This document shows, piece after piece, positions 1-64,000 of a stretch of 64,000 bases of DNA. The position numbers were made by a program, and so were the translations under genes. Positions within the stretch are counted from its first letter, which is position 1, and each line of letters begins with the position of its first letter. A model generated the notes under the pieces. That model did no database searches, had not been told where the DNA came from, and worked only from the letters and a program-made list of their open reading frames with translations. The stretch spans positions 1,508,509-1,572,508 of the forward strand of contig OY760142.1 in assembly GCA_963663225.1 (NCBI GenBank), given 5' to 3'. Source of the DNA: Nitrospirota bacterium. GTDB taxonomy: Bacteria > Nitrospirota > UBA9217.

Positions 1-2
1 CT

Positions 3-896
3 TCCATTGCCCAGAAGCCGTTTGCCAAGGAAGGCTTCATCCGCCACCTTCCCATGTTTCTGTCCGGTCTTTCCGAGTACCGGAGCCTTCCGACCATTGC
101 GCCTGTACCGTTCCGTGATCTGTTCAAAAAGATCAAACAGCCGCCGAGCAAAACAAAAATTGCGTTTTTCTCCGGGTGCGCCATTGACTTTGTGTTCCCC
201 AGAATCGGTGAAGCCCTGGTCAAGGTGCTGAATAAGGCGGGGATTGAAGTTGTTTTCCCGGATTCGCAGTCATGCTGCGGCATCCCGCACTGGGGCAGCG
301 GCGCTTTTGACATGGCGGCCCTGGCAGCGGCCCACAATATCAAGCCGCTTCTTGCGGAAGACGTGCAGTATGTGGTTACCGCTTGCGCGACCTGCGCGAC
401 GGCCCTCAAAAAAGAATGGCCGCATGTGCTGAAAGATGAGAAGATGGAGGCACTGGTCCCCGATGCTGAGAAACTGGCTGCAAAGACAGTGATGTTCTCG
501 GAATTAGTGAATAAGCTGATAGAAGAGAAGAAACTGACCCCAAAGGATGGGCAGCAACTGCAAAGAATCACCTATCATGACTCCTGTCATGCTAGACGGC
601 ACGTGGGGATTTATAAAGAACCTCGTGCGGCACTTACTGCGGCTGGATATGAGCTGAAGGAAATGGTGGAACACGATACCTGCTGCGGCATGGGCGGATC
701 GTACACGGTGAAACAGCCGAAGCTTTCCATGAAAATGCTCCAGCGGAAACTGAAAAATATTGAGGATACGGGTGCGGAATATGTATGTGCCGAGTGCCCC
801 GGTTGTCTCATTCAGCTGGCTGGAGGGCTGGATAAATCAGGATCAAAAATAAAGGCAAAGCATCCGGCAGAGCTGCTGCTGGAAAAACTGAAATAA
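3..896 (+). CDS. CCG-domain (Fe-S)-binding oxidoreductase, GlcF/GlpC/LutA-like, 5' partial (runs off window start)
   Basis: Two cysteine-rich CCG-type motifs (FFSGCAIDF...SCCGIPHWGSG and YHDSCHARRH...DTCCGMGGSY). The frame is open to the window edge. Confidence 0.55.
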   Translation, partial: SIAQKPFAKEGFIRHLPMFLSGLSEYRSLPTIAPVPFRDLFKKIKQPPSKTKIAFFSGCAIDFVFPRIGEALVKVLNKAGIEVVFPDSQSCCGIPHWGSGAFDMAALAAAHNIKPLLAEDVQYVVTACATCATALKKEWPHVLKDEKMEALVPDAEKLAAKTVMFSELVNKLIEEKKLTPKDGQQLQRITYHDSCHARRHVGIYKEPRAALTAAGYELKEMVEHDTCCGMGGSYTVKQPKLSMKMLQRKLKNIEDTGAEYVCAECPGCLIQLAGGLDKSGSKIKAKHPAELLLEKLK

Positions 897-1138
897 CCAT
901 TGCCTGGGCGCGGAAACACGAGCACGTTTCTCGCTGGTTCAAACTTGCAAATGAACTGTTTCCGCGTCCAGCTACCCTTTTTCTTTACAATTTTCTCCCC
1001 TCGATTATTCCCCGAAAAATTGGGTGACCATGCTTCTGCGCGGCCAGCAGGAAATGCATCTTTTTGTGACATGTTTTACCCCGGTTTGCCAAAATTTCTG
1101 GTTAGCCTTGTTTTTTTGTTTCCTGATGTATCCAGGTT

Positions 1139-1147
1139 GGTGTATAA
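1139..1147 (+). promoter_or_regulatory. extended -10 element (TGTATAAT) upstream of the first REC-PilZ gene
   Basis: tggTGTATAATt lies about 27 nt before the ATG at 1174. No good -35. Confidence 0.3.
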
Positions 1148-1173
1148 TTATGAAAAACGACGCAGGGGTGAGC

Positions 1174-1935
1174 ATGGCAACAAATACATCGCGGAAGAAA
1201 CAAGACACGGTGACGAGATCGGACCAATTTTTATTGATTGTAGAAAGCGAGCCAGATAATCTCAATTACGTGTCCGCGCTTCTCACGCGGTTTAAGTACC
1301 AGACCCGTACTGCAGCAAGTGCTGCCGAAGCCTCGGCAATTATCGCAGAAACAGTACCGCCACTCGTAATTACATCGGCGTTTCTCCAGGATATGGACGG
1401 AGTGGAATTTATCAAACAACTGAAGAACGACCCGCGTACTGCCCACGTTCCCTGTATTGCATTAACCAGAGAAGGAGACCTGTACCAGGAAGCGCGCTGC
1501 TTTGAAGCAGGGGCAGCAGAATGCTTCTCCCACCCGATTTCCGCCGAACTGCTGTACAGGACCGTACAAGCCATAATCGAACCGACGCCACGCAAAAACA
1601 TGCGGGTTCAGACTATGCATCCGGTGAAAGTGACCAATACGCCACGTGACGAGCGGGAAGGTATCTATACTCTGGATCTGTCGGAGCAGGGGATGTTTGT
1701 CCGCACAGCTGAGCCCGCCCCTCTTCATACGCGGCTTTCCCTCCAGCTGGATCTTGAAGGTCAGACGATTCCGTTGGAGGCTGCTGTTTTGTACCAGTGC
1801 AGAGGAGACGCAAACCCGTATCACGAACCAGGGATGGGATTGGGTTTTGTCCAGATAACACAAGAAGATCAGGAATATCTCCGAAAGTTCATACTGGAAG
1901 AAGTCATGCGGGGCATTCCTCACGGGCATGCATGA
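1174..1935 (+). CDS. response-regulator receiver + PilZ domain protein (paralog 1 of 3 in tandem)
   Basis: REC-like N-terminus (LLIVESEPDN...QDMDG). C-terminal PilZ signature RKNMR (RxxxR) and DLSEQG (DxSxxG). Start chosen at the internal ATG with GGGGTGA RBS; the track ORF begins at 1024. Confidence 0.65.
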   Translation: MATNTSRKKQDTVTRSDQFLLIVESEPDNLNYVSALLTRFKYQTRTAASAAEASAIIAETVPPLVITSAFLQDMDGVEFIKQLKNDPRTAHVPCIALTREGDLYQEARCFEAGAAECFSHPISAELLYRTVQAIIEPTPRKNMRVQTMHPVKVTNTPRDEREGIYTLDLSEQGMFVRTAEPAPLHTRLSLQLDLEGQTIPLEAAVLYQCRGDANPYHEPGMGLGFVQITQEDQEYLRKFILEEVMRGIPHGHA

Positions 1936-2015
1936 GAATACTACATAATCAGCCGGATACGATTGCATAAACTCCGGATTGCTGCAATGAAACATGCTTC
2001 ACAAGGGAGTCCATC

Positions 2016-2780
2016 TTGACTGACAACAAATCACAGAAGAAAACTCCGGGCAATCTTGATCGAAAAAGCCGTTTCCTGCTGGTGATAGACAGCAATGCCG
2101 AGAACGTTTCCCACTTATCCGCACTGCTTCGTCGTTTTAATTATCCGACATTCTGTGCTCCCACTGCAAAAGAGGCCCTTGAAATCGCGGCAACCGCAGT
2201 TCCTCTCCTTATTCTTATTTCCCTCGACTGTTTAGAAATGGACGGCTATGATCTCATGCGGCGGTTTAGGGAATCCCCACAGACTGCCGCTGTTCCCTTA
2301 ATTGCATTGAGCAAGCAGCAGGATAGGACTGTAAGAACACGGTGCCTGGATCTGGGAGCAGTCGGCTGCCTCTTTTATCCGATTTCCGCCGAAGCATTGT
2401 ACCGGGTTGTCCAGGTTGCTATAGAAAAAAACCCGCGTTCCTGCATGCGTATTCAGACGAACCAGCCGGTAAAAGTAAATGATATAAAGCATGACAGCCT
2501 GTATGGCGCATATACGCTGGATCTGTCAGAGCGCGGCATGTTCCTTCGAACGGCTAATCCCGCGTCTGCAAAAACGAAGCTTCCGCTTCAACTTGACTTG
2601 AACGGCAGAATTATTAATACCGAGGGAGAAGTGCTCTACAGCTGCAAAGCGGGTGATGAGCCGTATAAAGAACCGGGGATCGGCCTTAAGTTCACCCAGC
2701 TTGAATCAAAAGACCGGGAATATCTCCGGAATTTTATCAGCGAAGAAGTTGCGCGAGATAAGGCAGAGGACGAAAAATAG
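2016..2780 (+). CDS. response-regulator receiver + PilZ domain protein (paralog 2), TTG start
   Basis: Same architecture as paralog 1. RSCMR and DLSERG motifs. AAGGGAG RBS 7 nt before the TTG. Confidence 0.65.
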   Translation: MTDNKSQKKTPGNLDRKSRFLLVIDSNAENVSHLSALLRRFNYPTFCAPTAKEALEIAATAVPLLILISLDCLEMDGYDLMRRFRESPQTAAVPLIALSKQQDRTVRTRCLDLGAVGCLFYPISAEALYRVVQVAIEKNPRSCMRIQTNQPVKVNDIKHDSLYGAYTLDLSERGMFLRTANPASAKTKLPLQLDLNGRIINTEGEVLYSCKAGDEPYKEPGIGLKFTQLESKDREYLRNFISEEVARDKAEDEK

Positions 2781-2877
2781 CGAAATGGTTGCCTGTACTG
2801 TTGCTGGTACGCATGATTTTTGAAAATCCTGCTCGGCGAATCAGTTGTAAAAATCTGTTCATACGAGGGCTATAAGC

Positions 2878-3639
2878 ATGGCGAACTATGATTCTGCCAA
2901 GCCTTTATACCGGCACACGCTTGGAAAACCTACCATCCTTGTTGTGGATGGCGACCTCAACAGCAGCTTTTACATGACCACCCTGCTGAAACGGTTCAAC
3001 TATGAGCCCTGCACGGCAAGAACCGTCGACGAAGCCCTCGACATGACGGTGAGCATGAAAATCTCTCTTCTCATCGTATCGTTGTCTTTAAGGAATATGG
3101 ATGGCCCTGAGATCGTGCAGCGCTTTAAGACGAGTTCGGCAACTGAGACCATTCCTCTTCTTGGACTCTCGAGAAAAAACGATCCGGCCATGATGCACTG
3201 TTGCATGCAAGCCGGGGCGGCTGATTGCCTTGTGCAGCCGGTTCCCGCTGAGCAACTGTACCGAACCGTCCAGAAGGCAACCGAAGCAAAACCACGGAAG
3301 GACATCCGCATTCGGACGCTCCAACCGGTAAAAATAGGCCAATCGTTGCCCGAAACGTTTGAGGCCGCATGCATCCTTGATTTGTCGGAACGCGGGGTGT
3401 TTTTACATGCCATGAAACAACCCCCCGTAAACGCAACACTCTCTCTGCACATTGATCTGAATCACGTTATTATTCCGGTAGAGGCAGTGGTTGTATACAG
3501 TTATCAGGCTCCGGGCGGCCCCTCTCCGAGAGTGGGAATGGGGCTTGAGTTTGTAAAAATCGCCCCGGAAGACCAGGGATATATCCGGCAGTTTATCCGA
3601 GACGAAGTGACGCGGGGGATCGCACCTGTCAGTGCCTGA
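2878..3639 (+). CDS. response-regulator receiver + PilZ domain protein (paralog 3)
   Basis: RKDIR and DLSERG motifs. REC-like N-terminus. Confidence 0.65.
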   Translation: MANYDSAKPLYRHTLGKPTILVVDGDLNSSFYMTTLLKRFNYEPCTARTVDEALDMTVSMKISLLIVSLSLRNMDGPEIVQRFKTSSATETIPLLGLSRKNDPAMMHCCMQAGAADCLVQPVPAEQLYRTVQKATEAKPRKDIRIRTLQPVKIGQSLPETFEAACILDLSERGVFLHAMKQPPVNATLSLHIDLNHVIIPVEAVVVYSYQAPGGPSPRVGMGLEFVKIAPEDQGYIRQFIRDEVTRGIAPVSA

Positions 3640-3707
3640 TAGACGGCTGCCTGAAACGCTGATGTTCTGTTAAAGCAATCCTCTTGCAGAAATGAGGAAA
3701 TACCCGG

Positions 3708-4292
3708 TTGCCGAATTCTTCCACAACATACTACGATGATGATGAATTACGCGAAGCGCTGACTCTGGTCAATTCGTACAGGACGCTTCACGAAATTTAC
3801 GGGTTATTTTACGGCTGCATGGCTGCGGCAAAACGCGTGGATTCCTCGCAGTACCTGCCTCTGGTGTACGATGTGGACACCGAAGACAACATATCGGCGG
3901 AAAACAGCGAGAAGGTTCACAACAATCTCATATCTCTCTGGAATTTTGTCGCGCGCTGGAAGCCGCAGGATGAGCCATTTTCTTTTCCCGATCAGGTCTA
4001 TTCCGACACTGCCCAGGGGCTGCTTGAGCATGCGGCCGATGATATGGCGCTGATAGAATATTTTAAAAAAGGGCTTGAAATGGCAGGCATGCCTCAGTCG
4101 CCCGCGATTGCAACTGCGATGCGCGATCTTGATGCTGTTACAGGCCAACTACAGCATTATGCCGAAATGTATGAAGCCGTGGATCCGGAAGCGGAGGTAA
4201 AAAACCTAAAAGCATCTGAACAGAAATTTGAAGAACTGGAAGAGGCCATAGCCCGCAGCATAGCCAGAATAACCATGGTGAAAAAAAAATAG
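3708..4292 (+). CDS. UPF0149 (YgfB/YecA-like) family protein, TTG start
   Basis: About 190 aa, with LHEIYGLFYGCMAAAKRVDSSQYLPLV resembling the YgfB N-terminal motif. Weak by-eye similarity. Confidence 0.4.
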   Translation: MPNSSTTYYDDDELREALTLVNSYRTLHEIYGLFYGCMAAAKRVDSSQYLPLVYDVDTEDNISAENSEKVHNNLISLWNFVARWKPQDEPFSFPDQVYSDTAQGLLEHAADDMALIEYFKKGLEMAGMPQSPAIATAMRDLDAVTGQLQHYAEMYEAVDPEAEVKNLKASEQKFEELEEAIARSIARITMVKKK

Positions 4293-4382
4293 TTTACCCG
4301 CCGCAGTCCATCCAGCATTTTCCCCCAAGACTGCATACTATTTCGTTTGGTATCGATAACGAGGTGCCGCGTTCTCTATCGG

Positions 4383-5162
4383 TTAATCACCGGGATTTTC
4401 ACGCTGCGGCAGTATCGCATACAGAAGATATTCAACATTGCCGTCCTGGCCGGTGATCGGCGACTGAATAACACCTTGTATCTGGAGACCGCAATTACCT
4501 GCGAAATTTTTGATTCTGTCCACCACCTCGGTTCTCGCAGCCGCATCGCGCACGATACCGCCCTTTCCAACCCTGCCTTTTCCCACTTCAAACTGGGGTT
4601 TTATGAGAGCAATGAGCTTTGATCCCGGTTTTAAAAAGTTTAAAACAGGCGGAAGCGTCTTTTCAAGAGAGGTGAACGAAACATCAATAACTGCCATATC
4701 AACGGGTTCGGGTATACGCGTTGGATCCATGAAACAGATGTTTGTCCGTTCTATTACGATTACTCGCGGATCCTGCCGCAGTTTCCATGCCAGCTGGCCA
4801 TAGCCCACATCAACAGCATAGACTTTTCGCGCCCCGTGCTGGAGCAGGCAATCAGTAAAGCCGCCGGTTGAAGCTCCCACATCAAGGGCTGTTTTACCCT
4901 CGACAACTACGCTAAATTCACTCAAGGCCGCCTCGAGCTTTAACCCTCCGCGGCTTACGTAGGGCAGCCCTTTTCCCAGAAGACGGAGATCAGCGGTTTT
5001 CGATACCAGCGTACCGGCTTTGTCCAGTTTCCGGCCGTCTACAAGAACCAAACCTGCAAAAATGATAGCCTGCGCTTTTTCCCGGCTTTCCGCAATGCCG
5101 CGTTCCACAAGCATGCGGTCAAGGCGGAGTTTATCGGTTTTTTTATCCCCTGGTTTGGTCAT
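4383..5162 (-). CDS. tlyA: TlyA-family 16S/23S rRNA (cytidine-2'-O)-methyltransferase
   Basis: S4-like N-terminus (LDRMLVERGIAESREKAQAIIFAGLVLVDG) plus FtsJ-like methyltransferase motifs (LDVGASTGGFTDCLL). Start taken at internal Met MTKPGD. Confidence 0.75.
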   Translation of the reverse strand: MTKPGDKKTDKLRLDRMLVERGIAESREKAQAIIFAGLVLVDGRKLDKAGTLVSKTADLRLLGKGLPYVSRGGLKLEAALSEFSVVVEGKTALDVGASTGGFTDCLLQHGARKVYAVDVGYGQLAWKLRQDPRVIVIERTNICFMDPTRIPEPVDMAVIDVSFTSLEKTLPPVLNFLKPGSKLIALIKPQFEVGKGRVGKGGIVRDAAARTEVVDRIKNFAGNCGLQIQGVIQSPITGQDGNVEYLLYAILPQRENPGD

Positions 5163-5331
5163 GAGAAAGTAAACCACGCGACATACTGCCGTATGGGTGA
5201 GCCTATCAGAAGCATGATGGTGTGTCAACGGACATTATAATAAGCTTTTTGTTGACGTATTTGTTGGTGCGGTCTAAACTATTCACATATGCAGACGTCT
5301 AATCTGACAGCGAGAGCGGGAGGTCCGGAAT

Positions 5332-5670
5332 ATGAAGAAAAATCATGTCTTGTGCTTCTTTGTCTTGGTAGTAACAATTCTCTTGTGCAGCACGGTTTTT
5401 GCTGATTCTTTCAGCTGCCCTGGCGGGATTATTTCCGATGGCGACAAAAGCCCTGACGTTTTCGCAAAATGCGGGCCGCCGGATTTCCGGGATTCCCATC
5501 AGGAAGAAGTAAGTCAACGGGTCGATTCGGACACGAAAAAAACAATTTATATTGCAGTGGAAGAATGGACGTATAACCTCGGGCCGAATCAGCTCATGCG
5601 GATTGTTGTTCTGAAAAACGGGACGGTTGCAGAAATCCGGACCGGTAAATACGGATATGCAAAACCGTAA
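5332..5670 (+). CDS. small secreted protein, DUF2845-like
   Basis: Signal peptide. SFSCPGG...KCGPPD...EEWTYNLGPNQL...LKNGTVAEI pattern resembles DUF2845. Confidence 0.4.
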   Translation: MKKNHVLCFFVLVVTILLCSTVFADSFSCPGGIISDGDKSPDVFAKCGPPDFRDSHQEEVSQRVDSDTKKTIYIAVEEWTYNLGPNQLMRIVVLKNGTVAEIRTGKYGYAKP

Positions 5671-5746
5671 CAATGAAGCCGCCCGGTATGATGCCGGACG
5701 GCCATGAACAGTTTATAAATTATAACGGGCCGCGCGCAAACGCCGA

Positions 5747-7675
5747 CTATACATCCCGTTGCTTTCGGTTTGCCATCGGTGCCACTGCTTTCAGGCGGGA
5801 TGTTTCCAGGAAGCCTTTCAAGGAAGCATAAATTCCTTCCGCATCAAGGCCGTATTTTTGTCTCAGAACCTTCTGAGGTCCGTGCTCGATATAACTGTCC
5901 GGAAGTCCTATACGCAGTGTTTTTATTCCGGTTAACTTCAGTGCATCGAGACATTCCAGTACGGCGCTCCCGAAACCACCGAAAAGTGCGTGTTCTTCAA
6001 CGGTCACGATGCGGCCGGTTTTTCGGGCCATCCGGAGTATCATCTCTTCGTCAAGCGGTTTTGCGAAGCGTGCATTTACTACAGCAACTGAAATTCCTTC
6101 TGCTGCAAGCCGTTTCGCAGCATCAAGCGCGGGAAGTACCATATTGCCGATTGCGATGATTGCGGCATCCGTGCCGTCCAGAAGGATTTCCGATTTTCCG
6201 ATTTCTAAGACTTTCAGGTCCTGGTCCATGGGTACGCCGAACCCGGCGCCGCGGGGATAGCGGACCGCGGACGGGCCCGGCCATTCGGCTGCGGTTTTGA
6301 TCATATGCTGGAGTTCGTTTTCGTCCTTAGGAGACATCAGGATCATGTTGGGAACATGGCGCAGATAGGCGATGTCAAACACGCCGTGGTGTGTCGGGCC
6401 GTCTTCTCCCACAAGCCCTGCGCGGTCGAGAGCAAGCGTTACCGGAAGATTTTGAAGACAAAGATCATGCACGATCTGGTCATAAGCGCGCTGGGTAAAC
6501 GTTGAATAGATGGCCGCCACGGGGTGCAGTCCCTCCGCGGCAATTCCGCACGCGAACGTCACACCGTGGGATTCGGCCAGGCCGACATCAAAAAAGCGGT
6601 TCGGAAATTTCTCAGCGAATTTGTCAAGCCCGGTGCCGTCCGACATTGCTGCAGAAATAGCGACAATGTTATTGTTCTCTTCTGCCAGCCGGAGCATGGT
6701 TTGCCCGAAAACAGCAGTATAGCTGAGGACCGGCTGTGCCGGTTTTTTTGCCACAAGCTCGCCCGTCTCCGGATCGAAAGGCGGTGTACCATGGTACTGA
6801 GACGGCTCGCACTCTGCGAAGTCGCATCCCTTTCCTTTCTTTGTAATTACATGCACGAGGACAGGCCATTCGATATTTTTGGCATTTTTAAACATCTCAA
6901 GCAGATTGTCGATATTGTGTCCGTCAATCGGGCCGATATACTGAAAACCGAGCTCCTCGAAAAGGATGCCGGGTACGAGCAGTCCTTTGAGGGATTCCTC
7001 GGCTTTTTTGGCGAAATTGAACATGGACTCACCGACTCGAGGGATTCCCTGAAGAAAATTTTTTGTTTCGACGCGAAGCTTCGTGTAAAACTGTCCGGAC
7101 ATGAGCCTGCTGAGATACGAGGACAGAGCACCGACGTTGTGGTTGATCGACATTTCGTTGTCATTCAGCACAACAATCATTTTTCTCTGCAGGTCTCCGG
7201 CCTGGTTAAGTCCTTCAAAAGCGAGGCCGGCAGAGATGGACCCGTCGCCGATGACGGCGATCACATGGTAATCTTCCCCTTTGATGTCGCGCGAGACAGC
7301 CATGCCGAGCGCCGCAGAAATGGACGTGCTTGAATGGCCCACGCCGAAATGATCACACGGGCTTTCTGCGCGCTTGGGGAACCCGCTCAAACCGTCGTGT
7401 TGCCTTATCGTACGAAACTGGGCCCGCCTGCCGGTAAGAATCTTGTGGGCGTATGCCTGGTGCCCGACGTCCCAGACAATGCGGTCTTTCGGTGTGTTAA
7501 AAGCGTAGTGCAGGGCGATCGTCAAATCGACCACACCGAGACTGGATGCCAGATGGCCGCCGGTCTTTGATATGACATCGATGATTTCCTGCCTGACTTC
7601 CTTTGCAAGTTCCGGAAGGTCTTTCTGGGGAAGAGCTCTCAAGTCTTTTGCGTCTTTGATTGAATCCAGTAACAT
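5747..7675 (-). CDS. dxs: 1-deoxy-D-xylulose-5-phosphate synthase
   Basis: 642 aa. N-terminus LLDSI...DLR...L..LA.E.R, the TPP-binding GDG motif, and full-length transketolase-like order. Confidence 0.95.
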
Positions 7676-7783
7676 GAATACCTCGTGAACAGTTTCCGGC
7701 CGCCAAATAATTAGATTCCTGCGCAGGCCGATGTTATCAATCCCGAAACAGTGCCGGCAGCAGCTGCAGCTCGATAAAGAAGA

Positions 7784-8674
7784 TTAGTTTACACGGTTAA
7801 TAATGTATTTTGCCAGTTCCCGCAAGGGGTCGGCCTTGCGGTCAAAATCTCTCAGTGAGAGAATTGCTTTGTCTACCACTTCCACTGCCCTGCGCCGTGA
7901 TTCTTCAAGGCCGTAAAAGCTCGGGTAGGTTTTTTTGTCCTTTTTAAGGTCGCTCCCGACATCTTTCCCGATTTCCTCCTGCGTGCCGGTGATGTCCAGA
8001 ATATCGTCGGCGATCTGAAATGCGAGGCCGATCAACTCACCGTAGCGGGTTAATGCGGCAAGTTGACGTTTTCCGGCTCTCGCATAAAGCGCACCAACCC
8101 GTACTGATGCACGGATGAGAGTCCCGGTTTTGTGCGTATGGATATATTCGAGTGTCGGAAGATCGACGTCCTTGCCTTCTGACTCCATATCCACCACCTG
8201 GCCTCCCACCATGCCGAAGACGCCTGCAGCGGTTGCAATTTCTTTTGCAACAATCAAAAGCCTGTTTGCAGGGACAGTCTTGGTTCTCCGTGGATCAGTC
8301 AAAACCTCGAACGCCATGTTTAACAGGCCGTCGCCAGCAAGGATGGCGATGGCTTCACCATATACTTTGTGACAGGTTGGCCTTCCCCGCCGGAAATCAT
8401 CATTGTCCATCGCCGGAAGATCGTCGTGAATCAGAGAATAAGTGTGAATAAGCTCCAGGGCGCCTGCAAGAGGAAGCACGCCGGCTGTTTTGCCGCCCAG
8501 TGCCTCGGATGCCGCGATCGCAAGGATGGGCCGAACGCGCTTGCCGCCTGCGAACAGGCTGTAACGCATTGCCTCGTGCACGGAAGAGGGGAAAGTCTTT
8601 GAAGGCGGCATCAGCTTGTCGAGCACCTTATCTACACTGTTTTTTCTCTGAGAAAGATATGTTTTTATGTCCAT
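7784..8674 (-). CDS. ispA: (2E,6E)-farnesyl/geranyl diphosphate synthase
   Basis: Polyprenyl synthetase motifs LIHDDLPAMDNDDFRRG and FQIADDILD. Confidence 0.85.
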   Translation of the reverse strand: MDIKTYLSQRKNSVDKVLDKLMPPSKTFPSSVHEAMRYSLFAGGKRVRPILAIAASEALGGKTAGVLPLAGALELIHTYSLIHDDLPAMDNDDFRRGRPTCHKVYGEAIAILAGDGLLNMAFEVLTDPRRTKTVPANRLLIVAKEIATAAGVFGMVGGQVVDMESEGKDVDLPTLEYIHTHKTGTLIRASVRVGALYARAGKRQLAALTRYGELIGLAFQIADDILDITGTQEEIGKDVGSDLKKDKKTYPSFYGLEESRRRAVEVVDKAILSLRDFDRKADPLRELAKYIINRVN

Positions 8675-8695
8675 GGCTAAAATTTGAACCGTCCT

Positions 8696-8926
8696 CTACT
8701 CGTTTTCATCTTCAAAAGGTTTTACCGTCAGTTTTCCCGATGAGTCTTTCAGCAGGATTTCCACCTTTCGCTCCGCTTCTTCGAGCCGCTTGCTGCAGAT
8801 GCGGGAAAGCTTGATCCCTTCCTCAAAGAACTTCAGAGACTGTTCAAGCGGAAGGTCTCCCTTCTCAAGTTCCTGTACAATCTCTTCCAAGCGCGCAAGC
8901 GCAACCTCAAACTTTTTTTCTGCCAT
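8696..8926 (-). CDS. xseB: exodeoxyribonuclease VII small subunit
   Basis: 76 aa with FEVALARLEEIVQELEKGDLPLEQSL. Classic xseB-ispA-dxs order. Confidence 0.85.
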   Translation of the reverse strand: MAEKKFEVALARLEEIVQELEKGDLPLEQSLKFFEEGIKLSRICSKRLEEAERKVEILLKDSSGKLTVKPFEDENE

Positions 8927-9222
8927 GAGGCTTATACTCTCCGAAGCATGTCCTCTGATAGTTGTTTCGCGTTCTGCAAGCTTTAATTATATCCGGATAT
9001 GCCGGTGAAAATCAAGGCAAAATGATTGCATAAGGCAGGACAGGCAGTATTGCGAGAATATTCCACGGTTCCAGTTTCTGGCATGAAGGTTCGCTCAGAG
9101 GGGTATATTCGCGCTGTTCCAGGAGAAAAATCAGGGGTACACAAAACAATCCGTCGCAAGTCGGTCAGGTGAAAAAACGGGATGCTGTTCCTCCAGTTGA
9201 GAAATAGTTGCTGACTCGCTGA

Positions 9223-9822
9223 TTAAACCCCAGTGCGGCGTTTTTTTCTCATCCATAACTGATACAGCACGAAAACGGCGACAACAGCAATAGAAACGCC
9301 TCCCAGAATATTGTGAATTACAGCTGTTTGGCGTTTCCATTCTTCGCCCAGAAAGTAACCCAGAGAAATATACAATACCGTCCAGATAAGTGTGCCTGAG
9401 AATGAAAAAAAAGCAAATTCCGTAAAAGACATTCTCGATGTCCCTGCGACGATTGGCGCCAGGTGCCGTATACCGGGAAGAAAATTGGAAAACAACAGCC
9501 CCCATTTTCCTGCGTGGCCGAACCAGGCGCGTATTTTCGTCAACTGCTCCGGGTTCAGGCGCAGCCGGCCGGCATATTTATGTACAAAATAGAAACCCAT
9601 TGCCCTGCCTAATAGATAATTGACCGTCATGCCGAATATGCAACCGAAGTATGCAGCGGTGACCGTGGGCAGAGGGAGAAGTTTACCTGAATAAATAAAA
9701 TAGCCAAGATAGCCGAGAAGCAAGTCATTCGGGACTGGAGCACCGATGACTCCACCGGCAAATACGCCAAAAATGATGCCATAGCCGTGAAGAGCGATCC
9801 AGTGAGCAATAGCCTGTATCAT
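9223..9822 (-). CDS. DedA/SNARE-associated family membrane protein
   Basis: Polytopic membrane protein with a DedA-type G(x)nFxxxG core. Confidence 0.7.
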   Translation of the reverse strand: MIQAIAHWIALHGYGIIFGVFAGGVIGAPVPNDLLLGYLGYFIYSGKLLPLPTVTAAYFGCIFGMTVNYLLGRAMGFYFVHKYAGRLRLNPEQLTKIRAWFGHAGKWGLLFSNFLPGIRHLAPIVAGTSRMSFTEFAFFSFSGTLIWTVLYISLGYFLGEEWKRQTAVIHNILGGVSIAVVAVFVLYQLWMRKKRRTGV

Positions 9823-9892
9823 GTATTTATTTTAACAGAAGGCAATAGTTTTACAGTGGTTTTTTTCAGAAAACGATTTGACATGCAGACGG

Positions 9893-10450
9893 CTAGCGTT
9901 GGGGAGATTTTTTTCGGTTCATGGCTTTGCCGAGGTATTTGTTGACAGGGTTTGAACGGTCAAGAAAAGATACAATCGGTTTTTTTCTTGCACCGAGGCT
10001 TCTGAGTTCTTTCTTGATCGCTGTATGGAGAGGATCATAATGGAGTCCCTGGTAGAAAGCAGCAACCGCATTCTTTTTTTTGCCTGCAGCCACGTAGGCC
10101 TTCCCAAGGTTGAGGTAGAGGACCGGGAACAGCAGCTCTTTGCCGACCACACCGGCATTTTTCTGCACCATTGAAATGGCTTTGGTGCAATTGTCCACCC
10201 CGCTTCTATGTTTCTTGTCGACGCTGGCCTGCAGGCTGCCATAGAATGAAATGACGAACGGATCATCCGGACACATTACCATGGCACGCTGTATAACAGC
10301 ATATGCACTTTTCTTGTTCCCTTTCAGGAGGTAGCCGTTTACCGTCCGGATGTATTCAATCGGTTTTAGCTCCCGAACTCGTTCATTCGGATCGTCTCCT
10401 GCAGCGTCTTTTGTCCGTTTCGGTTCAGGTAAGTCATCCATGATTTGCAT
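9893..10450 (-). CDS. TPR-repeat protein
   Basis: TPR-like helices (YLNLGKAYVAAGKKKNAVAAFYQGLHYDPLH). Start set at internal Met with GGAG RBS. Confidence 0.45.
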   Translation of the reverse strand: MQIMDDLPEPKRTKDAAGDDPNERVRELKPIEYIRTVNGYLLKGNKKSAYAVIQRAMVMCPDDPFVISFYGSLQASVDKKHRSGVDNCTKAISMVQKNAGVVGKELLFPVLYLNLGKAYVAAGKKKNAVAAFYQGLHYDPLHTAIKKELRSLGARKKPIVSFLDRSNPVNKYLGKAMNRKKSPQR

Positions 10451-10719
10451 CTCCGCTTTCGATAGAAAGTTTGATAACAAGCTCCGGGGAACTCCGGGCC
10501 TTGCTGTGCACATGCTTCAACGTATATTTTTCAGTCATAATAGCAGAAATATCGAAAAGAATTTGTGATTTTGCTCACACGATTTTTTTTGTTTTCGTCA
10601 GCCAGTATGAGCCAATATAAATGCGCTTGCCAGTTGAACCATAACAGATAAGTCTTTACCGGCGAACCGCTCCGGCACAAAATACTTGTTGTGTTATTGT
10701 AAAATATACCTTCGGAAGT

Positions 10720-11688
10720 TCACCATAACTTCGGCAGTTTTTCTATGAGTATGCCAGCACCGATGCGCCTGCTATATCGGTTATAGTCGATAAGACTGAG
10801 GCCATAGCCATCGAAGTATTGAACAAAAAATTTTAAATCGTTTTTAAGCGGTATGGTAAGGTTCAGTTGGGTTGAGCCAAAGTTTGAACGCTCTCGTAGA
10901 TTGTTACGCACAGTAAGAAAGAGGTCTGCTCTGGTTGTTCGGTATCCTGCCGTTAGTTCTCCATAACCCATATAGCGGGTAATATCGGGATTATCATCGC
11001 CGTGTGCATCTGCAGGAGATGATTTCGAGCGTTCGGGAATACGGTACCATGGTTTCAGGATCAGGATAAGATGTTCCCACTCCAGAACAATCTCTCCATA
11101 TATGCGGTTCCAGCTCCGTGAGTCAGATCCTCCCTGACCGTTCGACTCATGAATCACGCTGTATTTTGTCCATATTTTCCCCAATCCGAGAACCGAAGGA
11201 CTGTAACTGAACGTCGCCATGAGTTCCGGCGCATAGTTCGTTTCGCGGAAAGGAGAGGAACCATTGCTATTGAACGCCTGCCAAAAGGAAACTTGTGTAT
11301 AGCCGAAGGCGAGGTTGCCATCTGTCCAGGGGATGGCTGTAATCGGGATCTTGAAGCTTAATTGAAACTGCAATTCCCAATCCTGATTTGCCCGGTCGCC
11401 CCGGCTCAGCGTCCGGTCATATGCCGCAATTGCGTACAGAGGCTTATAGGGGCGCAGGAAAAAGTAGTCGGTCTTTTCAGGCGCCGTGGCGGTAGAATTG
11501 CTGCATACAGAAGCGGTTACGGCCGGTGCTGAAAAAAGAGTACCGCCTGCCGTGCTTTTTGCAGAGGTGGTTTCCAGCAACTCTTCCGCAAGAGACGGTG
11601 AATGAAGCAGTAAAGCGAACGCCAACACCGAAACCAGTAACATAAATCCGGAGCAGCGCCCTTGCAGAAAGAAAGATTTGAAAAACAT
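10720..11688 (-). CDS. pldA: outer-membrane phospholipase A (OMPLA)
   Basis: Signal peptide. YTQVSFWQ and catalytic HESNG motifs. Beta-barrel-like composition. Confidence 0.75.
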   Translation of the reverse strand: MFFKSFFLQGRCSGFMLLVSVLAFALLLHSPSLAEELLETTSAKSTAGGTLFSAPAVTASVCSNSTATAPEKTDYFFLRPYKPLYAIAAYDRTLSRGDRANQDWELQFQLSFKIPITAIPWTDGNLAFGYTQVSFWQAFNSNGSSPFRETNYAPELMATFSYSPSVLGLGKIWTKYSVIHESNGQGGSDSRSWNRIYGEIVLEWEHLILILKPWYRIPERSKSSPADAHGDDNPDITRYMGYGELTAGYRTTRADLFLTVRNNLRERSNFGSTQLNLTIPLKNDLKFFVQYFDGYGLSLIDYNRYSRRIGAGILIEKLPKLW

Positions 11689-11957
11689 TTACCCTCCTTG
11701 CTTCAGAATCCATATCACTCACAAATTGATAATTGCTCTTCCCTAGATTAATTACGACAAGGCAAAACCTATGCCGCAGGGTGAGAAACGCCGGTTCTCT
11801 TTTGCAAGTATGGCCGCAAACATGAGGAATAGTCAAGATCTAAGGAACGCATATACACAAAAAGCGGTGCGTGCCTTGCAGGGGAACTAAATTTTATCCG
11901 GATTTGTCTCTCCTCCCGGCACTTTTACGCTTGAAATCGCCCTATTATTCTGATAGT

Positions 11958-12467
11958 ATGAAATTCTCAGGAGGCATAGTGCAGAGGGCGGATCTTACAA
12001 CCAGATCAGTCGCAGGATTTGTGGATATCCTCCTTATTATCGGATTGGCAAGACTGCCAGACGCATTCGGTTTTTTATCCGCAGCAGGGTACATCCTCAT
12101 TCGAGACGGACTGCTCAATGGTCAAAGCATCGGGAAAAAACTCATTGGTCTTCGGGTGATAGCATACGAAACATCCGGATCTTCGATGAGCTACCGAGAG
12201 TCAATTATCAGAAATGTACCACTCGCCATAGCTTTTTTCTTCTTTTTAATCCCCTATGTAGGGTGGGTTTTGGGCCTGCTGGTCCTCAGCGTGGAATGCC
12301 TGACCGCCCTCGGTGATGACGAGGGGATGAGAATTGGAGATATGCTTGCGAGAACGCGCGTTGTCTGCAGGGCCCCTGCCTCAGAGACTCCAAAAGATGA
12401 CAGGGGACAGCAGCCGACCGATACTGCCCTGACCAATACGGGCGAATCCCCCGATTCACGGAAATGA
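11958..12467 (+). CDS. RDD-family membrane protein
   Basis: Two-TM topology with R..D..D pattern (IRDGLLNGQSIGKKLIGLRV). Confidence 0.5.
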   Translation: MKFSGGIVQRADLTTRSVAGFVDILLIIGLARLPDAFGFLSAAGYILIRDGLLNGQSIGKKLIGLRVIAYETSGSSMSYRESIIRNVPLAIAFFFFLIPYVGWVLGLLVLSVECLTALGDDEGMRIGDMLARTRVVCRAPASETPKDDRGQQPTDTALTNTGESPDSRK

Positions 12468-12590
12468 TGACGGAGAAGAAAATCACAAACAGTTCAGGAG
12501 CCGGTATTGCAATCGGCAGCTTTGACGTCCGAGATGGCTGTTTTCTTGCTTGTAATTCATGTTTAATTTTGAAAGGAGTTTTTGCGCACA

Positions 12591-13616
12591 ATGATTATTA
12601 ATACTATCATGGGTTGGTTCTCAAATGATATGGCGATAGATTTGGGGACGGCGAATACCCTGGTTTACGTAAAAGGAAAAGGAATCGTTTGCAATGAACC
12701 TTCGGTTGTTGCTATTTCCGTGAAGACCGGGAAAGTGCTTGCTGTTGGTGCCGGAGCAAAAAAAATGCTCGGCCGTACACCAGGGGATATTAAAACGATC
12801 CGGCCGATCAAGGACGGTGTTATTTCCGACTTTGATGTTACCGGAGAAATGCTCAAATATTTTATCCAGCGGGTTCACAACCGGCAGCGATTCATGCGTC
12901 CGCGCATCGTTATCGGCGTGCCGACGGGGATCACGCAGGTGGAGCAGCGTGCTGTCAAAGATGCCGCCATCACCTCCGGAGGACGTGATGTGTATCTGAT
13001 AGAGGAACCCGTAGCAGCTGCCATCGGGACGGGACTGCCCATCTCTGAACCTTCGGGCAATATGATTGTCGATATCGGCGGCGGCACCACGGACATTGCC
13101 GTAATCTCGATGGATGGAGTGGTGTACAGCAAGGCCATCCGCGTCGGCGGCGACAAGATGGACGAGGCCATCATCAACTATATTAAACGTAAATACAACC
13201 TCCTCATCGGTGAGATGATGGCCGAACAGATCAAGCTTGAGATTGGATCGGCATATAAAATGGACAGCACCCGTATGACCATGGAGATTAAAGGTCGCGA
13301 CCTGGTCTCCGGCATACCCAAGACGCTCATCCTTGACGACGATGAAGTGCGTGAGGCTCTGGCGGAACCCATTGCCCAGATCCTGAACGGCATCAAGCTT
13401 GCGCTTGAAAATACTCCTCCGGAACTCTCGGCAGACATTGTTGACAAGGGCATTGTCCTGGCGGGCGGCGGGGCGCTCCTGAAGGGGCTGGATGTTTTTC
13501 TCAGAGAAGAAACATCACTTCCCATTATCATAGCGGAAGACCCTCTTACCTGTGTTGCGCTTGGTGCGGGCAAGGTCCTCGACGATGAGGAAATACTGCA
13601 AAAAGTCATCATGTAA
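12591..13616 (+). CDS. mreB: rod-shape-determining protein MreB
   Basis: Actin-like ATPase motifs [18 protein letters not shown] and [21 protein letters not shown]. The track ORF starts at a TTG at 12582. Confidence 0.9.
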
Positions 13617-13677
13617 AGCGTGCCGGGGATATTGCTGTTTGATTACCTGGCAATACTGAACGGAAAGATACCGGCCG

Positions 13678-14484
13678 ATGCTCGGATTTGTCTCGAAGCA
13701 CAGAAAATTTTTTTTCATCTTCCTTCTTTTTGTCATCCTGTTCTGGCTGATTACCGTGCAGGTAAAAAACGGGCGTTTTTTGTTTATGGAAAAACCTGTT
13801 CTGGCCGTGTCAGGTTTTTTTGAGAGAATGATAACCAAAACATTCACGGCTGTAGAAGCTGTCGGCAATCATTATGTGCTGCTTGTGCAGACACAGCGGA
13901 ACAATGAGCGGCTGAAAGAAGAAAATGATCGACTGCGGCTCGAAAGCGCGGTTGTAAATGAGCTGCTTGCCGAAAATGGGAGGCTTCGTGACGCCCTGGC
14001 GTTTAAACAGCTGTACCAGCCGACGTCAATCATGGTCCAGGTAATCGGCAAGGAAATGTCTCCCGTCTCCGCCACCATAACGATCGGCAAGGGCTCCGAC
14101 CAGGGCATCAAGAAGGATATGGCGGTCATTACGCCGTCGGGTGTTGTGGGAAAAGTGCAAACAGCGCTTTCCGGATCGGCTAAAGTCATTCTGCTGACCG
14201 ACCCGGGAAGCACCCTTGCTGTACGAGTGCAGAGAAACCGTGAAGAAGGACTGCTGGAAGGCAAGCTGGTGAACTGCGCTCTCAAATATGTTTCCTACTA
14301 TGCCGATATCCAACAGGGGGACCTGCTTGTCACCTCAGGACTTGATGGCGTTTATCCGAAGGGCCTCGCCGTGGCCACCGTTGTGAAAGTCATAAAACGC
14401 GAGACGAGCGCGTTCCAGACAGTTGTTGCGGAACCTGTCGTCCGATTTTCGCGTTTGGAAGAAGCATTGGTACTGACAAAATGA
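13678..14484 (+). CDS. mreC: rod-shape-determining protein MreC
   Basis: N-terminal TM, coiled-coil, and beta-domain GDLLVTSGLDGVYPKGL. Confidence 0.8.
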   Translation: MLGFVSKHRKFFFIFLLFVILFWLITVQVKNGRFLFMEKPVLAVSGFFERMITKTFTAVEAVGNHYVLLVQTQRNNERLKEENDRLRLESAVVNELLAENGRLRDALAFKQLYQPTSIMVQVIGKEMSPVSATITIGKGSDQGIKKDMAVITPSGVVGKVQTALSGSAKVILLTDPGSTLAVRVQRNREEGLLEGKLVNCALKYVSYYADIQQGDLLVTSGLDGVYPKGLAVATVVKVIKRETSAFQTVVAEPVVRFSRLEEALVLTK

Positions 14485-14993
14485 AGGCCGGCGTATATTG
14501 CGTTTTTTTCTTGCTGATCATTCCGTTTCAATCAAGCTTGTTCAACCCTCTGGCGATAGCGGGAATTAAACCCGACCTTGCATTTTCTTTTCTCTATATT
14601 ATCGGGCTTCTTACCGGCCCTGGTGAGGCAACACTCGCCGGCATGGGTGCGGGGTTGCTTATCGATATTGGATCTTCGAGCTTTCTCGGAGTCACCGGGA
14701 TCAGCCGAGGTCTTCTTGGTCTTTCCGCCGGCCTGCTCGGGAAAAAAGTGCTTGATATTACGAGCCCATCGAACGGCATATTTATGACTGCTTTCAGCTT
14801 GCTGGAAGGGGTTATTTTTTTGTTTTTTCTGCAGATTGTTTACAGCGACCTTCCTTTCCTCAACCTTGTGATAGAGCGTATTCTGCCTCAGGCGATCTAC
14901 ACCGGCGTACTCGGGATTATATTACTGAGATTAATAACCGAAAAAAAAATTCTGCCTGTTCTGATGAGAAGGACTGCTCAAAAGGAGTTGTAG
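14481..14993 (+). CDS. mreD: rod-shape-determining protein MreD
   Basis: 170-aa hydrophobic protein sitting between mreC and mrdA. Start overlaps the mreC stop. Confidence 0.6.
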   Translation: MKAGVYCVFFLLIIPFQSSLFNPLAIAGIKPDLAFSFLYIIGLLTGPGEATLAGMGAGLLIDIGSSSFLGVTGISRGLLGLSAGLLGKKVLDITSPSNGIFMTAFSLLEGVIFLFFLQIVYSDLPFLNLVIERILPQAIYTGVLGIILLRLITEKKILPVLMRRTAQKEL

Positions 14994-16805
14994 ATGTTCC
15001 ACGAAGAGAGCCCCGCCGCAATTCAGAAAAGGCTTCCCCTGCTGGCAATTTTCATTGTTCTCGGTATTGTGGTTCTTTTTACCCGTCTTTGGTATCTGCA
15101 GGCGGTCCGCGGTGAATACTACTATGAGCAAGCGGAGAACAACCGGATCAGACCGGTAAAGCTCAGGCCGCCGCGGGGAATAATCTTTGACAGAAACGGC
15201 AAGCCGATCGTCGAAAACGTGCTGACGTTCGATATCTCGCTCGTCCCTGAAGACGCCACAGACCTCGATGCGACCATAAAAAGACTGTCTGCAATCGTCA
15301 AAGTCGATCAGAACACAATCCGACAGATACTCGATGATGCTTCTACGGTCAGAACGAAATACGAACCGGTGAAAATCAAGGAAGAAGCACCCTGGGACGA
15401 AGTAACCGTCGTTGAAGCACACCTGGACGATCTGCCCGGCGCCATTATTGAGCCTGAGCATCGCAGGCATTATCCGTATGGCGGAACCGCCTCTCACCAA
15501 CTCGGTTACCTCGGCAAGGTCTCGCAAAGCCAACGCAAGCAGCAGCAAACCGACGTCGGATTGCTTACCGGCCAGGGGGGGCTTGAAAAAATCTATGACA
15601 AAATTTTGCGTGGAACGGCAGGCAGACGCATGATCCAAGTAAATGCGGCGGGCAGAAAAGTCAAGGATCTCGGCATCGTGGAGCCCAGACCGGGTGATGA
15701 CATTTTTCTGACTCTTGATCTTGATGTCCAACGGGCCGCAGAAGAGGCGCTCGGCAGCCGCCCTGGTTCCGTTGTAGCAATGGACCCGAATACCGGGGAA
15801 ATTCTCGCGATAGTAAGTCATCCCAATTTTGACCCGAACCTGTTTCCCCGGGGCATTGCTCCCAAAGACTGGGTTCGTCTGACCAATGATCCTTCGCATC
15901 CGCTTTATAACCGTGCAATTCAGAGTGTCTATCCGCCCGGTTCTGTTTTTAAGATTCTTGTTGCACTGGCAGGACTCGATTCCGGCGTGATCGATCCCGA
16001 TGAAAAAATAACATGCAAGGGCTCTATCAAGAGCGGCAAGCATTCCTTCCGGTGCTGGAAGGGTCATGGCCATGGTCCCATCGCATTTCACCAGGCGCTT
16101 GTCGAATCCTGCGACGTATATTTTTATCTTATGGGTGACCGCATCGGGTTCGACCGTATTGCGCAATACGCAAAAAAGCTGGGACTCGGCAGCCTGACTG
16201 GAATCAATCTCCCTGATGAAAAGGCAGGGTTGATACCAACGACGGACTGGAAAAAGAAACGCACTGGTGAGGCCTGGTATGCGGGAGATTCCTATATCAA
16301 CTCCATCGGCCAGGGGTTTGTTCTTGTCAGCCCTCTTCAGGCCGCGCGAATGATCGGCGCAGTTGCGAACGGAGGCCATCTCTATCAGCCGCTGCTGCTG
16401 AAGCAAACCAGGAACAGAGAAACGGGAGACATTAAAACGTTTTCATCAAAGCATCAGGACGTCGTTCATCTTGACCCTGATGCGCTTGCCGAAGTGAACC
16501 GGGCGCTTGCAGGCGTGGTCGCAGAACCGGGAGGAACCGGACATGCCGCGCAAACGCTCTTTGCAACGGTGGCCGGCAAGACCGGAACTGCGCAGGTCGT
16601 TTCGCAGAAGACCCCGGGCAAAAAGCTGTCAGGAAAAACGCAGGACCATGCCTGGTTCGTTGCATATGCGCCGGTTGAAAATCCCAGAATAGCAGTGGCT
16701 GTTTTGGTCGAGCATGGAGGGCACGGCGGCGGAGCGGCGGCGCCCGTGGCAAAAGCGGTCATTGAGGAGTATATGAAAAATGCAGAGCCAACGATGGTTC
16801 ACTAA
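14994..16805 (+). CDS. mrdA: penicillin-binding protein 2 (peptidoglycan D,D-transpeptidase)
   Basis: Transpeptidase motifs SVFK, SCD and KTGTA. N-terminal TM. Confidence 0.9.
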   Translation: MFHEESPAAIQKRLPLLAIFIVLGIVVLFTRLWYLQAVRGEYYYEQAENNRIRPVKLRPPRGIIFDRNGKPIVENVLTFDISLVPEDATDLDATIKRLSAIVKVDQNTIRQILDDASTVRTKYEPVKIKEEAPWDEVTVVEAHLDDLPGAIIEPEHRRHYPYGGTASHQLGYLGKVSQSQRKQQQTDVGLLTGQGGLEKIYDKILRGTAGRRMIQVNAAGRKVKDLGIVEPRPGDDIFLTLDLDVQRAAEEALGSRPGSVVAMDPNTGEILAIVSHPNFDPNLFPRGIAPKDWVRLTNDPSHPLYNRAIQSVYPPGSVFKILVALAGLDSGVIDPDEKITCKGSIKSGKHSFRCWKGHGHGPIAFHQALVESCDVYFYLMGDRIGFDRIAQYAKKLGLGSLTGINLPDEKAGLIPTTDWKKKRTGEAWYAGDSYINSIGQGFVLVSPLQAARMIGAVANGGHLYQPLLLKQTRNRETGDIKTFSSKHQDVVHLDPDALAEVNRALAGVVAEPGGTGHAAQTLFATVAGKTGTAQVVSQKTPGKKLSGKTQDHAWFVAYAPVENPRIAVAVLVEHGGHGGGAAAPVAKAVIEEYMKNAEPTMVH

Positions 16806-17910
16806 CCTGCCCTGGGGCATGGTCGGGCTTGTTTTCCTGATCGCACTGTTCGGCCTTGCAGCGGTATACAGCGCGACGTATACGGTACGAGGCCCTTCAC
16901 CTCTTTATTACAAACAGATTGTCTGGATAGGCATCGGAATGGTTGTGATGTTTCTTGCGCTTATTCCGGACTACCATACGGTTGGGCGTTACGCATACAT
17001 CCTTTATGCATTGTCGCTTGTGCTGCTTCTGCTGGTCATGATAATGGGAAAGACCGGGATGGGAGCACAGCGATGGCTTTCCATCGGCCCTTTCGCGTTT
17101 CAACCATCGGAACTGGCAAAATTATCCATCACACTCGCGCTGGCGAGGTACTTTGCCGATACTGCAAGACACGGTGGGTATAATCTGAAGGATCTGGCCA
17201 TCCCCGGCGTCATGGTGCTGGTGCCGCTTTTGCTCGTGCTGAAGCAGCCCGACCTCGGCACTGCTCTCATGCTGCTGCTGACGTCCTCGCTTATTGTCAT
17301 GCTTGCGGGGATACATCTGCGGTCGGTCGCCGTGGTTCTCGTTACCGGCTTAGTAATCGCGGCGCTTGTGCTTTTTGTACCGCCCGTGCGCAACAAGATT
17401 TGGGGATCGCTCAAGCCGTACCAGCAGAACAGAATCAAGGCTTTCATTGATCCGAGTTCAGACCGGCTTGGGAGCGGCTACCATGCGAATCAGTCGAAAA
17501 TAGCCGTAGGATCAGGCCAGATTACCGGCAAAGGCTTCCGGAAAGGCACGCAAAGTCAGATGGCTTTCTTGCCTGAGCGCCACACAGATTTTATTTTTGC
17601 GGTCATCGCGGAGGAGACAGGTTTTCTTGGCAGCACGATCCTGATTCTTCTGTATCTGATCCTTCTTCTGGTTGGTGTTGATACGGCAAAAAACGCTAAA
17701 GACCGTCTCGGGGTGCTGATGGCTGGAGGTATCGTATCGATGATATCTCTTTACGTATTCATCAACGTGGGCATGGCGGTAGGTATCGTGCCTGTTGTGG
17801 GAGTGCCGCTCCCGCTTGTAAGTTACGGCGGAACTTCCATCATTACCACCTTCCTTGCTCTTGGCCTGCTTCTCAACATCCAGACGAGGCGGTTTATGCT
17901 GTTTTACTAA
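16780..17910 (+). CDS. rodA: peptidoglycan glycosyltransferase RodA (SEDS family)
   Basis: FtsW/RodA topology. Overlaps the mrdA 3' end by 26 nt. Confidence 0.85.
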   Translation: MQSQRWFTNLPWGMVGLVFLIALFGLAAVYSATYTVRGPSPLYYKQIVWIGIGMVVMFLALIPDYHTVGRYAYILYALSLVLLLLVMIMGKTGMGAQRWLSIGPFAFQPSELAKLSITLALARYFADTARHGGYNLKDLAIPGVMVLVPLLLVLKQPDLGTALMLLLTSSLIVMLAGIHLRSVAVVLVTGLVIAALVLFVPPVRNKIWGSLKPYQQNRIKAFIDPSSDRLGSGYHANQSKIAVGSGQITGKGFRKGTQSQMAFLPERHTDFIFAVIAEETGFLGSTILILLYLILLLVGVDTAKNAKDRLGVLMAGGIVSMISLYVFINVGMAVGIVPVVGVPLPLVSYGGTSIITTFLALGLLLNIQTRRFMLFY

Positions 17911-17984
17911 TACGCTGCCACTTCCTTGATGCCTGTGCAAAGTCCAAGAAAATTCAGCAAGCCGCGCGTGTATAAAGGAGCCTC

Positions 17985-20657
17985 ATGTTTGAACGTTTTT
18001 TGCCGCTGGTAAGCAAGCCGGCGCGGTATATTAATGCGGAAATCAACAGCGTTCGGAAAGACTTTTCGAAGGTCAAAACGAAAGTCTGTCTTTTTTTCCC
18101 CGATACCTATGAAGTAGGCATGTCTCATCTCGGATTGAAAATCCTCTATCACATTCTGAACACCCGGGAAGACACCGCCTGCGAACGGGTGTTTTCCCCA
18201 TGGACGGACTATGAAGAGCGGCTCCGCGCCTCCGAACACAAGCTCGCAAGCCTCGAATCAAACCTGCCTCTTTCTGAATTCGACATTCTCGGAGTTACGC
18301 TTCAATATGAGTTGTCATACTCGAATATTCTGACGGCTTTGGACCTGGCAGGCATCCCGCTCCGTGCAGCAGACAGGACCGACAAACATCCGATTGTTAT
18401 CGCAGGAGGGCCCTGCACTATGAATCCGGGGCCGCTTTCCGATTTTATCGATGTTTTTTTTCTCGGTGATGCGGAAGAGGCCGTGCATGAGCTCGTTGAG
18501 CTTAAACAGCAGCATAAACGCCGACAGGTTTTTCTTGAAACCATTGCCCGTCAGGAAGGGTTCTATGTGCCGGAAATCGGCACGAAGGGTGTTACCAGGA
18601 GGTTTCTTGAAAGTCTCGAGCACGCCTCTTATCCGGCTAAACCGGTGCTTCCATTTTTAAAACCCATACACGACAGAGTCACGGTAGAGGTTGCCAGAGG
18701 ATGTATCCGGGGGTGCCGGTTCTGCCAGGCAGGGATGATTTACCGGCCCTATCGCGAACGAAGTCCTGAAACCGTCAAAGCCCTGCTTCACGACTCCCTG
18801 CGTTGCACGGGATATGAAGAGCTGTCTCTGGCCTCGCTCAGCGCAGGCGATTACACCGGCATCCAACCGCTTGTCGTCGATTTGATGAAGCAATACCATG
18901 ACAGCCGCGTTTCGATTTCTCTTCCTTCTCTTCGCGTGGGAACGCTTACGCCGGAAATGGTGCAGGCCATTGCTGATACACGCAAAACCGGATTTACGCT
19001 TGCGCCGGAAGCGGGAACTGAGCGCCTTCGCAATGTCATCAATAAACCGCTGAGTGACAGCGACCTTTTTCGCGCTGCGGAAACTATTTTTAAAAACGGT
19101 TGGAATGTCCTTAAGCTGTATTTTATGATCGGACTGCCGACGGAAACCGATGAGGACCTGGACGGGATCGTCAGGCTCGTCAACGAAATCTTTGCTCTCG
19201 GCAGAAAAGTGTCGAAGCGCGGGGTGCAGTTGAATATTACGCTGTCCTCGTTTGTTCCAAAACCGCACACCGCTTTCCAGTGGACCGGGCAAGCCTCATT
19301 GGAGGAAATACGCACCAAGCAACGCTACCTGGAACAAAGGCTTCGGCGACGCGGTATTGCGCTAAAACCGCATAATGCTGAAATGAGTCTGCTAGAAGGG
19401 GCTTTTGCGCGGGGTGACAGAACGCTCGGCAGGGTGATTCAGGAAGCGATGCGGATCGGCTGTCGGTTTGATGCTTGGAGTGAATGCTTTGATTTCAGAA
19501 AATGGGAGGAGGCGTTCGCAAAATTTGGGGTTGCAATGCCCGATTATGCGTGCCGTACTTTTAAAAAAGAAGAACCCCTTCCGTGGGAATATGTGCACAG
19601 CGGGATCTCCAAAGAATTTTTCCAGACCGAATATCAACGCGCTTTGGCTGCAGAAACCACGGAAAACTGCAGAATGGAATGCAGACAGTGCGGGCTGGAG
19701 TGCAAGGACGGCGGGACCCCATCATTGGGAAAACCGGCCGCGCTGGCGCCGCATTGGGAATATGTGCACAGCGGGATCTCCAAAGAATTTTTCCAGACCG
19801 AATATCAACGCGCTTTGGCTGCAGAAACCACGGAAAACTGCAGAATGGAATGCAGACAGTGCGGGCTGGAGTGCAAGGACGGCGGGACCCCATCATTGGG
19901 AAAACCGGCCGCGCTGGCGCCGCATTCGGCGCCTCCCAAAACTGCATCTGTCGCGGACTCCCAGGAACAGAAATCAAACGGAATCGAACCCTCTGTCCGA
20001 ATCAGATTTCAATATGCAAAAACCGGCCGCATAAGATTTCTTTCACATCTCGACCTGATGACCCTTTTTCATCGGGCAGCAGTGCGAGCGGAAATCCCCC
20101 TGATGTTTTCCCAAGGGTTCAACCCGCATCCAAAAATCGCTTTTAGTCCTGCCCTATCCGTCGGCATGGAAAGCGAAGCGGAATATTTGGATATGGAAAT
20201 CAGCCATCTCACCAGCCTCGATCACATCACGCAGGCGTTCAGTAATGCATTGCCGAGTGGAATACAAATCAGGAAATCACGCATTATTCCTTTAAAAGCA
20301 CCGTCGCTTTCCGGAAGTATCAGCAGGTATGTCTATACGGTCAGAGTTCCAGCCCCTTATTCTGACATCGTCGATCATCGTTTGACGGCGTTCTCAGCCC
20401 AACCAACAGCGCTGGTGGAAAAAGAAGGGAAAAAAAAGGACATCAAACCGCTTATCGAATCGATAACACACGAACCATCCTCTGGCACGATTATCGCAAC
20501 GCTGCAGGACAGCGCCGAATCCAAAATACGCATTCAGGATGTTCTCAAGATTCTTTTTGATGCATCCCCTGAGGATATTCCATTCTTTGAGATCGTCCGT
20601 ACTGCGCTTTATGCAAAAAAACAGAACCAGTGGATAGACCCTCTGGAAAATATCTAG
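17985..20657 (+). CDS. B12-binding radical SAM protein (TIGR03960-like) fused to a DUF2344/TIGR03936-like C-terminal domain; contains an in-frame 57-aa tandem duplication
   Basis: N-terminal B12-binding-like region, CxxxCxxC radical SAM motif (GCIRGCRFCQAG), and a C-terminal about 230-aa DUF2344-like domain. Sits in the rodA-...-rng neighbourhood. Confidence 0.7.
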   Translation: MFERFLPLVSKPARYINAEINSVRKDFSKVKTKVCLFFPDTYEVGMSHLGLKILYHILNTREDTACERVFSPWTDYEERLRASEHKLASLESNLPLSEFDILGVTLQYELSYSNILTALDLAGIPLRAADRTDKHPIVIAGGPCTMNPGPLSDFIDVFFLGDAEEAVHELVELKQQHKRRQVFLETIARQEGFYVPEIGTKGVTRRFLESLEHASYPAKPVLPFLKPIHDRVTVEVARGCIRGCRFCQAGMIYRPYRERSPETVKALLHDSLRCTGYEELSLASLSAGDYTGIQPLVVDLMKQYHDSRVSISLPSLRVGTLTPEMVQAIADTRKTGFTLAPEAGTERLRNVINKPLSDSDLFRAAETIFKNGWNVLKLYFMIGLPTETDEDLDGIVRLVNEIFALGRKVSKRGVQLNITLSSFVPKPHTAFQWTGQASLEEIRTKQRYLEQRLRRRGIALKPHNAEMSLLEGAFARGDRTLGRVIQEAMRIGCRFDAWSECFDFRKWEEAFAKFGVAMPDYACRTFKKEEPLPWEYVHSGISKEFFQTEYQRALAAETTENCRMECRQCGLECKDGGTPSLGKPAALAPHWEYVHSGISKEFFQTEYQRALAAETTENCRMECRQCGLECKDGGTPSLGKPAALAPHSAPPKTASVADSQEQKSNGIEPSVRIRFQYAKTGRIRFLSHLDLMTLFHRAAVRAEIPLMFSQGFNPHPKIAFSPALSVGMESEAEYLDMEISHLTSLDHITQAFSNALPSGIQIRKSRIIPLKAPSLSGSISRYVYTVRVPAPYSDIVDHRLTAFSAQPTALVEKEGKKKDIKPLIESITHEPSSGTIIATLQDSAESKIRIQDVLKILFDASPEDIPFFEIVRTALYAKKQNQWIDPLENI
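19584..19925 (+). repeat. perfect tandem direct duplication, 2 x 171 bp, in-frame inside the radical SAM gene
   Basis: Copy 1 (19584-19754) and copy 2 (19755-19925) are identical by eye. They encode (P/H)WEYVHSGISKEFFQTEYQRALAAETTENCRMECRQCGLECKDGGTPSLGKPAALAP twice. Confidence 0.9.
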
Positions 20658-20784
20658 CCCTGTCTCTTCAGCAGAAGCCGGTTGACCGCCTCAGGCTTTT
20701 GTCCCAGACATTTTTGCTTTATCTCTTGTATTCAATCACATCCTCATATACAATAGTAAAAGATATCATGCATGAGGAGAAGCT

Positions 20785-22290
20785 ATGTCATCCGAGATCA
20801 TCGTAAACGCGGGCCGGGAAGAGACGCGCGTGGCCCTTACAGACAACGGTCTGGTTACGGAAATATATATCGACCGTAAAAAAGACCGCGGCGTTGCCGG
20901 CAATGTATATAAAGGCCGTGTCATGAAAGTGCTGCCCGGCATGCAGGCTTCCTTTGTGGACATCGGACTTGAAAAGTCCGCTTTTCTTTACGTGGGGGAC
21001 GTTTTTGACAGCACCTCGGAATATACCCCGATGATGGACGATGAAGGACTTGAGCTCGAGGTTGAGCCGAAGCGAAAGCGTGCATATGCCACCCAGATTG
21101 AAGACCTGCTTCAGGAAGGGCAGGAGATCCTCGTGCAAGTTTCGAAAGAGCCGATCAGCACCAAAGGCGCGCGGGTCACCACCTACATCAGCATTCCCGG
21201 CCGGTATCTGGTCATGATGCCGGGTGTCAACCATATCGGTGTTTCGCGGCGGATCGAAAACAGCGAGGAGCGAAACCGGCTCCGTGAAATCGTGGGCAGG
21301 CTCCGGAAACCGAACACGGGTTATATCATCCGGACTGCGAGCGAGGGCAGAAGCGAAGAGGATTTTACCGCAGACATCGAGTTTCTCGGCAGATTATGGG
21401 AGAATATTCAGCGGAAAAAAGAACGGACGTCCGCCCCAGCGCTCATGCACAATGAGCTTGACCTCGTTTTCCGCATTATACGGGATATCTTCACCCGGGA
21501 TGTGGACAAAATGATCATCGACTCGTCCGAAGAATACCAGCGAGCAAAAGAATTCATCGATTCCTACCTTCCCCAGCTCAGCAGGCGTGTAAGGCCCTAT
21601 GAGGGCGACGACCCTATTTTTGATCACTACGGTGTGGAAATTGAAATTTCACGCGCTCTTGGCAGAAAAGTCTGGCTCAAGTCGGGGGGATACATTATCA
21701 TCGACCAGACGGAAGCGCTTACCACCATTGATGTTAATACCGGACGATATGTGGGAAAGCGGACGCTGGAAGACACGATCCTGAAAACAAACCTTGAGGC
21801 GGTACGCGAAATCGCCTATCAGTTGCGGCTCCGGAATATCGGCGGCATTATTATTCTTGATTTTATCGATATGGAACGCGAGGACAACCGCCGCAAAGTA
21901 TATTCGGCTCTTCAGGAAGCCCTTGCCATCGACAAGGCAAAAACGACCATATCCCATATTTCACCGATCGGGCTTATAGAGATGACCCGCAAGCGGATAC
22001 GCGAGAGCCTGGGCAGAACGCTTTGCGAACCCTGTCCGTATTGCGATGGGCGGGGCTATATTAAATCGGCACGGACAATCTGTTACGAGGTTTTCCGGGA
22101 AATCAGGCGTGCTTTTTCAAATGCGGATGAAAAGAAAGCTCTGGTGACCGTTAACTCAGTGGTCGCTGATTTGTTGTACGACGACGAGCGGCTGGGAGTT
22201 GAGGAACTGGAAAGGGAATTTCAAAAGAAAATCGTCATCAAGGCCGATCCCAATCTTCATCAAGAACAATATGAAGTCGTTATGGTCTGA
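20785..22290 (+). CDS. rng: ribonuclease G/E family endoribonuclease
   Basis: S1 domain N-terminus. RNase E/G catalytic core (DIDVNTG...IGGIIILDFIDM). C-terminal Zn-link CPYCDGRG. Confidence 0.85.
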   Translation: MSSEIIVNAGREETRVALTDNGLVTEIYIDRKKDRGVAGNVYKGRVMKVLPGMQASFVDIGLEKSAFLYVGDVFDSTSEYTPMMDDEGLELEVEPKRKRAYATQIEDLLQEGQEILVQVSKEPISTKGARVTTYISIPGRYLVMMPGVNHIGVSRRIENSEERNRLREIVGRLRKPNTGYIIRTASEGRSEEDFTADIEFLGRLWENIQRKKERTSAPALMHNELDLVFRIIRDIFTRDVDKMIIDSSEEYQRAKEFIDSYLPQLSRRVRPYEGDDPIFDHYGVEIEISRALGRKVWLKSGGYIIIDQTEALTTIDVNTGRYVGKRTLEDTILKTNLEAVREIAYQLRLRNIGGIIILDFIDMEREDNRRKVYSALQEALAIDKAKTTISHISPIGLIEMTRKRIRESLGRTLCEPCPYCDGRGYIKSARTICYEVFREIRRAFSNADEKKALVTVNSVVADLLYDDERLGVEELEREFQKKIVIKADPNLHQEQYEVVMV

Positions 22291-22341
22291 TCAGACTGCC
22301 TGAATACGGCGCAGGCGGCAGCTCCGGAAAACGGGTTTTCG

Positions 22342-22719
22342 CTACGCGCTTTTCTGCTTCAACATCGGCTCAATAACCATCCTGTCAATATCCTCCGGGC
22401 GAAACGGTTTCTCAATATACTGCACTCTTCCTTTTTTCTGCAGCAATGCTTGCAATTCCAGCGACCACGATGCCGTCATGATGATGACCGGAACGGAAGG
22501 ACACTGCTTTTGGGCATACTCAATGACAGTATATCCATCAAGATTCGGCATTACCAGATCGGTCAGAATCATATTCACGCAGTTTGATTCGAGCAGATGA
22601 ATGGCCTTCTCCCCGTCTCCCGCAGTCAGTACGGTCAAGTCGGGTACTCTTGAGCAAAGATAGGATGCAAGTGTATCGCAAAGAGTCTTATTATCATCAA
22701 CGATAAGAATGGTTCTCAT
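22342..22719 (-). CDS. single-domain CheY-like response regulator
   Basis: 125 aa with LIVDDN...DLVMPNLDG...K REC signature. Confidence 0.75.
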   Translation of the reverse strand: MRTILIVDDNKTLCDTLASYLCSRVPDLTVLTAGDGEKAIHLLESNCVNMILTDLVMPNLDGYTVIEYAQKQCPSVPVIIMTASWSLELQALLQKKGRVQYIEKPFRPEDIDRMVIEPMLKQKSA

Positions 22720-22983
22720 GGCTGTCCTATATAAGCGTATAAGAACGAATTAGTACACCTCTTTTTATTAATTAGCAAAATGGATACCAGACGGATAACA
22801 GCAGGATAATGCAGGAAATGACCGGTAATAGCAGATTGAATTGTTCCTTGGATGATTATTTTGGCTGACCCATTTTGATCAGGGATCAGAAAGGAGGCAT
22901 CAGATCAGCAGATACGGAGTTTTTCCAAAATGCACGGAATATCGGAGAGGTTTCTTGGTGCTTTGCGGTTATGTGAAGCTTTA

Positions 22984-24363
22984 CTATGAGTTGGTCTTAA
23001 TCTTTCGCTTTAACGTGGATAAGGATATTCCCAGGGCTTTTGCTGTTTTTGTAAAATTATTTCCAAGTAGTTCCAGCGCATACCGGATATGCCTTTTTTC
23101 CAGTTCATCGAGAGAGATAATTTCGTGCGAATTTGCCGGCTGTGCGTCCGGCACAGGGGCCGGAGGATTTTTTTTCTGATCAAGCAGCAGGGACGGGCGG
23201 AGTTCCGCACCATGCTGAAGCATCAGGGAGCGCTCCAGGACATTTCTGAGTTCGCGCACATTGCCCGGCCAATCATATGCCATAAGCTGCTTCTGTTCCT
23301 CGGAAGACAGGGCCGTTATTTTGTTTGCATTCAAGGTTCCCAGCAGATAGTTGGAGAGTGCCGGAATATCGCCGCGCCGCTCCCGCAAAGGCGGAAGGTG
23401 GATCTGCAGCACGCTGAGTCGATAAAAAAGGTCTTTGCGGAAGGTTTTGCCTGTAGCGCTGCTTAAGTCGACACCGGTTGCGGCTATGATACGGACATTA
23501 ACAGACCGGGCGGACGTCCCGCCCAGCTTGCGTACAAGCTTGTCATCGATCACGCTCAAAAGCTTGGCCTGCAGGTGCGGAGGCATTTCCCCAATTTCGT
23601 CGAGAAACAGGGTGCCGCCTTCCGCCATCTCAAAGATGCCCTTTCGTGACGCAGCTGCGCCGGTAAACGCCCCTTTCTCATAGCCGAACAGCTCCGCTTC
23701 AATCAATGTTTCGGGCAAGGCGGCACAGTTTATGCTGATGAACGGTGCCGAATTTCTTGCACTTTGGTAATGAATTGTTTTTGCCAGCATTGTTTTGCCG
23801 GTACCTGTTTCTCCGGTGATGAGAACCGGCGAGTCGGAGCGTGCGGCAAGCTCCTTCATTTTCATGATTTCGCCCAGATTTTCTCCACCGATAAAAACCG
23901 TTTCTGCATTTTCGCGAGTTCCTCGATAGTTCTGAAGCTGCTCATATCGTTCCAGTTCCAGAGTCCTAAGCGCTTGCCCGACCGCCAGACGCAGTGCCTC
24001 AAGTTCAAAAGGTTTTGTCAGGTAATCATATGCACCCTGCCTTATGGCCGCCACGGCATGCTCAAAGCTGGGATAAGCGGTTGCAAAAATGATTTTAGTT
24101 TGGTCGTTGTATTTCAGAATTTCGGGGCAGAGCGTGTGGCCTTCCGCGTCCGGAAGCTGCTGATCAAGCAGCACGACGTCGACTGTTTGGCGGGAGCATA
24201 CGGTGATTCCTTCTTGTGCGGTGTGTGCCGTGAGCACAGCAATTTTCCCCTTGTCAAAGTAATCTTTTACCGCCTCGGCATATATCCTGTCATCGTCAAT
24301 GACAAGTAATGTCTTTTCACCATCGCGCTGCACCACAACAGCCTCCCTCTCATTACATACCAT
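22984..24363 (-). CDS. sigma54-dependent two-component response regulator (NtrC family)
   Basis: REC (LLVIDDD...LLDQQLPDAEG), AAA+ sigma54-interaction domain (GETGTGKT, GAFTGA, ESELFGYEKGAFTGA) and C-terminal Fis-type HTH. Start placed at internal ATG; the track ORF is longer. Confidence 0.85.
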   Translation of the reverse strand: MVCNEREAVVVQRDGEKTLLVIDDDRIYAEAVKDYFDKGKIAVLTAHTAQEGITVCSRQTVDVVLLDQQLPDAEGHTLCPEILKYNDQTKIIFATAYPSFEHAVAAIRQGAYDYLTKPFELEALRLAVGQALRTLELERYEQLQNYRGTRENAETVFIGGENLGEIMKMKELAARSDSPVLITGETGTGKTMLAKTIHYQSARNSAPFISINCAALPETLIEAELFGYEKGAFTGAAASRKGIFEMAEGGTLFLDEIGEMPPHLQAKLLSVIDDKLVRKLGGTSARSVNVRIIAATGVDLSSATGKTFRKDLFYRLSVLQIHLPPLRERRGDIPALSNYLLGTLNANKITALSSEEQKQLMAYDWPGNVRELRNVLERSLMLQHGAELRPSLLLDQKKNPPAPVPDAQPANSHEIISLDELEKRHIRYALELLGNNFTKTAKALGISLSTLKRKIKTNS

Positions 24364-24627
24364 ATGCTGCTTTTTAGCTGTAGTTGGTGCAAATGTACGC
24401 GGAGGAAGCAGTTTTGTCAAGAGGAAGGATTTGCAATGAAGCAATACGGACAGAGGCCGATATAAACCCTGGGTAATTGAACTGTCACGGGAAAGCATAC
24501 GTCCATTTTGAAATAACTATACAGAAAATTCTTGATTTTTTGGCATGGTCCGATGGTTGGGAAGAAGGAGTAAATAAATTTTTTTGATAAAACTAAAAAT
24601 TGCAATAAGGGTATCAGCTCGACATAA

Positions 24628-24660
24628 GCCGGAGTGCTCCGCAGTCGCGGAGACTCCGGC
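24628..24660 (-). terminator. GC-rich stem-loop just downstream of the sigma-factor gene
   Basis: GCCGGAGTGCTCCGCAGTCGCGGAGACTCCGGC is a nested inverted repeat lying just 3' of the stop at 24677. The U-tract is weak. Confidence 0.35.
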
Positions 24661-24676
24661 ATGAACGGCTTCAGTG

Positions 24677-25651
24677 TTACAGCATTTCTTCAAGACTGAT
24701 GGTCCTGGTTGTGGTGATGTTCCTGAGCTTCTTGAGCGCCTGCTCCTGGATTTGCCTTACCCGTTCCCGGGTAATTTTGAGGGCTTTACCGATGCTGTCC
24801 AGGGTCCGTGGTTTTTCGCCGTCCAGTCCAAACCGCAATTCAATGACTTCCCGTTCAATATCGCGAAGTTCTGCAAGCCACTCATCGATATGTTTCCGTT
24901 TGCGGATTTCATCCGAGGCTTCCATGGGAGAAAAAGCTTTTTCATCCTCAAGAACGCTTTGAAGTGTGTCCTCCTCGTGATCCCCGATCAGCATATCCAG
25001 AGAATACGTTTCGCGGAGCACTTGAGACAGGCTTCGCACTTTATCGATGCTGATGTTCATTTTTTTTGCAATTTCATCCAGGCCGGGTTCACGGCCAAGT
25101 TCCTGCGTCAGGGAGCGCACTGTCGCAGAATATGAGTGTACCATGCCCGCGACATGCACCGGAAGACGAATGATCCGGGCTTGATTTACAATAGCCCGTT
25201 CGATTGCCTGTCTGATCCACCAAACGGCATACGTGCTGAATTTCAAACCGCGCTGATACTGAAACTTTTCGACCGCCCTGATAAGGCCGAGATTGCCCTC
25301 TTCCAGAATGTCGGCAAAGGGCAGCCCCCGGTTGATATATTTTTTGCCGACGGCAACCACGAGCCGAAGGTTTGATTCGATCATGGCCTTACGGGCCCGG
25401 TCATCTCCCTCGGCAATTCTTTTTCCCAAGGTCTGCTCTTCCGCAAATGTGAGAAGAGGAAAGCTTCTGATGTCTTTGAGGTAGTATTTAACTGCATCCA
25501 GGTCCTTTGCAGGGGTCCGGCCGCGTTCCTTAATCTGATCGAACTTGCTGCCTGAATCTTCGCGCGCTATTTCCATTCTCTCGTCAAGTTGAAGATCAGG
25601 TTCAAGAAAATCCGACACTGACAACTCAGGTTCCATAGTCATTGTGCTCAT
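24677..25651 (-). CDS. group-2 sigma-70 family RNA polymerase sigma factor (RpoS/RpoD-like)
   Basis: Regions 2-4 are present ([37 protein letters not shown], and [28 protein letters not shown]). Size of about 325 aa suits RpoS-like. GGAG RBS. Confidence 0.8.
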
Positions 25652-26046
25652 TATTGTCTCCTCGTTCTTCGTTTGGAAATGCATAAAAATGCAACGTATT
25701 GTTTTTGTTTATGGTACAGGATGGTTCTGTAATTTGTTGCGGGCAATACGCTACTCTATGCAAACAGGAGGCCAAGACAAAAAATAATAAAGGATTAAAT
25801 AAATCAGTATGTTAACGAGTAAAAAGTTATAAAAAAATGCGGACCCATTCAAAATGACCTATCTATTTTGTGGTAGCATTCATTTTCAACAGTCTTTAAC
25901 AAAAATTTTTTCGCTGCATCATAAATAATGAGAGGAAATGATATCTGCATAAAATGACGCGGAGGTAATTGATGGCAAGCAGGAAGCTGTAATGGGAAGC
26001 GTTGCGTGACAGAAAGGAATTACAAATAGTGCAGCGTGGTTGTCTG

Positions 26047-26892
26047 TTACTGTGTGACGAGAATATTATCAATCAATCTTGTACGTCCCAGCCGGACTGC
26101 GACCAGTATGGCCATTCTCGGTGTGGTAGTGGAGAGCGGAGCAAGGGTCTCCGGATCGACAATTGCGATGTAGTCAATGCTGAATTTTTCTTCTTGCGTC
26201 AGTATGCGGTGCATTTCAAGCCGAATTTTCTCCGGTTCATTCATGCCTGACTTCACCAATTGTTCAGCAGCAGAAAGAGCTTTAAAAATCGTTGCTGCAA
26301 CCTGGCGCTCTCCGGTATTTAAGTACGTATTGCGGGAACTCATTGCAAGGCCATCCGTCTCGCGAATGGTAGGCTGAACGCATATTTTGACATCCATGTT
26401 CAGCTCCTGTACCATATGTTTAATCACCATGCACTGCTGGTAATCTTTTTGGCCGAAAAAAGCAGCATGGGGTTTGACAATATTGAAGAGTTTCGCCACC
26501 ACCGTTGCGACACCGCGATAATGACCCGGCCTTATGGCACCTTCCAGTATGTCGGATATGCCGTCCACCGTAACGAAAACAAAAGGTTTTTTCGGATACA
26601 TTTCCTGTGGATCGGGCATAAAGAGAAAATCAACTCCGGCTGTTTTGCACTTTAAGCAGTCTCCTTCATGATCCCGCGGATAACGGTCGAGGTCTTCCGT
26701 GGGCCCGAATTGAGTCGGATTGACAAAAATACTGGCACAGACGATATCAGATTCCTGTCGAGCCTGCCGCATGAGAGAAAGATGGCCCTCGTGCAAAAAA
26801 CCCATGGTGGGGACAAAACCGATTCTTTGCCCCTGTTTTCTGGCGGAATCTGCCAGCGACTGCATTTCAGATAGGTGAGTAATTATGCGCAT
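26047..26892 (-). CDS. panC: pantoate--beta-alanine ligase
   Basis: VPTMGFLHEGHLSLMRQAR with HIGH-like motif; the full sequence is PanC-like. Confidence 0.9.
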   Translation of the reverse strand: MRIITHLSEMQSLADSARKQGQRIGFVPTMGFLHEGHLSLMRQARQESDIVCASIFVNPTQFGPTEDLDRYPRDHEGDCLKCKTAGVDFLFMPDPQEMYPKKPFVFVTVDGISDILEGAIRPGHYRGVATVVAKLFNIVKPHAAFFGQKDYQQCMVIKHMVQELNMDVKICVQPTIRETDGLAMSSRNTYLNTGERQVAATIFKALSAAEQLVKSGMNEPEKIRLEMHRILTQEEKFSIDYIAIVDPETLAPLSTTTPRMAILVAVRLGRTRLIDNILVTQ

Positions 26893-26976
26893 AAATTTCG
26901 GCCGGACACGTGTGGTCGCACGTGCCAGCCCCGCTCCGTAGGTCGAGTTTTTTGATAAACAGATATCTCCGAATCG

Positions 26977-27402
26977 CTATTTCCCGAGCAGGTTCATAAA
27001 TGTGTCGTGGTGCTTTTCTTCGTCTGCGAGAATTTCCTCGAACAATAAGCGCGTGGTTGAATCGCTTTCCGATACTGCTTGCTTAATGATTTCCTTGTAG
27101 AGGTCAATGGCCTCTTCTTCCGCGCGTGCATCCGCTTCAAGCATTTCCTTTGTTGATGTCACTACCGTGATAGGGTCCGGCTTGGTGGTCGGTATGACAT
27201 TAAAATAGAAGAGCCGTTCGGCTATTTTCTCCGCGTGCTTCATTTCCGCAATTGCCACCTTTTCGAATACGTCGGAGAGGCCGGCTGATTCAAGCCCTTT
27301 TGCCATGACATGCTGCCACATATATTGAACACTCACCTGGATTTCCCGTGCAATGGCGCTGTTCATCATATCCGTTAGTTTGCTGCTTGCTTTCTGTACC
27401 AT
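26977..27402 (-). CDS. bfr: bacterioferritin-family (ferritin-like diiron) protein
   Basis: 141 aa with diiron ligand pattern E...EMKHAE...E...EEKHHD. Confidence 0.65.
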   Translation of the reverse strand: MVQKASSKLTDMMNSAIAREIQVSVQYMWQHVMAKGLESAGLSDVFEKVAIAEMKHAEKIAERLFYFNVIPTTKPDPITVVTSTKEMLEADARAEEEAIDLYKEIIKQAVSESDSTTRLLFEEILADEEKHHDTFMNLLGK

Positions 27403-27587
27403 GGGTATTCTCCTTTCGTATTAATACTGACGTCGCCGTTGGTGACACAACTGAAAACGGACTCTTCGTCCGCATCAGCGTTCCTGTTTGCATCGTAGCA
27501 TCAAACACCAGCGGTTTCAAGGATAAATATTTTTACAAAATGAAATTTTGTTTTGTAACTCGTGCTGTTTTGAGCGTCAGCCTCTGG

Positions 27588-29318
27588 TCATCGGCCTCGC
27601 TGGCCTTTTGTCGCAGCAGAGAGTCTCACCCGAATCGCAGGAGAGCGGTTTACTGCGCTCGCGACGGCCTTGAATGATGCAACGGAAATGTTCGAATCAA
27701 TGCCGACCCCGAAAAACTTCTTGTTGTCGATATCCTCAATCTGGATATATGCTGCTGCCAGTGAGTCCGATCCTTGTTCAAGAGCGTGCTCATGGTAAGA
27801 GACCAGCGTGAAGTCAATGTTCAACTCTTTTTTAACGGCATGACAAAACGCGTCCACCGGGCCGTTTCCCGTCCCGGCTATCCGGCATTCCGCACCGTTT
27901 ACCAAGACGGAAGCCTTTATTTCGGATACGCGTGGATGCTCTTTTTCTTTCGGCACCGGCCGCTCCCTGATTTCACATGTTTTAAACAGCAGCGGTCCGT
28001 TCGACGCAAGATATTCCTGCTCAAAAACCTCAAGGATTGCCTGGGGCGGAACCTCACTGCCTGTTTTATCTGAAACTGCCTGAATAATCCGTCCGAATTC
28101 CGGGTGCATTTCCTTCGGGAGAATAAAACCGAACTCCTTCTCCATTATGTAGGCGATGCCGCCCTTTCCCGACTGGCTGTTGATTCTGATAATGGCCTCA
28201 AAAGTCCTGCCCACATCCGTGGGGTCAATAGGTAAATAGGGAACTTCCCAAATCGGGCTCCGACTATCCTGATAGTTTTTTATTCCCTTATTGATTGCAT
28301 CCTGGTGGGAGCCGGAAAAAGCCGTATATACCAATTCTCCTGCATAAGGCTGACGTGCATGAATCTGCATCTTGGTGCATTGCTCGTAGACATCAACAAT
28401 CCTGCCGATATTATGAAAGTCAAGCTTTGGGTCAATACCCTGTGAGAACAGATTTAAGGCAAGCGTCACGATATCAACATTGCCTGTTCTCTCGCCATTT
28501 CCGAACAGTGTTCCCTCGACCCGGTCTGCGCCTGCCATCAGGGCGAGTTCGGTGGCGGCGACCGCCGTCCCTCTGTCATTATGAGCGTGGAGGCTCATCT
28601 CAAGCGTGTCGCGGTTTTGAAGATGTCTGCACATCCATTCGATTTGATCGGCATACACATTGGGTGTTGCCATTTCGACAGTGGAGGGAAGGTTCAGGAT
28701 CATTTTGTTGTCGCGCGTAGGCTGCCAGACGTCCATCACGGCCCGGGAAATTTCCAGGGCAAACTCCAGCTCGGTTCCGGTAAAACTTTCCGGTGAATAC
28801 TCGTAGAAAATCTTTGTGCCGGAAATTTTTTTCGTCTCGTCCCTGATCAGACGGGCGCCCTGCACCGCGATATTCAGAATTTCCGATTTTTCCCGGCGAA
28901 ATACAACCCGGCGCTGCAGCTCAGACGTCGAATTATAGAGATGCACAATAACTTTATTTGCCCCGCGGACTGCCTCGAATGTTCTTGTAATCAGGTGCTC
29001 CCGTGCCTGGGTCAATACCTGTATGCACACATCATCAGGAACAAGTTTTTTTTCAATGAGCAGCCGGGTAAAATCATATTCAACTTGCGATGCTGAGGGA
29101 AATCCGACTTCTATTTCCTTGAATCCCATCTGCACAAGCAGATTGAACATGTCCAGCTTTTCGTTGAGGCTCATCGGGGTGGCTATTGCCTGATTGCCGT
29201 CCCTGAGGTCCACACTGCACCAGCGTGGCGGGTGCGTAATGGTATTGGAAGGCCATTGCCGGTTCGGGAGGTCAACCTGAGGAGCCGGCTTATATTTGCG
29301 AGCTGACATGTTATTCAT
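27588..29318 (-). CDS. leuA: 2-isopropylmalate synthase (long, LeuA2/actinobacterial-type)
   Basis: WCSVDLRDGNQA, FKEIEVGFPSASQ, HxH metal site (LHAHNDRGTAVA), and a C-terminal regulatory domain. Start at MNNMSARKY with AGAGAGG RBS; the start coordinate is uncertain by a few nt (29309-29318). Confidence 0.9.
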   Translation of the reverse strand: MNNMSARKYKPAPQVDLPNRQWPSNTITHPPRWCSVDLRDGNQAIATPMSLNEKLDMFNLLVQMGFKEIEVGFPSASQVEYDFTRLLIEKKLVPDDVCIQVLTQAREHLITRTFEAVRGANKVIVHLYNSTSELQRRVVFRREKSEILNIAVQGARLIRDETKKISGTKIFYEYSPESFTGTELEFALEISRAVMDVWQPTRDNKMILNLPSTVEMATPNVYADQIEWMCRHLQNRDTLEMSLHAHNDRGTAVAATELALMAGADRVEGTLFGNGERTGNVDIVTLALNLFSQGIDPKLDFHNIGRIVDVYEQCTKMQIHARQPYAGELVYTAFSGSHQDAINKGIKNYQDSRSPIWEVPYLPIDPTDVGRTFEAIIRINSQSGKGGIAYIMEKEFGFILPKEMHPEFGRIIQAVSDKTGSEVPPQAILEVFEQEYLASNGPLLFKTCEIRERPVPKEKEHPRVSEIKASVLVNGAECRIAGTGNGPVDAFCHAVKKELNIDFTLVSYHEHALEQGSDSLAAAYIQIEDIDNKKFFGVGIDSNISVASFKAVASAVNRSPAIRVRLSAATKGQRGR

Positions 29319-29373
29319 AATGCCTCTCTTTAAAAGAAATCGTACAAGGTTAATAATCAAACGTACTGAGTGC

Positions 29374-29408
29374 AAATAAAAAAGCCACGGTAATTTTCCG
29401 TGGCTTTT
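29374..29408 (-). terminator. intrinsic-terminator-like hairpin plus U-tract in the leuA 5' region
   Basis: On the minus strand: AAAAGCCACGG-AAAATTA-CCGTGGCTTTT followed by TTATTTG, about 56 nt upstream of the leuA start. Confidence 0.45.
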
Positions 29409-29665
29409 GTAGGGAATCCAGTGTTTTATTTCTATCAGCACAAGTGAATAGAATTTCTCCCCAGCCACGGCAAGTTGAGTTCTGCCGCCAAACGAGCGAG
29501 TTTAAGATTGAGGAGGAATACATCTATCATAAGTTGATATTAAGGCAACGCATGACTGGTGTCAAGAAAAATATGCCTTCATCGGAGCAAAAATCATAAA
29601 GCGAGTTGTCGCACGTCCGAAAAAAAGCAATCCTGTGCATGCAACGAAAATGCATCCGTACTCAA

Positions 29666-30289
29666 TCATTGAACCTGAGGAAGCAGTTTTTGGACGTCAT
29701 GAAAAAGCTTTGCTGTAAAGCCTGCTTTGCTTGCCGGAAAGGGGACGAGACAGGTCAATGTGCCGCCGGACAGCAGGGAGTACCCGAGAAAGATAGAAGC
29801 CATGTCCTCATGAATATATTCGGCAACATGGCTTGGGATATCAGAGCGCTGAGAATTATGGCTTATGATTTTTTCACGAGACAACTCATCTATAAACCGT
29901 TCTGCAAATGAATAACAAGGTCCGTACCCGTGAAACTCCAGATCAGCAGTAACAACATAAGTCAAGAAGGTCCATGGCAGAGTGGCAGCCGATTCTACTC
30001 GTTCAGTAAATTTCCCCAGGCGTAATTCAGAAAGCAGCAGCTTGCCGATTGCCTTGATTTCGCTGCAAGTATTTCGCGTGGACAGGAGGAGGTCCAGCGC
30101 TTTGACGGGCTGTGCTTCTAATCCGTGATCTGCAATACAGTCTTTGATTTTTTGGATTTCGATGGTGTCGAAACCGTTCGCTTCCCGCTGGTTTACCGCA
30201 TCCATCGCCTGGTATGCATCAAGATAAAAGTTGATATTTCTGGCAGGAATATGTCCTGCCAATTCGAGTAAATATTGCCCGGAGTTCAT
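29666..30289 (-). CDS. hypothetical protein
   Basis: ORF of about 207 aa at moderate GC. No recognisable family by eye. Start uncertain. Confidence 0.4.
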   Translation of the reverse strand: MNSGQYLLELAGHIPARNINFYLDAYQAMDAVNQREANGFDTIEIQKIKDCIADHGLEAQPVKALDLLLSTRNTCSEIKAIGKLLLSELRLGKFTERVESAATLPWTFLTYVVTADLEFHGYGPCYSFAERFIDELSREKIISHNSQRSDIPSHVAEYIHEDMASIFLGYSLLSGGTLTCLVPFPASKAGFTAKLFHDVQKLLPQVQ

Positions 30290-30952
30290 AATTTTTACCA
30301 ATCTGTGCAAATAACGAAGCTGCCGTAGCTTGCCTGTTCAGTGCAGGAAAAGTTTGAAATTGATCATCCGTTATGATCGAGATTGCGAGATACTCCGGAA
30401 TCAGTTATATAGCAGTTGTTTCTCTAGAGATGAAGGGAGCTCACATGATAAATGAATTTTCTAATCTTACAAGGAGGAGTTTTTTCTGTCAAGAAGTTTA
30501 AGCATAGATTGACACACTGCCTGCTCAAAGTAGCAGCATATTGCATTAGTATGTAAATAATTTCAAATTATAACATTATGCAATACTGGCAAATTGGTTT
30601 TTAGGTGAATACTGATTTAAAAAAACTGTCAGATATTCAGGGAGAAACCCGCCAGTGAATACATAAAACTGCGAGTCATTCTTTCAAGTTATATTATCAA
30701 TAATTTTCTTCCTGTCTTCCACACTTATCATGGCTGAGGAGTTTTAGTAATCGTTACACAGTAAATCTTAAATTCATTAATGTAATATTATGCAATCTTC
30801 TGTAGACAAAAAATTTCAATGTAAATATAAACTTTGGCTTGCAACTTTTTTTACGCTGTGCTAGTTTTCATAGAGGTATACTTATATGCAAAGTTATAGT
30901 AAATTGATAAAACAGTACACGCTTATTCAATTCAATTATTTGGAGGAGAGAA

Positions 30953-33049
30953 ATGTTGGGATCATTCATAATGAATTTTGTGTATGTATTGATTATTGCT
31001 GCAGGCATCGTTCTGATCTGGCAGGCAATTATTGTCGTTCGCGGGATAGAAATTGCTGTTGTTGAGCGCAGGCTTTTCGGTAAGAAGATGGAGCCCGGCA
31101 GGGTCGTCGCATTGTCGAATGAAGTAGGCATTCAGGCCAGAACGCTCGGCCCAGGTCTCCACTTCTTGATACCCTTTCTTTATAAAGCAAAAAAATATCC
31201 GTTTACTATAATAGCGGATAATGAGGTTGGTATTATAGAATCCATTGATGGCGACCCGATTCTACCCGGCAAAATATTCGCGAAGGTAGTGAGTGGCCAT
31301 AATTCCTTTCAGGACGGTGAAACGTTTATGAAAAATGGCGGGCAGAAAGGCCCCCAAATAGAAATTTTGCCGCCAGGTAACTATCGTATCAACACGGTTC
31401 TTTTTAAAACAATAAAACAGCCAGCTGTTGTGATTAACCGTGGAAAGATTGGTCTTGTTACTTCCATGGATGGTACCCCTATTTCACCTGGACGTCTTCT
31501 GGCAAAAAAAGTAAATGGCCACTCGAACTTTGAAGATGGACAGGCCTTTTTGAACAACGGCGGGCAGAAAGGCCCCCAAATCGAAATCCTTTTGCCGGGG
31601 ACTTACCGCATTAATACGGACCTTTTTCGTATTGAAATACAGGATGCAACAGTTATTCCCGCCAATAAGATTGGATTGGTCACTGCACTTGATGGGCAGC
31701 CGTTGCCGGAAGAAGAATATGTGGCTAAATCCGTTTCCGGACATAACGATTTTCAGGATGCATCAACATTCCTGGCGGCCGGCGGGGAACGCGGTCCTCA
31801 GTTTGATGTGCTGAAACCCGGAACCTATTATATCAATCCGCTGATATTCAAGGTTGAGCTGGATGATGTGGCAGTTGTAGAACGCGGTCAGGTTGCGGTA
31901 GTTGTATCAAATGTGGGAGAAGAACCGGTCCAGATTAGAAGCCTCATTGAACAGACCGCAAAGAAGGAAAACGTCTCAACTGGAAGCGATTCATATAAAG
32001 AAATAGAAAACCGTTTCAATGTAGGGATAGAGCGATACGTTGTGCCAAAAGGATTCCGCGGCATCCAGCAGGAAGTGGCTGGTCCGGGCATCTATTACCT
32101 CAATAGACGCGCTTATATCGTTTATGTCGTCGATACGACCAACATAACTATAGACTGGGACGACTCAAAGGACACTCGCTTCGATCCGCTTAAAGTTATT
32201 TCCCGGGATGGGTTTGAAATCAGCGTATCTGTGAAGGTCGTGATACGAGTAAGGCCGGACCAGGCACCGTATATGGTCGCGAAGATCGGGTCCATAGAAA
32301 ACCTGGTTCTTCATGTTATTCACCCAATGATAGATTCCAGTTTCCGGAACCAGGCTTCGTCCACGTCAGCCATGAATTTCATGCAGGACCGGCAGGATGA
32401 GCAGCGCAAAGCAGAAGACCGGGCGCGAGCGGAACTTGAACGATATCACGTAGAGTGCGTTTCTGTGCTGATTTGCCAGATCAATCTCCCACAGGAGCTG
32501 ATGGATACACAGACGAAGAAGATAATCGCTCAGCAACAACAGGCAATGTATCAGGACCAGCAAAAGGCAGAGCAGGCCAGAATTGCGATGGAAAAAACCC
32601 GCGCAGAGGCTGAACAGCAGACAAATCTTGTGGAAGCTGAAATCGGCGTAAAAATTTCCGAGCAGAATAAAATGAAGGCAATCAGGATCGCCGAAGGAGA
32701 TGCTGAAAGCATTAGATTACGTGCGGAAGGTCAGGCGAAGGGAATTAAGGCTACCGGTGAAGCCGAGGGAGCAAAAATTCTCGCCATGGGCCAAGCCACT
32801 GCCAAGGCGTACGAGCTTCAAAACAAAGCTGTCGGACAGCAAGGGGTCACTGCTATTGAAATTGCGAAGCAAATTTCCGCGGGTAATGTAAAAGTCACTC
32901 CCGATTTTCTGATCCAAGGCGACGGCAATTTGGGAGGACTTCTTTCTGCCTTTCTGACGGGGAAAATTTCTAGCATGTCCAAGCAAGCACTTCCACAACC
33001 AGCGAAAAGCGGGGATAAAGTTGCTTCAGATGAGCCAATGGATAGTTGA
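30953..33049 (+). CDS. flotillin/SPFH (band-7) family membrane protein carrying three internal 74-aa repeats
   Basis: N-terminal TM, SPFH-like core, and a C-terminal Glu/Ala-rich coiled coil (AEQARIAMEKTRAEAEQQ...AEGQAKGIKATGEAEGAKILA) typical of flotillins. GAGGAGAG RBS. Confidence 0.7.
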   Translation: MLGSFIMNFVYVLIIAAGIVLIWQAIIVVRGIEIAVVERRLFGKKMEPGRVVALSNEVGIQARTLGPGLHFLIPFLYKAKKYPFTIIADNEVGIIESIDGDPILPGKIFAKVVSGHNSFQDGETFMKNGGQKGPQIEILPPGNYRINTVLFKTIKQPAVVINRGKIGLVTSMDGTPISPGRLLAKKVNGHSNFEDGQAFLNNGGQKGPQIEILLPGTYRINTDLFRIEIQDATVIPANKIGLVTALDGQPLPEEEYVAKSVSGHNDFQDASTFLAAGGERGPQFDVLKPGTYYINPLIFKVELDDVAVVERGQVAVVVSNVGEEPVQIRSLIEQTAKKENVSTGSDSYKEIENRFNVGIERYVVPKGFRGIQQEVAGPGIYYLNRRAYIVYVVDTTNITIDWDDSKDTRFDPLKVISRDGFEISVSVKVVIRVRPDQAPYMVAKIGSIENLVLHVIHPMIDSSFRNQASSTSAMNFMQDRQDEQRKAEDRARAELERYHVECVSVLICQINLPQELMDTQTKKIIAQQQQAMYQDQQKAEQARIAMEKTRAEAEQQTNLVEAEIGVKISEQNKMKAIRIAEGDAESIRLRAEGQAKGIKATGEAEGAKILAMGQATAKAYELQNKAVGQQGVTAIEIAKQISAGNVKVTPDFLIQGDGNLGGLLSAFLTGKISSMSKQALPQPAKSGDKVASDEPMDS
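31214..31882 (+). repeat. three in-frame tandem repeats (period about 222 bp / 74 aa) within the flotillin-like gene
   Basis: GHNSFQDGETF...GGQKGPQIEILPPGNYRINTVLF, GHSNFEDGQAF...GGQKGPQIEILLPGTYRINTDLF and GHNDFQDASTF...GGERGPQFDVLKPGTYYINPLIF. The copies are diverged, not identical. Confidence 0.7.
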
Positions 33050-33419
33050 TCAGAGATTGGATGGTTTGGGCTAAGCCGAATATGTCGTGCAGACGCTGAG
33101 GATGCATGATATGCATGTTTCTATCGTAAATAGAATATATATCATCCTGTTGCATAGAAGACGAAACATGTTTGATCTTAAGTAAAAACATGAGCTGTTT
33201 TTCATTATTTTACGATTCAGTGGAATTAGAGATGCGCGAGGATATTAGGGAGAATAGATAGCAAATAAACTTTAGCGATAAATTAAGTAATGAAAACTTC
33301 CTGTTTTATACAAATATTAAGACCAAGTGGCAAATATAGTTATCGAACAGCATCCTATAAAGCTAGAAATTATCATTTCAATAGTAAGTCAATTCAAAAA
33401 GAGAGGAGAGACCATAGGT

Positions 33420-33815
33420 ATGAACGATCAACAGATTGAAGTAAAAAAATCACTTCGTGCCAATAAAAAACTTTTTACACAATTGTTTGGTATCGGTATT
33501 ATCTGTTTATTTATTTTGCATTACGTTTATGGATTTATCCAAACTCCTGATAAGCTATTAGAAAATGCCATTCAACGCGGCATGTCGGCAACCTCTGTAA
33601 AAGCTGGCTATGCTTTTGGTATATTTTGTATATTTGCGTTGCCAATTCCCATGGCGGTTTCTTTTTTATCGTTATTAATAAAATCAAAAAGAACCCTATC
33701 ATCATTCATAAAGATATTATTTTACAGTCTCGTTCTTACGTTCATAGCAAGCATAGTGGTTGGGCTTGTATGTGTACCACGAGCCGTACAGCAGATCAAT
33801 TTTAATACTTTATAA
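33420..33815 (+). CDS. small hypothetical membrane protein (about 3 TM) in the low-GC island
   Basis: GAGAGGAGAG RBS before ATG. Hydrophobic helices. Very AT-rich codons. Confidence 0.35.
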   Translation: MNDQQIEVKKSLRANKKLFTQLFGIGIICLFILHYVYGFIQTPDKLLENAIQRGMSATSVKAGYAFGIFCIFALPIPMAVSFLSLLIKSKRTLSSFIKILFYSLVLTFIASIVVGLVCVPRAVQQINFNTL

Positions 33816-34048
33816 AAGCTTTTCGTTTGTTAGTAGCATGTATCAATTTCTTTCTGTATTCGCGAGTTACAAGATTTTGGCTATTGTGTAATTTTTCATA
33901 TAGAGGATTATGCAATGCACTTCGGGAGAGCAATTTTCTAAATAAATTGCGAGTTGCTTATGGTCTTTTTATCGAATAATCAATTCCTTATGAATAGGCA
34001 ACTTTAAGAGCTTTCCAGTAATGTGAGTGAAAGGTTCTTGTTATTGCT

Positions 34049-34555
34049 ATGGTAAAGAATAATGAATTAATTATAGTTGGCACGAAATCAAAGGTTGTTT
34101 TTTTTATTGTAAACTACCCGTTGTTAGTCATGATAATTATTGTTGGTTCTTTTGAGGTATTTGCTTTCTTTTATGGAGAAGATGTTACTCACATGCTCAG
34201 AGGTTTGATGTTGTTGCCTGCCGTTCTTTTGCCACAAGTCATGCTACTTTATATATTATCAAATAAGTGGTGCTATAAAATAGAAATAGATAAAACAAAT
34301 AATACTATAAATTTTTATCGTATATGCAATAGGGCCATGCGTACCTTTTTGACGAAAAAGATGAAAGTAGCTATTGGTGCTTATTGCCATATATATATTA
34401 ATAATGCTGATTTCATTTTGCCTGAAGCATATATACATGAGTTAGTATCGTATTTACCAAAAGATACTGTTGTTGAATACAAAGGTGCTCTTGGAAAATC
34501 CAAGAAAAAGTATTGGATTAAAATTAATAAGCCACTCATCCCTGACAGACGATAA
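34049..34555 (+). CDS. small hypothetical membrane protein (2 TM plus a possible bacterial PH-like domain) in the low-GC island
   Basis: N-terminal hydrophobic hairpin followed by a basic soluble domain. No family recognised. Confidence 0.3.
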   Translation: MVKNNELIIVGTKSKVVFFIVNYPLLVMIIIVGSFEVFAFFYGEDVTHMLRGLMLLPAVLLPQVMLLYILSNKWCYKIEIDKTNNTINFYRICNRAMRTFLTKKMKVAIGAYCHIYINNADFILPEAYIHELVSYLPKDTVVEYKGALGKSKKKYWIKINKPLIPDRR

Positions 34556-35019
34556 AAGCTGCACTTAAGTTAATGTCATTTTCTTCATTTAGCGGTTATA
34601 CAAGTTATAAACTGTATCCTGCATAGGATTTTTGCAAAAGCTGATGCAAAAAAGTAGGTACATCATTGATATCTGTTTAAATTAGGACATTAATGGTCAG
34701 GTTGAAGTATTGACCATACTGATTGTTCCTGTTAGAGGTGAAGGAAGAAACGAAAGAATCGGAACAGTGGCAGCTTTAGAGGAGAATATAGGGCCGATTT
34801 CATGCAGAATGGACGACTGTACGCTTCGTAATATTGTGGTTAAATCAATTCGTTGTCTGTCGCCGCAGCTATACAAGCAGGCTCAAGAGTTATTTTTAAT
34901 AAATCCTCAAAGGTATTGCGCAGTACTCATTCTTTCAAGCACAGGGTGACGTAGTTAAATAAATCGGCTTGCGATTAGGATTTGAGCAGCCAGCTTGAGT
35001 TTAGAATGAAAGACATTCA

Positions 35020-35928
35020 TCAAGGTGGGCATTTTGCGCATACCGAGGCAAATAACGATGTGCTGAGATAACGGTCGCCCCGATCAGGGAGGATGACAAC
35101 AACGACACCTGTTTTCATCTCTTGTATTTTTTGGAGAGCGCCTTGCACGGCGGCGCCGCTGCTCATACCCACAAACAGACCTTCTTCGACTGCTAGCCGG
35201 CGTGTAATGGTAAATGCGCTGTCATCATCCACGGTTCTGATCTCATCCAGTAAACTCGGATTGTAAATTTTGGGCACTATGGCTTCTGACATGTTCTTGA
35301 GCCCTTGTATCTTATGGCCGACGGTTGGTTCCATGCCGACAATGGTGATTGACCGGTTGTATTCCTTGAGCCTGCGGCTGCAGCCCATAAGGGTGCCGGT
35401 TGTGCCCATGCCCGCAACAAGGACGCTTATCGTGCCGTCTGTTTGAGTATAAATTTCTTTTCCGGTGGTTTCATAATGTGCGGCTATATTAGCCGGATTG
35501 TCAAACTGGTTCGGCATGAAATAAGCATCCGGATTTTCATTGTACAGTTTATGGGCGAGACGGATTGCGCCATCTGTTGCCTCCGCCCCGGGGCTGAGCA
35601 CCAGTTCAGCGCCAAACGCTTCCAGAATTTTTCTTCGCTCCAGACTGACGCACCCCGGCATCACGAGCTTGACTTTATAGCCTCTGGCGGCGCCTACCAT
35701 GGCGAGGCCGATTCCCGTGTTTCCGGATGTCGCTTCGAGAATAGTGGATCCTTTTTTAAGTCGCCCTTCCTGTTCCGCGATCTTTATCATGAACCAGGCA
35801 ACGCGGTCCTTTATTGATCCGCCGGGGTTGCTCCCCTCAAGTTTGGCGAGGAGCGCAACGTGCGGATTGGGGTTGATTTTATCCAGTTTCACCAGCGGTG
35901 TATTGCCGATGGAATCGAGTATGCTCAT
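35020..35928 (-). CDS. cysK: cysteine synthase (PLP-dependent, CysK/CysM family)
   Basis: PLP-lysine motif (NPGGSIKDR), TSGNTG, and GTGGT glycine loop. The internal Met was chosen as start. Confidence 0.8.
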   Translation of the reverse strand: MSILDSIGNTPLVKLDKINPNPHVALLAKLEGSNPGGSIKDRVAWFMIKIAEQEGRLKKGSTILEATSGNTGIGLAMVGAARGYKVKLVMPGCVSLERRKILEAFGAELVLSPGAEATDGAIRLAHKLYNENPDAYFMPNQFDNPANIAAHYETTGKEIYTQTDGTISVLVAGMGTTGTLMGCSRRLKEYNRSITIVGMEPTVGHKIQGLKNMSEAIVPKIYNPSLLDEIRTVDDDSAFTITRRLAVEEGLFVGMSSGAAVQGALQKIQEMKTGVVVVILPDRGDRYLSTSLFASVCAKCPP

Positions 35929-36191
35929 GTGCGGTATTCTCCCGGTGTTGTATAAATTTGAGCACTGAGTATAATAAATTCTTTGACGATACGCAACCTC
36001 AATGTGACTCCGTGCATTTGCCGGCAAATGGCAAGACCATACCATCGCGCCTATATGCTCCGCACACCGCAGGGGTTCCCTAAAACCGGATATTTCTATC
36101 GGGGGTTGACAAGGCAAACAAAATATCTTGTTTTTTTATTTTGTTTATACTATATTTTTTGTGCAGATCGTCTGTCGGGAGAAAAACAACC

Positions 36192-37493
36192 ATGAAACAG
36201 TATTTTGAGTTTGCCAAATACAATACCAGTTATCGGCAGGAAACGCTGGCGGGGATTACGACTTTTCTTACCATGGCTTACATTATCATCGTCAACCCGG
36301 CGATTCTCGAAGTAGCCGGAATGCCAAAAGGGCCGTCCATGACCGCAACAATCCTGTCTGCAGCATTTGGAACACTGATCATGGGTTTCTACGCAAAACG
36401 ACCTTTTGCCATCGCTCCCTACATGGGCGAGAATGCCTTCATAGTTTTCACCGTCGTAAAGGTGCTCGGCTATTCCTGGCAGACTGCGCTCGGCGCGATT
36501 TTCATAGCCGGAGTTTTGTTTACCATACTCACGCTGCTGAAAGTGCGGGGATGGATGGCGGATACTCTTCCGCAATCGCTTAAATACAGTTTTGCCGTCG
36601 GAATAGGCCTTTTTCTCGCATTCGTTGGGTTGAATGAAACAAGGATCGTATCTCTTGGCGTACCGGACGCTCCTGTCAGCCTTGGCGCGGTTTCACAGCC
36701 GCCCGTGTTGCTGGCGATTTTCGGTTTTTTCCTCATCGTTTGGCTTATGATGAAAAGGATACATGGCGCGATCATCATCGGTATTATTGCGATAACCGTG
36801 ATCTCATTTTTCGCGGGAATAACGAGTGTACCGCATTCGTGGATTGGTTTGCCGCCTGATCCGACCCCTCTTTTCGGCCAGTTGGATATCGCGGGAGCAC
36901 TGACGATCAAAAATCTGCCGGTTGTTCTTATTATTTTTGTCATGGCATTCGTTGACACGGTGGGGACGCTGATCGGCCTGTCTGCGCGCGGCAATTTGCT
37001 GGATGAAAACGGCAATCTGCCGCAGATTGAAAAGCCGATGCTCGCCGATGCGCTGGCGAACCTTATCAGCCCGCTGCTCGGCACAACTACATCGGGTGCT
37101 TACATAGAATCGGCGGCTGGAATTGAGGAGGGAGGTCACACGGGTTTTGTGGCCCTGGTGGTCGTTGGACTGTTTCTGTTCGCGTTGTTTTTCGCTCCGA
37201 TTCTGACTGTGGTTCCACCCCATGCGTACGGTGCTGCGCTCATTGTGATCGGTTTGTTAATGATCAGTCCTATTACAAAAATTGATTTCAGCGATTACAC
37301 TGAATTTATACCGGCCTTTCTCACGATAATCCTGATGGTCTTCACGTTTAACATAGGCGTTGGCTTGACGGCCGGATTGCTGGCGTATCCCGTTCTCAAA
37401 GTGCTCTCCGGCCGGTACCGGGAAGTCCCCGCAGGGATGTGGCTCTTTGCCGCATTGTCGCTGATATTTTACATCGTCTATCCCTACAAGTAG
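36192..37493 (+). CDS. NCS2-family purine permease (AzgA-like adenine/guanine/hypoxanthine transporter)
   Basis: YRQETLAGITTFLTMAYIIIVNPAIL N-terminal signature. Polytopic, about 433 aa. Confidence 0.75.
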   Translation: MKQYFEFAKYNTSYRQETLAGITTFLTMAYIIIVNPAILEVAGMPKGPSMTATILSAAFGTLIMGFYAKRPFAIAPYMGENAFIVFTVVKVLGYSWQTALGAIFIAGVLFTILTLLKVRGWMADTLPQSLKYSFAVGIGLFLAFVGLNETRIVSLGVPDAPVSLGAVSQPPVLLAIFGFFLIVWLMMKRIHGAIIIGIIAITVISFFAGITSVPHSWIGLPPDPTPLFGQLDIAGALTIKNLPVVLIIFVMAFVDTVGTLIGLSARGNLLDENGNLPQIEKPMLADALANLISPLLGTTTSGAYIESAAGIEEGGHTGFVALVVVGLFLFALFFAPILTVVPPHAYGAALIVIGLLMISPITKIDFSDYTEFIPAFLTIILMVFTFNIGVGLTAGLLAYPVLKVLSGRYREVPAGMWLFAALSLIFYIVYPYK

Positions 37494-37628
37494 ATAGTGC
37501 CTCCAACCGTCCGATTTCGTGTGCTGCGCGTATGCTATAATAACAAGTGGCACCGGTTTTGCCCTTTTCTAAGCACGCTGATTGCGTAATAGGACGTGGT
37601 GCCACATTCCACTTCCGGGAGGTGCTGT

Positions 37629-38210
37629 ATGGCCGCAAAAAAAATCCTGATGCTTGTCGGCGATTTTGTGGAAGACTATGAAGTTATGGTGCCATTCCAG
37701 GCGCTGCAAATGGTAGGGCACACCGTCCACGCTGTCTGCAGCGGCAAGAAGGCCGGTGAAAAGGTCCGCACCGCGGTGCATGACTTCGAGGGGGATCAAA
37801 CGTATTCTGAAAAACCCGGCCACAATTTCACGCTAAACGCGACGTTCTCAGAAGTAAAGCCGGAAAACTACGACGCACTTGTTCTTCCCGGCGGGCGGGC
37901 GCCTGAGTACATTCGTCTGGATGAAAAGGTGCTGAGCATAGTGCAACACTTTGCAAAAGCAAACAAGCCGATTGCTGCGATCTGTCATGGAGCCCAGGTC
38001 CTGGCGGCAGCGGGCATACTCCAGGGACGCAGCTGCTCCGCCTATCCTGCTGTGGGACCGGATGTTACCAGAGCCGGCGGAAAGTACATAGACATTCCGG
38101 TAAGCCAGGCCTATGTGGACGGCAATCTCGTGTCCGCGCCTGCCTGGCCGGCACATCCCGAATGGCTTGCGAAATTCCTTGACGTTTTGGGAACAAAAAT
38201 CACCCTGTAA
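37629..38210 (+). CDS. DJ-1/PfpI family protein
   Basis: Nucleophile-elbow cysteine AICHGAQVL and [15 protein letters not shown]-terminus. GGGAGG RBS. Confidence 0.8.
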
Positions 38211-38497
38211 TCAGGGTAATCCGCAGCGCGGAATCCCTGGATGTCAGCATGTACGCGATTTATAAAAACGGCGGCATTGTTTTGTCTTTTTATCGGTGTG
38301 AGTGTCTAAAAGCTGTGACTGATGCATGCAGTTTATCCGTACGTATTCTCTGATCTGTTTCACCGGAAAGCGGGGTGATTACAAACTGTTGCTGCTATTC
38401 TGACGTGCGAAATGCAAAGGGGAAGGACGCACGGACCATTTCAGACGATGTTCCGCACCGCTAAAACGACCTGAACCGGAAAAAAGGACCAGCGTTT

Positions 38498-39853
38498 ATG
38501 AACAGCACGAACCTGAAGAAAATACTCATTGCCTGCATTATTTGTTCAGTATCCATCCTGGCACTGCCTGCTTATGCGGAAGATGAACCTCTTGCGTACT
38601 CCCTGTCCTTCACGGACGCAGAACTGGATGACCTGCTTGCGCCTATCGCGCTCTATCCCGATCCCTTGCTGGCGCAGATGCTGCCTGCTTCCACGTATCC
38701 AACAGAAATAATTGACGCGGATGAATGGCTTCGAAGCGGAGGCACGGTGGCAGGTATTGACGGCCAGAACTGGGACGAATCCGTCAAGGCAATTGCCCAC
38801 TATCCCGACGTCCTGAGGATGATGGCCGACAATATGGACTGGACCGCCAATCTGGGCGATGCTTTTTTGAACCAACCTGAGGATGTGTCAAGATCAATCC
38901 AGCATCTGAGGCGGCAGGCAAGAGACATGGGCAACCTGTCCAGTAATGATAAACAGAGTGTGGACATTCTTGAAGAAGGCAACATCGAAATCATTCCTGC
39001 TCAGCCGCAGTATGTGTATGTCCCGGTGTATGATCCTACCGTCGTGTATTTCAGGCGGCCGTCGCTGAGCATTCCGCCATTTATACTCTTCGGTCCTCCA
39101 TTTCTCCTCGGCGGATGGCTCATCATGGATTTTAACTGGGGGCACCATGAGGTGATTTATCATGGCTGGAACCGTCCCGGCTGGGTCAATCATGCAAGAC
39201 CGTATGTACACGTGACGAATGTATATGTTAACAGAAGCAGGCCCGCCATTCAGCAGCGATGGAGGCATGATGCATCTCACGGCGACCCTGCAAAATATCT
39301 TATGACGCGGCCCAGTGGTCCGAAAGCAGACAGCTACTCCCGTATCGGCGAAGTCAGGGGAAAAGCCGTTGTTACACAACCCAAACCGGCCGGAAGGCTG
39401 TTCGATTCCAAGTCCGGTGTTCACACATATAGTAATCGCGGCAGGGAGAGCCGCGGCATAGTGCAGCAGCAAACGTCTCCATCGGCAATGCCCGGCACCA
39501 GTCCGCGAAGGACCATTCCGACGCCCCGCGTGAACGAGCGACCGACGGCACCTGCTCCCGCAGTTAGTCAACCGGTCCAGAAACCTGCTCAGCAGAGACC
39601 GGCAGGAATCAGCAGTGATAAAAAAATGACGAGCGGCACCGGACCTGCTCGTGAGGCACCACAAACCATAAAGCGGCCTTCGACCGCTTTCGGAGGTTAC
39701 CGCGGTGCAGACGAGGCCAGAGCACAGAGTATGCGCGGCCAGACCAGCCGTCAGAGCAGCGCAGGCGGTGCTTCATCTACCGTCCACCCGCCAAATCGGG
39801 GCGGCAATCCTCCCGCAGGCGGGCATTCATCGGGAGAAAAGCAACGTCGATAA
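38498..39853 (+). CDS. secreted DUF3300-family protein
   Basis: Signal peptide. LLAPIALYPDPLLAQMLPASTYPTEI motif typical of DUF3300. Pro/Ser/Ala-rich C-terminal tail. Confidence 0.55.
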   Translation: MNSTNLKKILIACIICSVSILALPAYAEDEPLAYSLSFTDAELDDLLAPIALYPDPLLAQMLPASTYPTEIIDADEWLRSGGTVAGIDGQNWDESVKAIAHYPDVLRMMADNMDWTANLGDAFLNQPEDVSRSIQHLRRQARDMGNLSSNDKQSVDILEEGNIEIIPAQPQYVYVPVYDPTVVYFRRPSLSIPPFILFGPPFLLGGWLIMDFNWGHHEVIYHGWNRPGWVNHARPYVHVTNVYVNRSRPAIQQRWRHDASHGDPAKYLMTRPSGPKADSYSRIGEVRGKAVVTQPKPAGRLFDSKSGVHTYSNRGRESRGIVQQQTSPSAMPGTSPRRTIPTPRVNERPTAPAPAVSQPVQKPAQQRPAGISSDKKMTSGTGPAREAPQTIKRPSTAFGGYRGADEARAQSMRGQTSRQSSAGGASSTVHPPNRGGNPPAGGHSSGEKQRR

Positions 39854-39905
39854 GAAATGTGAACGTTGGTAAAAGGATATTTTTTGCAGAGAAAGGAAGC
39901 ATATT

Positions 39906-40874
39906 ATGGCGACAAAGACCGGCAAGAAAACATTCCAGAATACTGCGCACGCGGTTGCTTTATTTATAATATGTGCGGCAATAATCACGATCGGGAGCAT
40001 GTCGGTTACAGCGCAACCAACGCAGCAGGTATTCTCGTCTCCGGAGGATGCATTGAAAGAATTGGCAGCGGCAGTTAAAACGAAAGACAAAACCGCGCTT
40101 GCCCGCATATTCGGGCCGTCCGGAGAAGAACTGCGCGCTACTGACGCGGTGCAGGCTGCCGCTGAATTCGAAGAATTTTCGAAATTATTGACGATGAAGG
40201 CAAGCTTGGTTAAAGAGAATGAGTCGAAAGTGGTCCTTTATATAGGAAATGAAAACTGGCCGTTTCCAATCCCGCTGATTAAAACGAACAATCAGTGGGT
40301 TTTTGATACAGAAGCAGGGAAAGAAGAAATTTTGAACCGCAGAATTGGCGAGAACGAGCTGACGGCCATCCTGGTTTGCCGTTCCTATGTAAAAGCCCAG
40401 CGTGAGTACGTACTGAAAGACTGGGATGGTGATGGAATTTTGGCGTACGCACAGAAGCTCCGGAGCGATCCGAACAAAAAGAACGGCCTCTTCTGGAAAC
40501 GGGTTCCGGGCGAACCGGTAAGCCCTCTTGGTGAACTCGTGGCGCAGGCCCGGATGGAGGGATACCGGAAGGAAAAGTCGTTATTTAAAGAAGAGCCGGT
40601 GCCTTTTCACGGCTATTACTTTAACATCCTCACGAAACAGGGCAAACGCGCACCGGGAGGGAAATATAGTTACATTGTAAATGGAAATATGGTCGGGGGA
40701 TTTGCTCTTGTTGCCTTTCCGGCGGACTGGGGCAAATCGGGAGTAATGACTTTTATTGTGAATCAACAAGGCAAGGTGTACCAGAAAAATCTCGGAGAAG
40801 AAACTCTGAAGATGGCCTCGAAAATGAAGATATACGATCCTGACGAGACATGGGCACTCGTTAAGGGCCAATAA
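39906..40874 (+). CDS. secreted DUF2950-family protein
   Basis: Signal anchor. GGFALVAFPADWGKSGVMTFIVNQQGKVYQKNLG motif typical of DUF2950. DUF3300 and DUF2950 proteins commonly sit side by side. Confidence 0.55.
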   Translation: MATKTGKKTFQNTAHAVALFIICAAIITIGSMSVTAQPTQQVFSSPEDALKELAAAVKTKDKTALARIFGPSGEELRATDAVQAAAEFEEFSKLLTMKASLVKENESKVVLYIGNENWPFPIPLIKTNNQWVFDTEAGKEEILNRRIGENELTAILVCRSYVKAQREYVLKDWDGDGILAYAQKLRSDPNKKNGLFWKRVPGEPVSPLGELVAQARMEGYRKEKSLFKEEPVPFHGYYFNILTKQGKRAPGGKYSYIVNGNMVGGFALVAFPADWGKSGVMTFIVNQQGKVYQKNLGEETLKMASKMKIYDPDETWALVKGQ

Positions 40875-41157
40875 TTTTTTGAACTCTGTTTTGTCCGAAC
40901 AGGGTTTTTCGAAATAAAGATTGGTTTAGCTGGAGTTTTCCGCAAGAAAGACCTAAAGGGGTCTGCGTTTATAAAACTACCGCAAATTCTGAACTCGTTC
41001 AATATCAACATGCTCGAAACCTATCGCCGGTAGTTGTTCGCATCTTTTCCCTCACGTTTTCCCCCCTATTACAGCAAAGATCGTATTTACTATTTAATTT
41101 AGCGGTTTAGAATATTATTGACATTATAATTTCCCTTTGCTACCTTATACCTAAGCA

Positions 41158-41180
41158 GTATGTGCGCTTGACGCACATAC
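41158..41180. promoter_or_regulatory. perfect 9-bp inverted repeat (GTATGTGCG-N5-CGCACATAC), a candidate operator
   Basis: About 90 bp upstream of the cytochrome promoter -35. Read directly from the sequence. Confidence 0.3.
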
Positions 41181-41270
41181 AAAACTAAACAGCTCTTATT
41201 AATTCAAAATCCAACGTCAATTTAAGAATAAAACTCATACTGCCAATTGATTAAAAAGTTCCGAGCTTCT

Positions 41271-41299
41271 TTGACAGGTGGCCTTTAAGAAGCTACAAT
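41271..41299 (+). promoter_or_regulatory. sigma70-type promoter: TTGACA-N17-TACAAT
   Basis: Consensus -35 (41271-41276) and near-consensus -10 (41294-41299) with a 17-nt spacer. AAAGGAGG RBS and ATG follow at 41319. Confidence 0.55.
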
Positions 41300-41318
41300 T
41301 TCCCCTAAAGGAGGTATT

Positions 41319-42575
41319 ATGAGGAAAATCGTCATATGCGCCAGCCTGCTGTTCGTAATCCTTCTTGCGTATTCTGCTTCCCCTGCCTACTCAAAGTCAA
41401 GCCAGCCCCAAATTAACGCTTGTGTTGCGTGTCATACCAGCGACCAAACCTTAAAGAAGCTGTTCATACCCCCCAAGGTCCAGGCCTCGGAAGGAGAAGG
41501 GTGAGCAGGGGTGCCACCGTCAGTTCCGGCGGAACTGATGTACAAGGCGTTCCTGGTTGACAAGGATTTGCTTGATCAGGACGCGCATTTTTCAGAAGGT
41601 TGCAGCCCGTGCCACAAAGGCAATGAAAAAGGAAAAGGCAAGGAAGGGGCACACCGCGGCATGGTAAAACGGCCGTCAGATAATCTTGCTGTCTGCGGAA
41701 AATGCCATGAGGATACTTCGCAGCATTACAAAACAGCTCTTCACTATACCTCAGCAGGCCAGATGCATGGAGTCAAGGCGAGATTCAATGAGAAGGAATT
41801 CAAAGCATTTGATCAGAAAGTCTTTGGAAAATCCTGCAGGAGCTGCCATGCATCCTGCGGAGATTGCCATGTAAAATCTCCATCCATAGGAGGCATCGGA
41901 ACAGGATTTATCAAGGGGCACCAGTTCGTAAAACGTGATGAAGGAAAAACATGCGGTATCTGCCACGGAGGCAGAGTGTATCCGGAATACACCGGCGACT
42001 ATGGCGGCTCAGCAGACGTCCATTACCAGAAAGGAATGCTCTGTCTGGACTGCCATAAAAAATCGGAACTGCATGGCAATGGTACGGCTTATCAAGGAAG
42101 AAAGGAAGTCCAGGGACGGCCTGCCTGCGTTCAATGCCATCCCCGGGGCAGTGAAAAAACGGACACCTCGAAGACCGCCCATGTCCAGCATGGAGACAAG
42201 GTGAGTTGCTATGCGTGCCATTCAGGGGGAACCTACAGAAACTGCTACGACTGCCACCTTGGGAAGGGTGCATCATCAAAACCCGGCTTTATCCTGGGAA
42301 TAGATCCACAGAATAAAAAAACCGTTACTACCCTGAGACTGATACCAACCGTACGGGACACATTCAAACCGGCAGGAATTTCTATGGCAGGTTTTGATGC
42401 GCTCCCGAACTACTGGGGCACGTCGCCTCACAATATCAAAAAGCGCACCGAACGCACCCGGTCGTGTGACGTGTGCCATCAGGAGCACAAGGATTTTCTG
42501 ACAAAAGAAGGATTGATACCAAACGGTTCCAAGGCGAATGAAGGCCTAATTTATGACTTTAAACTCAATAAATAA
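41319..42575 (+). pseudogene. secreted undecaheme c-type cytochrome interrupted by one in-frame TGA (41502-41504). It is either a nonsense or sequencing lesion, or a Sec/readthrough codon.
   Basis: Track ORFs 41319..41504 (signal peptide plus CVACH) and 41511..42575 (10 further CxxCH motifs, no signal peptide) share a frame and are separated only by TGA-GCA-GGG. Confidence 0.6.
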
Positions 42576-42589
42576 AAGGAGGATGCTTA

Positions 42590-43485
42590 TGATCAGGAAA
42601 CGTATGCTGCAAATGCTGGTGTTGGTTCTTATTGTGATGCTGGTGCCCGTGGTGGCGGCAGCACGGGATGCCGCCCCGATTGTATCAACAGACTGGCTCG
42701 AAAAGAACCTGAAAAACAACAATGTGGTGATTATCGATATTCGGAAGGTGGAAGAATACAAGGCAGGCCACATTCCCGGAGCGGTTAATGCGGTCTATGG
42801 AACATGGGCGATTATGAAGGGTGGCCTGAGAAATGAGCTGCCCGCAGCAGATGACTTGTTTGATGCAATTGGTGCCGCAGGTATTGAGCCGACATCAAGC
42901 GTGGTTGTCGTAGGGAATGTTGAAACAACACCCGATCGCACCGATGTTACGAGAGTTGCTTGGACACTCAAGTACGCAGGCATTGAAAATGTTGCACTGC
43001 TCGATGGTGGTTATAAAAAATGGTTGGCGGATAAAAAGACGATATCTACCGACGTGGTGAAAGCAAAAACAAAAACATACAAAGGAAAAATCAATGCCAA
43101 TCTTTTTACGAACAAAGACTATGTGTTAAGCCAACTTGGTAAGGCAACAATTGTCGATGTCAGGGAAAAAGATTTTTACGAGGGCAAGAAAAAATTCGAT
43201 TTTGTAGCTAAAGCAGGAAGAGTCCCCGGCGCAAAGAATTTGCCCACCTCACTTCCTTATACAAAAGAGGGGACATTCAAGGACAAAGCAGAACTTACTG
43301 CGATTGCGGCGAATGTTGTGGGAACCGATGTATCAAAAGAAATAATCACCTATTGTGATACAGGCAAAGTATGTTCAGCCTGGACATTCTTGCTGTCTGA
43401 AGTCCTTGGATACAAGAATGTAAAGGATTACGACGGTTCTATGGAAGAATGGACAAAAGATCCTAAGGCTCCGTTCGAACCGTAA
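42590..43485 (+). CDS. periplasmic tandem-rhodanese sulfurtransferase (thiosulfate/3-mercaptopyruvate sulfurtransferase-like)
   Basis: Signal peptide. Two rhodanese modules, the second with active-site Cys in YCDTGKVCSA. AGGAGG RBS. Confidence 0.8.
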
Positions 43486-43496
43486 GCAGTCTTACG

Positions 43497-43530
43497 AAAA
43501 CGGGCAGAATTTTTCTGCCCGTTTTTTTAT
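43497..43530 (+). terminator. Rho-independent terminator after the cytochrome-rhodanese unit
   Basis: AAAACGGGCAG-AATTTTT-CTGCCCGTTTTTTTATT, which is a classic GC stem plus T-tract. Confidence 0.75.
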
Positions 43531-43730
43531 TCCACCTGCGCTTAGTCCTCAGCGCCATCCTTCTCCGTGTCTTTTGCCACGATGCTTTCCAGCCCCAAAA
43601 TACGCCTTTTATAGCCGAAACAGGTATTGCACAAGAAAAATTAAAGTATTAAATACCCATTTCGGGCGATTTACTTTCACGGAAGACTATGGTATGTCAT
43701 CTGTTAACGATATTGAAGAGGGCATACGAG

Positions 43731-44504
43731 ATGAAAAATGATGGTGAATTTACGCAAGACGGTACCGAACAAAGAAAACATACCCTGCTAATTCTCGACA
43801 GAGAGCCGCAAGAACTTATTCGAATGTCAAAGCTCTTTGAGCGAATAGGTTATCAAACCGCTACAGCTAGGATGGGTTGCGAGGCATTCAAGACAGTAAA
43901 GAAGATAATTCCAAACCTGATTCTTACTGCGATGGACCTTGAAGATATGAGTGGAATTGCATTCATTAGTCAGCTCAGCCAAAACAGAAAAACAGAACAT
44001 ATTCCAATCGTTGTTTTGAAAGGTCCCCAGGATCTTGCCAGGGAACAAGATTATCTTGGCGCTGGCGCAGCGGTTTGCCTGTGTAAGTCGTCTTCGATCG
44101 AAACGATGTATCAAACAATGCAGAGACTCCAGAAGAAAGAATTGCGGGAAAAAATCCGCATTCAAACGCATCACCCTGTTAAGATTGAGACTGCCCCGTT
44201 CTGCGATCATTATGGCATGCACACACTGACGTTATCGGAACGGGGGATGTTTCTTTTCAGCAGGGTGCATGCCCCTGAAAATACCAGGCTTGCGCTCCGT
44301 ATTAATCTACAAGGACTTATCATTGCGGCCGAAGCCAGGGTTTTGTACAATGGCCGGTCACGACGTAGTTCTCATCAGGAGCCCGGGTTAGGGCTTGAAT
44401 TTATTACTATTGGACCTCAAGACCGGGAATGCATACGGACATTCATAAACAATGAAATAATGAAAGACATTCAGCCGAAAATTAGCCTGCAGCTATCTGC
44501 TTGA
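43731..44504 (+). CDS. response-regulator receiver + PilZ domain protein (paralog 4, unlinked to the tandem trio)
   Basis: Same fold order as the trio. REKIR and LSERG motifs. Start uncertain (track ORF starts at 43689). Confidence 0.6.
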   Translation: MKNDGEFTQDGTEQRKHTLLILDREPQELIRMSKLFERIGYQTATARMGCEAFKTVKKIIPNLILTAMDLEDMSGIAFISQLSQNRKTEHIPIVVLKGPQDLAREQDYLGAGAAVCLCKSSSIETMYQTMQRLQKKELREKIRIQTHHPVKIETAPFCDHYGMHTLTLSERGMFLFSRVHAPENTRLALRINLQGLIIAAEARVLYNGRSRRSSHQEPGLGLEFITIGPQDRECIRTFINNEIMKDIQPKISLQLSA

Positions 44505-44598
44505 TAATTTTTCCAGTTAATTTTTTCAATATGTGAACAATGGTTGGAATTTTGATATAATCATGACTAAAAGCGGCCTACAAATGGAGACCTTAGCT

Positions 44599-45132
44599 AT
44601 GCAGAGGGTACGCGGTACAGCCTTTATAATTATCCTGACATTTTTTGCAACGCTTCAGGCTTGTGTAGCGGGTGTTCATCTCCTGCCGAAATCGGCAGAC
44701 CCGTCGGAAATTAAAGGAACTTATACGCTTATACTCTATGGATGCCGGTACGCAGATGATTTGGAGAACGTGGCTGTTCTTGTAGACGCAAAAAACAAGT
44801 ATAAATTTGAAGTTTATGCGCTTGAAAACATGTATAAAGTAAAAAAAGAAGTTTCGGGTTCAGAGGCAATTCGTGAAGCAAACGCATTTATCAACTGCAG
44901 CATGCATACCGTATGGCAGACGGTGCTGCGCAGAATTTCCGATGCCGACGGCAGAACCATCGCATACGAACTGAAACCATTATACAGGCCATGGGAATTT
45001 AAGATTTCAGAAGTACTGTTGTCTTCGTACGTGTTGCACGACGACACGGTGACGGCTTACTTTACGCTTGATCCGTCGGTGAAAATGGACGATGGACCTT
45101 TAATCTGGCCAAGAACCCTGAGACGTTATTAG
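44599..45132 (+). CDS. hypothetical lipoprotein
   Basis: Signal peptide ending in lipobox LQAC. No family recognised. Confidence 0.45.
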   Translation: MQRVRGTAFIIILTFFATLQACVAGVHLLPKSADPSEIKGTYTLILYGCRYADDLENVAVLVDAKNKYKFEVYALENMYKVKKEVSGSEAIREANAFINCSMHTVWQTVLRRISDADGRTIAYELKPLYRPWEFKISEVLLSSYVLHDDTVTAYFTLDPSVKMDDGPLIWPRTLRRY

Positions 45133-45191
45133 AGTACGGCACGCTGTTCACAATGGCTGCAGTTTGTATCCAAGCAAGAGGAGAGACAAGT

Positions 45192-45596
45192 ATGCTTCAA
45201 AATAAGATCGTAGCCCGCTACCAGGATGGCCGTGTAATAAAAGGATTCACCAGCGATTTTATGCCTGGAAAAAATATGCTGCACCTCAGTGTCTTCGGCG
45301 CACAGCCGAATTCGAAGCCCATACCTGTTTCTGTTCAGGAGTTAAAAGCGATTTTTTTTGTCAAGGACTTTACGGGAAATCCTGCGTATCAGGACAAAAG
45401 AGAATTCGATCCGGAGAAACCGGTTGCAGGTCGGAAGATTAAGGTGATTTTTAAAGATGGAGAGCTTTTGGTAGGAACTACACAAGGGTACCAACCAGGC
45501 CGGATAGGATTTTTTGTCTTCCCGATAGACCCGAAATCGAATAATGACCGCTGCTTTGTTGTCTCTCCCGCCACAAAAGGTATCTGGCTCGTCTGA
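45192..45596 (+). CDS. hypothetical protein
   Basis: AGGAGAG RBS. 134 aa. No family recognised by eye. Confidence 0.4.
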   Translation: MLQNKIVARYQDGRVIKGFTSDFMPGKNMLHLSVFGAQPNSKPIPVSVQELKAIFFVKDFTGNPAYQDKREFDPEKPVAGRKIKVIFKDGELLVGTTQGYQPGRIGFFVFPIDPKSNNDRCFVVSPATKGIWLV

Positions 45597-45654
45597 TCAC
45601 AAGCCAGACATCCGAAAAAATGGAATGGATAATTGTTTCTGACCAAAATCCCTG

Positions 45655-46590
45655 TCAATATCCTGCAAGAATCATTTCAAGGAGTGCCATGCGGACATAC
45701 AATCCGTTTTCGGCTTGTTCGAAGTACTTGGCCCTCGGATCACGATCAACGGCAAAGCTGATTTCAGTCACGCGCGGCAGGGGATGCATAAGGATGGAGT
45801 TTTTTTTCATCAGGTCGAGAATCTCAGTATTGATGGTAAAGCGTTCACTCTCCTTCACTACCTCTTCGTACGTGCTTTGCGGGTCATCTTGAAAGCGTTC
45901 TCGCTGCACTCTTGTCTGGTAAATAACATCCGCAACTGGGGCGACTGCCCGCAAATCATCCGTTTCGCTCCAGGAAATCCGGTGTTCATCAAGGTATGCC
46001 TTAATGTCTTCGCCCATCTTTGTCTGGACCGGTGAAACGAAGATAATACGGTTATCGGGAAAATGTTTTGCGAGAAAATACGAAAGAGAGCGAACCGTGC
46101 GTCCGTGCGCGAGGTCGCCGACCATCGCCACCGTAAGCCCCTGGATCCCCGCGAACGACTTGCGTATGGTGTACAAATCGAGGAGCGCCTGAGTCGGGTG
46201 CTGGCCTTTGCCGTCTCCGGCGTTGATTACCGGTACTTTTGAAAATCGCTGGGCCCGTTCTGCGCCGCCTTCCTTATGGTAGCGAAGAACGATCACGTCG
46301 CAATACGTACTGATGACACGAATGGAATCTTCAAGGCTTTCACCTTTTGCTTTTGAGGAAAACTGCTGCGCATTTTCCGTGCTGATGACATCCCCGCCCA
46401 GGTGTTTCATGGCCGCCTCAAAACTTAACCGAGTTCTGGTGCTCGGTTCATAAAATAACGAGGACATAAGCTTTCCATGGAGGACGCGCTGGACCGGTTT
46501 TCGTTCCATTTTTTCTGCGACGCTGAAAATAGTATTTAAGGTATCTGCATCAAATTGTTGCGCTTCGATGACCCCGCCTAATTTTTTCAT
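45655..46590 (-). CDS. pyrB: aspartate carbamoyltransferase catalytic subunit
   Basis: STRTR, HPTQ and HPLP motifs. AGGAG RBS at the internal Met. Confidence 0.9.
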   Translation of the reverse strand: MKKLGGVIEAQQFDADTLNTIFSVAEKMERKPVQRVLHGKLMSSLFYEPSTRTRLSFEAAMKHLGGDVISTENAQQFSSKAKGESLEDSIRVISTYCDVIVLRYHKEGGAERAQRFSKVPVINAGDGKGQHPTQALLDLYTIRKSFAGIQGLTVAMVGDLAHGRTVRSLSYFLAKHFPDNRIIFVSPVQTKMGEDIKAYLDEHRISWSETDDLRAVAPVADVIYQTRVQRERFQDDPQSTYEEVVKESERFTINTEILDLMKKNSILMHPLPRVTEISFAVDRDPRAKYFEQAENGLYVRMALLEMILAGY

Positions 46591-47201
46591 GAACAGTCTC
46601 CTTAAAAAGTTTCTGAAGAATGGTTCGGCAGCAGCATAAAAACCGACTGTAATCCGATCGATTATAACATATTTCAAATTGTCGTATACCAGAAAATCAT
46701 AAATATACAGATAACCTGATAATAACAAGTATTGCGGGAATGATTAAAGTAGACTATAATTAAGCGTTCTATCGTTCCGAAGCATTATAGGGTACCATGC
46801 AGCGTATCGAATTGTAACCCAAAATAAGTAAGAGCTGTCAAGCATAGCCAACAGATAAAAAGAAAGGTGGCCTTATGCTCAGTTCAAACGTGCTGCTGCG
46901 AATTCCTATTCCCGCGTTTTTTCTCTCTCCGGACTGCTTGCCGGAGCAGTCCACGGGGAATCAATCTCACCTGACGAAGAAATTATCATTATCGGCGGCA
47001 ATCGAAACTATCCTCTATTATACGAATTCCTTCAACAAAGTAATGCCTGATCCAAAAGTGGCGCATACCTTGCTCGATAGGGGGAGATATGCCTTCACAA
47101 GCGAATAGCCGTCATAAAAAGAGCTATAATAAGTAACAAGTATCTAGCGTATCGAGGCCCACCGCATTCATGGTTAACTTCATGGACAAAAGGAGAAAAA
47201 A

Positions 47202-48188
47202 ATGAAAAGTCTGGTAAGCGTGCTTTGCATTGTAGTGCTCACAGTTGTTTTTACCGTACCTTCATTTGCAGCGGACAAGGACCAATATCCTTCTAAGGTA
47301 ATAACAATCATTGTGCCATTCTCCGCTGGGGGACCGTCAGACACGGTAGCCCGTCTGCTCGCTCAGGCCATGGGACCGGTCCTCAAGACGCAGATTATTG
47401 TTGAAAATGTCGGTGGTGCGGGTGGAACCATTGGAGCCGCCAGGGTTGCCCAGGCTTCGCCCGATGGATATACGCTCTTTGTGCATCATATCGGTCATTC
47501 CACGGCCCCGGCACTTTATCGCAAACTGCCTTACGACCCTATCAGGGATTTTGAACCGATCGGACTGGTCAATGATGGAGCAATGGCTCTGGTGGCCAGA
47601 AAAAATTTTCCTGCAGACAACCTCAAGGAACTGATCACCTATGTAAAAGCCAACAAGGACAAAGTCAATCTGGCCAATGCGGGCGTAGGCTCCGCTTCGC
47701 ATTTGTGCGGGATACTTTTTATGTCCGCCATCCAGACGGACTTCATGACTATTCCGTATAAGGGAACGGGACCGGCCATGAACGACCTTCTCGGCGGCCA
47801 GGTGGATTTCATGTGCGACCAGACGACGAATGCCACGAGCCATATCAAAGCCGGAAAAGTCAGGGTGTATGGCGTGACCACGAAAAAACGAATCGATTCC
47901 ATGCCGAATGTTCCTACGATGAGTGAGGCGGGCCTTCCGAATTTTACGATAACCGTCTGGCATGCCCTGTATGCACCGAAAGGCACGCCAAAACCGATTA
48001 TTGCGAAGCTCTCAAAGGCTTTGCAGGAGGCACTGAAGAACCCCGTCTTAAAACAACGGTACGCCGATCTGGGCTCCGAACCTGTTGCGCAGAACCGCGC
48101 GACTCCCGAGGCCCTCAGAGCTCATCTCAAGGCTGAAATCAATAAATGGGGACCGATCATAAAAAAAGCAGGTGTGTTCGCAGATTGA
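47202..48188 (+). CDS. tctC: tripartite tricarboxylate transporter substrate-binding protein (TctC/Bug family)
   Basis: Signal peptide. PYKGTGPAMNDLLGGQVD motif. Confidence 0.8.
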   Translation: MKSLVSVLCIVVLTVVFTVPSFAADKDQYPSKVITIIVPFSAGGPSDTVARLLAQAMGPVLKTQIIVENVGGAGGTIGAARVAQASPDGYTLFVHHIGHSTAPALYRKLPYDPIRDFEPIGLVNDGAMALVARKNFPADNLKELITYVKANKDKVNLANAGVGSASHLCGILFMSAIQTDFMTIPYKGTGPAMNDLLGGQVDFMCDQTTNATSHIKAGKVRVYGVTTKKRIDSMPNVPTMSEAGLPNFTITVWHALYAPKGTPKPIIAKLSKALQEALKNPVLKQRYADLGSEPVAQNRATPEALRAHLKAEINKWGPIIKKAGVFAD

Positions 48189-48203
48189 TCTGGGGAGGGT
48201 GGT

Positions 48204-48665
48204 TTGAGACATATAGTGCGCAACACAAAAGATTTCTGGATCGGCCTCATCTATATCGCTATCGGATCTGCTGCCCTCATAATCAGCAGAGACTATGGCA
48301 TGGGTACGGCGGTGAGGATGGGGCCGGCCTATTTCCCCATCATACTCAGCGTTCTTTTGGTTACGATCGGGATAATTTCACTTATTCGTTCATTTCTTAA
48401 ACCAGGCGGTCCTGTCGGCGACTTTGCATGGAAAGGCTTTTTCTTCGTCATCGCGTCGACCATCCTGTTCGGTTTTATCGTTCGGGGAGCAGGATTGCTT
48501 ATTGCGTTGCCTCTCCTGATAATCATCAGCTCCTGCGCAAGCACCCGTTTTCGCTGGCAGTACTCGCTGGCGTTGGCAGCCGGTGTGACCGTATTTTGCA
48601 TTTTGGTATTTCAAAAAGGGCTGGGAGTTCCGATTCCCATTGTGGGGCCATGGTTCGGACAATAG
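48204..48665 (+). CDS. tctB: tripartite tricarboxylate transporter small permease TctB
   Basis: 153 aa, 4 TM, sitting between tctC and tctA. Confidence 0.6.
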   Translation: MRHIVRNTKDFWIGLIYIAIGSAALIISRDYGMGTAVRMGPAYFPIILSVLLVTIGIISLIRSFLKPGGPVGDFAWKGFFFVIASTILFGFIVRGAGLLIALPLLIIISSCASTRFRWQYSLALAAGVTVFCILVFQKGLGVPIPIVGPWFGQ

Positions 48666-48796
48666 CATTGGGAGGAGGACGCTCCGGCCAGCATCGGGAT
48701 TTTAACTTAAAGCATGGACAGCTGGATTTTTTGAAAAATTAAAAACTGGACGCTCGTGAAAATTCTAAGCGGAAGTGCTGAACGTAGCGAGGGACT

Positions 48797-50296
48797 ATGG
48801 ATCTGATTGCCAATATTGGTTTGGGTCTGTCGACCGCATTAACGCCGACCAATCTGCTGTATTGTCTTATAGGTGTTTTTCTCGGAACCCTGATTGGGGT
48901 GCTGCCAGGACTTGGGCCGACCGCAACGATTGCGATGCTGCTGCCTGTCACCTTTACGTTGCCGCCGGTTTCCGCACTCATCATGCTTGCTGGCATCTAT
49001 TACGGCTCCCAATACGGTGGGTCTACAACATCCATTCTGGTCAATGTTCCGGGAGAGGCCGCTTCCGTAGTCACAGCGCTCGACGGATATCAGATGGCGC
49101 GCAAGGGACGTGCCGGAGTTGCCTTGGCTACCGCAGCAATCGGTTCCTTCTTTGCCGGCACGGTTTCGACAATCATCCTCGCTCTGTTTGCCCCGCCTCT
49201 GGCTGCTATTGCGCTTAAGTTTGGTCCTGCGGAATTTTTCTCTCTCATGGTTCTGGGACTCCTCGCTTCGATGGTCCTTGCGAGGGGATCGCTGCTGCAT
49301 GCTACCGGAATGGTTGTTCTGGGACTGCTTCTGGGGCTGGTTGGGGCGGATGTCAACACCGGCACCCAGCGGTTTACCTTTGGCATACCGCAACTTGCTG
49401 ATGGCATCGGATTTGTGGTGGTTGCCATGGGCATGTTCGGCCTCGCGGAGATCATCCGCAACCTGGAGCATGAGGAGCAGCGATCAACAATCGTGAACAA
49501 AATTTCGAGTCTGATGCCGACCAGAGAGGACTGGAAACGCATCGTAGGTCCGATTCTGCGCGGAACCGGGATCGGGTCAGCGCTCGGCATACTTCCCGGT
49601 AGCGGTTCCATTCTGGGGTCGTTTGCAGCGTATGCCATAGAAAAAAAAGTTTCGAAGCACGGCAAGGAATTCGGAACAGGGGCGATTGAGGGTGTTGCTG
49701 CACCGGAGTCGGCGAACAATGCCGGGGCCCAGACTTCCTTCATCCCGATGCTTACCCTGGGCATTCCTTCGAATCCTGTGATGGCGCTCATGATTGGAGC
49801 GATGATCATTCAGGGGATTCAGCCCGGTCCTTCCGTGATCAACGAACAGCCGGTATTGTTTTGGGGCATCATCGTTTCCATGTGGATCGGCAACCTCTTT
49901 CTTGTCATTCTTAACCTGCCTATGATCGGCATGTGGGTGCGCATTGTAAGCGTGCCCTATCAACTCCTTTTTCCGGCGATCCTGGTGTTCTGCGGCATCG
50001 GCGTATTCAGTTTGAATAATACCGAATTCGATATTTACCTCATGGCGTTGTTCGGCCTGCTCGGCTATATCTTCGTCAAATTGGACTGCGAGCCTGCTCC
50101 CATGCTGCTGGCGTTCATTCTTGGTCCGTTGATGGAGGAGTATATGCGCCGGGCGTTGCTGCTCTCGCGCGGCGATCCGATGATATTCCTTACGCGTCCG
50201 ATCAGCGCTACGCTGCTCGCGCTCGGCGCGCTCGCAATCGTTGCGGCCAGCCTCCCGATTTTTTATAAAAAACGCGAAGAAACATTTCGTGAATAG
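48797..50296 (+). CDS. tctA: tripartite tricarboxylate transporter large permease TctA
   Basis: 499-aa polytopic protein with TctA-type N-terminus MDLIANIGLGLSTALTPTNLLYCLIGVFLGTLIGVLPGLGP. Confidence 0.85.
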   Translation: MDLIANIGLGLSTALTPTNLLYCLIGVFLGTLIGVLPGLGPTATIAMLLPVTFTLPPVSALIMLAGIYYGSQYGGSTTSILVNVPGEAASVVTALDGYQMARKGRAGVALATAAIGSFFAGTVSTIILALFAPPLAAIALKFGPAEFFSLMVLGLLASMVLARGSLLHATGMVVLGLLLGLVGADVNTGTQRFTFGIPQLADGIGFVVVAMGMFGLAEIIRNLEHEEQRSTIVNKISSLMPTREDWKRIVGPILRGTGIGSALGILPGSGSILGSFAAYAIEKKVSKHGKEFGTGAIEGVAAPESANNAGAQTSFIPMLTLGIPSNPVMALMIGAMIIQGIQPGPSVINEQPVLFWGIIVSMWIGNLFLVILNLPMIGMWVRIVSVPYQLLFPAILVFCGIGVFSLNNTEFDIYLMALFGLLGYIFVKLDCEPAPMLLAFILGPLMEEYMRRALLLSRGDPMIFLTRPISATLLALGALAIVAASLPIFYKKREETFRE

Positions 50297-50396
50297 TAAA
50301 CAATTTCTTTAAGTCCTCCCAGATGATCGTATTGTCTCATAAGTCTTCCGGTTTCATTTTTTTCAGAAAAAAACTCTTAAAATCCATCTAACGCTT

Positions 50397-50412
50397 TGGC
50401 ACTATTTTTGAT
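50397..50412 (+). promoter_or_regulatory. sigma54-type -24/-12 element (TGGCAC-N5-TTGA), imperfect -12
   Basis: TGGCAC is perfect. The -12 reads GA instead of GC. Lies about 110 nt upstream of the ferredoxin-AOR pair. Confidence 0.3.
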
Positions 50413-50521
50413 CATTCTTTGTCTTTAGATCCTCCTCCCTGAGAATATTTACGATATAATAATAACCATAAACAACATCAGACAGACGAAACTTCTGTTA
50501 TGTTTCCCGAAAGGAAATGCC

Positions 50522-50956
50522 ATGAAAATACTGACAACGCCCAGAATGGAACGGTGCATCGGGTGCCATTCCTGCTCCCTGGCCTGTGCACGGCTGGTAC
50601 ACAAACGGCTGTCCTGGGACACTGCCGGTATTCGCATATCCTCATCCGGAGGACTCTCAACGGGATTTGAGGCCCGGACGTGCGTTGCCTGTGACCCAGC
50701 GCCGTGCGCCGCAGCCTGCCCTACAGGTGCATACTCGCAACGGAAAGACGGTGGCGTCATCGTGCGGAAAAATCTCTGCATACGATGCGGTGCATGCGAA
50801 CGGGCCTGCCCCGTGGACGCGATTTACCGTGATTTCACCGGCGAGCCTTTTGTGTGCATCCACTGCGGCCGCTGCGTTCCGTTCTGTCCGCACGACTGCC
50901 TTGAGTTGGGGGAAGCCGGAACCAGAACAGCGGCGGAGAAGGGGGCGGCGTCATGA
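50522..50956 (+). CDS. 4Fe-4S dicluster ferredoxin, probable electron-transfer partner of AOR
   Basis: CIGCHSCSLAC, CVACDPAPCAAACP, CIRCGACERACP and CIHCGRCVPFCP motifs. Stop overlaps the AOR start (ATGA). Confidence 0.75.
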   Translation: MKILTTPRMERCIGCHSCSLACARLVHKRLSWDTAGIRISSSGGLSTGFEARTCVACDPAPCAAACPTGAYSQRKDGGVIVRKNLCIRCGACERACPVDAIYRDFTGEPFVCIHCGRCVPFCPHDCLELGEAGTRTAAEKGAAS

Positions 50957-52692
50957 TCAGAAATCAATTCAGGGTGCTTGTTGTTGATCTGGCCACCGGG
51001 AAGGGCAACATCATCATGGTTGACGGAAGAGACAGCGTGGCCGGCGGCAGCGGACTTGCGGCGCTTTTGTTCGGCAAGTATGGCTATCCGGATCGTCCGT
51101 GGAGCGACGCGGAACAGCCGCTTATTTTTGCTATCGGTCCGCTTACCGGCTACTTTCCGCTCATGAGCAAGACCGTATGTGCGTTCAAGTCGCCATATCA
51201 CGACCAGTATGCCGAAAGCCACGGCGGCGGCCGTTCCGCACTTTCACTCCGTTTTGCCGATCTGGACGCGCTCGTGATTACGGGCAAGGCCGCGCGACCG
51301 TCCGCCTTGTCGGTGGGATCACGGCACTTGGAAGTAAAAGAAGTCCACTATCTCTGGGGCAAGGATCTTTTTTATACCGGGAAAATGCTGCGCAAAATGT
51401 TCACCGGTACAGGACATCGGAGCATTCTGCGCATCGGACCCGCGGGTGAGACCGGCTCTGCCATGGCAGGCATCAATGTGGATTCCTACCGCCATTTCGG
51501 CAGGCTCGGCGGCGGCGCGGTCATGGGCAACAAGAACCTGAAAGCTATTGTGATACAGGGTGACGGAAGTTTTCCTCTCATGGACTCCACGGAGTATCCG
51601 AAGCTGTTCCAAGAAGTCCATACCAAACTGACGGATACGGACATGATGAGCAAATACCACAATCTCGGTACGCCGGTGAATGTTGCGGTGCTGAATCAGA
51701 TCAAGGCGCTCCCTATCCGCAACCTTCAGCAGACTTTCGATCCGGACATCGGCGGTATTACCGGAGAAAAGTTTGCAGAGGCGGCGCTGCTCAGAAATGC
51801 CGCGTGTTCCGGCTGCCCTGTGGGGTGCATTCATATTGGTTTTGTCCGGGAACGATTCCAGGAAGAGAACCAGTATCTCTACCGTCAGGTTCCGTATGAC
51901 CATGAACCGATTTTTGCCGTGGGAGCCATGCTTTCGGTTAAAAACTGCTTTGCAGTGCTCGGGCTTCTTGACGTGGTGGAGAAGATGGGGCTCGATGTAA
52001 TGTCTGCCGGCGTAGCGCTTGCGTGGGCGACGGAAGCCATGGAAAAAGCCCTCATCACCACGCGGGAGACCATCGTTCCTCTTGCATTCGGCAACACGGA
52101 AGGATACAAAAAAGCAGTGGAGCATCTCGCGTACGGTTCGAATGAGTTTTATCGGATTCTCGCGCAGGGAACTCTGAAGGCGGCAGAACACTATGGCGGA
52201 AAAGATTTTGCCTGTGTCCTTGGGCAAGAAATGGGCGGATACGCAACCGGCGAGGTTTTCTTTACATCTCAGGCGCTCGGGTTCCGGCACTCCCATCTCG
52301 ACACGGCTGGATATACATACGATCAGAAGCAGACGGACAAAGATGTTCCGAAAGCTGTGGACTTTTTGATCAAAGACGAGCAGGGCCGAGTGTTTCTTAC
52401 GTCCATGGTTTCCTGTCTTTTTGCCCGCAATGTATATTCAGATGATTTGCTCGCAGCCTGCTTAAAATCAGTAGGCTACAGCACGCTTGCTGACAACATC
52501 GGTGCGGTCTCACGAAGCATACAGGCGCTCCGCTGGAAGACTCGTTTAGCGACCGGGTTCAAACCGGAAACAGTGACTATACCAAAACGTTTTTCAGAAC
52601 TGACTACCTGGAAAGGGTCGATTGATACTGCGTACATGCAGGGACTCATGAATGCCTATAGCCAGCGTATTCTTGCGTTGGGCAGGGAGTAA
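50953..52692 (+). CDS. aldehyde:ferredoxin oxidoreductase family (tungstopterin) enzyme
   Basis: AOR N-terminal domain (FRVLVVDLATGK...GGSGLAALLF) and a C-terminal domain with an Fe-S Cys pattern (CSGCPVGC). 579 aa. Confidence 0.85.
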   Translation: MIRNQFRVLVVDLATGKGNIIMVDGRDSVAGGSGLAALLFGKYGYPDRPWSDAEQPLIFAIGPLTGYFPLMSKTVCAFKSPYHDQYAESHGGGRSALSLRFADLDALVITGKAARPSALSVGSRHLEVKEVHYLWGKDLFYTGKMLRKMFTGTGHRSILRIGPAGETGSAMAGINVDSYRHFGRLGGGAVMGNKNLKAIVIQGDGSFPLMDSTEYPKLFQEVHTKLTDTDMMSKYHNLGTPVNVAVLNQIKALPIRNLQQTFDPDIGGITGEKFAEAALLRNAACSGCPVGCIHIGFVRERFQEENQYLYRQVPYDHEPIFAVGAMLSVKNCFAVLGLLDVVEKMGLDVMSAGVALAWATEAMEKALITTRETIVPLAFGNTEGYKKAVEHLAYGSNEFYRILAQGTLKAAEHYGGKDFACVLGQEMGGYATGEVFFTSQALGFRHSHLDTAGYTYDQKQTDKDVPKAVDFLIKDEQGRVFLTSMVSCLFARNVYSDDLLAACLKSVGYSTLADNIGAVSRSIQALRWKTRLATGFKPETVTIPKRFSELTTWKGSIDTAYMQGLMNAYSQRILALGRE

Positions 52693-52829
52693 AAATAAAG
52701 TTGTGCCGGTGATGTGCCACTATGTCGTGTGGCTATCCCTGCCTTGACTTGCAGCCTATATGACTGCCTAAAGAAATCGTTGTTTGCCTAATAACTCAAT
52801 TGATGCTTTGTATCACAAGCCTCTTGCTG

Positions 52830-53213
52830 TTATTGAGCATACTGTGCGATGCCGTTGCCGAATGACCAGTTCTCTTTCTTGACTTCAACAAGGTTGATCA
52901 GGACATCTTCCATCCGTACGCCCAGTTCAGCGTGCAATCGCTCGGCAATGATTTTATACAGAGCCTTTTTTGCCTCTGTAGTGCGTCCTTCATTCAATGT
53001 TATTTGTACTACTATGATTCCGTCAGTGCGCCGAATATCAAGATAGCCAGGATCATAGATCAGGCTGTCTGCATCGTGTTCCGTAATGATCTGAAAATGG
53101 TCGTTTCGGGGAACGTTGATTGTTTCGAGCATGGCATTGTAGACGATTTCTCCGGCCTTCCTGCCGAATGAATGCGGTTTTCCCTTCCTGAGCGAAATGT
53201 GAACGAGCGGCAT
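52830..53213 (-). CDS. tautomerase-family protein (Pro1 after Met removal)
   Basis: MPLVHISLRKG N-terminus. About 127 aa. Confidence 0.55.
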   Translation of the reverse strand: MPLVHISLRKGKPHSFGRKAGEIVYNAMLETINVPRNDHFQIITEHDADSLIYDPGYLDIRRTDGIIVVQITLNEGRTTEAKKALYKIIAERLHAELGVRMEDVLINLVEVKKENWSFGNGIAQYAQ

Positions 53214-53469
53214 TTTCAACCTCCTGTCTGAAATAATATATTGTCAAATAGAGATTATCTGAGCATATTTTTTCTGTACATGCACAAGTGCTTGCGATTT
53301 TTTCATTGTTAACACTATAGCACAAAATGAACGGTTCGACGTCGCTCGGGCACTATTTTGAACTTGCGTTTTGGAAATAAATAGACTATTTTTTTATCAA
53401 AGCATGCGCAGGCTCAAAATTTCCGAACACTGGTCGGGTTGAATTCTATTCAGGGATAGAGGGATTCGT

Positions 53470-54840
53470 ATGAAATCAAAGATTAAAACCGTTTATGTGT
53501 GCCAGTCCTGCGGAACCCAGTCGCCGCGATGGATGGGAAAGTGCCCGGATTGCGGCCAGTGGAACACCATGGTAGAGGAGCGTTTTGAGAAACCTAAGGA
53601 CGTTGGTGCTGCAAAGCAAGGAAATGGTTCGGAACCGCTTCTTCTGGGTGATATTCAGGCTCGCGACGAAGACCGGTTTGTTACGAGAATCGGTGAGCTT
53701 GACCGGGTGCTGGGCGGTGGAATAGTTTCCGGTTCGGTGGTGCTGGTCGGCGGCGATCCCGGAATAGGGAAATCCACGCTTGTGCTCCAGATGCTGAGAC
53801 AGGTATCCGAGCTTCGGGGCAAGGCGCTTTATGTTTCCGGCGAAGAATCGCCCGCACAGATCAAAATGCGCGCACTGCGGCTCGGTGTGAAAACGGACAA
53901 TCTCTATATACTTGCGGAAACACAGCTTGAAGACATTCTGCATGCCGCGGACGGACTGCAGCCGCAGGTGCTTGTTGTCGATTCCGTGCAGACGGTTTAT
54001 ACATCCGAGCTTCCCTCGGCGCCGGGCAGTGTGGGACAGGTGCGCGAAGTATCAGGCCGGCTTATGCTGTATGCAAAACGCACGGGCGTCCCGACCTTTC
54101 TGATCGGACATGTGACCAAAGACGGCGCCATTGCCGGACCACGCGTGCTGGAGCACATCGTCGACACGGTCTTGTATTTTGAGGGAGACAAGGGACATTC
54201 CTTCCGCATTCTGCGCGCGGTGAAAAACCGTTTTGGCTCCACGAACGAGATCGGTGTTTTTGAAATGAAGGAAAGCGGACTTGCGGAAGTTGCAAATCCG
54301 TCGGAGATATTTCTCGCCGAACGTCCGGCGGACGCCACCGGCTCGGTGGTGGTTTCCTCGCTGGAAGGGAGCCGCCCCATCCTGGCCGAACTGCAGGCGC
54401 TGGTTGCGCCGTCAAAACTTGCGATGCCGCGCAGGACCTGCATCGGAGTGGATTTCAACCGGGTTTCGCTCCTGCTGGCAGTCCTGGAAAAACGCATAGG
54501 CATGCATCTTATGGGCATGGACGTGTTCGTAAACGTGGTGGGCGGACTTGCGGTTGACGAGCCCGCGGTTGATCTCGGCATCGTCGCCGCGATTGCATCA
54601 AGCTTTCGTGAGAAGCCCATTCACGCGCAAACCGTGGTCATGGGGGAAGTTGGCCTGACGGGTGAAATACGCGGAATCAGCCAGGCTGAAGCAAGAATCA
54701 AGGACGCGGCAAAGCTGGGATTTACGCGATGCATTCTGCCGGCGCTGAATGTGGAAAAAATGGAAAAATCCGCTGCGTTAAAAAAAATGGAACTTCTCGG
54801 GGTTCGCTCCGTGGAAGAAGCCATGGAGCGTCTGTTTTAG
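53470..54840 (+). CDS. radA: DNA repair protein RadA/Sms
   Basis: N-terminal zinc ribbon (CQSCGTQSPRWMGKCPDCGQW), Walker A GDPGIGKST, KNRFG motif, and a Lon-like C-terminus. Confidence 0.9.
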   Translation: MKSKIKTVYVCQSCGTQSPRWMGKCPDCGQWNTMVEERFEKPKDVGAAKQGNGSEPLLLGDIQARDEDRFVTRIGELDRVLGGGIVSGSVVLVGGDPGIGKSTLVLQMLRQVSELRGKALYVSGEESPAQIKMRALRLGVKTDNLYILAETQLEDILHAADGLQPQVLVVDSVQTVYTSELPSAPGSVGQVREVSGRLMLYAKRTGVPTFLIGHVTKDGAIAGPRVLEHIVDTVLYFEGDKGHSFRILRAVKNRFGSTNEIGVFEMKESGLAEVANPSEIFLAERPADATGSVVVSSLEGSRPILAELQALVAPSKLAMPRRTCIGVDFNRVSLLLAVLEKRIGMHLMGMDVFVNVVGGLAVDEPAVDLGIVAAIASSFREKPIHAQTVVMGEVGLTGEIRGISQAEARIKDAAKLGFTRCILPALNVEKMEKSAALKKMELLGVRSVEEAMERLF

Positions 54841-54853
54841 CAAAGGCAACCGT

Positions 54854-56770
54854 ATGAGCAAAATCACTTTTTTCATTCCTTACCCGGAAATTATTCCCGT
54901 CGTGGAAGATGTTTTCCAGGAGCAGGGCACGGACGGCTGGGAGCTGGAAATTGTTTTGTCCAAGTTTGTGCGTGAAATCGCGGACTGGAAAGACACGGGC
55001 ACGGACGTTTTGATCGCCCGCGGCGTGACAGCCGCCGCCCTGAAAAAGATCGTGCGGGGCACGCCTGTGGTGGAGTTGCCGGTAAGCGGCTACGAAGTAA
55101 TGCGGGCCATTTGGGAATGTCAGAAAAAATACGCGCCCCGGAAGATTGCGATCGTCGGTTCCCGCGACATGATCTACGGTGTCAAGAAGATCGAAGAAAT
55201 AATCGGAATAGAACTTATGGTGGTGGAAGTGCAGCATGAAGATGAGGCCGAGTCGGTCCTTCAGGCGGTAAAGGACAGCGGTGTTTCGGTAATTATCGGC
55301 GGAGTCATGTCCACCTGGGTGGCAAAACGGATCGGTCTGCAGGCAGAGTTCATTCAGATAGGACAGGACGCAATATACCGGGCCTTGAGCGAAGCGAAGA
55401 GGGTTGCGCTCGTGCGACGGCAGGAACAGGAGCGGGGAGAGCAGTTTCGCGCGATTCTGGAGTATTCAACCGAAGGTGTTGTCGCCGTCGATGCGGACGG
55501 CGTCATTAATCTGATCAACGCGGCAGCCGTGAAATTGGCGAATGTGAACGAAGAGGCGGTCGGCCTCCCCGTGGACAATGTTTTTCCGCAACTGGGCCTG
55601 ACGAAAGCTCTGGAGTCCGGGCGCGCGGAATTGGGAGAAATTGAAACAATAAACGGACAGCCGATGGCTGTTAATCGGGTCCCGTTTTCCATCGGCGGCC
55701 AGGCGGTCGGCGCGGTGGCAACATTTCAGCCGGTGAGCGTGATCCAGGAACTGGAAGGCAAGATCCGGCGAAAGGTCTATCAGCGCGGCCATGTGGCGAA
55801 ACTGACCGCATCCAACATTCTGGGCAAAAGTCCTGCGATACAGCGCGCAATAGCCATTGCAAAAGAGTTCAGTGATATAAACTCAACCGTGCTTATTATG
55901 GGAGAAACAGGCACGGGCAAGGAAATATTTGCCCAAAGCATTCACAATGCAAGCGGCCGCAAAAAAGGCCCGTTTGTTGCTGTCAACTGCGCGGCCCTGC
56001 CGGAAAATCTTCTGGAGAGCGAATTGTTCGGTTACACGGAGGGGGCTTTTACCGGGGCGGCGCGCGGCGGAAAAATCGGCCTGTTTGAATTGGCCCATAT
56101 GGGGACGATATTCCTGGATGAAATTTCGGAAATATCGCATAAGCTACAGGGCCGTTTGCTGCGGGTGCTGCAGGAACGGGAAATAATGCGCCTTGGCGAC
56201 GACAAGCTGATCCCGATCAATGTGCGTGTTATTGCTGCCACGAACCAGGACTTGTATCGCTTGATGCGGAAAGGTCTTTTTCGCGAAGATCTTTATTACC
56301 GGGTTGATATCCTCCGGCTTGTTCTGCCGCCGCTCAGGGAGCGCCGTGAGGACATTATTCCGCTGCTGCATCATTTTTTGAAAGAATATTGCCACCACTT
56401 CAATAAAAAATTCCGGGATATCAGCCCAGAAGCCCAGCGGCTGTTTCAAGACTATTACTGGCCGGGCAATGTCAGAGAACTGCGGAATGTCGCGGAGCGC
56501 CTGGCGGCGCTCAGCCGGAGCGGCGTGATAGAGCCTGAAGATGTCGAGGGGATGTTCGCACAATCACCCGATCAAGCGCATGCCGCTGTGCCGGTGTCCG
56601 GGGTTGAATCCGCGTTGATGTACACGGCCGGCGGCACGGACCTGAACCGTACGCTGCTCATGAAGGCTCTGGAAGAGTCTCATTATCATTACGGAAAAGC
56701 CGCGGCTAAACTGGGTATCAGCAGAACCACTCTCTGGCGTCGACTTAAAGAAAACGATTCTCGGAAGTAG
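54854..56770 (+). CDS. sigma54-dependent transcriptional activator with PrpR-type N-terminal sensor + PAS + AAA+ + Fis HTH
   Basis: GETGTGKE Walker A. GAFTGA motif (ESELFGYTEGAFTGA). C-terminal HTH (AAAKLGISRTTLWRRLK). The N-terminal about 200 aa resemble the PrpR/AcoR sensor domain. Confidence 0.85.
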   Translation: MSKITFFIPYPEIIPVVEDVFQEQGTDGWELEIVLSKFVREIADWKDTGTDVLIARGVTAAALKKIVRGTPVVELPVSGYEVMRAIWECQKKYAPRKIAIVGSRDMIYGVKKIEEIIGIELMVVEVQHEDEAESVLQAVKDSGVSVIIGGVMSTWVAKRIGLQAEFIQIGQDAIYRALSEAKRVALVRRQEQERGEQFRAILEYSTEGVVAVDADGVINLINAAAVKLANVNEEAVGLPVDNVFPQLGLTKALESGRAELGEIETINGQPMAVNRVPFSIGGQAVGAVATFQPVSVIQELEGKIRRKVYQRGHVAKLTASNILGKSPAIQRAIAIAKEFSDINSTVLIMGETGTGKEIFAQSIHNASGRKKGPFVAVNCAALPENLLESELFGYTEGAFTGAARGGKIGLFELAHMGTIFLDEISEISHKLQGRLLRVLQEREIMRLGDDKLIPINVRVIAATNQDLYRLMRKGLFREDLYYRVDILRLVLPPLRERREDIIPLLHHFLKEYCHHFNKKFRDISPEAQRLFQDYYWPGNVRELRNVAERLAALSRSGVIEPEDVEGMFAQSPDQAHAAVPVSGVESALMYTAGGTDLNRTLLMKALEESHYHYGKAAAKLGISRTTLWRRLKENDSRK

Positions 56771-56995
56771 TTTAAACCAAATCCCTATAATCTTTCCTGG
56801 ACTTACCTCTCTTCCTTTTTCAGGGTACCTGCCGCCTATGGATTGTCTTTAGTAAAGATATATTTGCTGAATACTTTTCATGAGTAATGAAACATTTGAA
56901 ACATATGAAACGTAATCATTTTGCTGTTTCTGTAAAAAGTACGTATGGCCAGATATTTTTGTAATATATTCAAATAGTTATGTATGTATCTGGAT

Positions 56996-57011
56996 TGGTA
57001 TTGTTTTTGCT
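56996..57011 (+). promoter_or_regulatory. sigma54 -24/-12 promoter (TGGTAT-N5-TTGCT) upstream of the CODH-associated gene cluster
   Basis: GG at 56997-56998 and GC at 57009-57010 have the correct spacing. About 45 nt upstream of the GTG at 57056. Immediately downstream of the sigma54 activator gene. Confidence 0.5.
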
Positions 57012-57055
57012 CATACAGGAATGGCATCAAGCTATTGCAGAAAGGAGAAAAGCAG

Positions 57056-57801
57056 TGAAAGTAGACGAAACCAAATGCGTAGGATGTGGTCGTTGCGTTG
57101 CATACTGCACCATGGGAGCAATCGGTTTTACCAGTGACAACCATGGCCGGATATGCGCTCGCGTTGATCAGGAAGAATGCGTGGACTGCGGCGTATGCTA
57201 TCGGGCCGAGGTTTGTACAGGCAAGGCACTTTACGAACCGATGCCGGAATGGCCCCGGTCCGTACGCGGTACTTTCAGCAATCCGCTTGTGGAGCACAAG
57301 GAAACTCGAGTGCCCGGGCGGGGAACCGAGGAAATGAAAACCAATGACATTACCGGCCGTTTTAAGTTTGGGGAAGCCGGAATGGCGATTGAGATGGGAC
57401 GGCCGAGCACAGGGGCGCGTTTTTCCGACATCGAGAAGGTTGCCATGGCTATCGCATCGCTGGGAGGCATAGTTTTCGAACCGAGGAATCCCGTGACGAC
57501 GCTCATGGTTGATAAAAACGCCGGCAAGATGAATCCGGAAATCATGAATGAAAAAGTTTTGTCCGCAATTATCGAGATGACCGTTCCCCTGGGACGGGTC
57601 CAGGAGATAATTGCAGCCGTAAAAAAAGTGACGAAGGAGATTTCCACGGTATGCAGTTTTGACCTCACTTGCAAGGTTCATCAGGGAGATGCGACTCCTG
57701 CTTTTGACCTGGCCCTGGCAGCCGGTGTGAAGCCGACGCCCAACGGAAAAACGAACATCGGGCTCGGGAAACCGTTCTTTGTTGAGGAGGCAGCGCGATG
57801 A
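57056..57801 (+). CDS. Fe-S protein: N-terminal 2x[4Fe-4S] ferredoxin domain + about 170-aa domain of unknown function (GTG start)
   Basis: CVGCGRCVAYC and CVDCGVCYRAEVC motifs. AGGAGA RBS 6 nt before GTG. The C-terminal domain is unrecognised. Confidence 0.5.
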
Positions 57802-58439
57802 GCCATACATTACATCGGCGGGGAACACGGGAGAGTCTGAAGAAAGATTTTGTTCTGTTTGCCATGTCGGCAAAAGGCATTAACGAAGTGGGGTCCAATA
57901 CGAAGCTGAAACGGTTCCTTGAAATCGTGAGCGAATATGGCCCGGTGAATGTCGGCGACATGAGAACGGGAAACAGCTTTATAACCCCCCAGCAGGAGAT
58001 TGTCAACAAGACACGCGATACATCCATCGTGCATGGCGTATTCGACAACCGGGAGTCGCTCATCAAGGCGATGAAGGCGTTGAAAGATGAAGATCTGGGC
58101 ATCTCCGTGATCGTGTCCGGCCTTTTCGACGAGGTCCAGGAGTGCTGCAAGCAGGCCGGCGTCAAACGGCATACGTGCGAAACGTCTCTCGGCATTTGGG
58201 GGAAGACGGAGCGGCTGCCCGACGAAGATATTCTTCGGTTCACGACTATGTGCGGGCATGGCCAGGTGCCGTTTAATCTGGTCAGAAAGATGATTGCCGA
58301 TATCAAAGAAGGTAAACGGACGGTTCAGGAGGCGGCGGTGGAGTTGGCAAAACCCTGCCAGTGTGGAGTCCTTAATCCCAATCGCGCCGCAGAGATGCTT
58401 GAAGAAATACTGTGCCTGTGGGGCATACGGGTCTCTTAA
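57798..58439 (+). CDS. hypothetical Cys-containing protein (213 aa), translationally coupled to the upstream gene
   Basis: ATGA overlap with the preceding stop. GAGGAGG RBS. Cys motifs ECCKQ, MCGHG and CQCG. No family recognised. Confidence 0.45.
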   Translation: MSHTLHRRGTRESLKKDFVLFAMSAKGINEVGSNTKLKRFLEIVSEYGPVNVGDMRTGNSFITPQQEIVNKTRDTSIVHGVFDNRESLIKAMKALKDEDLGISVIVSGLFDEVQECCKQAGVKRHTCETSLGIWGKTERLPDEDILRFTTMCGHGQVPFNLVRKMIADIKEGKRTVQEAAVELAKPCQCGVLNPNRAAEMLEEILCLWGIRVS

Positions 58440-58472
58440 GAGCAAGGCGACTGTTTACAGGTGGAGGGAATA

Positions 58473-59027
58473 ATGAAACGTATCTGGGTGGACCGGGAAA
58501 AATGCCTGGGTTGTAAAACTTGCGAATTGCAGTGCGCAGTGGAGCGAAATTCAGTAACCAAAAAGCTGTTCGACGCGGTACGGGAGAACCCAAAGCCGGT
58601 AGCGCGTGTCGGGGTTTTCGGACCGAGCGGGGCGAGTTTTCCGCTCCAGTGTCGCCATTGTCAGGACGCCACCTGCTTGATGGCCTGCCCTGCGGGCGCA
58701 ATGCAGCGGGATCCGGAAACAGGGACGACGTTCGTTGCCCAGGACAAGTGCAGGGGCTGCTGGATGTGTGTTATGTCCTGCCCCTTCGGCACGGTAACTC
58801 CGTCGGCAAAATACAAAGTAGCGATGAAATGTGATGCCTGTGCGCATATGGAGCAGCCTGCCTGCGTCGCGTCCTGTCCGACCGGCGCGCTCGTCTATGG
58901 CGATGAGGAGGCGTATGCGAAGGTACTGGCTGTAAAGCGGGGCAACATAGCTGTTTTCGTCAATTCGACAGCGCCGCAAGGGCGGTCGAAGGCGCTCAGT
59001 TTGGACTTTTCAAAGGAGGATAAATAA
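58473..59027 (+). CDS. cooF: CooF-like iron-sulfur electron-transfer protein (multi-[4Fe-4S])
   Basis: Four ferredoxin-type Cys clusters (CLGCKTCELQC, CRHCQDATCLMACP, CRGCWMCVMSCP and CDACAHMEQPACVASCP). Confidence 0.7.
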   Translation: MKRIWVDREKCLGCKTCELQCAVERNSVTKKLFDAVRENPKPVARVGVFGPSGASFPLQCRHCQDATCLMACPAGAMQRDPETGTTFVAQDKCRGCWMCVMSCPFGTVTPSAKYKVAMKCDACAHMEQPACVASCPTGALVYGDEEAYAKVLAVKRGNIAVFVNSTAPQGRSKALSLDFSKEDK

Positions 59028-59031
59028 TCTT

Positions 59032-60480
59032 ATGAAAGAAGTTCGGAAAAAATCGTTTGATGCGGCCACCAATGAGATGCTTATCAAGGCCCATCGCTCA
59101 AAGACGGAAGTGATCTGGGACCGTGCTGACGCAATGCAGCCCCAGTGTGGTTTTGGACGCATGAACATCTGCTGCAGCGACTGTTCTGAAGGTCCCTGCC
59201 GGGTGAACCCGTTTGCCGACGTTCCGCAGCAGACGATATGCGGACGGACGCAGGCAGATCTGGTTTCCGGAAGTTTTCTGAAGCAGGCTGCGGACGGAGC
59301 GGTTGCTTTTGCCGGCCTGGGACTTGAGTTTAATGCAAAGCTGGACGCTCGTGCGCTGCAGACGGTATGCACGACCAGGGACAGTATGCTCGCTCCCGCG
59401 GATTATTCCTTCCGGGTATCGGAAATCGGCCAGACGGTTGCAAAGACATTGCAGGCGATCCGTGAGGTCAAGGAACAGGTATATGGAAAAACGGAACCCA
59501 AGGTTGTGGCAGCAAATATGGGCGCGCTGAAAGCCGATGCCGCAAACATTGTGCTGCTCGGCCATACGGCGCCCCAGCTTGTTCAGGCGGTCGTGAATGC
59601 CGCTTCAAAGCATGCGGTCCCGTGTAATGTCGTGGCTCTGTGCGGTGGTGAAGCGAACGGCGGGCTTCCGGTATTGACGAATTACGACTCGCAGGAAATG
59701 CCGCTGCTGACTGGAGCGGTTGATCTGCTGATTACCGGTTCGCAGTGTGTCATGCCGGCGACCGTGTCCTTGGCGAAAACCAGGAAGGTGGCACTGCTCG
59801 CTGCATCCGCATTGAATGATGAAAAGAAAATTAAAGAAGCTGTTGAAACGGCCGCACAGGCTTTCCAGCAGCGGCGTGGAAAAGATGTTCAAATTCCGGG
59901 TGCAGTGGAGCAGGTGAACTCGGGATTCACGGCGGCGAACAGCAAACAGGCATTTAAAGCATTGCAAACGGCAACCGCCAAGGGTGCTCTCAAGGGAATG
60001 GTCTATCTCGGCGGATGCGGTAATATCGCGCAGACCCAGGATGCCCGGATCGTCCAGACGGCCGAAAAACTGCTCGCGGATGGATATGTGCTTGTTACCG
60101 CCGGCTGTGCGGGCGCAGCTCTGGCAAAGGCGGGCATGTGCCGTCAGGAATATGCGGCGAGGGAAGGATTGAAGAACATCGCGGAGCTCAATCTTCCTCC
60201 GGTGCTTCATATCGGGGCTTGCCACGATGCCGATTGGTTCCTTGAGATGGCCAGGGACGCTAAAACAAACGGCGTGCCTGTTTTTGTCGTTCTGCAGGAA
60301 ATCAACCACAACAAGGTTCTGGCAACTGCCGTTGCCTTTGCCTCACAGGGATTAAAAACCTATGTTGATATGGGCGAAGCGGCAAGCCTTCCCGGGCTGA
60401 AACTGCCGGGGGAATTGCTTCCGCTGGCAGAATTGCCGCAGTTGATGCCGAAGCCGGCAGCCGTTGCCGCCGCACGATAA
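59032..60480 (+). CDS. cooS: Ni-CODH catalytic subunit family (CooS-like), compact 482-aa form
   Basis: N-terminal QPQCGFGRMNICCSDCSEGPCRVNP (CooS B/D-cluster motif). Segments matching C-cluster ligand regions (LKADAANIVLLGHT, ALCGGEA, GSQCVMP, LGGCGNI, TAGCAGA, PPVLHIGACHD). Confidence 0.7.
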   Translation: MKEVRKKSFDAATNEMLIKAHRSKTEVIWDRADAMQPQCGFGRMNICCSDCSEGPCRVNPFADVPQQTICGRTQADLVSGSFLKQAADGAVAFAGLGLEFNAKLDARALQTVCTTRDSMLAPADYSFRVSEIGQTVAKTLQAIREVKEQVYGKTEPKVVAANMGALKADAANIVLLGHTAPQLVQAVVNAASKHAVPCNVVALCGGEANGGLPVLTNYDSQEMPLLTGAVDLLITGSQCVMPATVSLAKTRKVALLAASALNDEKKIKEAVETAAQAFQQRRGKDVQIPGAVEQVNSGFTAANSKQAFKALQTATAKGALKGMVYLGGCGNIAQTQDARIVQTAEKLLADGYVLVTAGCAGAALAKAGMCRQEYAAREGLKNIAELNLPPVLHIGACHDADWFLEMARDAKTNGVPVFVVLQEINHNKVLATAVAFASQGLKTYVDMGEAASLPGLKLPGELLPLAELPQLMPKPAAVAAAR

Positions 60481-60495
60481 CGCTGGAGGATGCGC

Positions 60496-61710
60496 ATGTA
60501 TATTATCATTGGTCAGGGGATAGCGGGCGCCACGGCCGCCATGACGCTGCGAAAACTGGACCCCCGGACTCCCGTGACAATTATTACCGATGAACATGAT
60601 TATTTGTACAGCCGGATAGATTTGCCGGATATTATAGCCGGAAAACTGAAGCCGATTGACGCCATGCTCCAACAGGTGGAAAACCTTGCAAACGACAACG
60701 TAATCTGCATCATGGGAGACAAGGTTGCGGCAGTGACTCCTGCGCAAAAAACAGTAGAGCTCGCTTCAGGAACGCTCCTGAAATACACGAAACTGCTTTT
60801 TGCCACGGGATCCGCACCCATCATGCCGTCTCTTCCCGGCATTGACTCTCCCGGCGTGTACAGTTTGTGGACGATGCGTCAGGCAAAAGAGATCGTTCAT
60901 GCCGCTGAACGTGCTCAGAGTGCCGTGGTGGTCGGGGCGGGCTTGATCGGGCTTAAAACAGCGCTTGCGCTGAAAGCGCGCGGCTTGAAGACAACGATTG
61001 TTGAAAAACTGCCCCGCGTACTGCCGCGCCAGCTTGATGATGCATCCTCAGACATGCTGGCGGACAAAGTCCGAAGCAAAGGCGTTGATGTTCTGGTCAA
61101 TACGACGGTTGAGGGTATCGCGGTCTCTCAGGGGGCCGTGAGCGGCGTGCGTTTGTCCGGCGGTGTTCTTCCTGCCGAAATGGTCGTCATGGCCATCGGA
61201 GTAAAGCCGAACAAGGAGCTTGCTGCTGCAACAGGGATTAAAACGGGGCGCGGCATCATTGTCAATGAATTCCAGGAAGCATCCATGCCGGATATGTATG
61301 CCGCAGGGGATGCCGCAGAAGTACTTGATCCTCTTACCGGGGAATTGACGGTACCGGCCATCTGGCCGGTTGCTGTGGAGCAGGGCCGGATTGCCGCAAG
61401 CAACATGGCCGGTTTCAAGGAAACATACGACGGCACTGCCGCCATGAATGCTGTTGAAATCGGCGGCATGCCGCTGGTGTCGATAGGCGATATTGAAGGG
61501 AAAGCGGGCGACGTCTGCCTGATTGCGCAGAAATATGATGCCTACCGGAAAGTCGTTGTGCGCGATACTATTGTCAAGGGTGTGCTCTGCCTGGGAGACA
61601 TTCGCCAGGCGGGGGTGATCGGCAGACTGGTATCGCATCCCGTGGACATCAAAGAGGTTGAAAGGCTGATCTCTCCGTACTTCAGCTATGCAGATTTAAT
61701 AGCCGTGTAG
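60496..61710 (+). CDS. FAD-dependent pyridine nucleotide-disulfide oxidoreductase (FNOR-type partner of CooS-CooF)
   Basis: GxGxxG FAD motif (IIGQGIAGATAA) and second dinucleotide motif (VVVGAGLIGLKTA). GGAGG RBS. Confidence 0.8.
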   Translation: MYIIIGQGIAGATAAMTLRKLDPRTPVTIITDEHDYLYSRIDLPDIIAGKLKPIDAMLQQVENLANDNVICIMGDKVAAVTPAQKTVELASGTLLKYTKLLFATGSAPIMPSLPGIDSPGVYSLWTMRQAKEIVHAAERAQSAVVVGAGLIGLKTALALKARGLKTTIVEKLPRVLPRQLDDASSDMLADKVRSKGVDVLVNTTVEGIAVSQGAVSGVRLSGGVLPAEMVVMAIGVKPNKELAAATGIKTGRGIIVNEFQEASMPDMYAAGDAAEVLDPLTGELTVPAIWPVAVEQGRIAASNMAGFKETYDGTAAMNAVEIGGMPLVSIGDIEGKAGDVCLIAQKYDAYRKVVVRDTIVKGVLCLGDIRQAGVIGRLVSHPVDIKEVERLISPYFSYADLIAV

Positions 61711-61775
61711 TTTGCGATAAAACCGGCTTGCTCTCACAAAGGCGAGCTGATACAATGGACGCAAGGAGGTTGGCC

Positions 61776-62762
61776 ATGTCTATTAAAACGAAAGCAGCCC
61801 TGCTGAAAGGGCCTTACGACATTGATCTTATGGACCGCGAGCTGGTTTGCGGCGAAGATGAGGTTATCGTAAAGAACCATTTAATAGGGATTTGCGGGTC
61901 AGATAAGAGCTTTTACCGCGGACAGCTTCCGCCTAAAACAGCCGAATTCAGACAGGAGCCGAAATTTCCCTTCTACCTGGGCCACGAAAGCGGCGGCACT
62001 GTTGTTGAAATCGGTTCAAAAGTGAGGGATTTCAAAGTCGGCGACAAGGTCATCTGTTTTGGCTGGAACAACAATTATGCGACATACTTCCTTGCAAAGG
62101 ACTTCCAGTTGCAGCCAGTTCCGGACGGTCTGGAAATGGATTTTGCCGCTCTTGGTGAACCCATATCGTGCGCCATGTATTCCGGTCTTCATTCAGGGGT
62201 TCAGTTGGGAGACGTTGTTGTCGTCATGGGCGGCGGGTTTGCCGGGCAGATCATTGCGCAATGCGCAAAACAAAAGGGCGCCTATAACGTGATCGTGGCC
62301 GATGTTCTTGATGGAAAACTGAAACTGGCCAAACAATTGGGTGCTGATATAACGGTGAATCTGAAAAAAGACAACCTTGCGGCAGTCGTGTCGGATCTTA
62401 CAAAAGGCCGGGGTGCAGACGTGGTTGTGGAGGCGGCCGGATCGGAAAGCTCGTTCAACACAGCCTCTGAAATCATCAAGCATAACGGCAAATTTGTTTT
62501 TTACAGCTGGGTGACACAGCCCGTTACCCTGAACATCAGCCGCTGGCATGACGACGGACTGGAATTTGTGAATACCTGCCTGGTCCATCATACCTGGCGG
62601 GAGCGGTATGTCTGGACTCCCGCAACGCTCCGCCCCGTCATTCAGGGGCAGGTCCAGATCCGGCCGCTTATAACGAACGAGTTCAAGCTGGAGGATATCA
62701 AGGCCGGCTTTGATCTCGCCGACAAGGATGATACCGCGATCAAGATCGTTTTCAGAATCTAA
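61776..62762 (+). CDS. zinc-dependent alcohol/polyol dehydrogenase (MDR family)
   Basis: GHESGG zinc motif. NAD-binding GGGFAGQ. CAAGGAGG RBS. Confidence 0.8.
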   Translation: MSIKTKAALLKGPYDIDLMDRELVCGEDEVIVKNHLIGICGSDKSFYRGQLPPKTAEFRQEPKFPFYLGHESGGTVVEIGSKVRDFKVGDKVICFGWNNNYATYFLAKDFQLQPVPDGLEMDFAALGEPISCAMYSGLHSGVQLGDVVVVMGGGFAGQIIAQCAKQKGAYNVIVADVLDGKLKLAKQLGADITVNLKKDNLAAVVSDLTKGRGADVVVEAAGSESSFNTASEIIKHNGKFVFYSWVTQPVTLNISRWHDDGLEFVNTCLVHHTWRERYVWTPATLRPVIQGQVQIRPLITNEFKLEDIKAGFDLADKDDTAIKIVFRI

Positions 62763-63059
62763 GAGCGGATTGCACAGTAAGACCGCTGTGATATGAAGGA
62801 ACTGAGGGGGACGTTTTTGCCGCATGATTCTGCGGTGTAAACGTCCCCGCCTATTTTTGTGGCTGCAAAGAGCTGTTGATACCAGCGGTGAGAAGACAAT
62901 TTTTTCTTTCCCTTGTCCATAAAGAAATCCTTGACAACCCCTTGAATAAGCCCTACCCTTAAGCAAGAAATCAGATGTTATGCAGAAGATTATGGGCGTT
63001 CTATTGCCGGAATACCGCTGCTTCCACGACCAGAAGGACGAATATCTATGCAGAGTCCT

Positions 63060-63518
63060 ATGAAAAAGCTAATCTCCATCTTTCTGCCGGTGGTCTTGCT
63101 TTTTCTGGCTGCTGTTGCAGCTGTAGCCGTACTAGCGAACAATCTGAACAAAGAGAGCAAGCTGTTTGTGGACGCTGCTGTTCCTGCTATTATAGCGGAT
63201 TGGGACGTAAGGGAAATTCAAAAACGCGCCAGCCCCGAATTCAATGCAACCGTCGACTATGACGATATGCTGCAGATGTTTGACATCCTGCGAGACTTGG
63301 GGGATTTGCAGGAATATTACGAAGCTGCGGGCGAGTCGAAGATAACGATTTCTTTTGAAAGCGGCCTTGTGATTACCGCTTTGTATGAAGCAAGCGCTGA
63401 TTTTGAAGAAGGGTCTGCCGACATACAGATATCCCTCATCAGGCATGGCGGACAATGGCAAATCCTCGGTTTTAAGGTCGCTCCCGGTGAACGGGAAGAA
63501 AGAAAAAACATCATCTGA
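63060..63518 (+). CDS. hypothetical secreted protein
   Basis: Signal peptide (MKKLISIFLPVVLLFLAAVAAVAVLA). No family recognised. Start uncertain (63048 or 63060). Confidence 0.4.
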   Translation: MKKLISIFLPVVLLFLAAVAAVAVLANNLNKESKLFVDAAVPAIIADWDVREIQKRASPEFNATVDYDDMLQMFDILRDLGDLQEYYEAAGESKITISFESGLVITALYEASADFEEGSADIQISLIRHGGQWQILGFKVAPGEREERKNII

Positions 63519-64000
63519 TGAACACGCTTATCAGTACGATTGAAATACTGGGAATCATTGCTTTTGCGCTCACCGGAATTTACGAGGCGCGGAAAAAAGG
63601 GATGGATATAATCGGCGTTTACGCCGTGGCGATGATAACGGCCTTCGGCGGCGGGTCATTGCGGGACATCATTTTGAACCGTCATCCGCTCTTCTGGATC
63701 GAACATTCTCAGTATGCCATTTTGCTGCTGCTGATATCTCTTATATCGGTTGCGATCATGAAAGACAAGTTGAACCGCAAAGGAACGGTCACGCTTGTGC
63801 TGGCGCTCGATGCGCTCGGATTGGGGTTGTTCAGCGCGTCGGGTGCCTCGGTGGCCCACCAAGCCGGATGTACTGCATTCGTTTCGTCGCTGCTCGGGGT
63901 CATCACCGGCGTGTTCGGTGGGGTCATGCGCGACACCATCTGCAATGAAATCCCCTATGTATTTCAAAGGACTGAGCTGTATGCCACATGTTCCTTTATC
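63518..64000 (+). CDS. UPF0126/trimeric intracellular cation channel-like (YadS/YicG family) membrane protein, 3' partial
   Basis: ATG overlaps the previous stop. Duplicated G-rich motifs FGGGSLRDI and FGGVMRD. Runs off the window end, so it is absent from the ORF track. Confidence 0.5.
   Translation, partial: MNTLISTIEILGIIAFALTGIYEARKKGMDIIGVYAVAMITAFGGGSLRDIILNRHPLFWIEHSQYAILLLLISLISVAIMKDKLNRKGTVTLVLALDALGLGLFSASGASVAHQAGCTAFVSSLLGVITGVFGGVMRDTICNEIPYVFQRTELYATCSFI

Follow-up and report, generated by a model that had tools for sequence, protein, structure and literature searches.

Three adjacent genes on the forward strand of a 64,000-nucleotide stretch of Nitrospirota DNA (the window) each encode a receiver-like domain fused to a PilZ domain, and a fourth such gene lies about 40 kb away. 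This raises the question of which signal these proteins read and why several copies are present. The reading favoured here, with a probability of roughly 0.7, is that all four are cytoplasmic c-di-GMP receptors of one small uncharacterised family, in which a phosphorylation-dead receiver is joined to a canonical PilZ domain and switched by c-di-GMP.

Four genes of the window encode receiver-PilZ proteins

The four genes and the domains of their products are as follows.

Gene A: 1174..1935, + strand, 253 amino acids; pseudo-receiver at residues 21-131, PilZ at residues 140-241
Gene B: 2016..2780, + strand, 254 amino acids, TTG start; pseudo-receiver at residues 22-132, PilZ at residues 141-242
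Gene C: 2878..3639, + strand, 253 amino acids; pseudo-receiver at residues 20-131, PilZ at residues 140-241
Gene D: 43731..44504, + strand, 257 amino acids; pseudo-receiver at residues 20-129, weaker PilZ match at residues 139-239

An earlier note on this DNA had described A, B and C as a head-to-tail trio of receiver-PilZ fusions with D as a fourth copy. All four open reading frames were found at these positions on the + strand, and a Pfam domain scan placed a PilZ domain above threshold at every C-terminus. Response_reg was matched in A-D with E values of 1e-12 to 1e-15 and 47-58 bits (cutoff 30.2), followed C-terminally by PilZ (PF07238) with E values of 9e-6 to 3e-11. The PilZ scores were 42.0 bits for A, 44.1 for B, 37.2 for C and 26.4 for D, all above the gathering score of 22.5. 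An HMM of the family recovered exactly these four members within the window. The NCBIfam model TIGR02266 (Myxococcus paralogous PilZ-type domain) scored 27-46 bits, below its cutoff of 68.7; the PilZ domains of A-D are related to this group, yet lie outside its membership. The full-length proteins matched no NCBIfam model at its own cutoff, and no YcgR/YcgR_2-type N-terminal domain (PilZN PF07317, PilZNR PF12945) was found by Pfam at E <= 1.

Gene A starts at the conserved ATG at 1174 rather than at the upstream GTG at 1024, and gene D has an alternative ATG at 43689. The TTG start of gene B is preceded by an AAGGGAG Shine-Dalgarno sequence and is retained in both of its orthologues. The description of the copies as diverged, with one TTG start, thus stood; their lengths are 253, 254, 253 and 257 amino acids. 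The same note had also ascribed different linkers to the copies, which did not hold, since the receiver-PilZ junction proved to be the best-conserved part of the protein.

Related genomes carry arrays of up to nine copies

Head-to-tail arrays of 2, 3, 4, 5, 7 and 9 copies were found at six related loci (L008, L009, L011, L015, L019 and L020), near dxs/ispA. The trio of the window is therefore a short version of arrays reaching nine genes. Reciprocal best hits were obtained for gene A (L008_2328, L011_5369, L020_7296) and for gene B (L008_3877, L011_6354, L020_9893); A-type and B-type copies stand in the same order across genomes, and orthology of gene C between genomes was weak. These cross-genome best hits of A and B are 52-64% identical, above any within-genome pair. 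In four loci a gene for an HD-GYP protein (HD...HHQHGDxRGYP) lies 0-2 genes upstream of the array, these loci sharing synteny and so not being fully independent observations. Apart from the HD-GYP / HPF-CSD block that one group of loci has, the array neighbours are housekeeping genes and unconserved. Every family member observed derives from an uncultured, metagenomic bacterium; the few that are labelled taxonomically are Nitrospirota, and the clusters of distant members are labelled generically as 'CheY-like chemotaxis protein'.

An array of this kind might act as a buffer or sponge, in which gene dosage sets the threshold of free c-di-GMP and no copy has an output of its own. The spread of copy numbers in related genomes (2 to 9), the adjacent HD-GYP gene and the failure to find conserved partner genes would fit such a role. 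However, divergence between the copies is deep (33-55% identity), the A-type and the B-type form distinct orthologous lineages in a fixed order, and dN/dS shows purifying selection on the receiver domain, none of which a sponge would need. We therefore regard a sponge as unlikely.

Several neighbouring genes were considered as partners and rejected. The UPF0149-like gene downstream of the trio (3708-4292) is kept in the two closest MAGs only, and the genes downstream of the arrays in L008, L009 and L011 show no relationship to it or to one another. The multihaem cytochrome/rhodanese genes beside D are kept as its context only in a close relative; D-type orthologues at about 50% identity adjoin radical-SAM genes instead.

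The PilZ domains retain the c-di-GMP-binding motifs

The binding motifs quoted in the earlier note were correct: RKNMR/DLSEQG in A, RSCMR/DLSERG in B, RKDIR/DLSERG in C and REKIR/(T)LSERG in D. Across 114 family members, the two arginines of RxxxR are present in 113 and 112 sequences, respectively. In the second motif, hSxxG, Ser is found in 113 and Gly in all 114, and the hydrophobic position is Leu in 88%, in agreement with the [D/N]hSxxG definition of Galperin & Chou. Its first position is variable, with D in 58/114, D or N in 62/114 and T in gene D. The residues of RxxxR and hSxxG are thus 98-100% conserved over sequences of which some are otherwise only about 30% identical. Moreover, helix α5 of the receiver runs straight into RxxxR, and this junction is the most conserved stretch of the family, with the lowest column entropy (1.6 bits versus 1.9-2.7 elsewhere).

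In AlphaFold2 (AF2) models the PilZ domain consists of six strands and a C-terminal helix (residues 231-246). The model of gene B reached a pLDDT of 83.9 and a pTM of 0.74. The PilZ part alone matched the c-di-GMP-bound structures of Alg44, MapZ, YcgR, MotI, PlzA and BcsA with a probability of 1.0 and TM scores of 0.55-0.70, and at the level of the models the PilZ fold of the family is confirmed. A sequence search with the PilZ half alone against the PDB gave no significant match. For the full-length protein, no structural analogue was found in the PDB, where only single domains were matched (TMq <= 0.46; <= 141 aligned residues); the arrangement of the receiver against PilZ is that predicted by a single AF2 model.

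These motifs suggest that A-D bind c-di-GMP. PilZ domains that do not bind it are common, and A-D could likewise be pure protein-protein adaptors, as the Xanthomonas PilZ proteins and PlpA of M. xanthus are. Gene D, with its weak PilZ score (26 bits), its T in place of D/N and its faster evolution, would fit this view. Non-binders, however, typically lose RxxxR or the Ser/Gly pair, the very residues that are nearly invariant here and that the D subfamily also retains. A general loss of ligand binding is thus quite improbable.

The receiver domains have lost the phosphorylation residues

At the active-site positions of CheY (D12,D13 / D57 / T87 / K109), the products carry E,S / S / T / H in gene A, D,S / S / S / Y in gene B, D,G / S / S / Q in gene C and D,R / A / K / K in gene D. 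The Asp that accepts the phosphoryl group, which in CheY is D57 at the end of β3, is therefore absent from all four (S, S, S and A), and in an alignment with PleD the family 's' sits opposite D53. The Pro at D+4 is also replaced in each of them, by Q, L, R and E, respectively. Over the 114 members, the D57 position is occupied by S in 52, A in 21, E in 20 and D in 14, and the acceptor Asp is absent from 25 of the 26 members of the first six loci. The position of CheY D13 is Asp in 2/114 and acidic in 3/114, and that of K109 is Lys in 39/114, being replaced in A-C. Cys occupies the position of the aromatic switch residue (CheY Y106, K-3) in 77/114 members, including A-D. By their sequences the receivers of A-D are pseudo-receivers, in agreement with the definition of Bourret et al. 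2025 (a receiver by computation from which key phosphotransfer residues are gone).

A cognate kinase is not expected, since the phospho-acceptor Asp has been lost. No histidine kinase (H-box) was found in the window by a motif scan with partial Pfam coverage, and no HD-GYP, GGDEF or EAL gene was found there by a motif scan and tblastn with the HD-GYP proteins neighbouring the relatives' arrays. Pfam searches of 10 further large open reading frames were also empty, which within these searches bears out the earlier remark that the window holds no kinase or DGC/PDE gene. As no HD-GYP, GGDEF or EAL gene was found in the window, our reading presupposes a c-di-GMP system in this genome.

The substituted residues could themselves receive a second signal that joins c-di-GMP, the Ser at the acceptor site as a target of a Ser/Thr kinase or the switch-position Cys as a redox sensor. 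These are the commonest residues at the two positions, and both kinds of control are documented in other pseudo-receivers (PMC12632262). Against this, Ala and Glu replace the Ser freely, in array members and in gene D alike, no linked kinase gene was found, and no structural result points to a Cys pair. Such a second signal is very unlikely.

Still harder to sustain is the view that A-D are conventional response regulators, with an orphan histidine kinase from another part of the genome phosphorylating the receiver and PilZ serving as a second input, the model put forward for PixA of M. xanthus. Their receiver fold and HMM match are good, 14 distant members keep the Asp, and PixA shows that PilZ and a phosphorylatable receiver can coexist. 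The absence of the acceptor from A-D and from nearly all members of the first six loci, the loss of the second metal-binding Asp in 112/114, the loss of Lys in A-C, the change of the aromatic residue to Cys and the lack of a kinase gene in the window speak against it, and phosphorylation of these receivers is strongly disfavoured by their sequences.

The copies are ancient paralogues kept by selection

Pairwise identities among A-D are 33-47% for amino acids and 47-55% for nucleotides, dS is saturated, and no direct repeats longer than 17 nt are shared between the copies. Two related Nitrospirota MAGs (L001 and L002) carry orthologues of A-C with dN/dS of 0.05-0.20. The identities in the two genomes are 92% and 81% for gene A (dN/dS 0.11-0.15), 96.5% and 91% for gene B (0.05-0.10) and 96% and 72% for gene C (0.15-0.20). 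An independent MAG contains the same trio with D about 36 kb away. In the L001 genome, D has an orthologue of 76-80% identity and a dN/dS of 0.34, versus 0.08-0.15 for the neighbours of D. More distant orthologues of D (P0195-P0198; 47-51% identity) retain RxxxR and [T/A]LSERG; D belongs to a separate subfamily and stands dispersed from the trio. A genome scan, which used gene B patterns only, recovered two close relatives and generic receivers.

The tandem copies are thus ancient paralogues kept by selection, as the earlier note had proposed in arguing for an old expansion; the identical DNA that an assembly duplication would leave was not found in the all-versus-all comparison. An origin by assembly duplication or from decaying pseudogene copies, for which nothing speaks but the recurrence of one architecture, is refuted by the low identity, saturated dS and missing repeats, by the intact reading frames, by the same genes in independent assemblies and by dN/dS far under 1.

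A possible c-di-GMP switch for pseudo-receivers

If A-D are c-di-GMP receptors, the ligand would bind RxxxR and hSxxG of the PilZ domain. Since RxxxR is an immediate extension of α5, binding would hold the PilZ barrel on the α4-β5-α5 side of the receiver, where receivers usually dimerise and contact their partners. The ligand may then change the choice of partner of the pseudo-receiver, so that the input would be c-di-GMP in place of phosphorylation on an Asp. Copies in tandem would probably be parallel output channels with differing partners or affinities, and in related genomes the HD-GYP phosphodiesterase beside the array could set the local signal. Ligand binding, the closure of the two domains and distinct partners for each copy are inferences from the observed domain composition, residue losses, motif conservation, purifying selection, array structure and synteny.

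A bolder and more doubtful proposal is that the family represents a new class of 'c-di-GMP-switched receivers', in which a fused PilZ clamp on α5 replaces the phospho-switch, each copy has a different partner, and an array of 2-9 genes decodes a single messenger over several channels or thresholds and is tuned by the HD-GYP protein next to it. If so, the partners might be proteins that read phosphorylated receivers, such as kinases, phosphotransferases and motor or polarity proteins.

According to a 2025 review, the on/off switching of bacterial pseudo-receivers is largely unknown (Bourret et al. 2025). A c-di-GMP module welded to α5 of a phosphorylation-dead receiver would answer this for one class in a simple and testable way. 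The arrays, in which 2-9 diverged copies stand in conserved order, would offer a natural system for the splitting of the outputs of one second messenger, and the family flags c-di-GMP signalling in Nitrospirota, a phylum hardly studied for it. Nothing is overturned, as both domains and the idea of a receiver-PilZ fusion were already known. New relative to the earlier note are the loss of the phospho-acceptor Asp, the longer arrays in relatives and the HD-GYP gene beside them.

Comparison with known systems

PixA of Myxococcus xanthus is a response regulator composed of PilZ and a receiver, an orphan without a neighbouring kinase (PMC8316039). Like A-D, it combines a c-di-GMP-type PilZ domain and a receiver fold on one polypeptide with no adjoining kinase gene. 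In contrast to A-D, its PilZ domain is N-terminal (the order is reversed), it is a single gene rather than an array, and it retains all phosphorylation residues (Asp180), genetics suggesting that it is phosphorylated (PMC8316039). YcgR, MotI (DgrA), PlzA and PP4397 (PilZN- or xPilZ-PilZ) resemble A-D in size (about 250 amino acids) and in the position of RxxxR at the junction between the N-terminal output domain and the PilZ barrel, owing to which ligand binding closes the two domains. Their N-terminal domain is a PilZ-like barrel, whereas that of A-D has a receiver (flavodoxin-like) fold. ShkA, VpsT and FleQ contain phosphorylation-independent receiver folds, and c-di-GMP changes their activity or interfaces (PMC12632262). 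It acts on the receiver itself in ShkA, on a receiver extension in VpsT and on the AAA+ domain in FleQ, whereas A-D have a dedicated fused PilZ domain.

Receiver-PilZ fusions were catalogued by Amikam & Galperin 2006, as cited in Galperin & Chou. Within the collection of papers covered, our search found no characterised member of this architecture, no report that the acceptor Asp is lost throughout a family or that tandem arrays exist, and no match for 'REC-PilZ', PilZ with aspartate-less receivers or studies of Nitrospirota PilZ signalling. Large sets of two-domain PilZ paralogues per genome are also present in cellulolytic clostridia, with 9 and 11 PilZN7-PilZ proteins (Galperin & Chou); these have another N-terminal domain and, in the parts of that source consulted, are not reported as head-to-tail arrays at one locus.

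Regulatory DNA around the trio

Scans for terminators and promoters inside the trio performed no better than chance, and no riboswitch or other RNA element was matched by Rfam in the whole window. Two elements precede gene A.

Inverted repeat: 904..971, + strand, 15-nt arms (93% complementary) around a 38-nt loop, with a T-run behind it
Conserved upstream region of gene A: 1088..1173, + strand, near-invariant in an alignment of three genomes

The inverted repeat directly follows the stop codon (896) of the upstream lutA/B-like gene, and its arms are conserved in L001 and L002. It is likely a terminator that divides the trio from the lut operon. The region 1088..1173 may be the promoter/operator of the trio; no acceptable -35 element was found there by a consensus scan, and its sequence includes TATAAT without mismatch (1143-1148) and, as a Shine-Dalgarno sequence, AGGGG (1164-1168).

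Four receiver-PilZ genes in the window

Four open reading frames encode proteins with an N-terminal receiver and a C-terminal PilZ domain; A, B and C form a trio and D lies apart:

1174-1935, + strand: gene A, ORF of 253 aa
2016-2780, + strand: gene B, ORF of 254 aa with a TTG start
2878-3639, + strand: gene C, ORF of 253 aa
43731-44504, + strand: gene D, ORF of 257 aa

Pfam placed Response_reg followed by PilZ in each protein (E-values 1e-12 to 1e-15 and 9e-6 to 3e-11, respectively, all above the gathering scores). The ORFs and this domain scan confirmed the three tandem REC-PilZ genes and the distant fourth described in the earlier note, and the c-di-GMP-binding motifs were found as quoted there; motif 2 of D reads TLSERG, with Thr at the D/N position. 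A family HMM built from the homologues recognized exactly four members in the window, A to D, and additionally picked up two ordinary receiver proteins:

22984-24498, - strand: NtrC-type regulator (sigma-54 activator), normal receiver score
22342-22749, - strand: single-domain receiver, normal receiver score

A sigma-70 family gene (24677-25684) adjoins these two genes, and no histidine kinase gene was seen near them.

Pairwise identities among A to D are 33-47% at the amino-acid and 47-55% at the nucleotide level, synonymous sites are saturated and no DNA repeat between copies exceeds 17 nt. These values exclude an assembly artefact and agree with the previous view of the copies as diverged genes.

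The receivers have lost phosphorylation residues

Key receiver positions were read from an alignment of A to D with E. coli CheY. The phospho-acceptor D57 is replaced by Ser in A, B and C and by Ala in D. The acidic pair D12/D13 corresponds to E/S in A, D/S in B, D/G in C and D/R in D, T87 to T, S, S and K, and K109 to H, Y, Q and K (A to D, respectively). The aromatic switch residue Y106 (K-3) is Cys in all four proteins, and P61 (D+4) is Q, L, R and E in A, B, C and D. The pattern recurs among 114 family members, whose acceptor position is occupied by S (52), A (21), E (20) or D (14); a profile alignment to PleD sets the family Ser opposite D53. Asp stands at the second metal-binding position in 2/114 members, the Lys at the K109 position is kept in 39/114, and the switch position is Cys in 77/114 (e.g., Cys120 of B).

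Judged by their residues, the receivers of A to D qualify as pseudo-receivers in the sense of Bourret et al. (2025). A reading of the window genes as orphan response regulators was rejected because these key residues are missing, and the lack of a cognate kinase gene in the window, pointed out before, is expected and not puzzling for pseudo-receivers. Distant members occur as singletons, and in some of them the acceptor is Asp or Glu. Glu, the classical phosphomimetic, accounts for the 20 and retained Asp for the 14 members counted (distant members, e.g., P0060-P0072), and the family seems to record a stepwise loss of phosphorylation. In many members α4 ends in an RC[LF] motif with a second Cys, and a redox role for the receiver Cys residues is conceivable.

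The PilZ half and the proposed switch

RxxxR keeps both its Arg in 112-113 of the 114 members. Motif 2 has Ser in 113/114 and Gly in 114/114, preceded by Leu as the hydrophobic residue in 88%, and fits the [D/N]hSxxG definition (Galperin & Chou), the D/N position alone being variable. By its motif residues, the PilZ half appears fully competent. In its AF2 model (pLDDT 83.9, pTM 0.74), B has a (βα)5 receiver followed by six strands and, at the C-terminus, a long helix. A PilZ-only model matches the c-di-GMP-bound PilZ domains of Alg44, MapZ, YcgR, MotI, PlzA, BcsA and MrkH (probability 1.0, TM 0.55-0.70). No solved structure spanning both domains was found (query-coverage TM at most 0.46, no more than 141 residues aligned).

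Across the 114 sequences, column entropy was lowest in the receiver α5 and the following E-x-x-P-R-x-x-x-R (1.6 bits vs 1.9-2.7 elsewhere), where conservation is 83-99% at E126, L128, Y129, Q133, E137, P140, R141 and R145 (B numbering). In effect, α5 runs on into the c-di-GMP-binding arm, so that there is no free linker. This continuity, together with the strongest conservation, is the basis of a tentative clamp mechanism, in which c-di-GMP bound to RxxxR and hSxxG would clamp the barrel onto the receiver along its α4-β5-α5 side, the surface for regulated dimerization and partner binding in normal receivers. The second messenger would then replace phosphorylation as the switch. Parallels are the domain closure of YcgR-type receptors and the control of the ShkA pseudo-receiver by c-di-GMP via α4-β5-α5 (PMC12632262). 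A to D are predicted c-di-GMP receptors, with a probability of roughly 0.7, and we propose that they are c-di-GMP-switched pseudo-receiver adaptors with paralogue-specific partners.

The first description of PilZ already catalogued REC-PilZ fusions (cited in Galperin & Chou), and large paralogous sets of PilZN7-PilZ proteins have been reported from clostridia (Galperin & Chou). The one characterized protein with both PilZ and receiver domains in the literature searched is PixA of M. xanthus, whose Asp is intact and probably used (PMC8316039); in contrast, A to D lack the acceptor Asp and have the opposite domain order. Mechanistically, the two-domain PilZ receptors YcgR, MotI and PlzA and the c-di-GMP-controlled pseudo-receivers ShkA, VpsT and FleQ are the closest systems; A to D are not members of either group. 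No description of the family, of its arrays or of a receiver lacking the Asp was found in the literature searched, and no NCBIfam model reaches its cutoff for A to D.

Arrays in related genomes and age of the expansion

Word-indexed and exhaustive searches revealed a small family, with 27 close full-length homologues of B and, among the best 150 hits of the exhaustive search, at least 63 full-length representatives at 50% clustering; all homologues found come from metagenomes or MAGs. Contigs bearing them show same-strand arrays of 2 (L009), at least 3 (L019), at least 4 (L015), 5 (L008), 7 (L020) and 9 (L011) copies. In L009, L011 and L020 the array is preceded, in this order, by xseA, a HEAT-repeat gene, an HD-GYP gene and an HPF-CSD fusion and is followed by a PSRP kinase gene, ispA and dxs; in L008 the array comes right after an HD-GYP gene, with xseB, ispA, dxs and tlyA downstream. 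The motifs HD and HHQHGDxRGYP are present in the HD-GYP proteins. The window retains the dxs/ispA/tlyA side, with lut genes upstream instead, and tblastn and a motif scan found no HD-GYP, GGDEF or EAL gene in it, in line with the DGC/PDE absence already noted. The trio is a short version of longer arrays. The earlier interpretation is supported and is extended by the predicted phosphorylation-dead receiver, the placing of the trio within a lineage-specific array family and the linkage of an HD-GYP gene to the array in relatives.

The HPF-CSD gene (L009:7251-7787, L011:650-1189, L020:4707-5327), an unusual fusion of a ribosome-hibernation (S30AE/HPF) and a cold-shock domain, separates the HD-GYP gene from the array in each of these three loci and may have a link to c-di-GMP.

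The window copies each grouped with copies of other genomes, and not with their own neighbours, in an NJ tree. Reciprocal best BLAST hits are L008_2328, L011_5369 and L020_7296 for A (52-60% identity) and L008_3877, L011_6354 and L020_9893 for B (52-64%), values that no pair within a genome reaches (33-48% for the window). In all arrays the A-type gene is upstream of the B-type one. The expansion is therefore an old one, as proposed before, and copies were gained and lost later; since the tree carries no support values, the A and B lineages alone are firm. Orthology of C is weak. D has no partner within the arrays (at most 42% identity), and its singleton orthologues (47-51% identity) keep RxxxR and [T/A]LSERG. 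Concerted evolution or recent amplification is unsupported.

Selection and genomic context

The window derives from an uncultured Nitrospirota bacterium. The trio occurs in the same context (lutC, lutB/A fusion, A, B, C, UPF0149-like gene, tlyA, dxs) in two MAGs labelled "uncultured Nitrospiraceae bacterium", both of which keep the TTG start of B. Orthologue dN/dS values were 0.11-0.15 for A, 0.05-0.10 for B, 0.15-0.20 for C and 0.34 for D, vs 0.08-0.15 for the neighbours of D; all four genes are therefore under purifying selection, D more relaxed.

The 86 nt upstream of A (1088-1173) are almost invariant in three genomes, conserved above synonymous sites of flanking genes, and contain a perfect TATAAT (1143-1148); no -35 element is recognizable in this block. 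A conserved hairpin with a T-run (904-971) follows the stop codon of the upstream lutA/B-like gene. Both elements point to a promoter that the trio probably has of its own.

The window begins inside a 709-aa LutB-LutA fusion (54-896, + strand; 4Fe-4S and two CCG domains; L001:6752-8881), preceded by lutC in relatives; in this lineage it takes the place of the HD-GYP block found upstream of arrays elsewhere. Directly after the trio lies a gene for a UPF0149/YgfB-like protein (3708-4292, + strand) that scores below the Pfam and NCBIfam cutoffs. Its dN/dS of 0.07-0.10 shows strong purifying selection, and it is missing downstream of arrays in more distant loci.

One of the two MAGs has D on the contig of the trio, about 36 kb away, with the multihaem cytochrome, rhodanese and DUF6982 genes as neighbours, as in the window. 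An unannotated 199-aa ORF (44533-45132) and, two genes downstream of D, the DUF6982 gene (45153-45596, + strand; E 2e-28) are kept beside D in the related MAG (L026). The multihaem cytochrome gene (41319-42575, + strand) appears split over two frames, a 61-aa ORF (41319-41504) that encodes a signal peptide and a single CxxCH motif and the main ORF (41511-42575). A frameshift or a start-site problem may be the cause, or there may be two genes; the L026 orthologue is called as 345 aa.

Follow-up and report, generated by a model that had tools for sequence, protein, structure and literature searches.

A perfect 171-bp in-frame tandem duplication in the assembled radical-SAM/DUF2344 fusion gene of a Nitrospirota bacterium

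Internal tandem duplications and the radical-SAM/DUF2344 family

It is well known that bacterial genomes can carry “short-junction” duplications, and FLT3-ITD is the textbook case of an in-frame internal tandem duplication. In both classes (short-junction or microhomology duplications on one side, in-frame internal ones on the other), the copies lie head-to-tail, their junction showing either no homology or homology of a few nt, and in the in-frame class the repeated peptide is placed beside a domain boundary. Perfect tandem duplications in genomes described as finished or “complete” are also known to result from unmerged overlaps; such artefacts, like those left by circularization, appear as adjacent perfect copies with an abrupt junction in one assembly, but nothing obliges them to be in frame or to spare domain boundaries. 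The duplication described here lies in a window of 64 kb (the whole 64,000-nt stretch of DNA analyzed) and shares these traits with both groups; it differs from short-junction duplications in being small (171 bp) and confined to one gene, and from unmerged overlaps in being in frame with its domain boundaries spared. The balance of the evidence tips slightly toward a genuine, evolutionarily young, lineage-specific and near-neutral in-frame tandem event.

The gene that carries the duplication (17985..20657, + strand; ORF list, Pfam, and NCBIfam) codes for an 890-aa protein, identical to P0001 (NCBI, ENA) and found on one contig of 3,255,001 bp. An earlier note, made from the letters of the window, had called it a radical-SAM/B12 protein with a DUF2344-like domain, a description borne out by matches to TIGR03960, TIGR03936, PF19864, PF04055, and PF10105. 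The B12-binding radical-SAM model TIGR03960 scores 744.2 bits on the whole protein against an NCBIfam curated cutoff of 462.3, and TIGR03936 (DUF2344) 189.9 bits against 71.9, over profile positions 1-209 of 209. Pfam places the N-terminal, B12-binding-like Radical_SAM_N2 domain (PF19864) at residues 50-196, PF04055 at 235-398, and PF10105 at 672-848 (156.7 bits; cutoff 23.8); the TIGR03936/DUF2344 domain as a whole covers residues 672-890 (19998..20654, +) and is complete according to both Pfam and NCBIfam. The canonical radical-SAM CX3CX2C motif, read in translation as CIRGCRFC (C240, C244, and C247; 18702..18725, +), is intact and outside the duplication, and its three cysteines do not vary in either of two alignments, of 9 and of 120 sequences. 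The protein resembles the TIGR03960/TIGR03936 fusion family in that it scores well above both curated cutoffs and has both CX3CX2C and a C-terminal Cys cluster; the best homologues listed are typically 826-861 aa long. It differs in that the last 44 TIGR03960 positions occur twice, which is the case in no other examined member.

In structural models, the radical-SAM module appears similar in fold to MgmA, AprD4, OxsB, and MiaB, and the DUF2344 domain resembles pseudouridine synthases of the TruA/Pus1 type; our searches found no solved structure for the fusion family and no literature on the function of TIGR03960 or DUF2344. With a pN/pS of 0.14-0.18, the gene evolves under purifying selection. 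This family, which joins radical-SAM and TruA-like DUF2344 domains, is of greater interest than the duplication, which says nothing on its substrate.

The repeated unit and its place between two domains

Positions 19584-19754 and 19755-19925 are identical over 171 nt (100% identity) by direct reading, with a repeat finder, and by string comparison, and Tandem Repeats Finder reports the interval 19584-19926 with a period of 171, 2.0 copies, 100% matches, 0 indels, and a score of 686; the perfect in-frame tandem duplication claimed in the earlier note is, therefore, confirmed by all four. As the period-171 identity spans 19584-19926, a 1-nt ambiguity (a T) remains at the duplication junction. 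This junction (GCGCTGGCGCCGCAT followed by TGGGAATATGTGCAC; 19740..19770, +) has its break at 19754/19755 with a single T of overlap by string comparison, and the 342-bp double unit is flanked by CCCTTCCG and TCGGCGCCTCC. Two repeat scans found no other direct repeat of at least 30 nt within the 64-kb window, so that what chance could produce is far exceeded. We looked for hairpins and quasi-palindromes at the duplication breakpoints and found none; promoter and terminator scans gave nothing relevant to the duplication, and neither Rfam families nor tRNAs were found in the 64-kb window.

A perfect repeat with an abrupt junction and 1 nt of homology is also what could be expected if the organism had a single copy and the second were an assembly artefact, a reading to which we give a substantial but clearly less than even probability. 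Such an error could arise by three routes: two contig or read ends that shared 171 bp could have been joined end to end instead of merged, a circularization overlap could have been left in and the sequence rotated later, or a read-switch duplication in a long-read draft could have passed beyond the reach of polishing, as polishers seldom fix indels of more than 100 bp. One has to keep in mind that zero divergence is equally expected from an unmerged overlap or a read-switch error, which counts against a genuine duplication. The reading frame argues the other way. In the ORF 17985..20657 (+), the codon of W534 begins at position 19584, and 171 is 3 x 57, so that the protein reads W534..H590 followed by W591..H647; its length is 890 aa, and would be 833 aa if the unit were present once. 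The artefact has, it is true, a one-in-three chance to be in frame, and this counts against a genuine event; by a rough estimate, however, a random artefact would spare both the frame and the domains in a few per cent of cases, and here the duplication starts at a codon boundary, ends 3' in a tolerant linker, and leaves both domains whole.

The unit spans, by profile match, TIGR03960 positions 560-603 of 605 and extends 13 residues into the linker, which agrees with the place between the radical-SAM/B12 and DUF2344 modules given for it in the earlier note. Copy 1 (W534-H590; 19584..19754, +) runs straight on from the radical-SAM core; copy 2 (W591-H647; 19755..19925, +) is identical to it, falls in a gap in all aligned homologues, and by itself matches the same profile positions (560-603 of 605). 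Each copy contains a Cys cluster, CRMECRQCGLEC, read from the translation: C562, C566, C569, and C573 in copy 1 (19668..19703, +), where it belongs to the conserved radical-SAM C-terminal tail, and C619, C623, C626, and C630 in copy 2 (19839..19874, +). The four-Cys motif noticed earlier inside the unit is, thus, confirmed; its cysteines are the same in every sequence of the 9- and 120-member alignments, and the family-wide pattern DCR-x(2-4)-C-x2-CG is seen across 78 related loci.

The radical-SAM and DUF2344 domain models both remain complete despite the duplication: residues 1-590 alone score 710.6 bits with TIGR03960, the match reaching position 603 of 605, and residues 648-890 alone give a full TIGR03936 match (1-209 of 209). 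In the AlphaFold model, residues 534-571 of copy 1 are predicted with a pLDDT of about 86-88 and docked on the core, while residues 572-668 have a pLDDT below 50; copy 2 likewise stays under a pLDDT of 50, its one structured element being a lone helix (600-612), and would sit within the disordered, variable linker. The rest of this variable, low-confidence interdomain linker is S648-S671 (19926..19997, +), as delimited by pLDDT and by the lack of conservation in its alignment columns; its length differs among relatives, and in P0003 a deletion of 5 aa coincides with the 3' breakpoint.

It is conceivable, though we consider it quite improbable, that the duplication is real and maintained by selection, with an extra helix and Cys4 tail that would either offer another site for a metal or Fe-S cluster or lengthen the tether, and would thereby alter the interplay between the radical-SAM module and the TruA-like DUF2344 domain. 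As the Cys cluster that was duplicated does not vary within the family, copy 2 contains a complete candidate metal-binding motif; the gene is one on which purifying selection acts, and the fact that an unstable 171-bp repeat stands as the genome consensus could, from general knowledge, hint at selection. The copies, however, have not diverged, and copy 2 is modeled as disordered.

Single-copy relatives and the age of the copies

The closest relative among the matches listed, P0002, has 833 aa, i.e., 890 - 57, and one copy of the unit; the gain of 57 aa in the predicted protein stated in the earlier note is, thus, found again in the comparison with the closest orthologue. P0002 comes from two sources, L081 (JGI metagenome 3300022663, contig Ga0248167_1000074) and L082 (Logan SRR6476075). 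Its locus shares with the window about 97.6% DNA identity over 14.5 kb, 97% protein identity, and the gene order mreB-mreC-mreD-mrdA-rodA-rSAM/DUF2344-rng, and its domain models and Cys cluster match those of the window protein; it differs in having one 171-bp segment only, in which 9 of 171 nt differ from the window unit. The loci L083/L084 (about 95% identity) and L086/L087 are single-copy too. The earlier note had called for a comparison with orthologs; once run, it showed the unit to be single-copy in all relatives examined. A second copy is absent from the 119 best homologues listed besides the window protein, P0002 among them (826-861 aa), and no internal duplication of the unit occurs in 78 related loci. 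Two loci with two unit hits each, L025 and L052, were considered as internal duplications and rejected, as each has two adjacent paralogous genes.

The double unit was not found among 76 hits in 1.84 billion representatives, which were single-copy matches plus P0144, an unrelated repetitive sequence that turned up in this search; a word-index search of the 114-aa double unit against 5.8 billion proteins returned no more than 82 candidates and one fragment, too little to inform the comparison. In the collections searched, the duplication is known from one assembly only. This pattern fits an artefact, with the closest orthologue exactly 57 aa shorter and the relatives, including the one at about 97.6%, single-copy; it also speaks against maintenance by selection, the architecture being present in no second lineage among thousands of homologues.

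Both copies carry all 9 strain-specific differences from L081 and, therefore, stem from this strain; the possibility that they result from a join of two strain variants was rejected on the same ground. We also rejected a duplication older than the split from L081, as L081, L083, and L086 have one copy each and the two copies in the window are identical. The lack of any difference in 171 nt limits the age only to the time since the lineage parted from the 97.6% relative. The earlier note had offered the choice between a very recent duplication and an artefact; the either/or was right, but in absolute terms the duplication need not be very recent. A second assembly of this strain was looked for in the searchable collections and not found. 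The junction 36-mer has no exact match in the JGI metagenome contigs, a point in favor of an artefact, and a strain-specific 34-mer has no match there either; the de-duplicated 833-aa protein is, for its part, absent from a collection of 15 billion proteins.

Amino-acid changes are 16 in the window lineage and 9 in its sister, a slight difference that is not significant and does not help the selection reading; three of the 16 (G84E, A186T, and G721S) affect columns with a conservation of at least 90%. If anything, these sequence comparisons hint at relaxation, not new function, in the window lineage.

Origin of the duplication and its genomic setting

The assembly around the site is clean: there are no Ns and no gap, none of the 10 small indels that separate it from L081 in 14.5 kb breaks a CDS, and there are no frameshifts relative to the relatives. 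No other duplication occurs in the 64 kb, and k-mer overlaps do not usually have a length of 171. The cumulative GC skew climbs monotonically through the window, so there is no sign of an origin or a rotation point at the site. A contig of 3.26 Mb points to long reads, which would easily span 342 bp. We favor the genuine young duplication because it is in frame, has its 3' breakpoint in a tolerant linker, and lies in a clean assembly. The repeat itself, its frame, its absence from the relatives, the domain boundaries, and the model confidence are observed; its presence in the organism's DNA, its mode of formation, and its functional tolerance are what we infer.

If the young duplication is genuine, illegitimate recombination or replication slippage would have placed a second copy of the 171-bp segment head-to-tail behind the first, with 1 nt of homology at the junction. 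The copied segment would comprise the last 44 radical-SAM (TIGR03960) residues, with the C-terminal Cys cluster, and the first 13 linker residues; as the 3' breakpoint falls in the putatively disordered, length-variable linker, residues 1-590 and 648-890 would stay complete domains, copy 2 would become an orphan helix and Cys-rich tail within the tether, and the low-confidence linker would be lengthened from about 40 to about 97 residues. We would expect a near-neutral or mildly deleterious effect; as purifying selection acts on the gene, an in-frame, domain-sparing event is what would be let through. Perfect repeats of 171 bp should disappear quickly, which counts against a genuine event, and the duplication would be expected to be unstable, recombination between the copies collapsing them to one.

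Under either reading the case is an ordinary one, with little importance except for the cleanliness of annotation. An artefact would mean that P0001, the public protein of 890 aa, and the record of 3.26 Mb contain a 171-bp error that needs correction; a real duplication would be a neat, if ordinary, case of a conserved gene with a young in-frame duplication that spares its domains. Were it both real and selected, which is improbable, we would see a newly arisen Cys4 module (metal or Fe-S) with a longer tether between B12-type radical-SAM and TruA-like RNA-binding domains, a snapshot of accessory cluster-binding tails being added to radical-SAM enzymes.

Upstream of the gene lie mrdA (PBP2; 14994-16805, +) and rodA (16780-17910, +), two ORFs whose Pfam assignments agree with the syntenic genes in L081, L083, and L086, and downstream lies the ORF of rng, of the RNase G/E family (20785..22290, +), whose cluster is named “ribonuclease G” and whose syntenic loci contain PF10150. 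Here, the radical-SAM/DUF2344 gene always sits between rodA and rng.

An in-frame repeat at a domain junction

Within the rSAM-DUF2344 gene (17985..20657, + strand, 890 aa), positions 19584-19754 and 19755-19925 are identical. Sequence reading, Tandem Repeats Finder, a repeat finder and string comparison are concordant on this point, so that the perfect 171-bp tandem duplication reported by eye in the earlier note is confirmed. Tandem Repeats Finder delimits it as 19584-19926, with a period of 171, 2.0 copies, 100% matches and 0 indels; the period-171 identity reaches 19926, one base past the unit, leaving a single ambiguous T at the junction, and string comparison found no homology between the left flank (…CCCTTCCG) and the unit end (…GCCGCAT). 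The duplication is the sole direct repeat of at least 30 nt in the 64-kb window. Just one other tandem array is present there, a trivial, imperfect one (21 nt x 2, 41831-41871) within a multihaem cytochrome c gene (41511-42575); the latter comes after adjoining DUF3300 (451 aa) and DUF2950 (322 aa) genes (38498-40874, + strand) and is followed by a gene for a tandem-rhodanese protein (42553-43485).

The 890-aa protein contains the Pfam domains Radical_SAM_N2 (residues 50-196), Radical_SAM (235-398) and DUF2344 (672-848), as well as a canonical CX3CX2C motif (CIRGCRFC, residues 240-247). Judged by its NCBIfam profile scores, it is a clear member of the family in which TIGR03960 (B12-binding radical-SAM; 744 bits, cutoff 462) is fused to TIGR03936 (radical-SAM-associated; 190 bits, cutoff 72). 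As the codon for W534 begins at 19584 and 171 is 3 x 57, the protein runs W534…H590 and then W591…H647, and translation places CRMECRQCGLEC in both copies, just as the earlier note had claimed in describing an in-frame unit with a Cys motif. Its placement of the unit at the radical-SAM/DUF2344 junction also holds: taken alone, the 57 aa cover TIGR03960 profile positions 560-603/605, the last 13 residues lying past the model end. Since the TIGR03960 match of residues 1-590 is complete, as is the TIGR03936 match of residues 648-890 (1-209/209), what was copied is the radical-SAM domain tail and the start of the linker, with both domains left whole. The Cys cluster is unchanged across the alignment of 120 homologues, and a DCR-x(2-4)-C-x2-CG pattern is found repeatedly across phyla. 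In two Thermodesulfobacteriota MAG loci, L025 (4312-8717) and L052 (6046-9542), a stand-alone TIGR03960-like paralogue lies directly upstream of the fused gene, overlapping it in L025; both paralogues stop a few residues past the Cys cluster, which confirms the latter as the C-terminal tail of the domain.

Single-copy relatives and the age of the event

The exact 890-aa protein is found in NCBI and ENA on one 3,255,001-bp contig. Among the best 120 homologues listed, the other 119 measure 826-861 aa, the closest (P0002) having 833 aa, exactly 890 - 57, and in the protein alignments all sequences but this one have a gap in place of the second copy. P0002 is encoded at two DNA loci, a 203-kb JGI metagenome contig (L081) and an independent Logan assembly (L082), which are about 97.6% identical to the window across 14.5 kb, with the same gene order and a single-copy unit. 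Two further pairs of related loci, L083/L084 (about 95%) and L086/L087, are likewise syntenic and single-copy. No internal repeat of the segment occurs in any of 78 related loci; the double matches in L025 and L052 are the adjacent paralogous genes. An exhaustive phmmer search with the 114-aa double unit against 1.84 billion representatives (50% identity clusters, hence of low sensitivity) returned only single-copy matches, the one exception, P0144, being an unrelated repetitive sequence.

The unit differs from L081 at 9/171 positions, and all nine differences are common to both copies; the copies thus come from the window's own lineage, and the event followed its split from L081. The absence of any inter-copy difference, against 9 expected at the depth of that split, is significant, but it limits the age only to a fraction of that of the split.

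Young duplication or assembly artefact

The earlier note proposed either a young event or an assembly artefact; this framing is supported, and we lean, by no means firmly, towards a real, near-neutral and young duplication. An artefact retains a substantial, if lesser, probability: the two copies match perfectly, the transition between them is abrupt, only one assembly has the duplication, and a perfect 171-bp repeat is expected to be unstable. Speaking against an artefact, the duplication is in frame and at a codon boundary, and its 3' breakpoint falls inside a disordered, variable linker, so that both domains survive; by our rough estimate, a random artefact within this gene would be this benign in about 6% of cases. 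Moreover, the nearby assembly is clean (0 N, 0 other duplications), the window shows 10 small indels against L081 over 14.5 kb with no CDS broken, and a single contig of 3.26 Mb points to the use of long reads, for which 342 bp would be easy to span. A join of two strain variants was excluded, as both copies carry the same alleles. Neither the junction 36-mer nor a strain-specific 34-mer matched any JGI metagenome contig, and the de-duplicated protein is absent from a 15-billion collection.

If real, the duplication would be a product of illegitimate recombination or replication slippage, the microhomology amounting to 1 nt; the breakpoints show neither a hairpin nor a quasi-palindrome. To judge by tandem repeats of this size, the product should readily revert by recombination between copies, which fits a young age. 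Whether mutation or assembly error, the duplication is of an ordinary kind and new only in its location.

Predicted consequences, selection and neighbouring genes

In an AlphaFold2 model built from 120 homologues (mean pLDDT 77, pTM 0.70), residues 534-571 of copy 1, including a helix at 543-554, are placed on the core (pLDDT 86-88), although this does not show independently which of the two copies docks, since the alignment assigns the homologues to copy 1. Below pLDDT 50 lie residues 572-668, which take in the last part of copy 1, the whole of copy 2 and the native linker; copy 2 shows only an isolated helix at 600-612. The linker columns lack conservation, and in another homologue, P0003, 5 aa are deleted precisely at the 3' breakpoint. 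The net effect predicted by the model would be a floppy tether of about 97 residues instead of about 40, with one orphan helix and an additional Cys4 motif. That a real duplication is here under selection, rather than near-neutral, seems to us improbable.

The gene itself, with a pN/pS of 0.18 against L081 and 0.14 against L083 (neighbouring genes, 0 to 0.125), is under purifying selection. Outgroup polarisation assigns 16 amino-acid changes to the window branch and 9 to that of P0002, a difference that is not significant; three of the former, G84E, A186T and G721S, lie at columns at least 90% conserved in the 120 homologues. These three changes and the branch excess may reflect constraint that is slightly relaxed, or else sequencing errors. 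Compared with this gene, the neighbouring RNase G (20785-22290; L081 8629-10134) is under very strong constraint, its protein being 100% identical between the window and L081 despite a pS of about 0.066.

For the fusion family, the searchable literature assigns no function, and no solved structure was found. The predicted fold of the N-terminal part is similar to those of B12-type radical-SAM enzymes and of methylthiotransferases (MgmA, 9ccb; AprD4; OxsB; MiaB), and that of the DUF2344 part (19998-20654) resembles the TruA/Pus1/PUS3 pseudouridine synthases (Foldseek E about 4e-7, target-normalised TM about 0.5, AlphaFold model). The latter likeness is not new, as Pfam already places DUF2344 in its pseudouridine-synthase clan (PMC7955657). 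Together with the position of the gene between rodA and RNase G (rng), which the window shares with all four close relatives, this fold hints at an RNA substrate for the radical-SAM family.

Elsewhere in the window, three consecutive paralogous genes (1024-3639, + strand; 303, 254 and 253 aa) each encode a REC-PilZ fusion protein, with a fourth such gene 40 kb away (43689-44504, + strand). Finally, a stretch at about 30000-36000 has a G+C content of about 0.42, against about 0.50 elsewhere in the window, and may be an acquired segment; it includes a gene (30953-33049) whose 698-aa product has an SPFH/Band 7 domain.

Follow-up and report, generated by a model that had tools for sequence, protein, structure and literature searches.

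A probable strain-specific mosaic islet between cysK and a 207/214-aa gene in a Nitrospirota chromosome

Introduction

The stretch of Nitrospirota DNA analysed here (64,000 nucleotides, referred to as the window) has a dip in GC content at 30311-35019. An earlier note, made from the sequence alone, took this dip for a horizontally acquired island that may encode a membrane-microdomain or envelope-stress module. The locus therefore raises the question of whether the dip represents one acquired unit, and what its genes might do. The comparisons described below indicate a genomic islet that is genuine but fairly ordinary. It is probably a strain-specific mosaic of ~4.25-4.42 kb that occupies the spacer separating cysK from the 207/214-aa gene, in a chromosome that is otherwise syntenic. 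Its cargo consists of one stand-alone, host-like SPFH gene and ~2 kb of very AT-rich DNA with two small membrane-protein genes. The coordinates of all features are collected in Table 1.

Table 1. Features of the segment and its borders (window positions).
Feature	Position	Strand	Remarks
Native AT-rich intergenic region, outside the insert	30311-30591		Upstream of minus-strand gene 29666-30310; aligns to L003-L007
Window-specific segment	30592-35015		4,424 bp; replaces the ~170-bp spacer of the closest relatives
AT-rich leader of the SPFH gene, specific to the insert	30592-30952	+	RBS GGAGGAGAG before the ATG at 30953
13-nt direct repeat TCATTCTTTCAAG, left copy	30676-30688	+	Possible target duplication or att core
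Membrane-anchored SPFH/Band 7 protein, 698 aa	30953-33049	+	Pfam Band_7 E 1.6e-25
Cassette-like block	33298-33856	+	89.5-90% DNA identity to cargo of the tRNA-Met integrase island (L092-L095)
ORF, 131 aa, 3 predicted TM segments	33420-33815	+	Strong RBS GAGAGGAGAG
168-aa protein, 2 TM segments, ~100-aa C-terminal domain	34049-34555	+	Rare family found downstream of Rhs toxins
79-aa ORF, TTG start	34710-34949	+	
13-nt direct repeat TCATTCTTTCAAG, right copy	34927-34939	+	
cysK, native gene	35020-36199	-	Tract of surplus window-specific substitutions beside the insert

Results and discussion

Borders of the segment and the empty site in relatives

In five independent relative assemblies at 94-97% nucleotide identity (L003-L007: one NCBI MAG, two from JGI and two from Logan), cysK is followed by ~170 bp and then by the 207-aa gene. 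These spacers are homologous to one another, and the whole segment is missing in all five. The blastn alignments of the five relatives end at window positions 35016-35020 and restart at 30585-30591, and the junctions were also read directly in the sequence. The segment is thus present here and absent from the same site in close relatives, as is expected of a genomic island, and the synteny comparison bears out the horizontal acquisition claimed earlier. Relatives carrying the same genes, which the earlier note had named as the counter-evidence, were not seen among the five assemblies.

The left border was placed differently. Since 30311-30591 can be aligned to the relatives (~94-95% identity; 93-94.5% over the sub-stretch 30300-30499), the edge lies at ~30592 and not at 30311, where a 640-bp leader had been thought to begin; the first 280 bp of that leader are native. 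The GC dip alone had misplaced the edge of the island by 280 bp and merged three things of different origin. From the near-identical relatives we obtained junctions at single-base resolution, as well as a candidate target repeat and a recombination footprint. The part of the leader that belongs to the insert, 30592-30952, has ~31-33% GC. An Rfam search gave no match to it, promoter and terminator matches were not in excess, and it had no motif in common with the upstream regions of 77 SPFH homologs.

Base composition

The GC content of 30311-35019 was 39.8%, versus 49.6% across the whole window, and the reported compositional break is present. The background, given earlier as ~56%, is ~50%: the flanks measured 49.9% and 51.0%, and 35 reference genes averaged 51.3 ± 2.8%. 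The dip consists of two AT-rich blocks (30311-30952, 32.9% GC; 33050-35019, 34.0% GC) with the SPFH gene between them. This gene is host-like (47.3% GC, z -1.4; GC3 z -1.8 versus the reference genes) and no more atypical than the native neighbour gene 29666-30310 (z -1.8). The two small ORFs had GC z values of -6.4 and -7.3, and their GC3 was ~29% versus 56%. The atypical composition and codon usage of a genomic island were therefore found in the small ORFs (z -6 to -7), and composition can be read as a sign of foreign DNA for the two AT-rich blocks but not for the SPFH gene.

The SPFH gene

The encoded protein begins with a TM helix (aa 1-25), followed by three beta-rich repeats of ~75 aa (aa 88-312) and, according to the structure model and fold searches, an SPFH domain (~370-540) and a long helix (514-626). 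Pfam PF01145 (Band_7) scored 90.6 bits versus a cut-off of 23.6 and was matched by 41/41 aligned homologs. Pfam families other than Band_7 gave no match, and solved structures gave no sequence-level match at E <= 0.01. The alpha/beta fold, the long oligomerisation helix and the N-terminal membrane anchor of the SPFH superfamily are all present.

The searches returned 4,549 homologs; the family is present in at least 8 phyla, and the best homologs, 77-89% identical, are spread across phyla. No homolog above 89% identity was found among 5.8 billion proteins, a collection that included the contigs of the relatives. The best DNA match to the gene was 79%, in an unrelated context, and no donor of the segment was found. 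The host-like GC of the gene would also fit acquisition from a donor of similar composition, at another time than the AT-rich tail.

No conserved neighbour gene was found in 82 loci of the family, and the SPFH protein stands alone, without a conserved partner gene. The JGI label of the homologs is 'uncharacterized membrane protein YqiK', and SPFH2 is the prokaryotic flotillin/YqiK-type group (Hinderhofer et al. 2009, PMC2636767). Unlike that group, the 698-aa protein has the three ~75-aa repeats (up to four or five in homologs), which separate the body of the SPFH domain from its first strands. The NfeD-like partner operon (YuaF/YqiJ) of YuaG/YqiK-type SPFH2 genes likewise has no equivalent at the 82 loci. 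We propose that, like others of its superfamily, the protein would oligomerise by way of the SPFH domain and the long C-terminal helix to form a scaffold or cage attached to the membrane, and that it is probably an independent passenger and not a partner of the small genes. The subfamily is extremely conserved and uncharacterised and has vault-like repeats, which makes it a candidate for structural work.

A bolder, joint reading, which we regard as doubtful, is that the 698-aa protein represents a widespread vault-like family of membrane-anchored cages and that the 168-aa protein represents a new family of glycine-zipper Rhs-toxin immunity proteins. If this were true, the 75-aa beta repeats (variable in number), the SPFH 'shoulder' and the long cap-like helix would share a homologous architecture with the eukaryotic major vault protein (MVP), and the 77-89% identity across phyla, together with strain-level presence and absence, would mean horizontal exchange of the cage as one single gene. 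Unlike MVP, the SPFH protein carries a membrane anchor. Pfam Vault and MVP_shoulder had no match among 41 family members at E <= 1, the repeat profile found nothing in the PDB, and hhalign against human MVP was not significant (E 0.053, probability 1%). Confidence in the structure model is low (pLDDT 53), which bears on the comparison of fold and domain order with MVP. The bacterial MVP homologs described earlier are a separate set, detectable by sequence (10.1101/872010).

The two small membrane-protein genes

Both small membrane ORFs listed in the earlier note are present, with three and two predicted TM segments. A strong GAGG-type RBS had been claimed for each; the first ORF has a strong RBS, and the second has a weak GAAAGG ~14 nt upstream.

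The block around the 131-aa gene has 90% DNA identity to L094/L095 and 89.5% to L092/L093, four loci in which a tyrosine integrase and an HTH_17 gene adjoin tRNA-Met. In L092 this is a 10-kb island, each end of which carries a 32-nt repeat of the tRNA 3' end. The same tRNA-Met island also carries one member of the 168-aa family, 157 aa long, and it occurs in the same habitats. Three alleles of the 131-aa gene had 9-13 synonymous and 14-16 non-synonymous codon differences, a high ratio that also fits decay. The protein may be an accessory membrane protein of the same mobile gene pool. An integron gene cassette was considered and rejected: the integrase of L092/L094 is paired with the HTH_17 gene at tRNA-Met with att repeats, as in an integrative island, and no recurrent attC-like repeat was found in the window or in L092.

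The 168-aa gene has DNA homology to L088 over 34020-34542 (79.6%). In L091 and L096, a family member follows an Rhs protein on the same strand after a gap of ~52-56 bp. The core of these Rhs proteins ends at DPxG, with a variable C-terminal domain after it, and the two glycine-zipper C-terminal domains share 44% identity over 265 aa. Both loci thus have the arrangement of Rhs/YD-repeat toxin-immunity pairs, in which DPxG and a variable toxin C-terminus are directly followed by a small same-strand gene. In L088/L089 the family member lies two genes past another Rhs C-terminus, and no Rhs gene was found near the member in L090. From the gene order in these two or three loci, with the family directly downstream of glycine-zipper Rhs toxins in two of them, the 168-aa gene probably encodes orphan immunity to Rhs contact toxins. 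Unlike in those pairs, no Rhs gene lies within the 64 kb of the window, and no T6SS gene was seen there. The protein would be an orphan inner-membrane immunity protein that neutralises a membrane-targeting Rhs toxin from neighbouring cells, and it would act without a cognate toxin gene nearby.

The family is conserved (39 invariant columns among 8 members) and rare (35 clusters among 1.84 billion representatives). It had no match to Pfam, NCBIfam or PADLOC immunity models, and modelling of the 168-aa protein gave an unusable structure (pLDDT 47). From its genomic neighbours, we put forward this rare, unannotated 2-TM family as a putative immunity family for glycine-zipper Rhs toxins.

Orphan immunity genes have been described in clusters for acquired interbacterial defence (AID), among them recombinase-associated arrays (bioRxiv 10.1101/471110; PMC12247911). 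As in those clusters, a gene of the immunity type that lacks a cognate toxin lies here on horizontally acquired AT-rich DNA, and its relatives are found in an integrase-associated small-gene array (L092) or beside cognate toxins (L091, L096). Unlike AID clusters, the window has one or two such genes, no adjoining recombinase, a non-Bacteroidales host and a putative toxin of the Rhs type. The third ORF, 34710-34949, had no family match, no TM segment and no relative in the metagenome scan, and is probably not a gene.

SPFH proteins pair with NfeD, and by analogy the three genes could form one membrane-protection module, in which an SPFH scaffold would organise or stabilise the small proteins and give tolerance to membrane-damaging toxins or envelope stress. 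The three membrane proteins do lie on one strand, in one inserted unit within the same 13-nt repeat, but the intergenic gaps of 370 and 233 bp and the sharp difference in composition (GC 47% versus 31-34%) indicate separate origins of the SPFH gene and the small genes. The toxin that accompanies the 168-aa family is rich in glycine zippers, which suggests membrane action, and the SPFH5 protein YqfA has been reported to give resistance to toxic peptides (PMC2636767). However, homologs of the small genes were found without any SPFH gene, the 82 SPFH loci, besides lacking a conserved neighbour, held none that resembled the small ORFs of the window, and Pfam gave no NfeD signature in these ORFs. 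We consider a joint module unlikely.

Arrival of the segment

A 13-nt direct repeat, TCATTCTTTCAAG, was found near both ends of the segment, where the earlier note had reported no obvious direct repeats. The copies are 4,251 bp apart (start to start), and a repeat of 13 nt was reached in only 3/2000 shuffles of the two end segments; it could also be a coincidental occurrence. The relatives have a single related AGTC(A/G)TTTCAG in mid-spacer. The sequence from 30592 up to the left copy resembles the spacer of L007 (z 4.1) and not that of L003 (z 0.6). When the outer ~90 bp per side were compared with the relatives' spacer, the right outer end gave no similarity signal. No tRNA was found within the window and no integrase or transposase homolog, among those tried, in or near the insert, in agreement with the earlier note. 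Of the integrase, tRNA target and att repeats looked for in a genomic island, the segment offers only the 13-nt repeat near its ends.

Beside the insert, cysK had 33, 14 and 16 window-specific substitutions per 400 bp versus a background of ~4, or 63 in 1,180 bp versus 12 expected (Poisson p = 3e-25), a five-fold excess. These substitutions are mainly synonymous; codon differences between the window and L007 were 45 synonymous and 12 non-synonymous, and those between L007 and L003 were 21 and 11. The left flank had 8 window-specific substitutions in 186 bp (p = 7e-4). The substitution pattern suggests that the cysK tract is a trace of homologous-recombination import from a more divergent relative; it could also stem from a separate recombination event. 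We propose a more divergent sister lineage as the place of the first insertion of the segment, at the short site TCATTCTTTCAAG, which has since become duplicated. Homologous recombination may then have brought it into this lineage, and the same event would have replaced ~1.2 kb of cysK plus 0.2-0.6 kb on the other side.

Alternatively, the segment could be ancestral and deleted in the relatives, its AT-richness coming from intergenic DNA and membrane-protein bias. The SPFH gene is host-like in GC and codon usage, mobility genes are lacking, and AT-rich spacers are normal for this genome, since the short dips at 25551-26101 and 40751-41301 are native intergenic regions common to the relatives. 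However, two relative lineages (94% and 97%) share the homologous ~170-bp spacer, so that the deletion would have to be ancient or to have occurred twice identically. The low GC3 of the small ORFs is beyond amino-acid bias, their only relatives are cargo of integrase islands and Rhs loci, and the cysK tract looks imported. Deletion of an ancestral segment is thus highly improbable.

It is scarcely credible that the islet is an anti-phage defence locus or the remnant of a phage or plasmid: megaplasmids and the 642-kb genome of a phage do carry distant SPFH homologs of equal length, PHROG phrog_200 matches the SPFH part, and the genes are small, variable and AT-rich as in defence islands, but PADLOC models matched 0/5 ORFs, plasmid and phage collections held no DNA match to 30592-35015, viral contigs held no relative of the 168-aa family, and phage structural or replication genes are absent.

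The mosaic islet shares with classical tRNA-linked genomic islands its variable presence among close relatives, the atypical composition of part of its cargo and a short end repeat. Unlike them, it has no integrase and no tRNA and is just 4.4 kb long, hence 'islet'. Homologous recombination of the flanks accounts better for its arrival, and we propose it as a natural example of an islet free of mobility genes that spreads within a species complex by flank recombination.

The insertion site in close relatives

Close relatives were found through 90%-identity clusters holding the CysK and the permease of the window plus proteins of other assemblies; their contigs are from an NCBI MAG (L003), Logan (L004, L006) and JGI (L005, L007). 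The gene order permease, cysK, 207-aa gene, leuA was conserved in all five relatives, and the SPFH gene was absent at the site in each of these contigs. By blastn, L007 was 97.3% identical to the window as far as 35020, with the alignment restarting at 30585 at 97.0%; L003-L006 aligned at 93-94% as far as 35016 and restarted at 30591. Between the junctions the window has 4,424 bp (30592-35015), as compared to 169-179 bp in the relatives. The ~169-179-bp spacers of both relative lineages are homologous to one another, which makes the site without the insert the older state. The proposal in the earlier note that this segment was acquired horizontally withstood the synteny comparison, in which the relatives have the same site without it, and the islet is real, strain-specific, horizontally acquired and mosaic.

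Its extent and composition differ from what the earlier note had described, a single low-GC island beginning at 30311 in a background of about 56% GC. The stretch 30311-30591 is conserved at ~94% in the relatives and is the native region upstream of the minus-strand 207-aa gene, falling within what had been called the leader; the true left edge is at about 30592. The whole window has 49.6% GC, and the 35 long window ORFs that served as the reference set have a GC of 51.3 ± 2.8% and a GC3 of 55.7 ± 4.5%, so the background had been put too high. The interval 30311-35019 (39.8% GC) is not uniform, with 32.9% at 30311-30952, 47.3% at 30953-33049 and 34.0% at 33050-35019. The GC and codon-usage check bore out the claim of atypical composition for the small ORFs (GC z -6.4 for 33420-33815, -7.3 for 34049-34555 and -3.3 for 34710-34949), but not for the SPFH gene lying between the AT-rich blocks, which was ordinary (GC z -1.4, GC3 z -1.8, codon-adaptation z -1.1), as was the native neighbour at 29666-30310 (z -1.8). 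Two more short low-GC dips (25551-26101 and 40751-41301, ~38% GC) align to the relatives and are native intergenic regions common to them.

Flanks and ends of the insert

Substitutions were counted as window-specific where the window departs from a base common to L007, L003 and L004. Their background is ~4 per 400 bp. The cysK stretch 35000-36199 contained 33, 14 and 16 per 400 bp, and 30400-30591 contained 8 in 186 bp (Poisson probability of the excess 3e-25 for cysK and 7e-4 for the left flank). The cysK excess was chiefly synonymous: the window and L007 differ by 45 synonymous and 12 non-synonymous codon changes, as compared to 21 and 11 between L007 and L003. We infer that the excess is the footprint of homologous recombination, in which a more divergent relative that already bore the insert would have supplied both it and the DNA flanking it.

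The 13-mer TCATTCTTTCAAG occurs at 30676-30688 and 34927-34939, ~85 and 76 bp inside the respective edges. When the outermost 200 nt at each end were shuffled 2000 times, a shared 13-mer arose just 3 times. The spacer of the relatives has one related AGTC(A/G)TTTCAG, near its middle. From 30592 to the left copy there was weak likeness to the L007 spacer (z 4.1) and none to that of L003; the stretch at the right end, beyond the repeat copy, gave no signal of likeness to the relatives' spacer. The pair may represent a duplicated target site whose flanks have diverged strongly. A second pair, TAAyATTATGCAAT, has one copy at the left junction (30571-30584) and another 212 bp into the insert (30783-30796), and may be microhomology or chance.

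No terminal inverted repeats were found in the insert, and homology searches found no integrase or transposase relatives. The window has no rRNA, tRNA, tmRNA or Rfam family (Rfam gave no match at E <= 1 on 29500-36200, nor at gathering thresholds across all 64 kb). Promoter and terminator scans gave no excess over shuffled expectation, the plasmid and phage DNA collections held no match to the insert, and no fetched locus gave a tblastx match to the spacers 30592-30952, 33050-33300, 33857-34048 or 34556-35015. In the AT-rich tail, the leftover spacers 33050-33297, 33857-34019 and 34556-34926 had no match at any fetched locus either.

Features of the insert and of the loci compared with it. Coordinates are those of the named locus, or amino acid positions where marked.
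Feature	Location	Coordinates	Description
N-terminal hydrophobic helix	SPFH protein		
Three ~75-aa repeats	SPFH protein	aa 88-163, 164-238, 239-312	Invariant G..DG, GH..F, GPQ and L.PG.Y.N..F positions
Long helix	SPFH protein	aa 514-626	
131-aa ORF	Window	33420-33815	3 TM segments; RBS GAGAGGAGAG
168-aa ORF	Window	34049-34555	2 TM segments; C-terminal domain of ~100 aa
Minor ORF	Window	34710-34949	TTG start; no TM segment, no family match
Rhs/YD protein	L091	3521-7588	Metagenomic; glycine-zipper-rich C-terminal domain
Rhs/YD protein	L096	101-2136	Metagenomic; glycine-zipper-rich C-terminal domain

The small genes

The 131-aa ORF has only two homolog clusters (88-90% identity), and both adjoin a tyrosine integrase and an HTH_17 gene at tRNA-Met (L094 4330-4406). 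At locus L092 the 32-nt tRNA 3' end is repeated at 8-39 and 10042-10073, which marks an integrative island of ~10 kb packed with small ORFs. Its array comprises about ten, among them one DUF6794, one HEAT-like and several with signal-peptide-like N-termini. An integron reading of this array was rejected, as no attC was found and a tRNA att site, the integrase and the HTH_17 gene are present. The DNA at 33298-33856 is 89.5-90% identical to the island, with the likeness ending sharply on both sides, and the samples that contain the island are the same ones that hold the window's close relatives. Comparison of L092 1-10885 with L094 4330-7842 showed a ~940-bp indel with a 231-aa gene. Among the three 131-aa alleles (window; L092 2641-3036; L094 6113-6508), non-synonymous to synonymous differences were 14:13, 16:9 and 18:7. 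The 131-codon frame is intact in all three, and the pattern would fit either fast diversification or early decay.

Seven homologs of the 168-aa ORF were found (47-73% identity, 39 invariant columns), and the family is rare, with 35 clusters among 1.84 billion representatives. The L092 tRNA-Met island described above also carries a 157-aa member of the family. This member is bracketed by a 50-nt direct repeat (84% identical; L092 7262-7311 and 7959-8008) that is absent from the window and the other loci and suggests a cassette-like insertion. At L091 and L096 a family member lies no more than ~55 bp behind an Rhs/YD protein on the same strand, and the post-DPxG domains of the two Rhs proteins are rich in glycine zippers and 44% identical over 265 aa. 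At L088 and L089 the member lies two genes behind a different Rhs C-terminus, and at L090 it is present with no Rhs gene at the locus. An Rhs gene with a member of the 168-aa family behind it is the arrangement typical of toxin-immunity pairs, and that at L091 and L096 looks like an undescribed pair of this kind. The 64-kb window has no Rhs gene, and its 168-aa gene would be an orphan immunity gene.

The structure model of the 168-aa protein had a pLDDT of 47 and was excluded from the fold search. A viral contig scan for its family gave nothing, and the small ORFs had no meaningful match in PADLOC, NCBIfam or PHROGs. The minor ORF had no relative in the metagenome scan and is probably not a gene.

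In the islet, an SPFH scaffold gene of host-like composition stands beside two AT-rich membrane-protein genes, which appear to stem from a pool that, within the same communities, is found both on the tRNA-Met island and near Rhs toxins. The earlier suggestion of a membrane-microdomain or envelope-stress module is unsupported as stated. The closest known analogues of the islet tail are orphan-immunity or AID-type loci (10.1101/471110), and those of the SPFH gene are uncharacterised YqiK-annotated SPFH proteins (PMC2636767).

The SPFH gene

The 698-aa protein is assigned to the SPFH superfamily by its sequence (Pfam Band_7/SPFH, 90.6 bits, aa 370-540). Some homologs have four or five of the ~75-aa repeats. 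The family gave 4,549 matches, and the window protein is 77-89% identical to proteins across at least 8 phyla, in a set that includes Ignavibacteriota, Bacteroidota, Syntrophales, Acidobacteriota, Nitrospirota, Spirochaetota and others. The GC of the gene tracks that of the host, from 39% to 67%. Conservation this strong is unusual in a gene that is also subject to gain or loss at strain level; a patchy, island-like distribution of SPFH genes has been described before (PMC13086221).

No homolog above 89% identity was present in a protein collection that includes the relatives' contigs, which suggests that the gene is missing from the relatives entirely. Its closest homologs show 88-89% protein identity and 76-79% DNA identity and lie in unrelated contexts, and a donor search found that their flanks (L001, L097) share nothing with the leader or tail of the window. 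No conserved partner gene adjoins the SPFH gene across 82 loci. The biggest neighbour family occurs at 12 of the 82, and the window is in no such family. No upstream motif or leader RNA shared with the homologs was found. At L001 (12204-14529) the nearest homolog (88%) is followed by low-GC genes (41-44% versus 54%), encoding a 169-aa beta-barrel-like protein and two MORN-repeat proteins that are not homologous to the window tail; a low-GC tail of this kind is missing at most other SPFH loci.

Membership of the MVP family found no support in the sequence tests (hhalign against human MVP, E 0.053, with a query sequence identical to PDB 11dr_A). A "vault-like" architecture is a lead only; it and the candidate immunity family are the two most testable spin-offs of the analysis. 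Distant full-length relatives (28-34% identity) that share the architecture of the SPFH protein were found on Ralstonia, Rhizobium and Streptomyces megaplasmids (H1-H10) and in a 642-kb uncultured phage genome (H11, LR756502.1 343811-345655).

Follow-up and report, generated by a model that had tools for sequence, protein, structure and literature searches.

An undecaheme c-type cytochrome gene whose conserved in-frame UGA is most likely read as selenocysteine, encoded next to an exported rhodanese

In a 64,000-nucleotide stretch of DNA from a Nitrospirota bacterium (the window), two consecutive ORFs together look like one multiheme cytochrome gene, which raises the question of whether the stop codon between them is a defect, a genuine end or a codon that is translated. 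The ORFs 41319-41504 and 41511-42575 share a frame (192 nt apart; all features described here are on the + strand), and the TGA at 41502-41504 is their sole divider. The first codes for 61 aa, opens with MRKIVICASLLFVILLAYSASPAYS followed by K, a start that reads as a signal peptide, and includes the motif CVACH. The second codes for 354 aa with 10 CxxCH motifs and has no signal peptide. From the ATG at 41319 to the TAA at 42573-42575 there is one frame with this sole in-frame TGA, and the read-through product has 418 aa and 11 CxxCH motifs (TGA context ...ASEGEG-TGA-AGVPPSV...). An earlier note on this DNA had described the same layout, which the ORFs and their translation bear out, and had proposed a recent pseudogene, a sequencing error or selenocysteine (Sec) as explanations.

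The sequence surrounding the start codon has the signals expected of an expressed gene for an exported protein. A sigma-70-like promoter, TTGACA-N17-TACAAT (41271..41299), is a consensus match only, at 11 of 12 positions, and represents the top site within 40800-43800. The ribosome-binding site AAAGGAGG (41307..41314), read from the sequence 4 nt 5' of the ATG, contains GGAGG at 41310-41314; both signals had been noticed earlier and are confirmed. A signal peptide of the Sec export type, judged by eye, comprises residues 1-25 (41319..41393), with cleavage predicted between AYS and K, and a hydrophobic leader opens the N-terminal module of every homologue. The CxxCH motifs are found at residues 35, 95, 126, 173, 180, 212, 242, 270, 297, 309 and 383. 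The heme-1 motif CVACH (41421..41435) is part of the N-terminal module that also harbours the TGA codon, and its CxxCH is invariant in 157 distinct N-terminal segments. The tandem motifs of hemes 4 and 5, CRSCH-AS-CGDCH (41835..41870), are invariant among homologues. The read-through product exceeds the thresholds of the Pfam models Cytochrome_C7 and Cytochrom_c3_2, and its 11 CxxCH motifs and hydrophobic N-terminal leader are those of an exported multiheme c-type cytochrome.

A recent GGA-to-TGA nonsense mutation would make this a pseudogene with a dead, GTG-initiated downstream product, and a stop that splits a gene into two ORFs, the second devoid of a signal peptide, is what such an event would leave. 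However, the orthologue alignment suggested in the earlier note shows the TGA at the identical column almost everywhere. The tblastn matches in 80 species-representative genomes cross the TGA of 41319..42575 in frame, and the column of codon 62 is TGA in 79 of them and CGA in the remaining one. The closest genome (L001, 96% identity) is labelled as a Nitrospiraceae MAG, which makes the Desulfobacterota affiliation assumed in the earlier note uncertain. In a distant clade (~35% identity), 71 of 71 metagenome loci carry TGA within xGEG-TGA-GG, with a signal peptide and a CxxCH motif on its N-terminal side. The TGA form is likewise present at loci L087-L090, which include the isolate Desulfitibacter alkalitolerans, and in Desulfonema magnum (complete genome CP061800) and Geobacter sp. 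OR-1. Among the homologues, the column is never TAA or TAG, and the Gly of a GGA ancestor is never seen there either. Both flanks of the TGA are under strong purifying selection, with all 11 CxxCH motifs invariant.

For a sequencing or assembly error at 41502, the a priori possibility is the sole argument, and the same TGA occurs in independent assemblies from many projects and technologies, including the complete genomes L040, L053 and L056. The retention of the TGA at ~150 independent loci from several phyla, far more often than chance would allow, thus refutes both of these explanations: a pseudogene is extremely improbable, and an error even more so. Contamination by a single sequence is excluded by the spread of orthologue identities, from 35 to 96%.

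As to the meaning of the codon, TGA ends 7 of the 21 Pfam-supported genes of the window as an ordinary stop, which indicates the standard genetic code. Two 'full-length' database records with Trp at the site correspond to TGA translated under code 4. The conserved in-frame UGA is a feature of bacterial selenoprotein genes, as is the existence of Cys homologues, and distant full-length homologues do have Cys at this column (P0136, P0164, P0270-P0277, P0284, P0286 and P0304). In the N-terminal alignment of the 157 distinct segments, the column contains U in 148 and C in 7, plus 2 with Cys one column off. Among non-Sec homologues, the closest have at this site not Cys but Arg, Tyr, Ser or Ala, which is odd for a redox Sec. 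Between clades that are otherwise ~35% identical, no motif of the N-terminal module is better conserved than E-G-E-G-U-(A/G)-G; the earlier argument that a linker position speaks against a catalytic Sec is therefore unsupported.

A bacterial SECIS element is expected as a conserved stem-loop just 3' of the UGA, with an apical-loop G(U) ~16-37 nt away. The bSECIS check proposed in the earlier note yielded a short conserved hairpin of that geometry at 41517..41532 (CCGUC / GGCGG, loop AGUUCC), whose GU at 41523-41524 is at +22/+23 from the U of the UGA. In the clade of the window gene (clade 1), 95.6% of the cells of the alignment are paired, as opposed to 30-56% when the partners are slid, with 6 compensatory cells, and the GU of the loop is invariant at +22/+23. 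The distant clade 2 has an equivalent hairpin made of different bases, with 94.6% of cells paired against 29-45% when slid and 37 double-change cells; its pair 17-27, for example, is AU in 28 cases, CG in 19 and GC in 2. In both clades, the apical-loop GU is ~21-23 nt past the UGA, in different codon phases. Synonymous sites within the hairpin are frozen (CCT for Pro in 74 of 79 and CCG for the Pro after it in 72 of 79; GCG for Ala in 62 of 62), whereas outside it all four Ala codons are used. In P0044, which has Tyr instead of the TGA codon, the hairpin is degraded.

The conserved element is this shorter hairpin and not the 10-bp hairpin at 41518-41540 (GGC loop) of the minimum-free-energy fold (z -2.6), which is paired in 53.8% of cells, a level that shuffles also reach. 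Like the SECIS of Escherichia coli fdhF, the hairpin of the window gene is within the coding sequence, directly 3' of the UGA, with an apical G-U ~20 nt away; in contrast with it, the stem is shorter (5-7 bp conserved), and we identified no bulged U. Rfam has no model by which this hairpin could be scored, and an Rfam scan of the 64-kb window returned no matches.

The covarying SECIS-type hairpin, the Cys homologues and the exclusive use of TGA strongly support the selenocysteine option of the earlier note. On this sequence evidence, 41319-42575 is very likely a single functional gene in which the hairpin, 15-30 nt past the UGA within the coding sequence, would direct the recoding of 41502-41504 as Sec. 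The product would be a periplasmic cytochrome of 418 aa that binds 11 c-type hemes and has a single Sec, residue 62 (EGEG-U-AG; motif S-E-G-E-G-U-A-G).

The hairpin might also promote Sec-independent read-through, by near-cognate decoding of the UGA as Trp, Arg, Cys or Gly, or by regulating the proportions in which the full-length protein and a 61-aa monoheme peptide are made. Arg, Tyr, Ser and Ala are all accepted at the site in close homologues without the TGA, and the lone CGA variant is one step from TGA. In addition, neither selA, selB, selD nor tRNA-Sec was detected within the 64-kb window by a tRNA scan and Pfam analysis of 20 large ORFs. Such read-through nevertheless appears improbable, given the canonical bacterial SECIS layout in both clades, the Cys of the distant homologues and a stop codon that is exclusively TGA. 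Moreover, known Sec users are among the hosts, with 19 selenoproteins in Syntrophus and 8 in Geobacter (PMC1794560); for Desulfonema magnum, our literature search on Sec usage found nothing useful.

Gene callers annotate nearly all records of the family as though the gene were naturally split, into a small exported monoheme peptide and a separately translated decaheme protein. However, the second part lacks a signal peptide, a ribosome-binding site and a conserved start, and its called starts vary in position and residue (Met, Val or Leu). Attachment of c-type heme requires export; the ten hemes of the second ORF could thus not be attached unless the TGA is read through. The frame is always continuous, and the homologues with Cys or with Arg, Tyr, Ser or Ala at the site are single polypeptides. 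Orthologues split at this point with an independent signal peptide on the second part, which the earlier note had named as grounds for rejecting its reading, were not found, and a natural split is highly improbable.

If UGA is indeed recoded as Sec, the neighbouring gene offers an indication of what the residue might do. Immediately downstream, after the ribosome-binding site AAGGAGG (42576..42582, read from the sequence), 42589..43485 codes for an exported tandem-domain rhodanese, i.e. a sulfurtransferase (PF00581 twice, E 6e-36), with both the domain and the catalytic Cys loop of that family. A rhodanese gene is found directly 3' of the cytochrome gene in 69 of 81 loci, and all 71 orthologues compared have its active-site Cys (YCDTG). 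The rhodanese does not reach the equivalog cut-offs of SseA or ExtH. In 21 of the 81 loci, the next gene after the cassette encodes a ~665-aa multiheme cytochrome, which also adjoins non-Sec variants; it is absent from the 64-kb window, in which we found no membrane quinol-oxidising partner beside the cassette either.

A close parallel in organization is MccSep/ExtKL of Geobacter sulfurreducens (GSU2937-2936; PDB 9wt8), a polysulfide reductase that is both a selenoprotein and a multiheme cytochrome c; work from 2026 established it as the sulfur reductase that had long been sought in Geobacter (PMC13510729). Both are periplasmic multiheme c-type cytochromes with one Sec, whose in-frame UGA was annotated as separating two ORFs and is followed by a SECIS-like hairpin, and both have Cys-type homologues. 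The MccSep gene cluster also encodes a rhodanese-like protein, ExtH. In contrast, MccSep has 5 hemes rather than 11, and it bears Sec at position 325, within a C-terminal Ig-like domain (DGUP), whereas residue 62 of the window protein belongs to an N-terminal heme module (EGEGU). MccSep performs sulfur and selenium chemistry, which we infer for the window family. The protein is not a member of the MccSep/ExtKL family: in addition to the different heme number and Sec position, it has no match to NF040886, and its profile aligns to 9wt8 with E 0.33. MccSep also requires the heme-ligating Cys239, while the window family has no conserved non-heme Cys, so that the Sec/Cys-heme mechanism of MccSep is not applicable as such.

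The best named sequence matches are ExtN, ExtM and ExtO of the Geobacter 'selenite/tellurite reduction operon' (NF040967, NF040943 and NF040968), a cluster that also encodes the ExtH rhodanese and ExtKL. With scores of 38-45 bits versus cut-offs of 200-800, membership is rejected, and the relationship is at best a distant one between multiheme cytochromes. Two catalogued Sec families, the GSU2203 decaheme and GSU2204 CXXCH proteins (NF041028 and NF041027), were also discarded, as relatives score 28 bits versus 325 (NF041028) and the window protein has no match.

The predicted fold resembles that of octaheme tetrathionate reductase (OTR; Shewanella oneidensis, PDB 1sp3), but the similarity is distant. 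AlphaFold was applied not to the window protein itself but to P0032, a TGA-type homologue with the Trp of code 4 as a placeholder. With 145 diverse sequences the model reached pLDDT 87 and pTM 0.82, and with 51 close sequences pLDDT 57, which is unusable. In the better model, the Sec loop has pLDDT <50, so the Sec-heme distance cannot be read from it. Foldseek found no significant match in the PDB, the top one being 1sp3 (E 0.026), and a profile alignment to 1sp3 places heme 4 on the active-site heme 2 of OTR. Sec-containing members are known in the OTR family (PMC13188914). Nevertheless, OTR has 8 hemes versus 11, and it lacks the N-terminal heme-1/Sec/heme-2 module of the window protein as well as some of the C-terminal beta domain. 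Conversely, the Lys56/Cys64 segment of OTR has no Cys equivalent in the window protein. Membership in that family (TIGR04315), for which eight hemes and a score of at least 375 bits are required, is ruled out, as the model gives 18-20 bits or no match. We know of no OTR paired with a rhodanese.

The product of the cytochrome gene probably reduces sulfur compounds. More specifically, the neighbouring gene and the distant fold similarity suggest that it reduces sulfane or S-S sulfur in a Sec-dependent manner, with the rhodanese as supplier, a role to which we give slightly less than an even chance. The exported rhodanese would hold sulfane sulfur, derived from polysulfide, thiosulfate or tetrathionate, in persulfide form on the invariant Cys and pass it to the selenolate of Sec62; selenium might be handled as well. 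The Se-S adduct would then be reduced through the 11-heme electron chain, with release of sulfide. In Wolinella succinogenes, the periplasmic rhodanese-like protein Sud, a polysulfide-sulfur transferase, supplies the polysulfide reductase Psr. By analogy, the exported rhodanese of the window would supply sulfane sulfur to a respiratory reductase, although Psr is a molybdopterin enzyme and the window protein a cytochrome. The proposed logic is thus that of MccSep/ExtH and Sud/Psr on a different scaffold.

Alternatively, Sec could fill the sixth coordination position, on the distal side of heme 1, and merely tune the potential of an electron-transfer cytochrome working for another reductase, such as the ~665-aa multiheme protein with its recurrent position after the cassette and next to non-Sec variants. 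There are 11 CxxCH motifs for 9 conserved non-motif His residues, and H90 is the sole other conserved ligand candidate between hemes 1 and 2; this bookkeeping leaves room for a Sec-ligated heme. However, Sec is costly and normally retained only where it does chemistry, the conserved partner is a sulfurtransferase, and the ~665-aa cytochrome is missing from the window. In TsdA and SoxAX, a chalcogen nucleophile at or on a c-type heme carries out S-S chemistry on thiosulfate and tetrathionate, and their His/Cys-ligated hemes, like that of MccSep, are themselves catalytic (PMC13510729). These enzymes use Cys and 1-2 hemes and are mainly oxidases, while the window protein has Sec and 11 hemes; we draw an analogy only and claim no homology. 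A purely tuning role is thus rather unlikely.

More tentatively than the sulfur reductase itself, Sec62 might be the distal axial ligand of heme 1 and form with the rhodanese the catalytic centre of a widespread, unrecognised group of periplasmic sulfur- or selenium-respiring enzymes, a combination that we consider a long shot, if slightly less so than mere tuning. Should it be correct, heme 1 would be the first c-type heme in nature with His/selenocysteinate ligation, and syntrophs, Chloroflexota and Firmicutes would gain an electron sink for polysulfide, thiosulfate or tetrathionate hidden by annotation.

Neither NCBIfam nor the searchable literature lists this selenoprotein family, which to that extent is uncatalogued; the UGA recoding mechanism is ordinary, and the novelty resides in the protein family. 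It would extend the short list of catalogued Sec-containing families of the cytochrome type, and is unrelated to MccSep in both structure and sequence. The family is distributed among Desulfobacterota-type syntroph lineages, Geobacter/Pelobacter, Desulfonema, and Firmicutes, Chloroflexota and Spirochaetota bins. The superfamily as a whole is covered by 1163 representatives. Gene callers split or truncate its members: among the best 120 database homologues, all but 7 are N-truncated, starting shortly past the TGA codon, and nearly all public records are 'cytochrome c3 family' or 'hypothetical' proteins without a signal peptide. Such truncated records lead to undercounts in selenoproteome censuses, and a probably functional periplasmic redox enzyme is thereby missed in metabolic reconstructions of syntrophs (Syntrophorhabdaceae, Smithella and Syntrophus), Chloroflexota, Firmicutes and sediment MAGs. 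The pairing with a rhodanese provides a testable hypothesis, that of a second route of sulfane-sulfur reduction based on Sec and heme. Desulfitibacter alkalitolerans, Desulfonema magnum and Geobacter sp. OR-1 are cultured carriers of the gene in which experiments are feasible.

The cytochrome gene starts with an ATG at position 41319 of the forward strand, preceded by AAAGGAGG and a sigma-70-like promoter at 41271-41299 (11/12 consensus match). Its frame is open to the TAA at 42573-42575 except for one internal TGA stop at 41502-41504. Reading of the window sequence indicated that the N-terminal 61 residues comprise a hydrophobic leader (MRKIVICASLLFVILLAYSASPAYS|K) and one CxxCH motif, and that the C-terminal 356 residues, coded 3' of the TGA, contain ten further CxxCH motifs and no leader. 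The layout proposed in an earlier note, with both parts in one frame around a lone TGA (...KVQASEGEG-TGA-AGVPPSVPAELMYKAFLVDK...), thus stands.

When the read-through product was searched against 5.8 billion proteins, 579 homologues were found. Of the best 120, only seven are full-length; the rest are calls of ~346 residues starting at or near 'MYKAFLVDK', just past the TGA column. Two of the seven full-length homologues have Trp at that column, namely P0032 and P0075, public protein records from short contigs (L081, 162-1385, and L082, 51-1313, respectively). Since the DNA of both contigs reads TGA, the Trp reflects gene calling with code 4 by a metagenomic caller, an artefact that could conceal further selenoproteins in databases.

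At the DNA level, tblastn matched both halves in one frame in 80 loci of species-representative genomes, with TGA at the column in 79 of them and CGA in one. Among the carriers at these loci are Syntrophorhabdaceae, Syntrophaceae/Smithella, 'Syntrophus aciditrophicus' MAGs, Geobacter sp. OR-1, a Pelobacter MAG, Desulfonema magnum (complete genome) and bins labelled Spirochaetes; the genome closest to the window (96% identity) is a MAG with the label Nitrospiraceae. A distant clade, sharing ~35% identity with the window protein, was sought in metagenomes and yielded 80 loci; all 71 that include upstream DNA code for a signal peptide followed by CxxCH and xGEG-TGA-GG. The earlier note had considered that the TGA might be a nonsense mutation creating a pseudogene, or a sequencing error; its conservation at one column across both clades rules out both. 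A full HMM search over 1.84 billion cluster representatives revealed a far broader superfamily of 1163 relatives, many of which are ten-heme calls of ~370 residues without a leader, starting at '..PYEKVFV'. The four such relatives that were looked up, one of them from the isolate Desulfitibacter alkalitolerans, all have a small upstream ORF closing on an in-frame TGA (contexts among them: 'SEGEG-TGA-AKAM..', 'TEGEG-TGA-GGPLAPLEPYEK..' and 'GGGGG-TGA-GVAAPQLEG..'). In one MAG locus (L059, about 3850-3980), the N-terminal module 5' of EEGEG-TGA is out of frame, which points to either a frameshifted pseudogene or a misassembly.

Alignment of 157 distinct N-terminal segments showed U at the column in 148 and Cys in seven, plus two Cys shifted by one column; TAA and TAG never occur there in these segments. 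Cys is found only in remoter subfamilies (SSSCGGEAPP, VESCGGxPPP, GGCGAPPPNIP and xxCWAxELP). The closest non-Sec homologues (55-58% identity) harbour Arg (CGA), Tyr, Ser or Ala at the column and no Cys; the non-Sec relatives may be diverged paralogues. Of the 21 Pfam-supported genes in the window, seven end at an ordinary TGA stop, so the standard code applies and the recoding is local.

The 39 nt 3' of the UGA in the window's clade follow the pattern UGA GCN GGN NNN CCU CCG YCN GUN NNG GCG GA. They contain a conserved hairpin (41517-41532 of the forward strand) with a CCGYC/GGCGG stem, often extended by a U-A pair, and a six-base loop, NGUNNN, with GU at +22/+23 (41523-41524). Over 80 distinct sequences of this clade, 95.6% of the pair cells are standard, as opposed to 30-56% with partners slid by 1-3 columns; compensatory double changes occur in six cells, for example with C-G replaced by U-A (L050, L057) and G-C by U-A (L078), and RNAalifold recovers the identical helix. 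Synonymous sites are frozen in the hairpin (Pro CCT in 74/79, the following Pro CCG in 72/79 and the 3'-arm Ala GCG in 62/62), and the two Ala codons directly 5' of it use all four codons. In the distant clade, the hairpin is equally far from the UGA and made of different bases (GGAGCC-GUU-GGCUCC, GGCUCC-GUU-GGAGCC, GGCGCC-GUU-GGCGCC and CCCCUC-AGUUA-GAGGG). There, 94.6% of the pair cells are paired, as opposed to 29-45% when slid, and 37 cells in four of the seven pairs show double changes; pair 17-27, for instance, is AU 28, CG 19 and GC 2, and pair 18-26 is GC 43 and UA 13. Because the loop GU falls within a Val codon in one clade and across Pro/Gln-Leu codons in the other, it is conserved as RNA rather than as protein. 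The 3' arm is broken in the homologue P0044, whose column codon is TAC, not TGA. Bacterial SECIS elements of the fdhF type are hairpins within the ORF, with G/U in an apical loop ~20 nt from the UGA; similarly, the family hairpin lies within the ORF, with its apical-loop GU at a comparable distance. RNAfold analysis of the window alone also predicted a highly stable hairpin of 10 bp, closed by a GGC loop, at 41518-41540; it overlaps the conserved one both in the window and in its nearest relatives. This structure is not conserved across the family and was set aside as lineage-specific; it may be an extension or a competing structure.

Sec-using lineages are among the carriers, with 19 selenoproteins in Syntrophus and eight in Geobacter (PMC1794560). 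Exclusive UGA, a SECIS-like structure, Cys homologues and Sec-using host lineages are the standard bioinformatic criteria, and on these sequence-based grounds the UGA at 41502-41504 is very probably decoded as Sec (Sec62), an option that the earlier note had raised. That the ribosome instead reads through the UGA independently of Sec appears highly improbable. Neither selABCD nor tRNA-Sec genes were found within the 64-kb window. The earlier note had also argued from the linker position of the codon against a catalytic Sec, but E-G-E-G-U-(A/G)-G is the most conserved stretch of the N-terminal module, and hence the Sec site is not a neutral linker. The eleven CxxCH motifs are invariant in the family, no Cys outside these motifs is conserved in the family alignment, and only nine non-motif His are conserved, leaving two hemes without a conserved distal His.

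MccSep (ExtKL, GSU2937-2936), a recently characterised multiheme cytochrome selenoprotein of Geobacter sulfurreducens that had been predicted as early as 2007 (PMC1914089), is a polysulfide reductase essential for S0 respiration, with five hemes, one of them ligated by Cys239, and Sec325 in a C-terminal Ig-like domain (PMC13510729). A rhodanese-like protein, ExtH, is encoded in the MccSep gene cluster as well. In contrast, the present family has eleven hemes, carries its Sec in the N-terminal part and conserves no free Cys, and identity with MccSep was rejected (profile versus MccSep PDB chains, E 0.33; NF040886 without a match). The cytochrome-type entries of a May 2026 catalogue of prokaryotic selenoproteins are limited to ExtKL, the GSU2204 family and Sec forms of the TIGR04315 octaheme family (PMC13188914; also PMC9312934). 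No NCBIfam model, including those three, scored above threshold for any family member, the best matches being ExtN/ExtO/ExtM with 38-45 bits versus cut-offs of 200-800. Full-text searches of the openly accessible literature on selenocysteine with multiheme, rhodanese or cytochrome returned only the papers cited above and none describing the family. Given the lack of model matches and of a description, this is apparently an undescribed selenoprotein family. The UGA recoding mechanism is textbook; what is new is the family, its breadth and the way it is built, with an N-terminal Sec module on an undecaheme core that resembles octaheme tetrathionate reductase (OTR).

The gene at 42589-43485 (forward strand) codes for an exported two-domain rhodanese (PF00581 matched twice). 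It is directly downstream of the cytochrome gene in 69 of 81 loci and is the sole conserved neighbour; its catalytic Cys is invariant in all 71 orthologues, and the rhodanese gene also adjoins that of the cytochrome in the distant clade. Beyond the window gene, the finding covers a whole selenoprotein family, large and mis-annotated, whose rhodanese partner is conserved. In P0067 (632 aa, from a 3-kb Logan contig), cytochrome and rhodanese are fused in one polypeptide, which supports a functional link, although the fusion might instead be an assembly or stop-codon artefact. A multiheme cytochrome of ~665 residues is repeatedly encoded close to the cassette, at L083 (7258-9309), L085 (7305-9314) and L086 (2414-4411) and, following it, in 21 of the 81 loci (L001-L080 set). 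Its gene follows that of the rhodanese in Sec-type loci and lies between the cytochrome and rhodanese genes in the Arg/Tyr/Ser/Ala-type loci. In D. alkalitolerans (L089, 8384-9860; KK211102.1), the Sec-cytochrome and rhodanese genes precede those of a multi-4Fe-4S protein and a Ni_hydr_CYTB-type cytochrome b, which suggests a plausible membrane quinol-oxidising module supplying the cytochrome. The window contains neither this module nor the ~665-residue cytochrome.

We propose that the cytochrome would be exported via its signal peptide and receive its eleven hemes in the periplasm, Sec62 being inserted co-translationally by SelB at the SECIS; under selenium shortage, translation should end after a 61-residue leader peptide. 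The substrate would reach the cytochrome as sulfane sulfur, a Cys persulfide on the exported rhodanese, and the selenolate would attack it to form an Se-S bond that the heme chain would reduce to sulfide. The obligate exported rhodanese, the OTR-like core, the MccSep precedent and the lifestyle of the carriers point to such a substrate; Desulfitibacter and Dethiobacter reduce sulfur, thiosulfate or polysulfide. This general sulfur-reductase model is tentative, and we give it slightly less than an even chance. Sec could act as the distal ligand of heme 1, which the count of nine conserved non-motif His allows, or it could attack as a free nucleophile close to heme 4, the OTR-like one. Candidate physiological substrates are polysulfide, tetrathionate, thiosulfate or selenite.

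The wider window (47202-50296, 50953-52692, 59032-60480) codes for a TctC/TctA tricarboxylate transporter, an aldehyde:ferredoxin oxidoreductase (tungsten-type AOR family) and a prismane/hybrid-cluster-like protein, which fits an anaerobic host. Just 3' of the rhodanese gene, 43689-44504 codes for a fusion of a response-regulator receiver with a PilZ domain. Immediately 5' of the cytochrome gene and in the same orientation lies a gene pair, for an exported DUF3300 protein whose tail is Pro-rich (38498-39853) and a DUF2950 protein (39906-40874), that is not kept beside the cytochrome at other loci. Several truncated cytochrome records (JGI) are named 'thiosulfate/3-mercaptopyruvate sulfurtransferase', apparently an annotation error carried over from the adjoining rhodanese.
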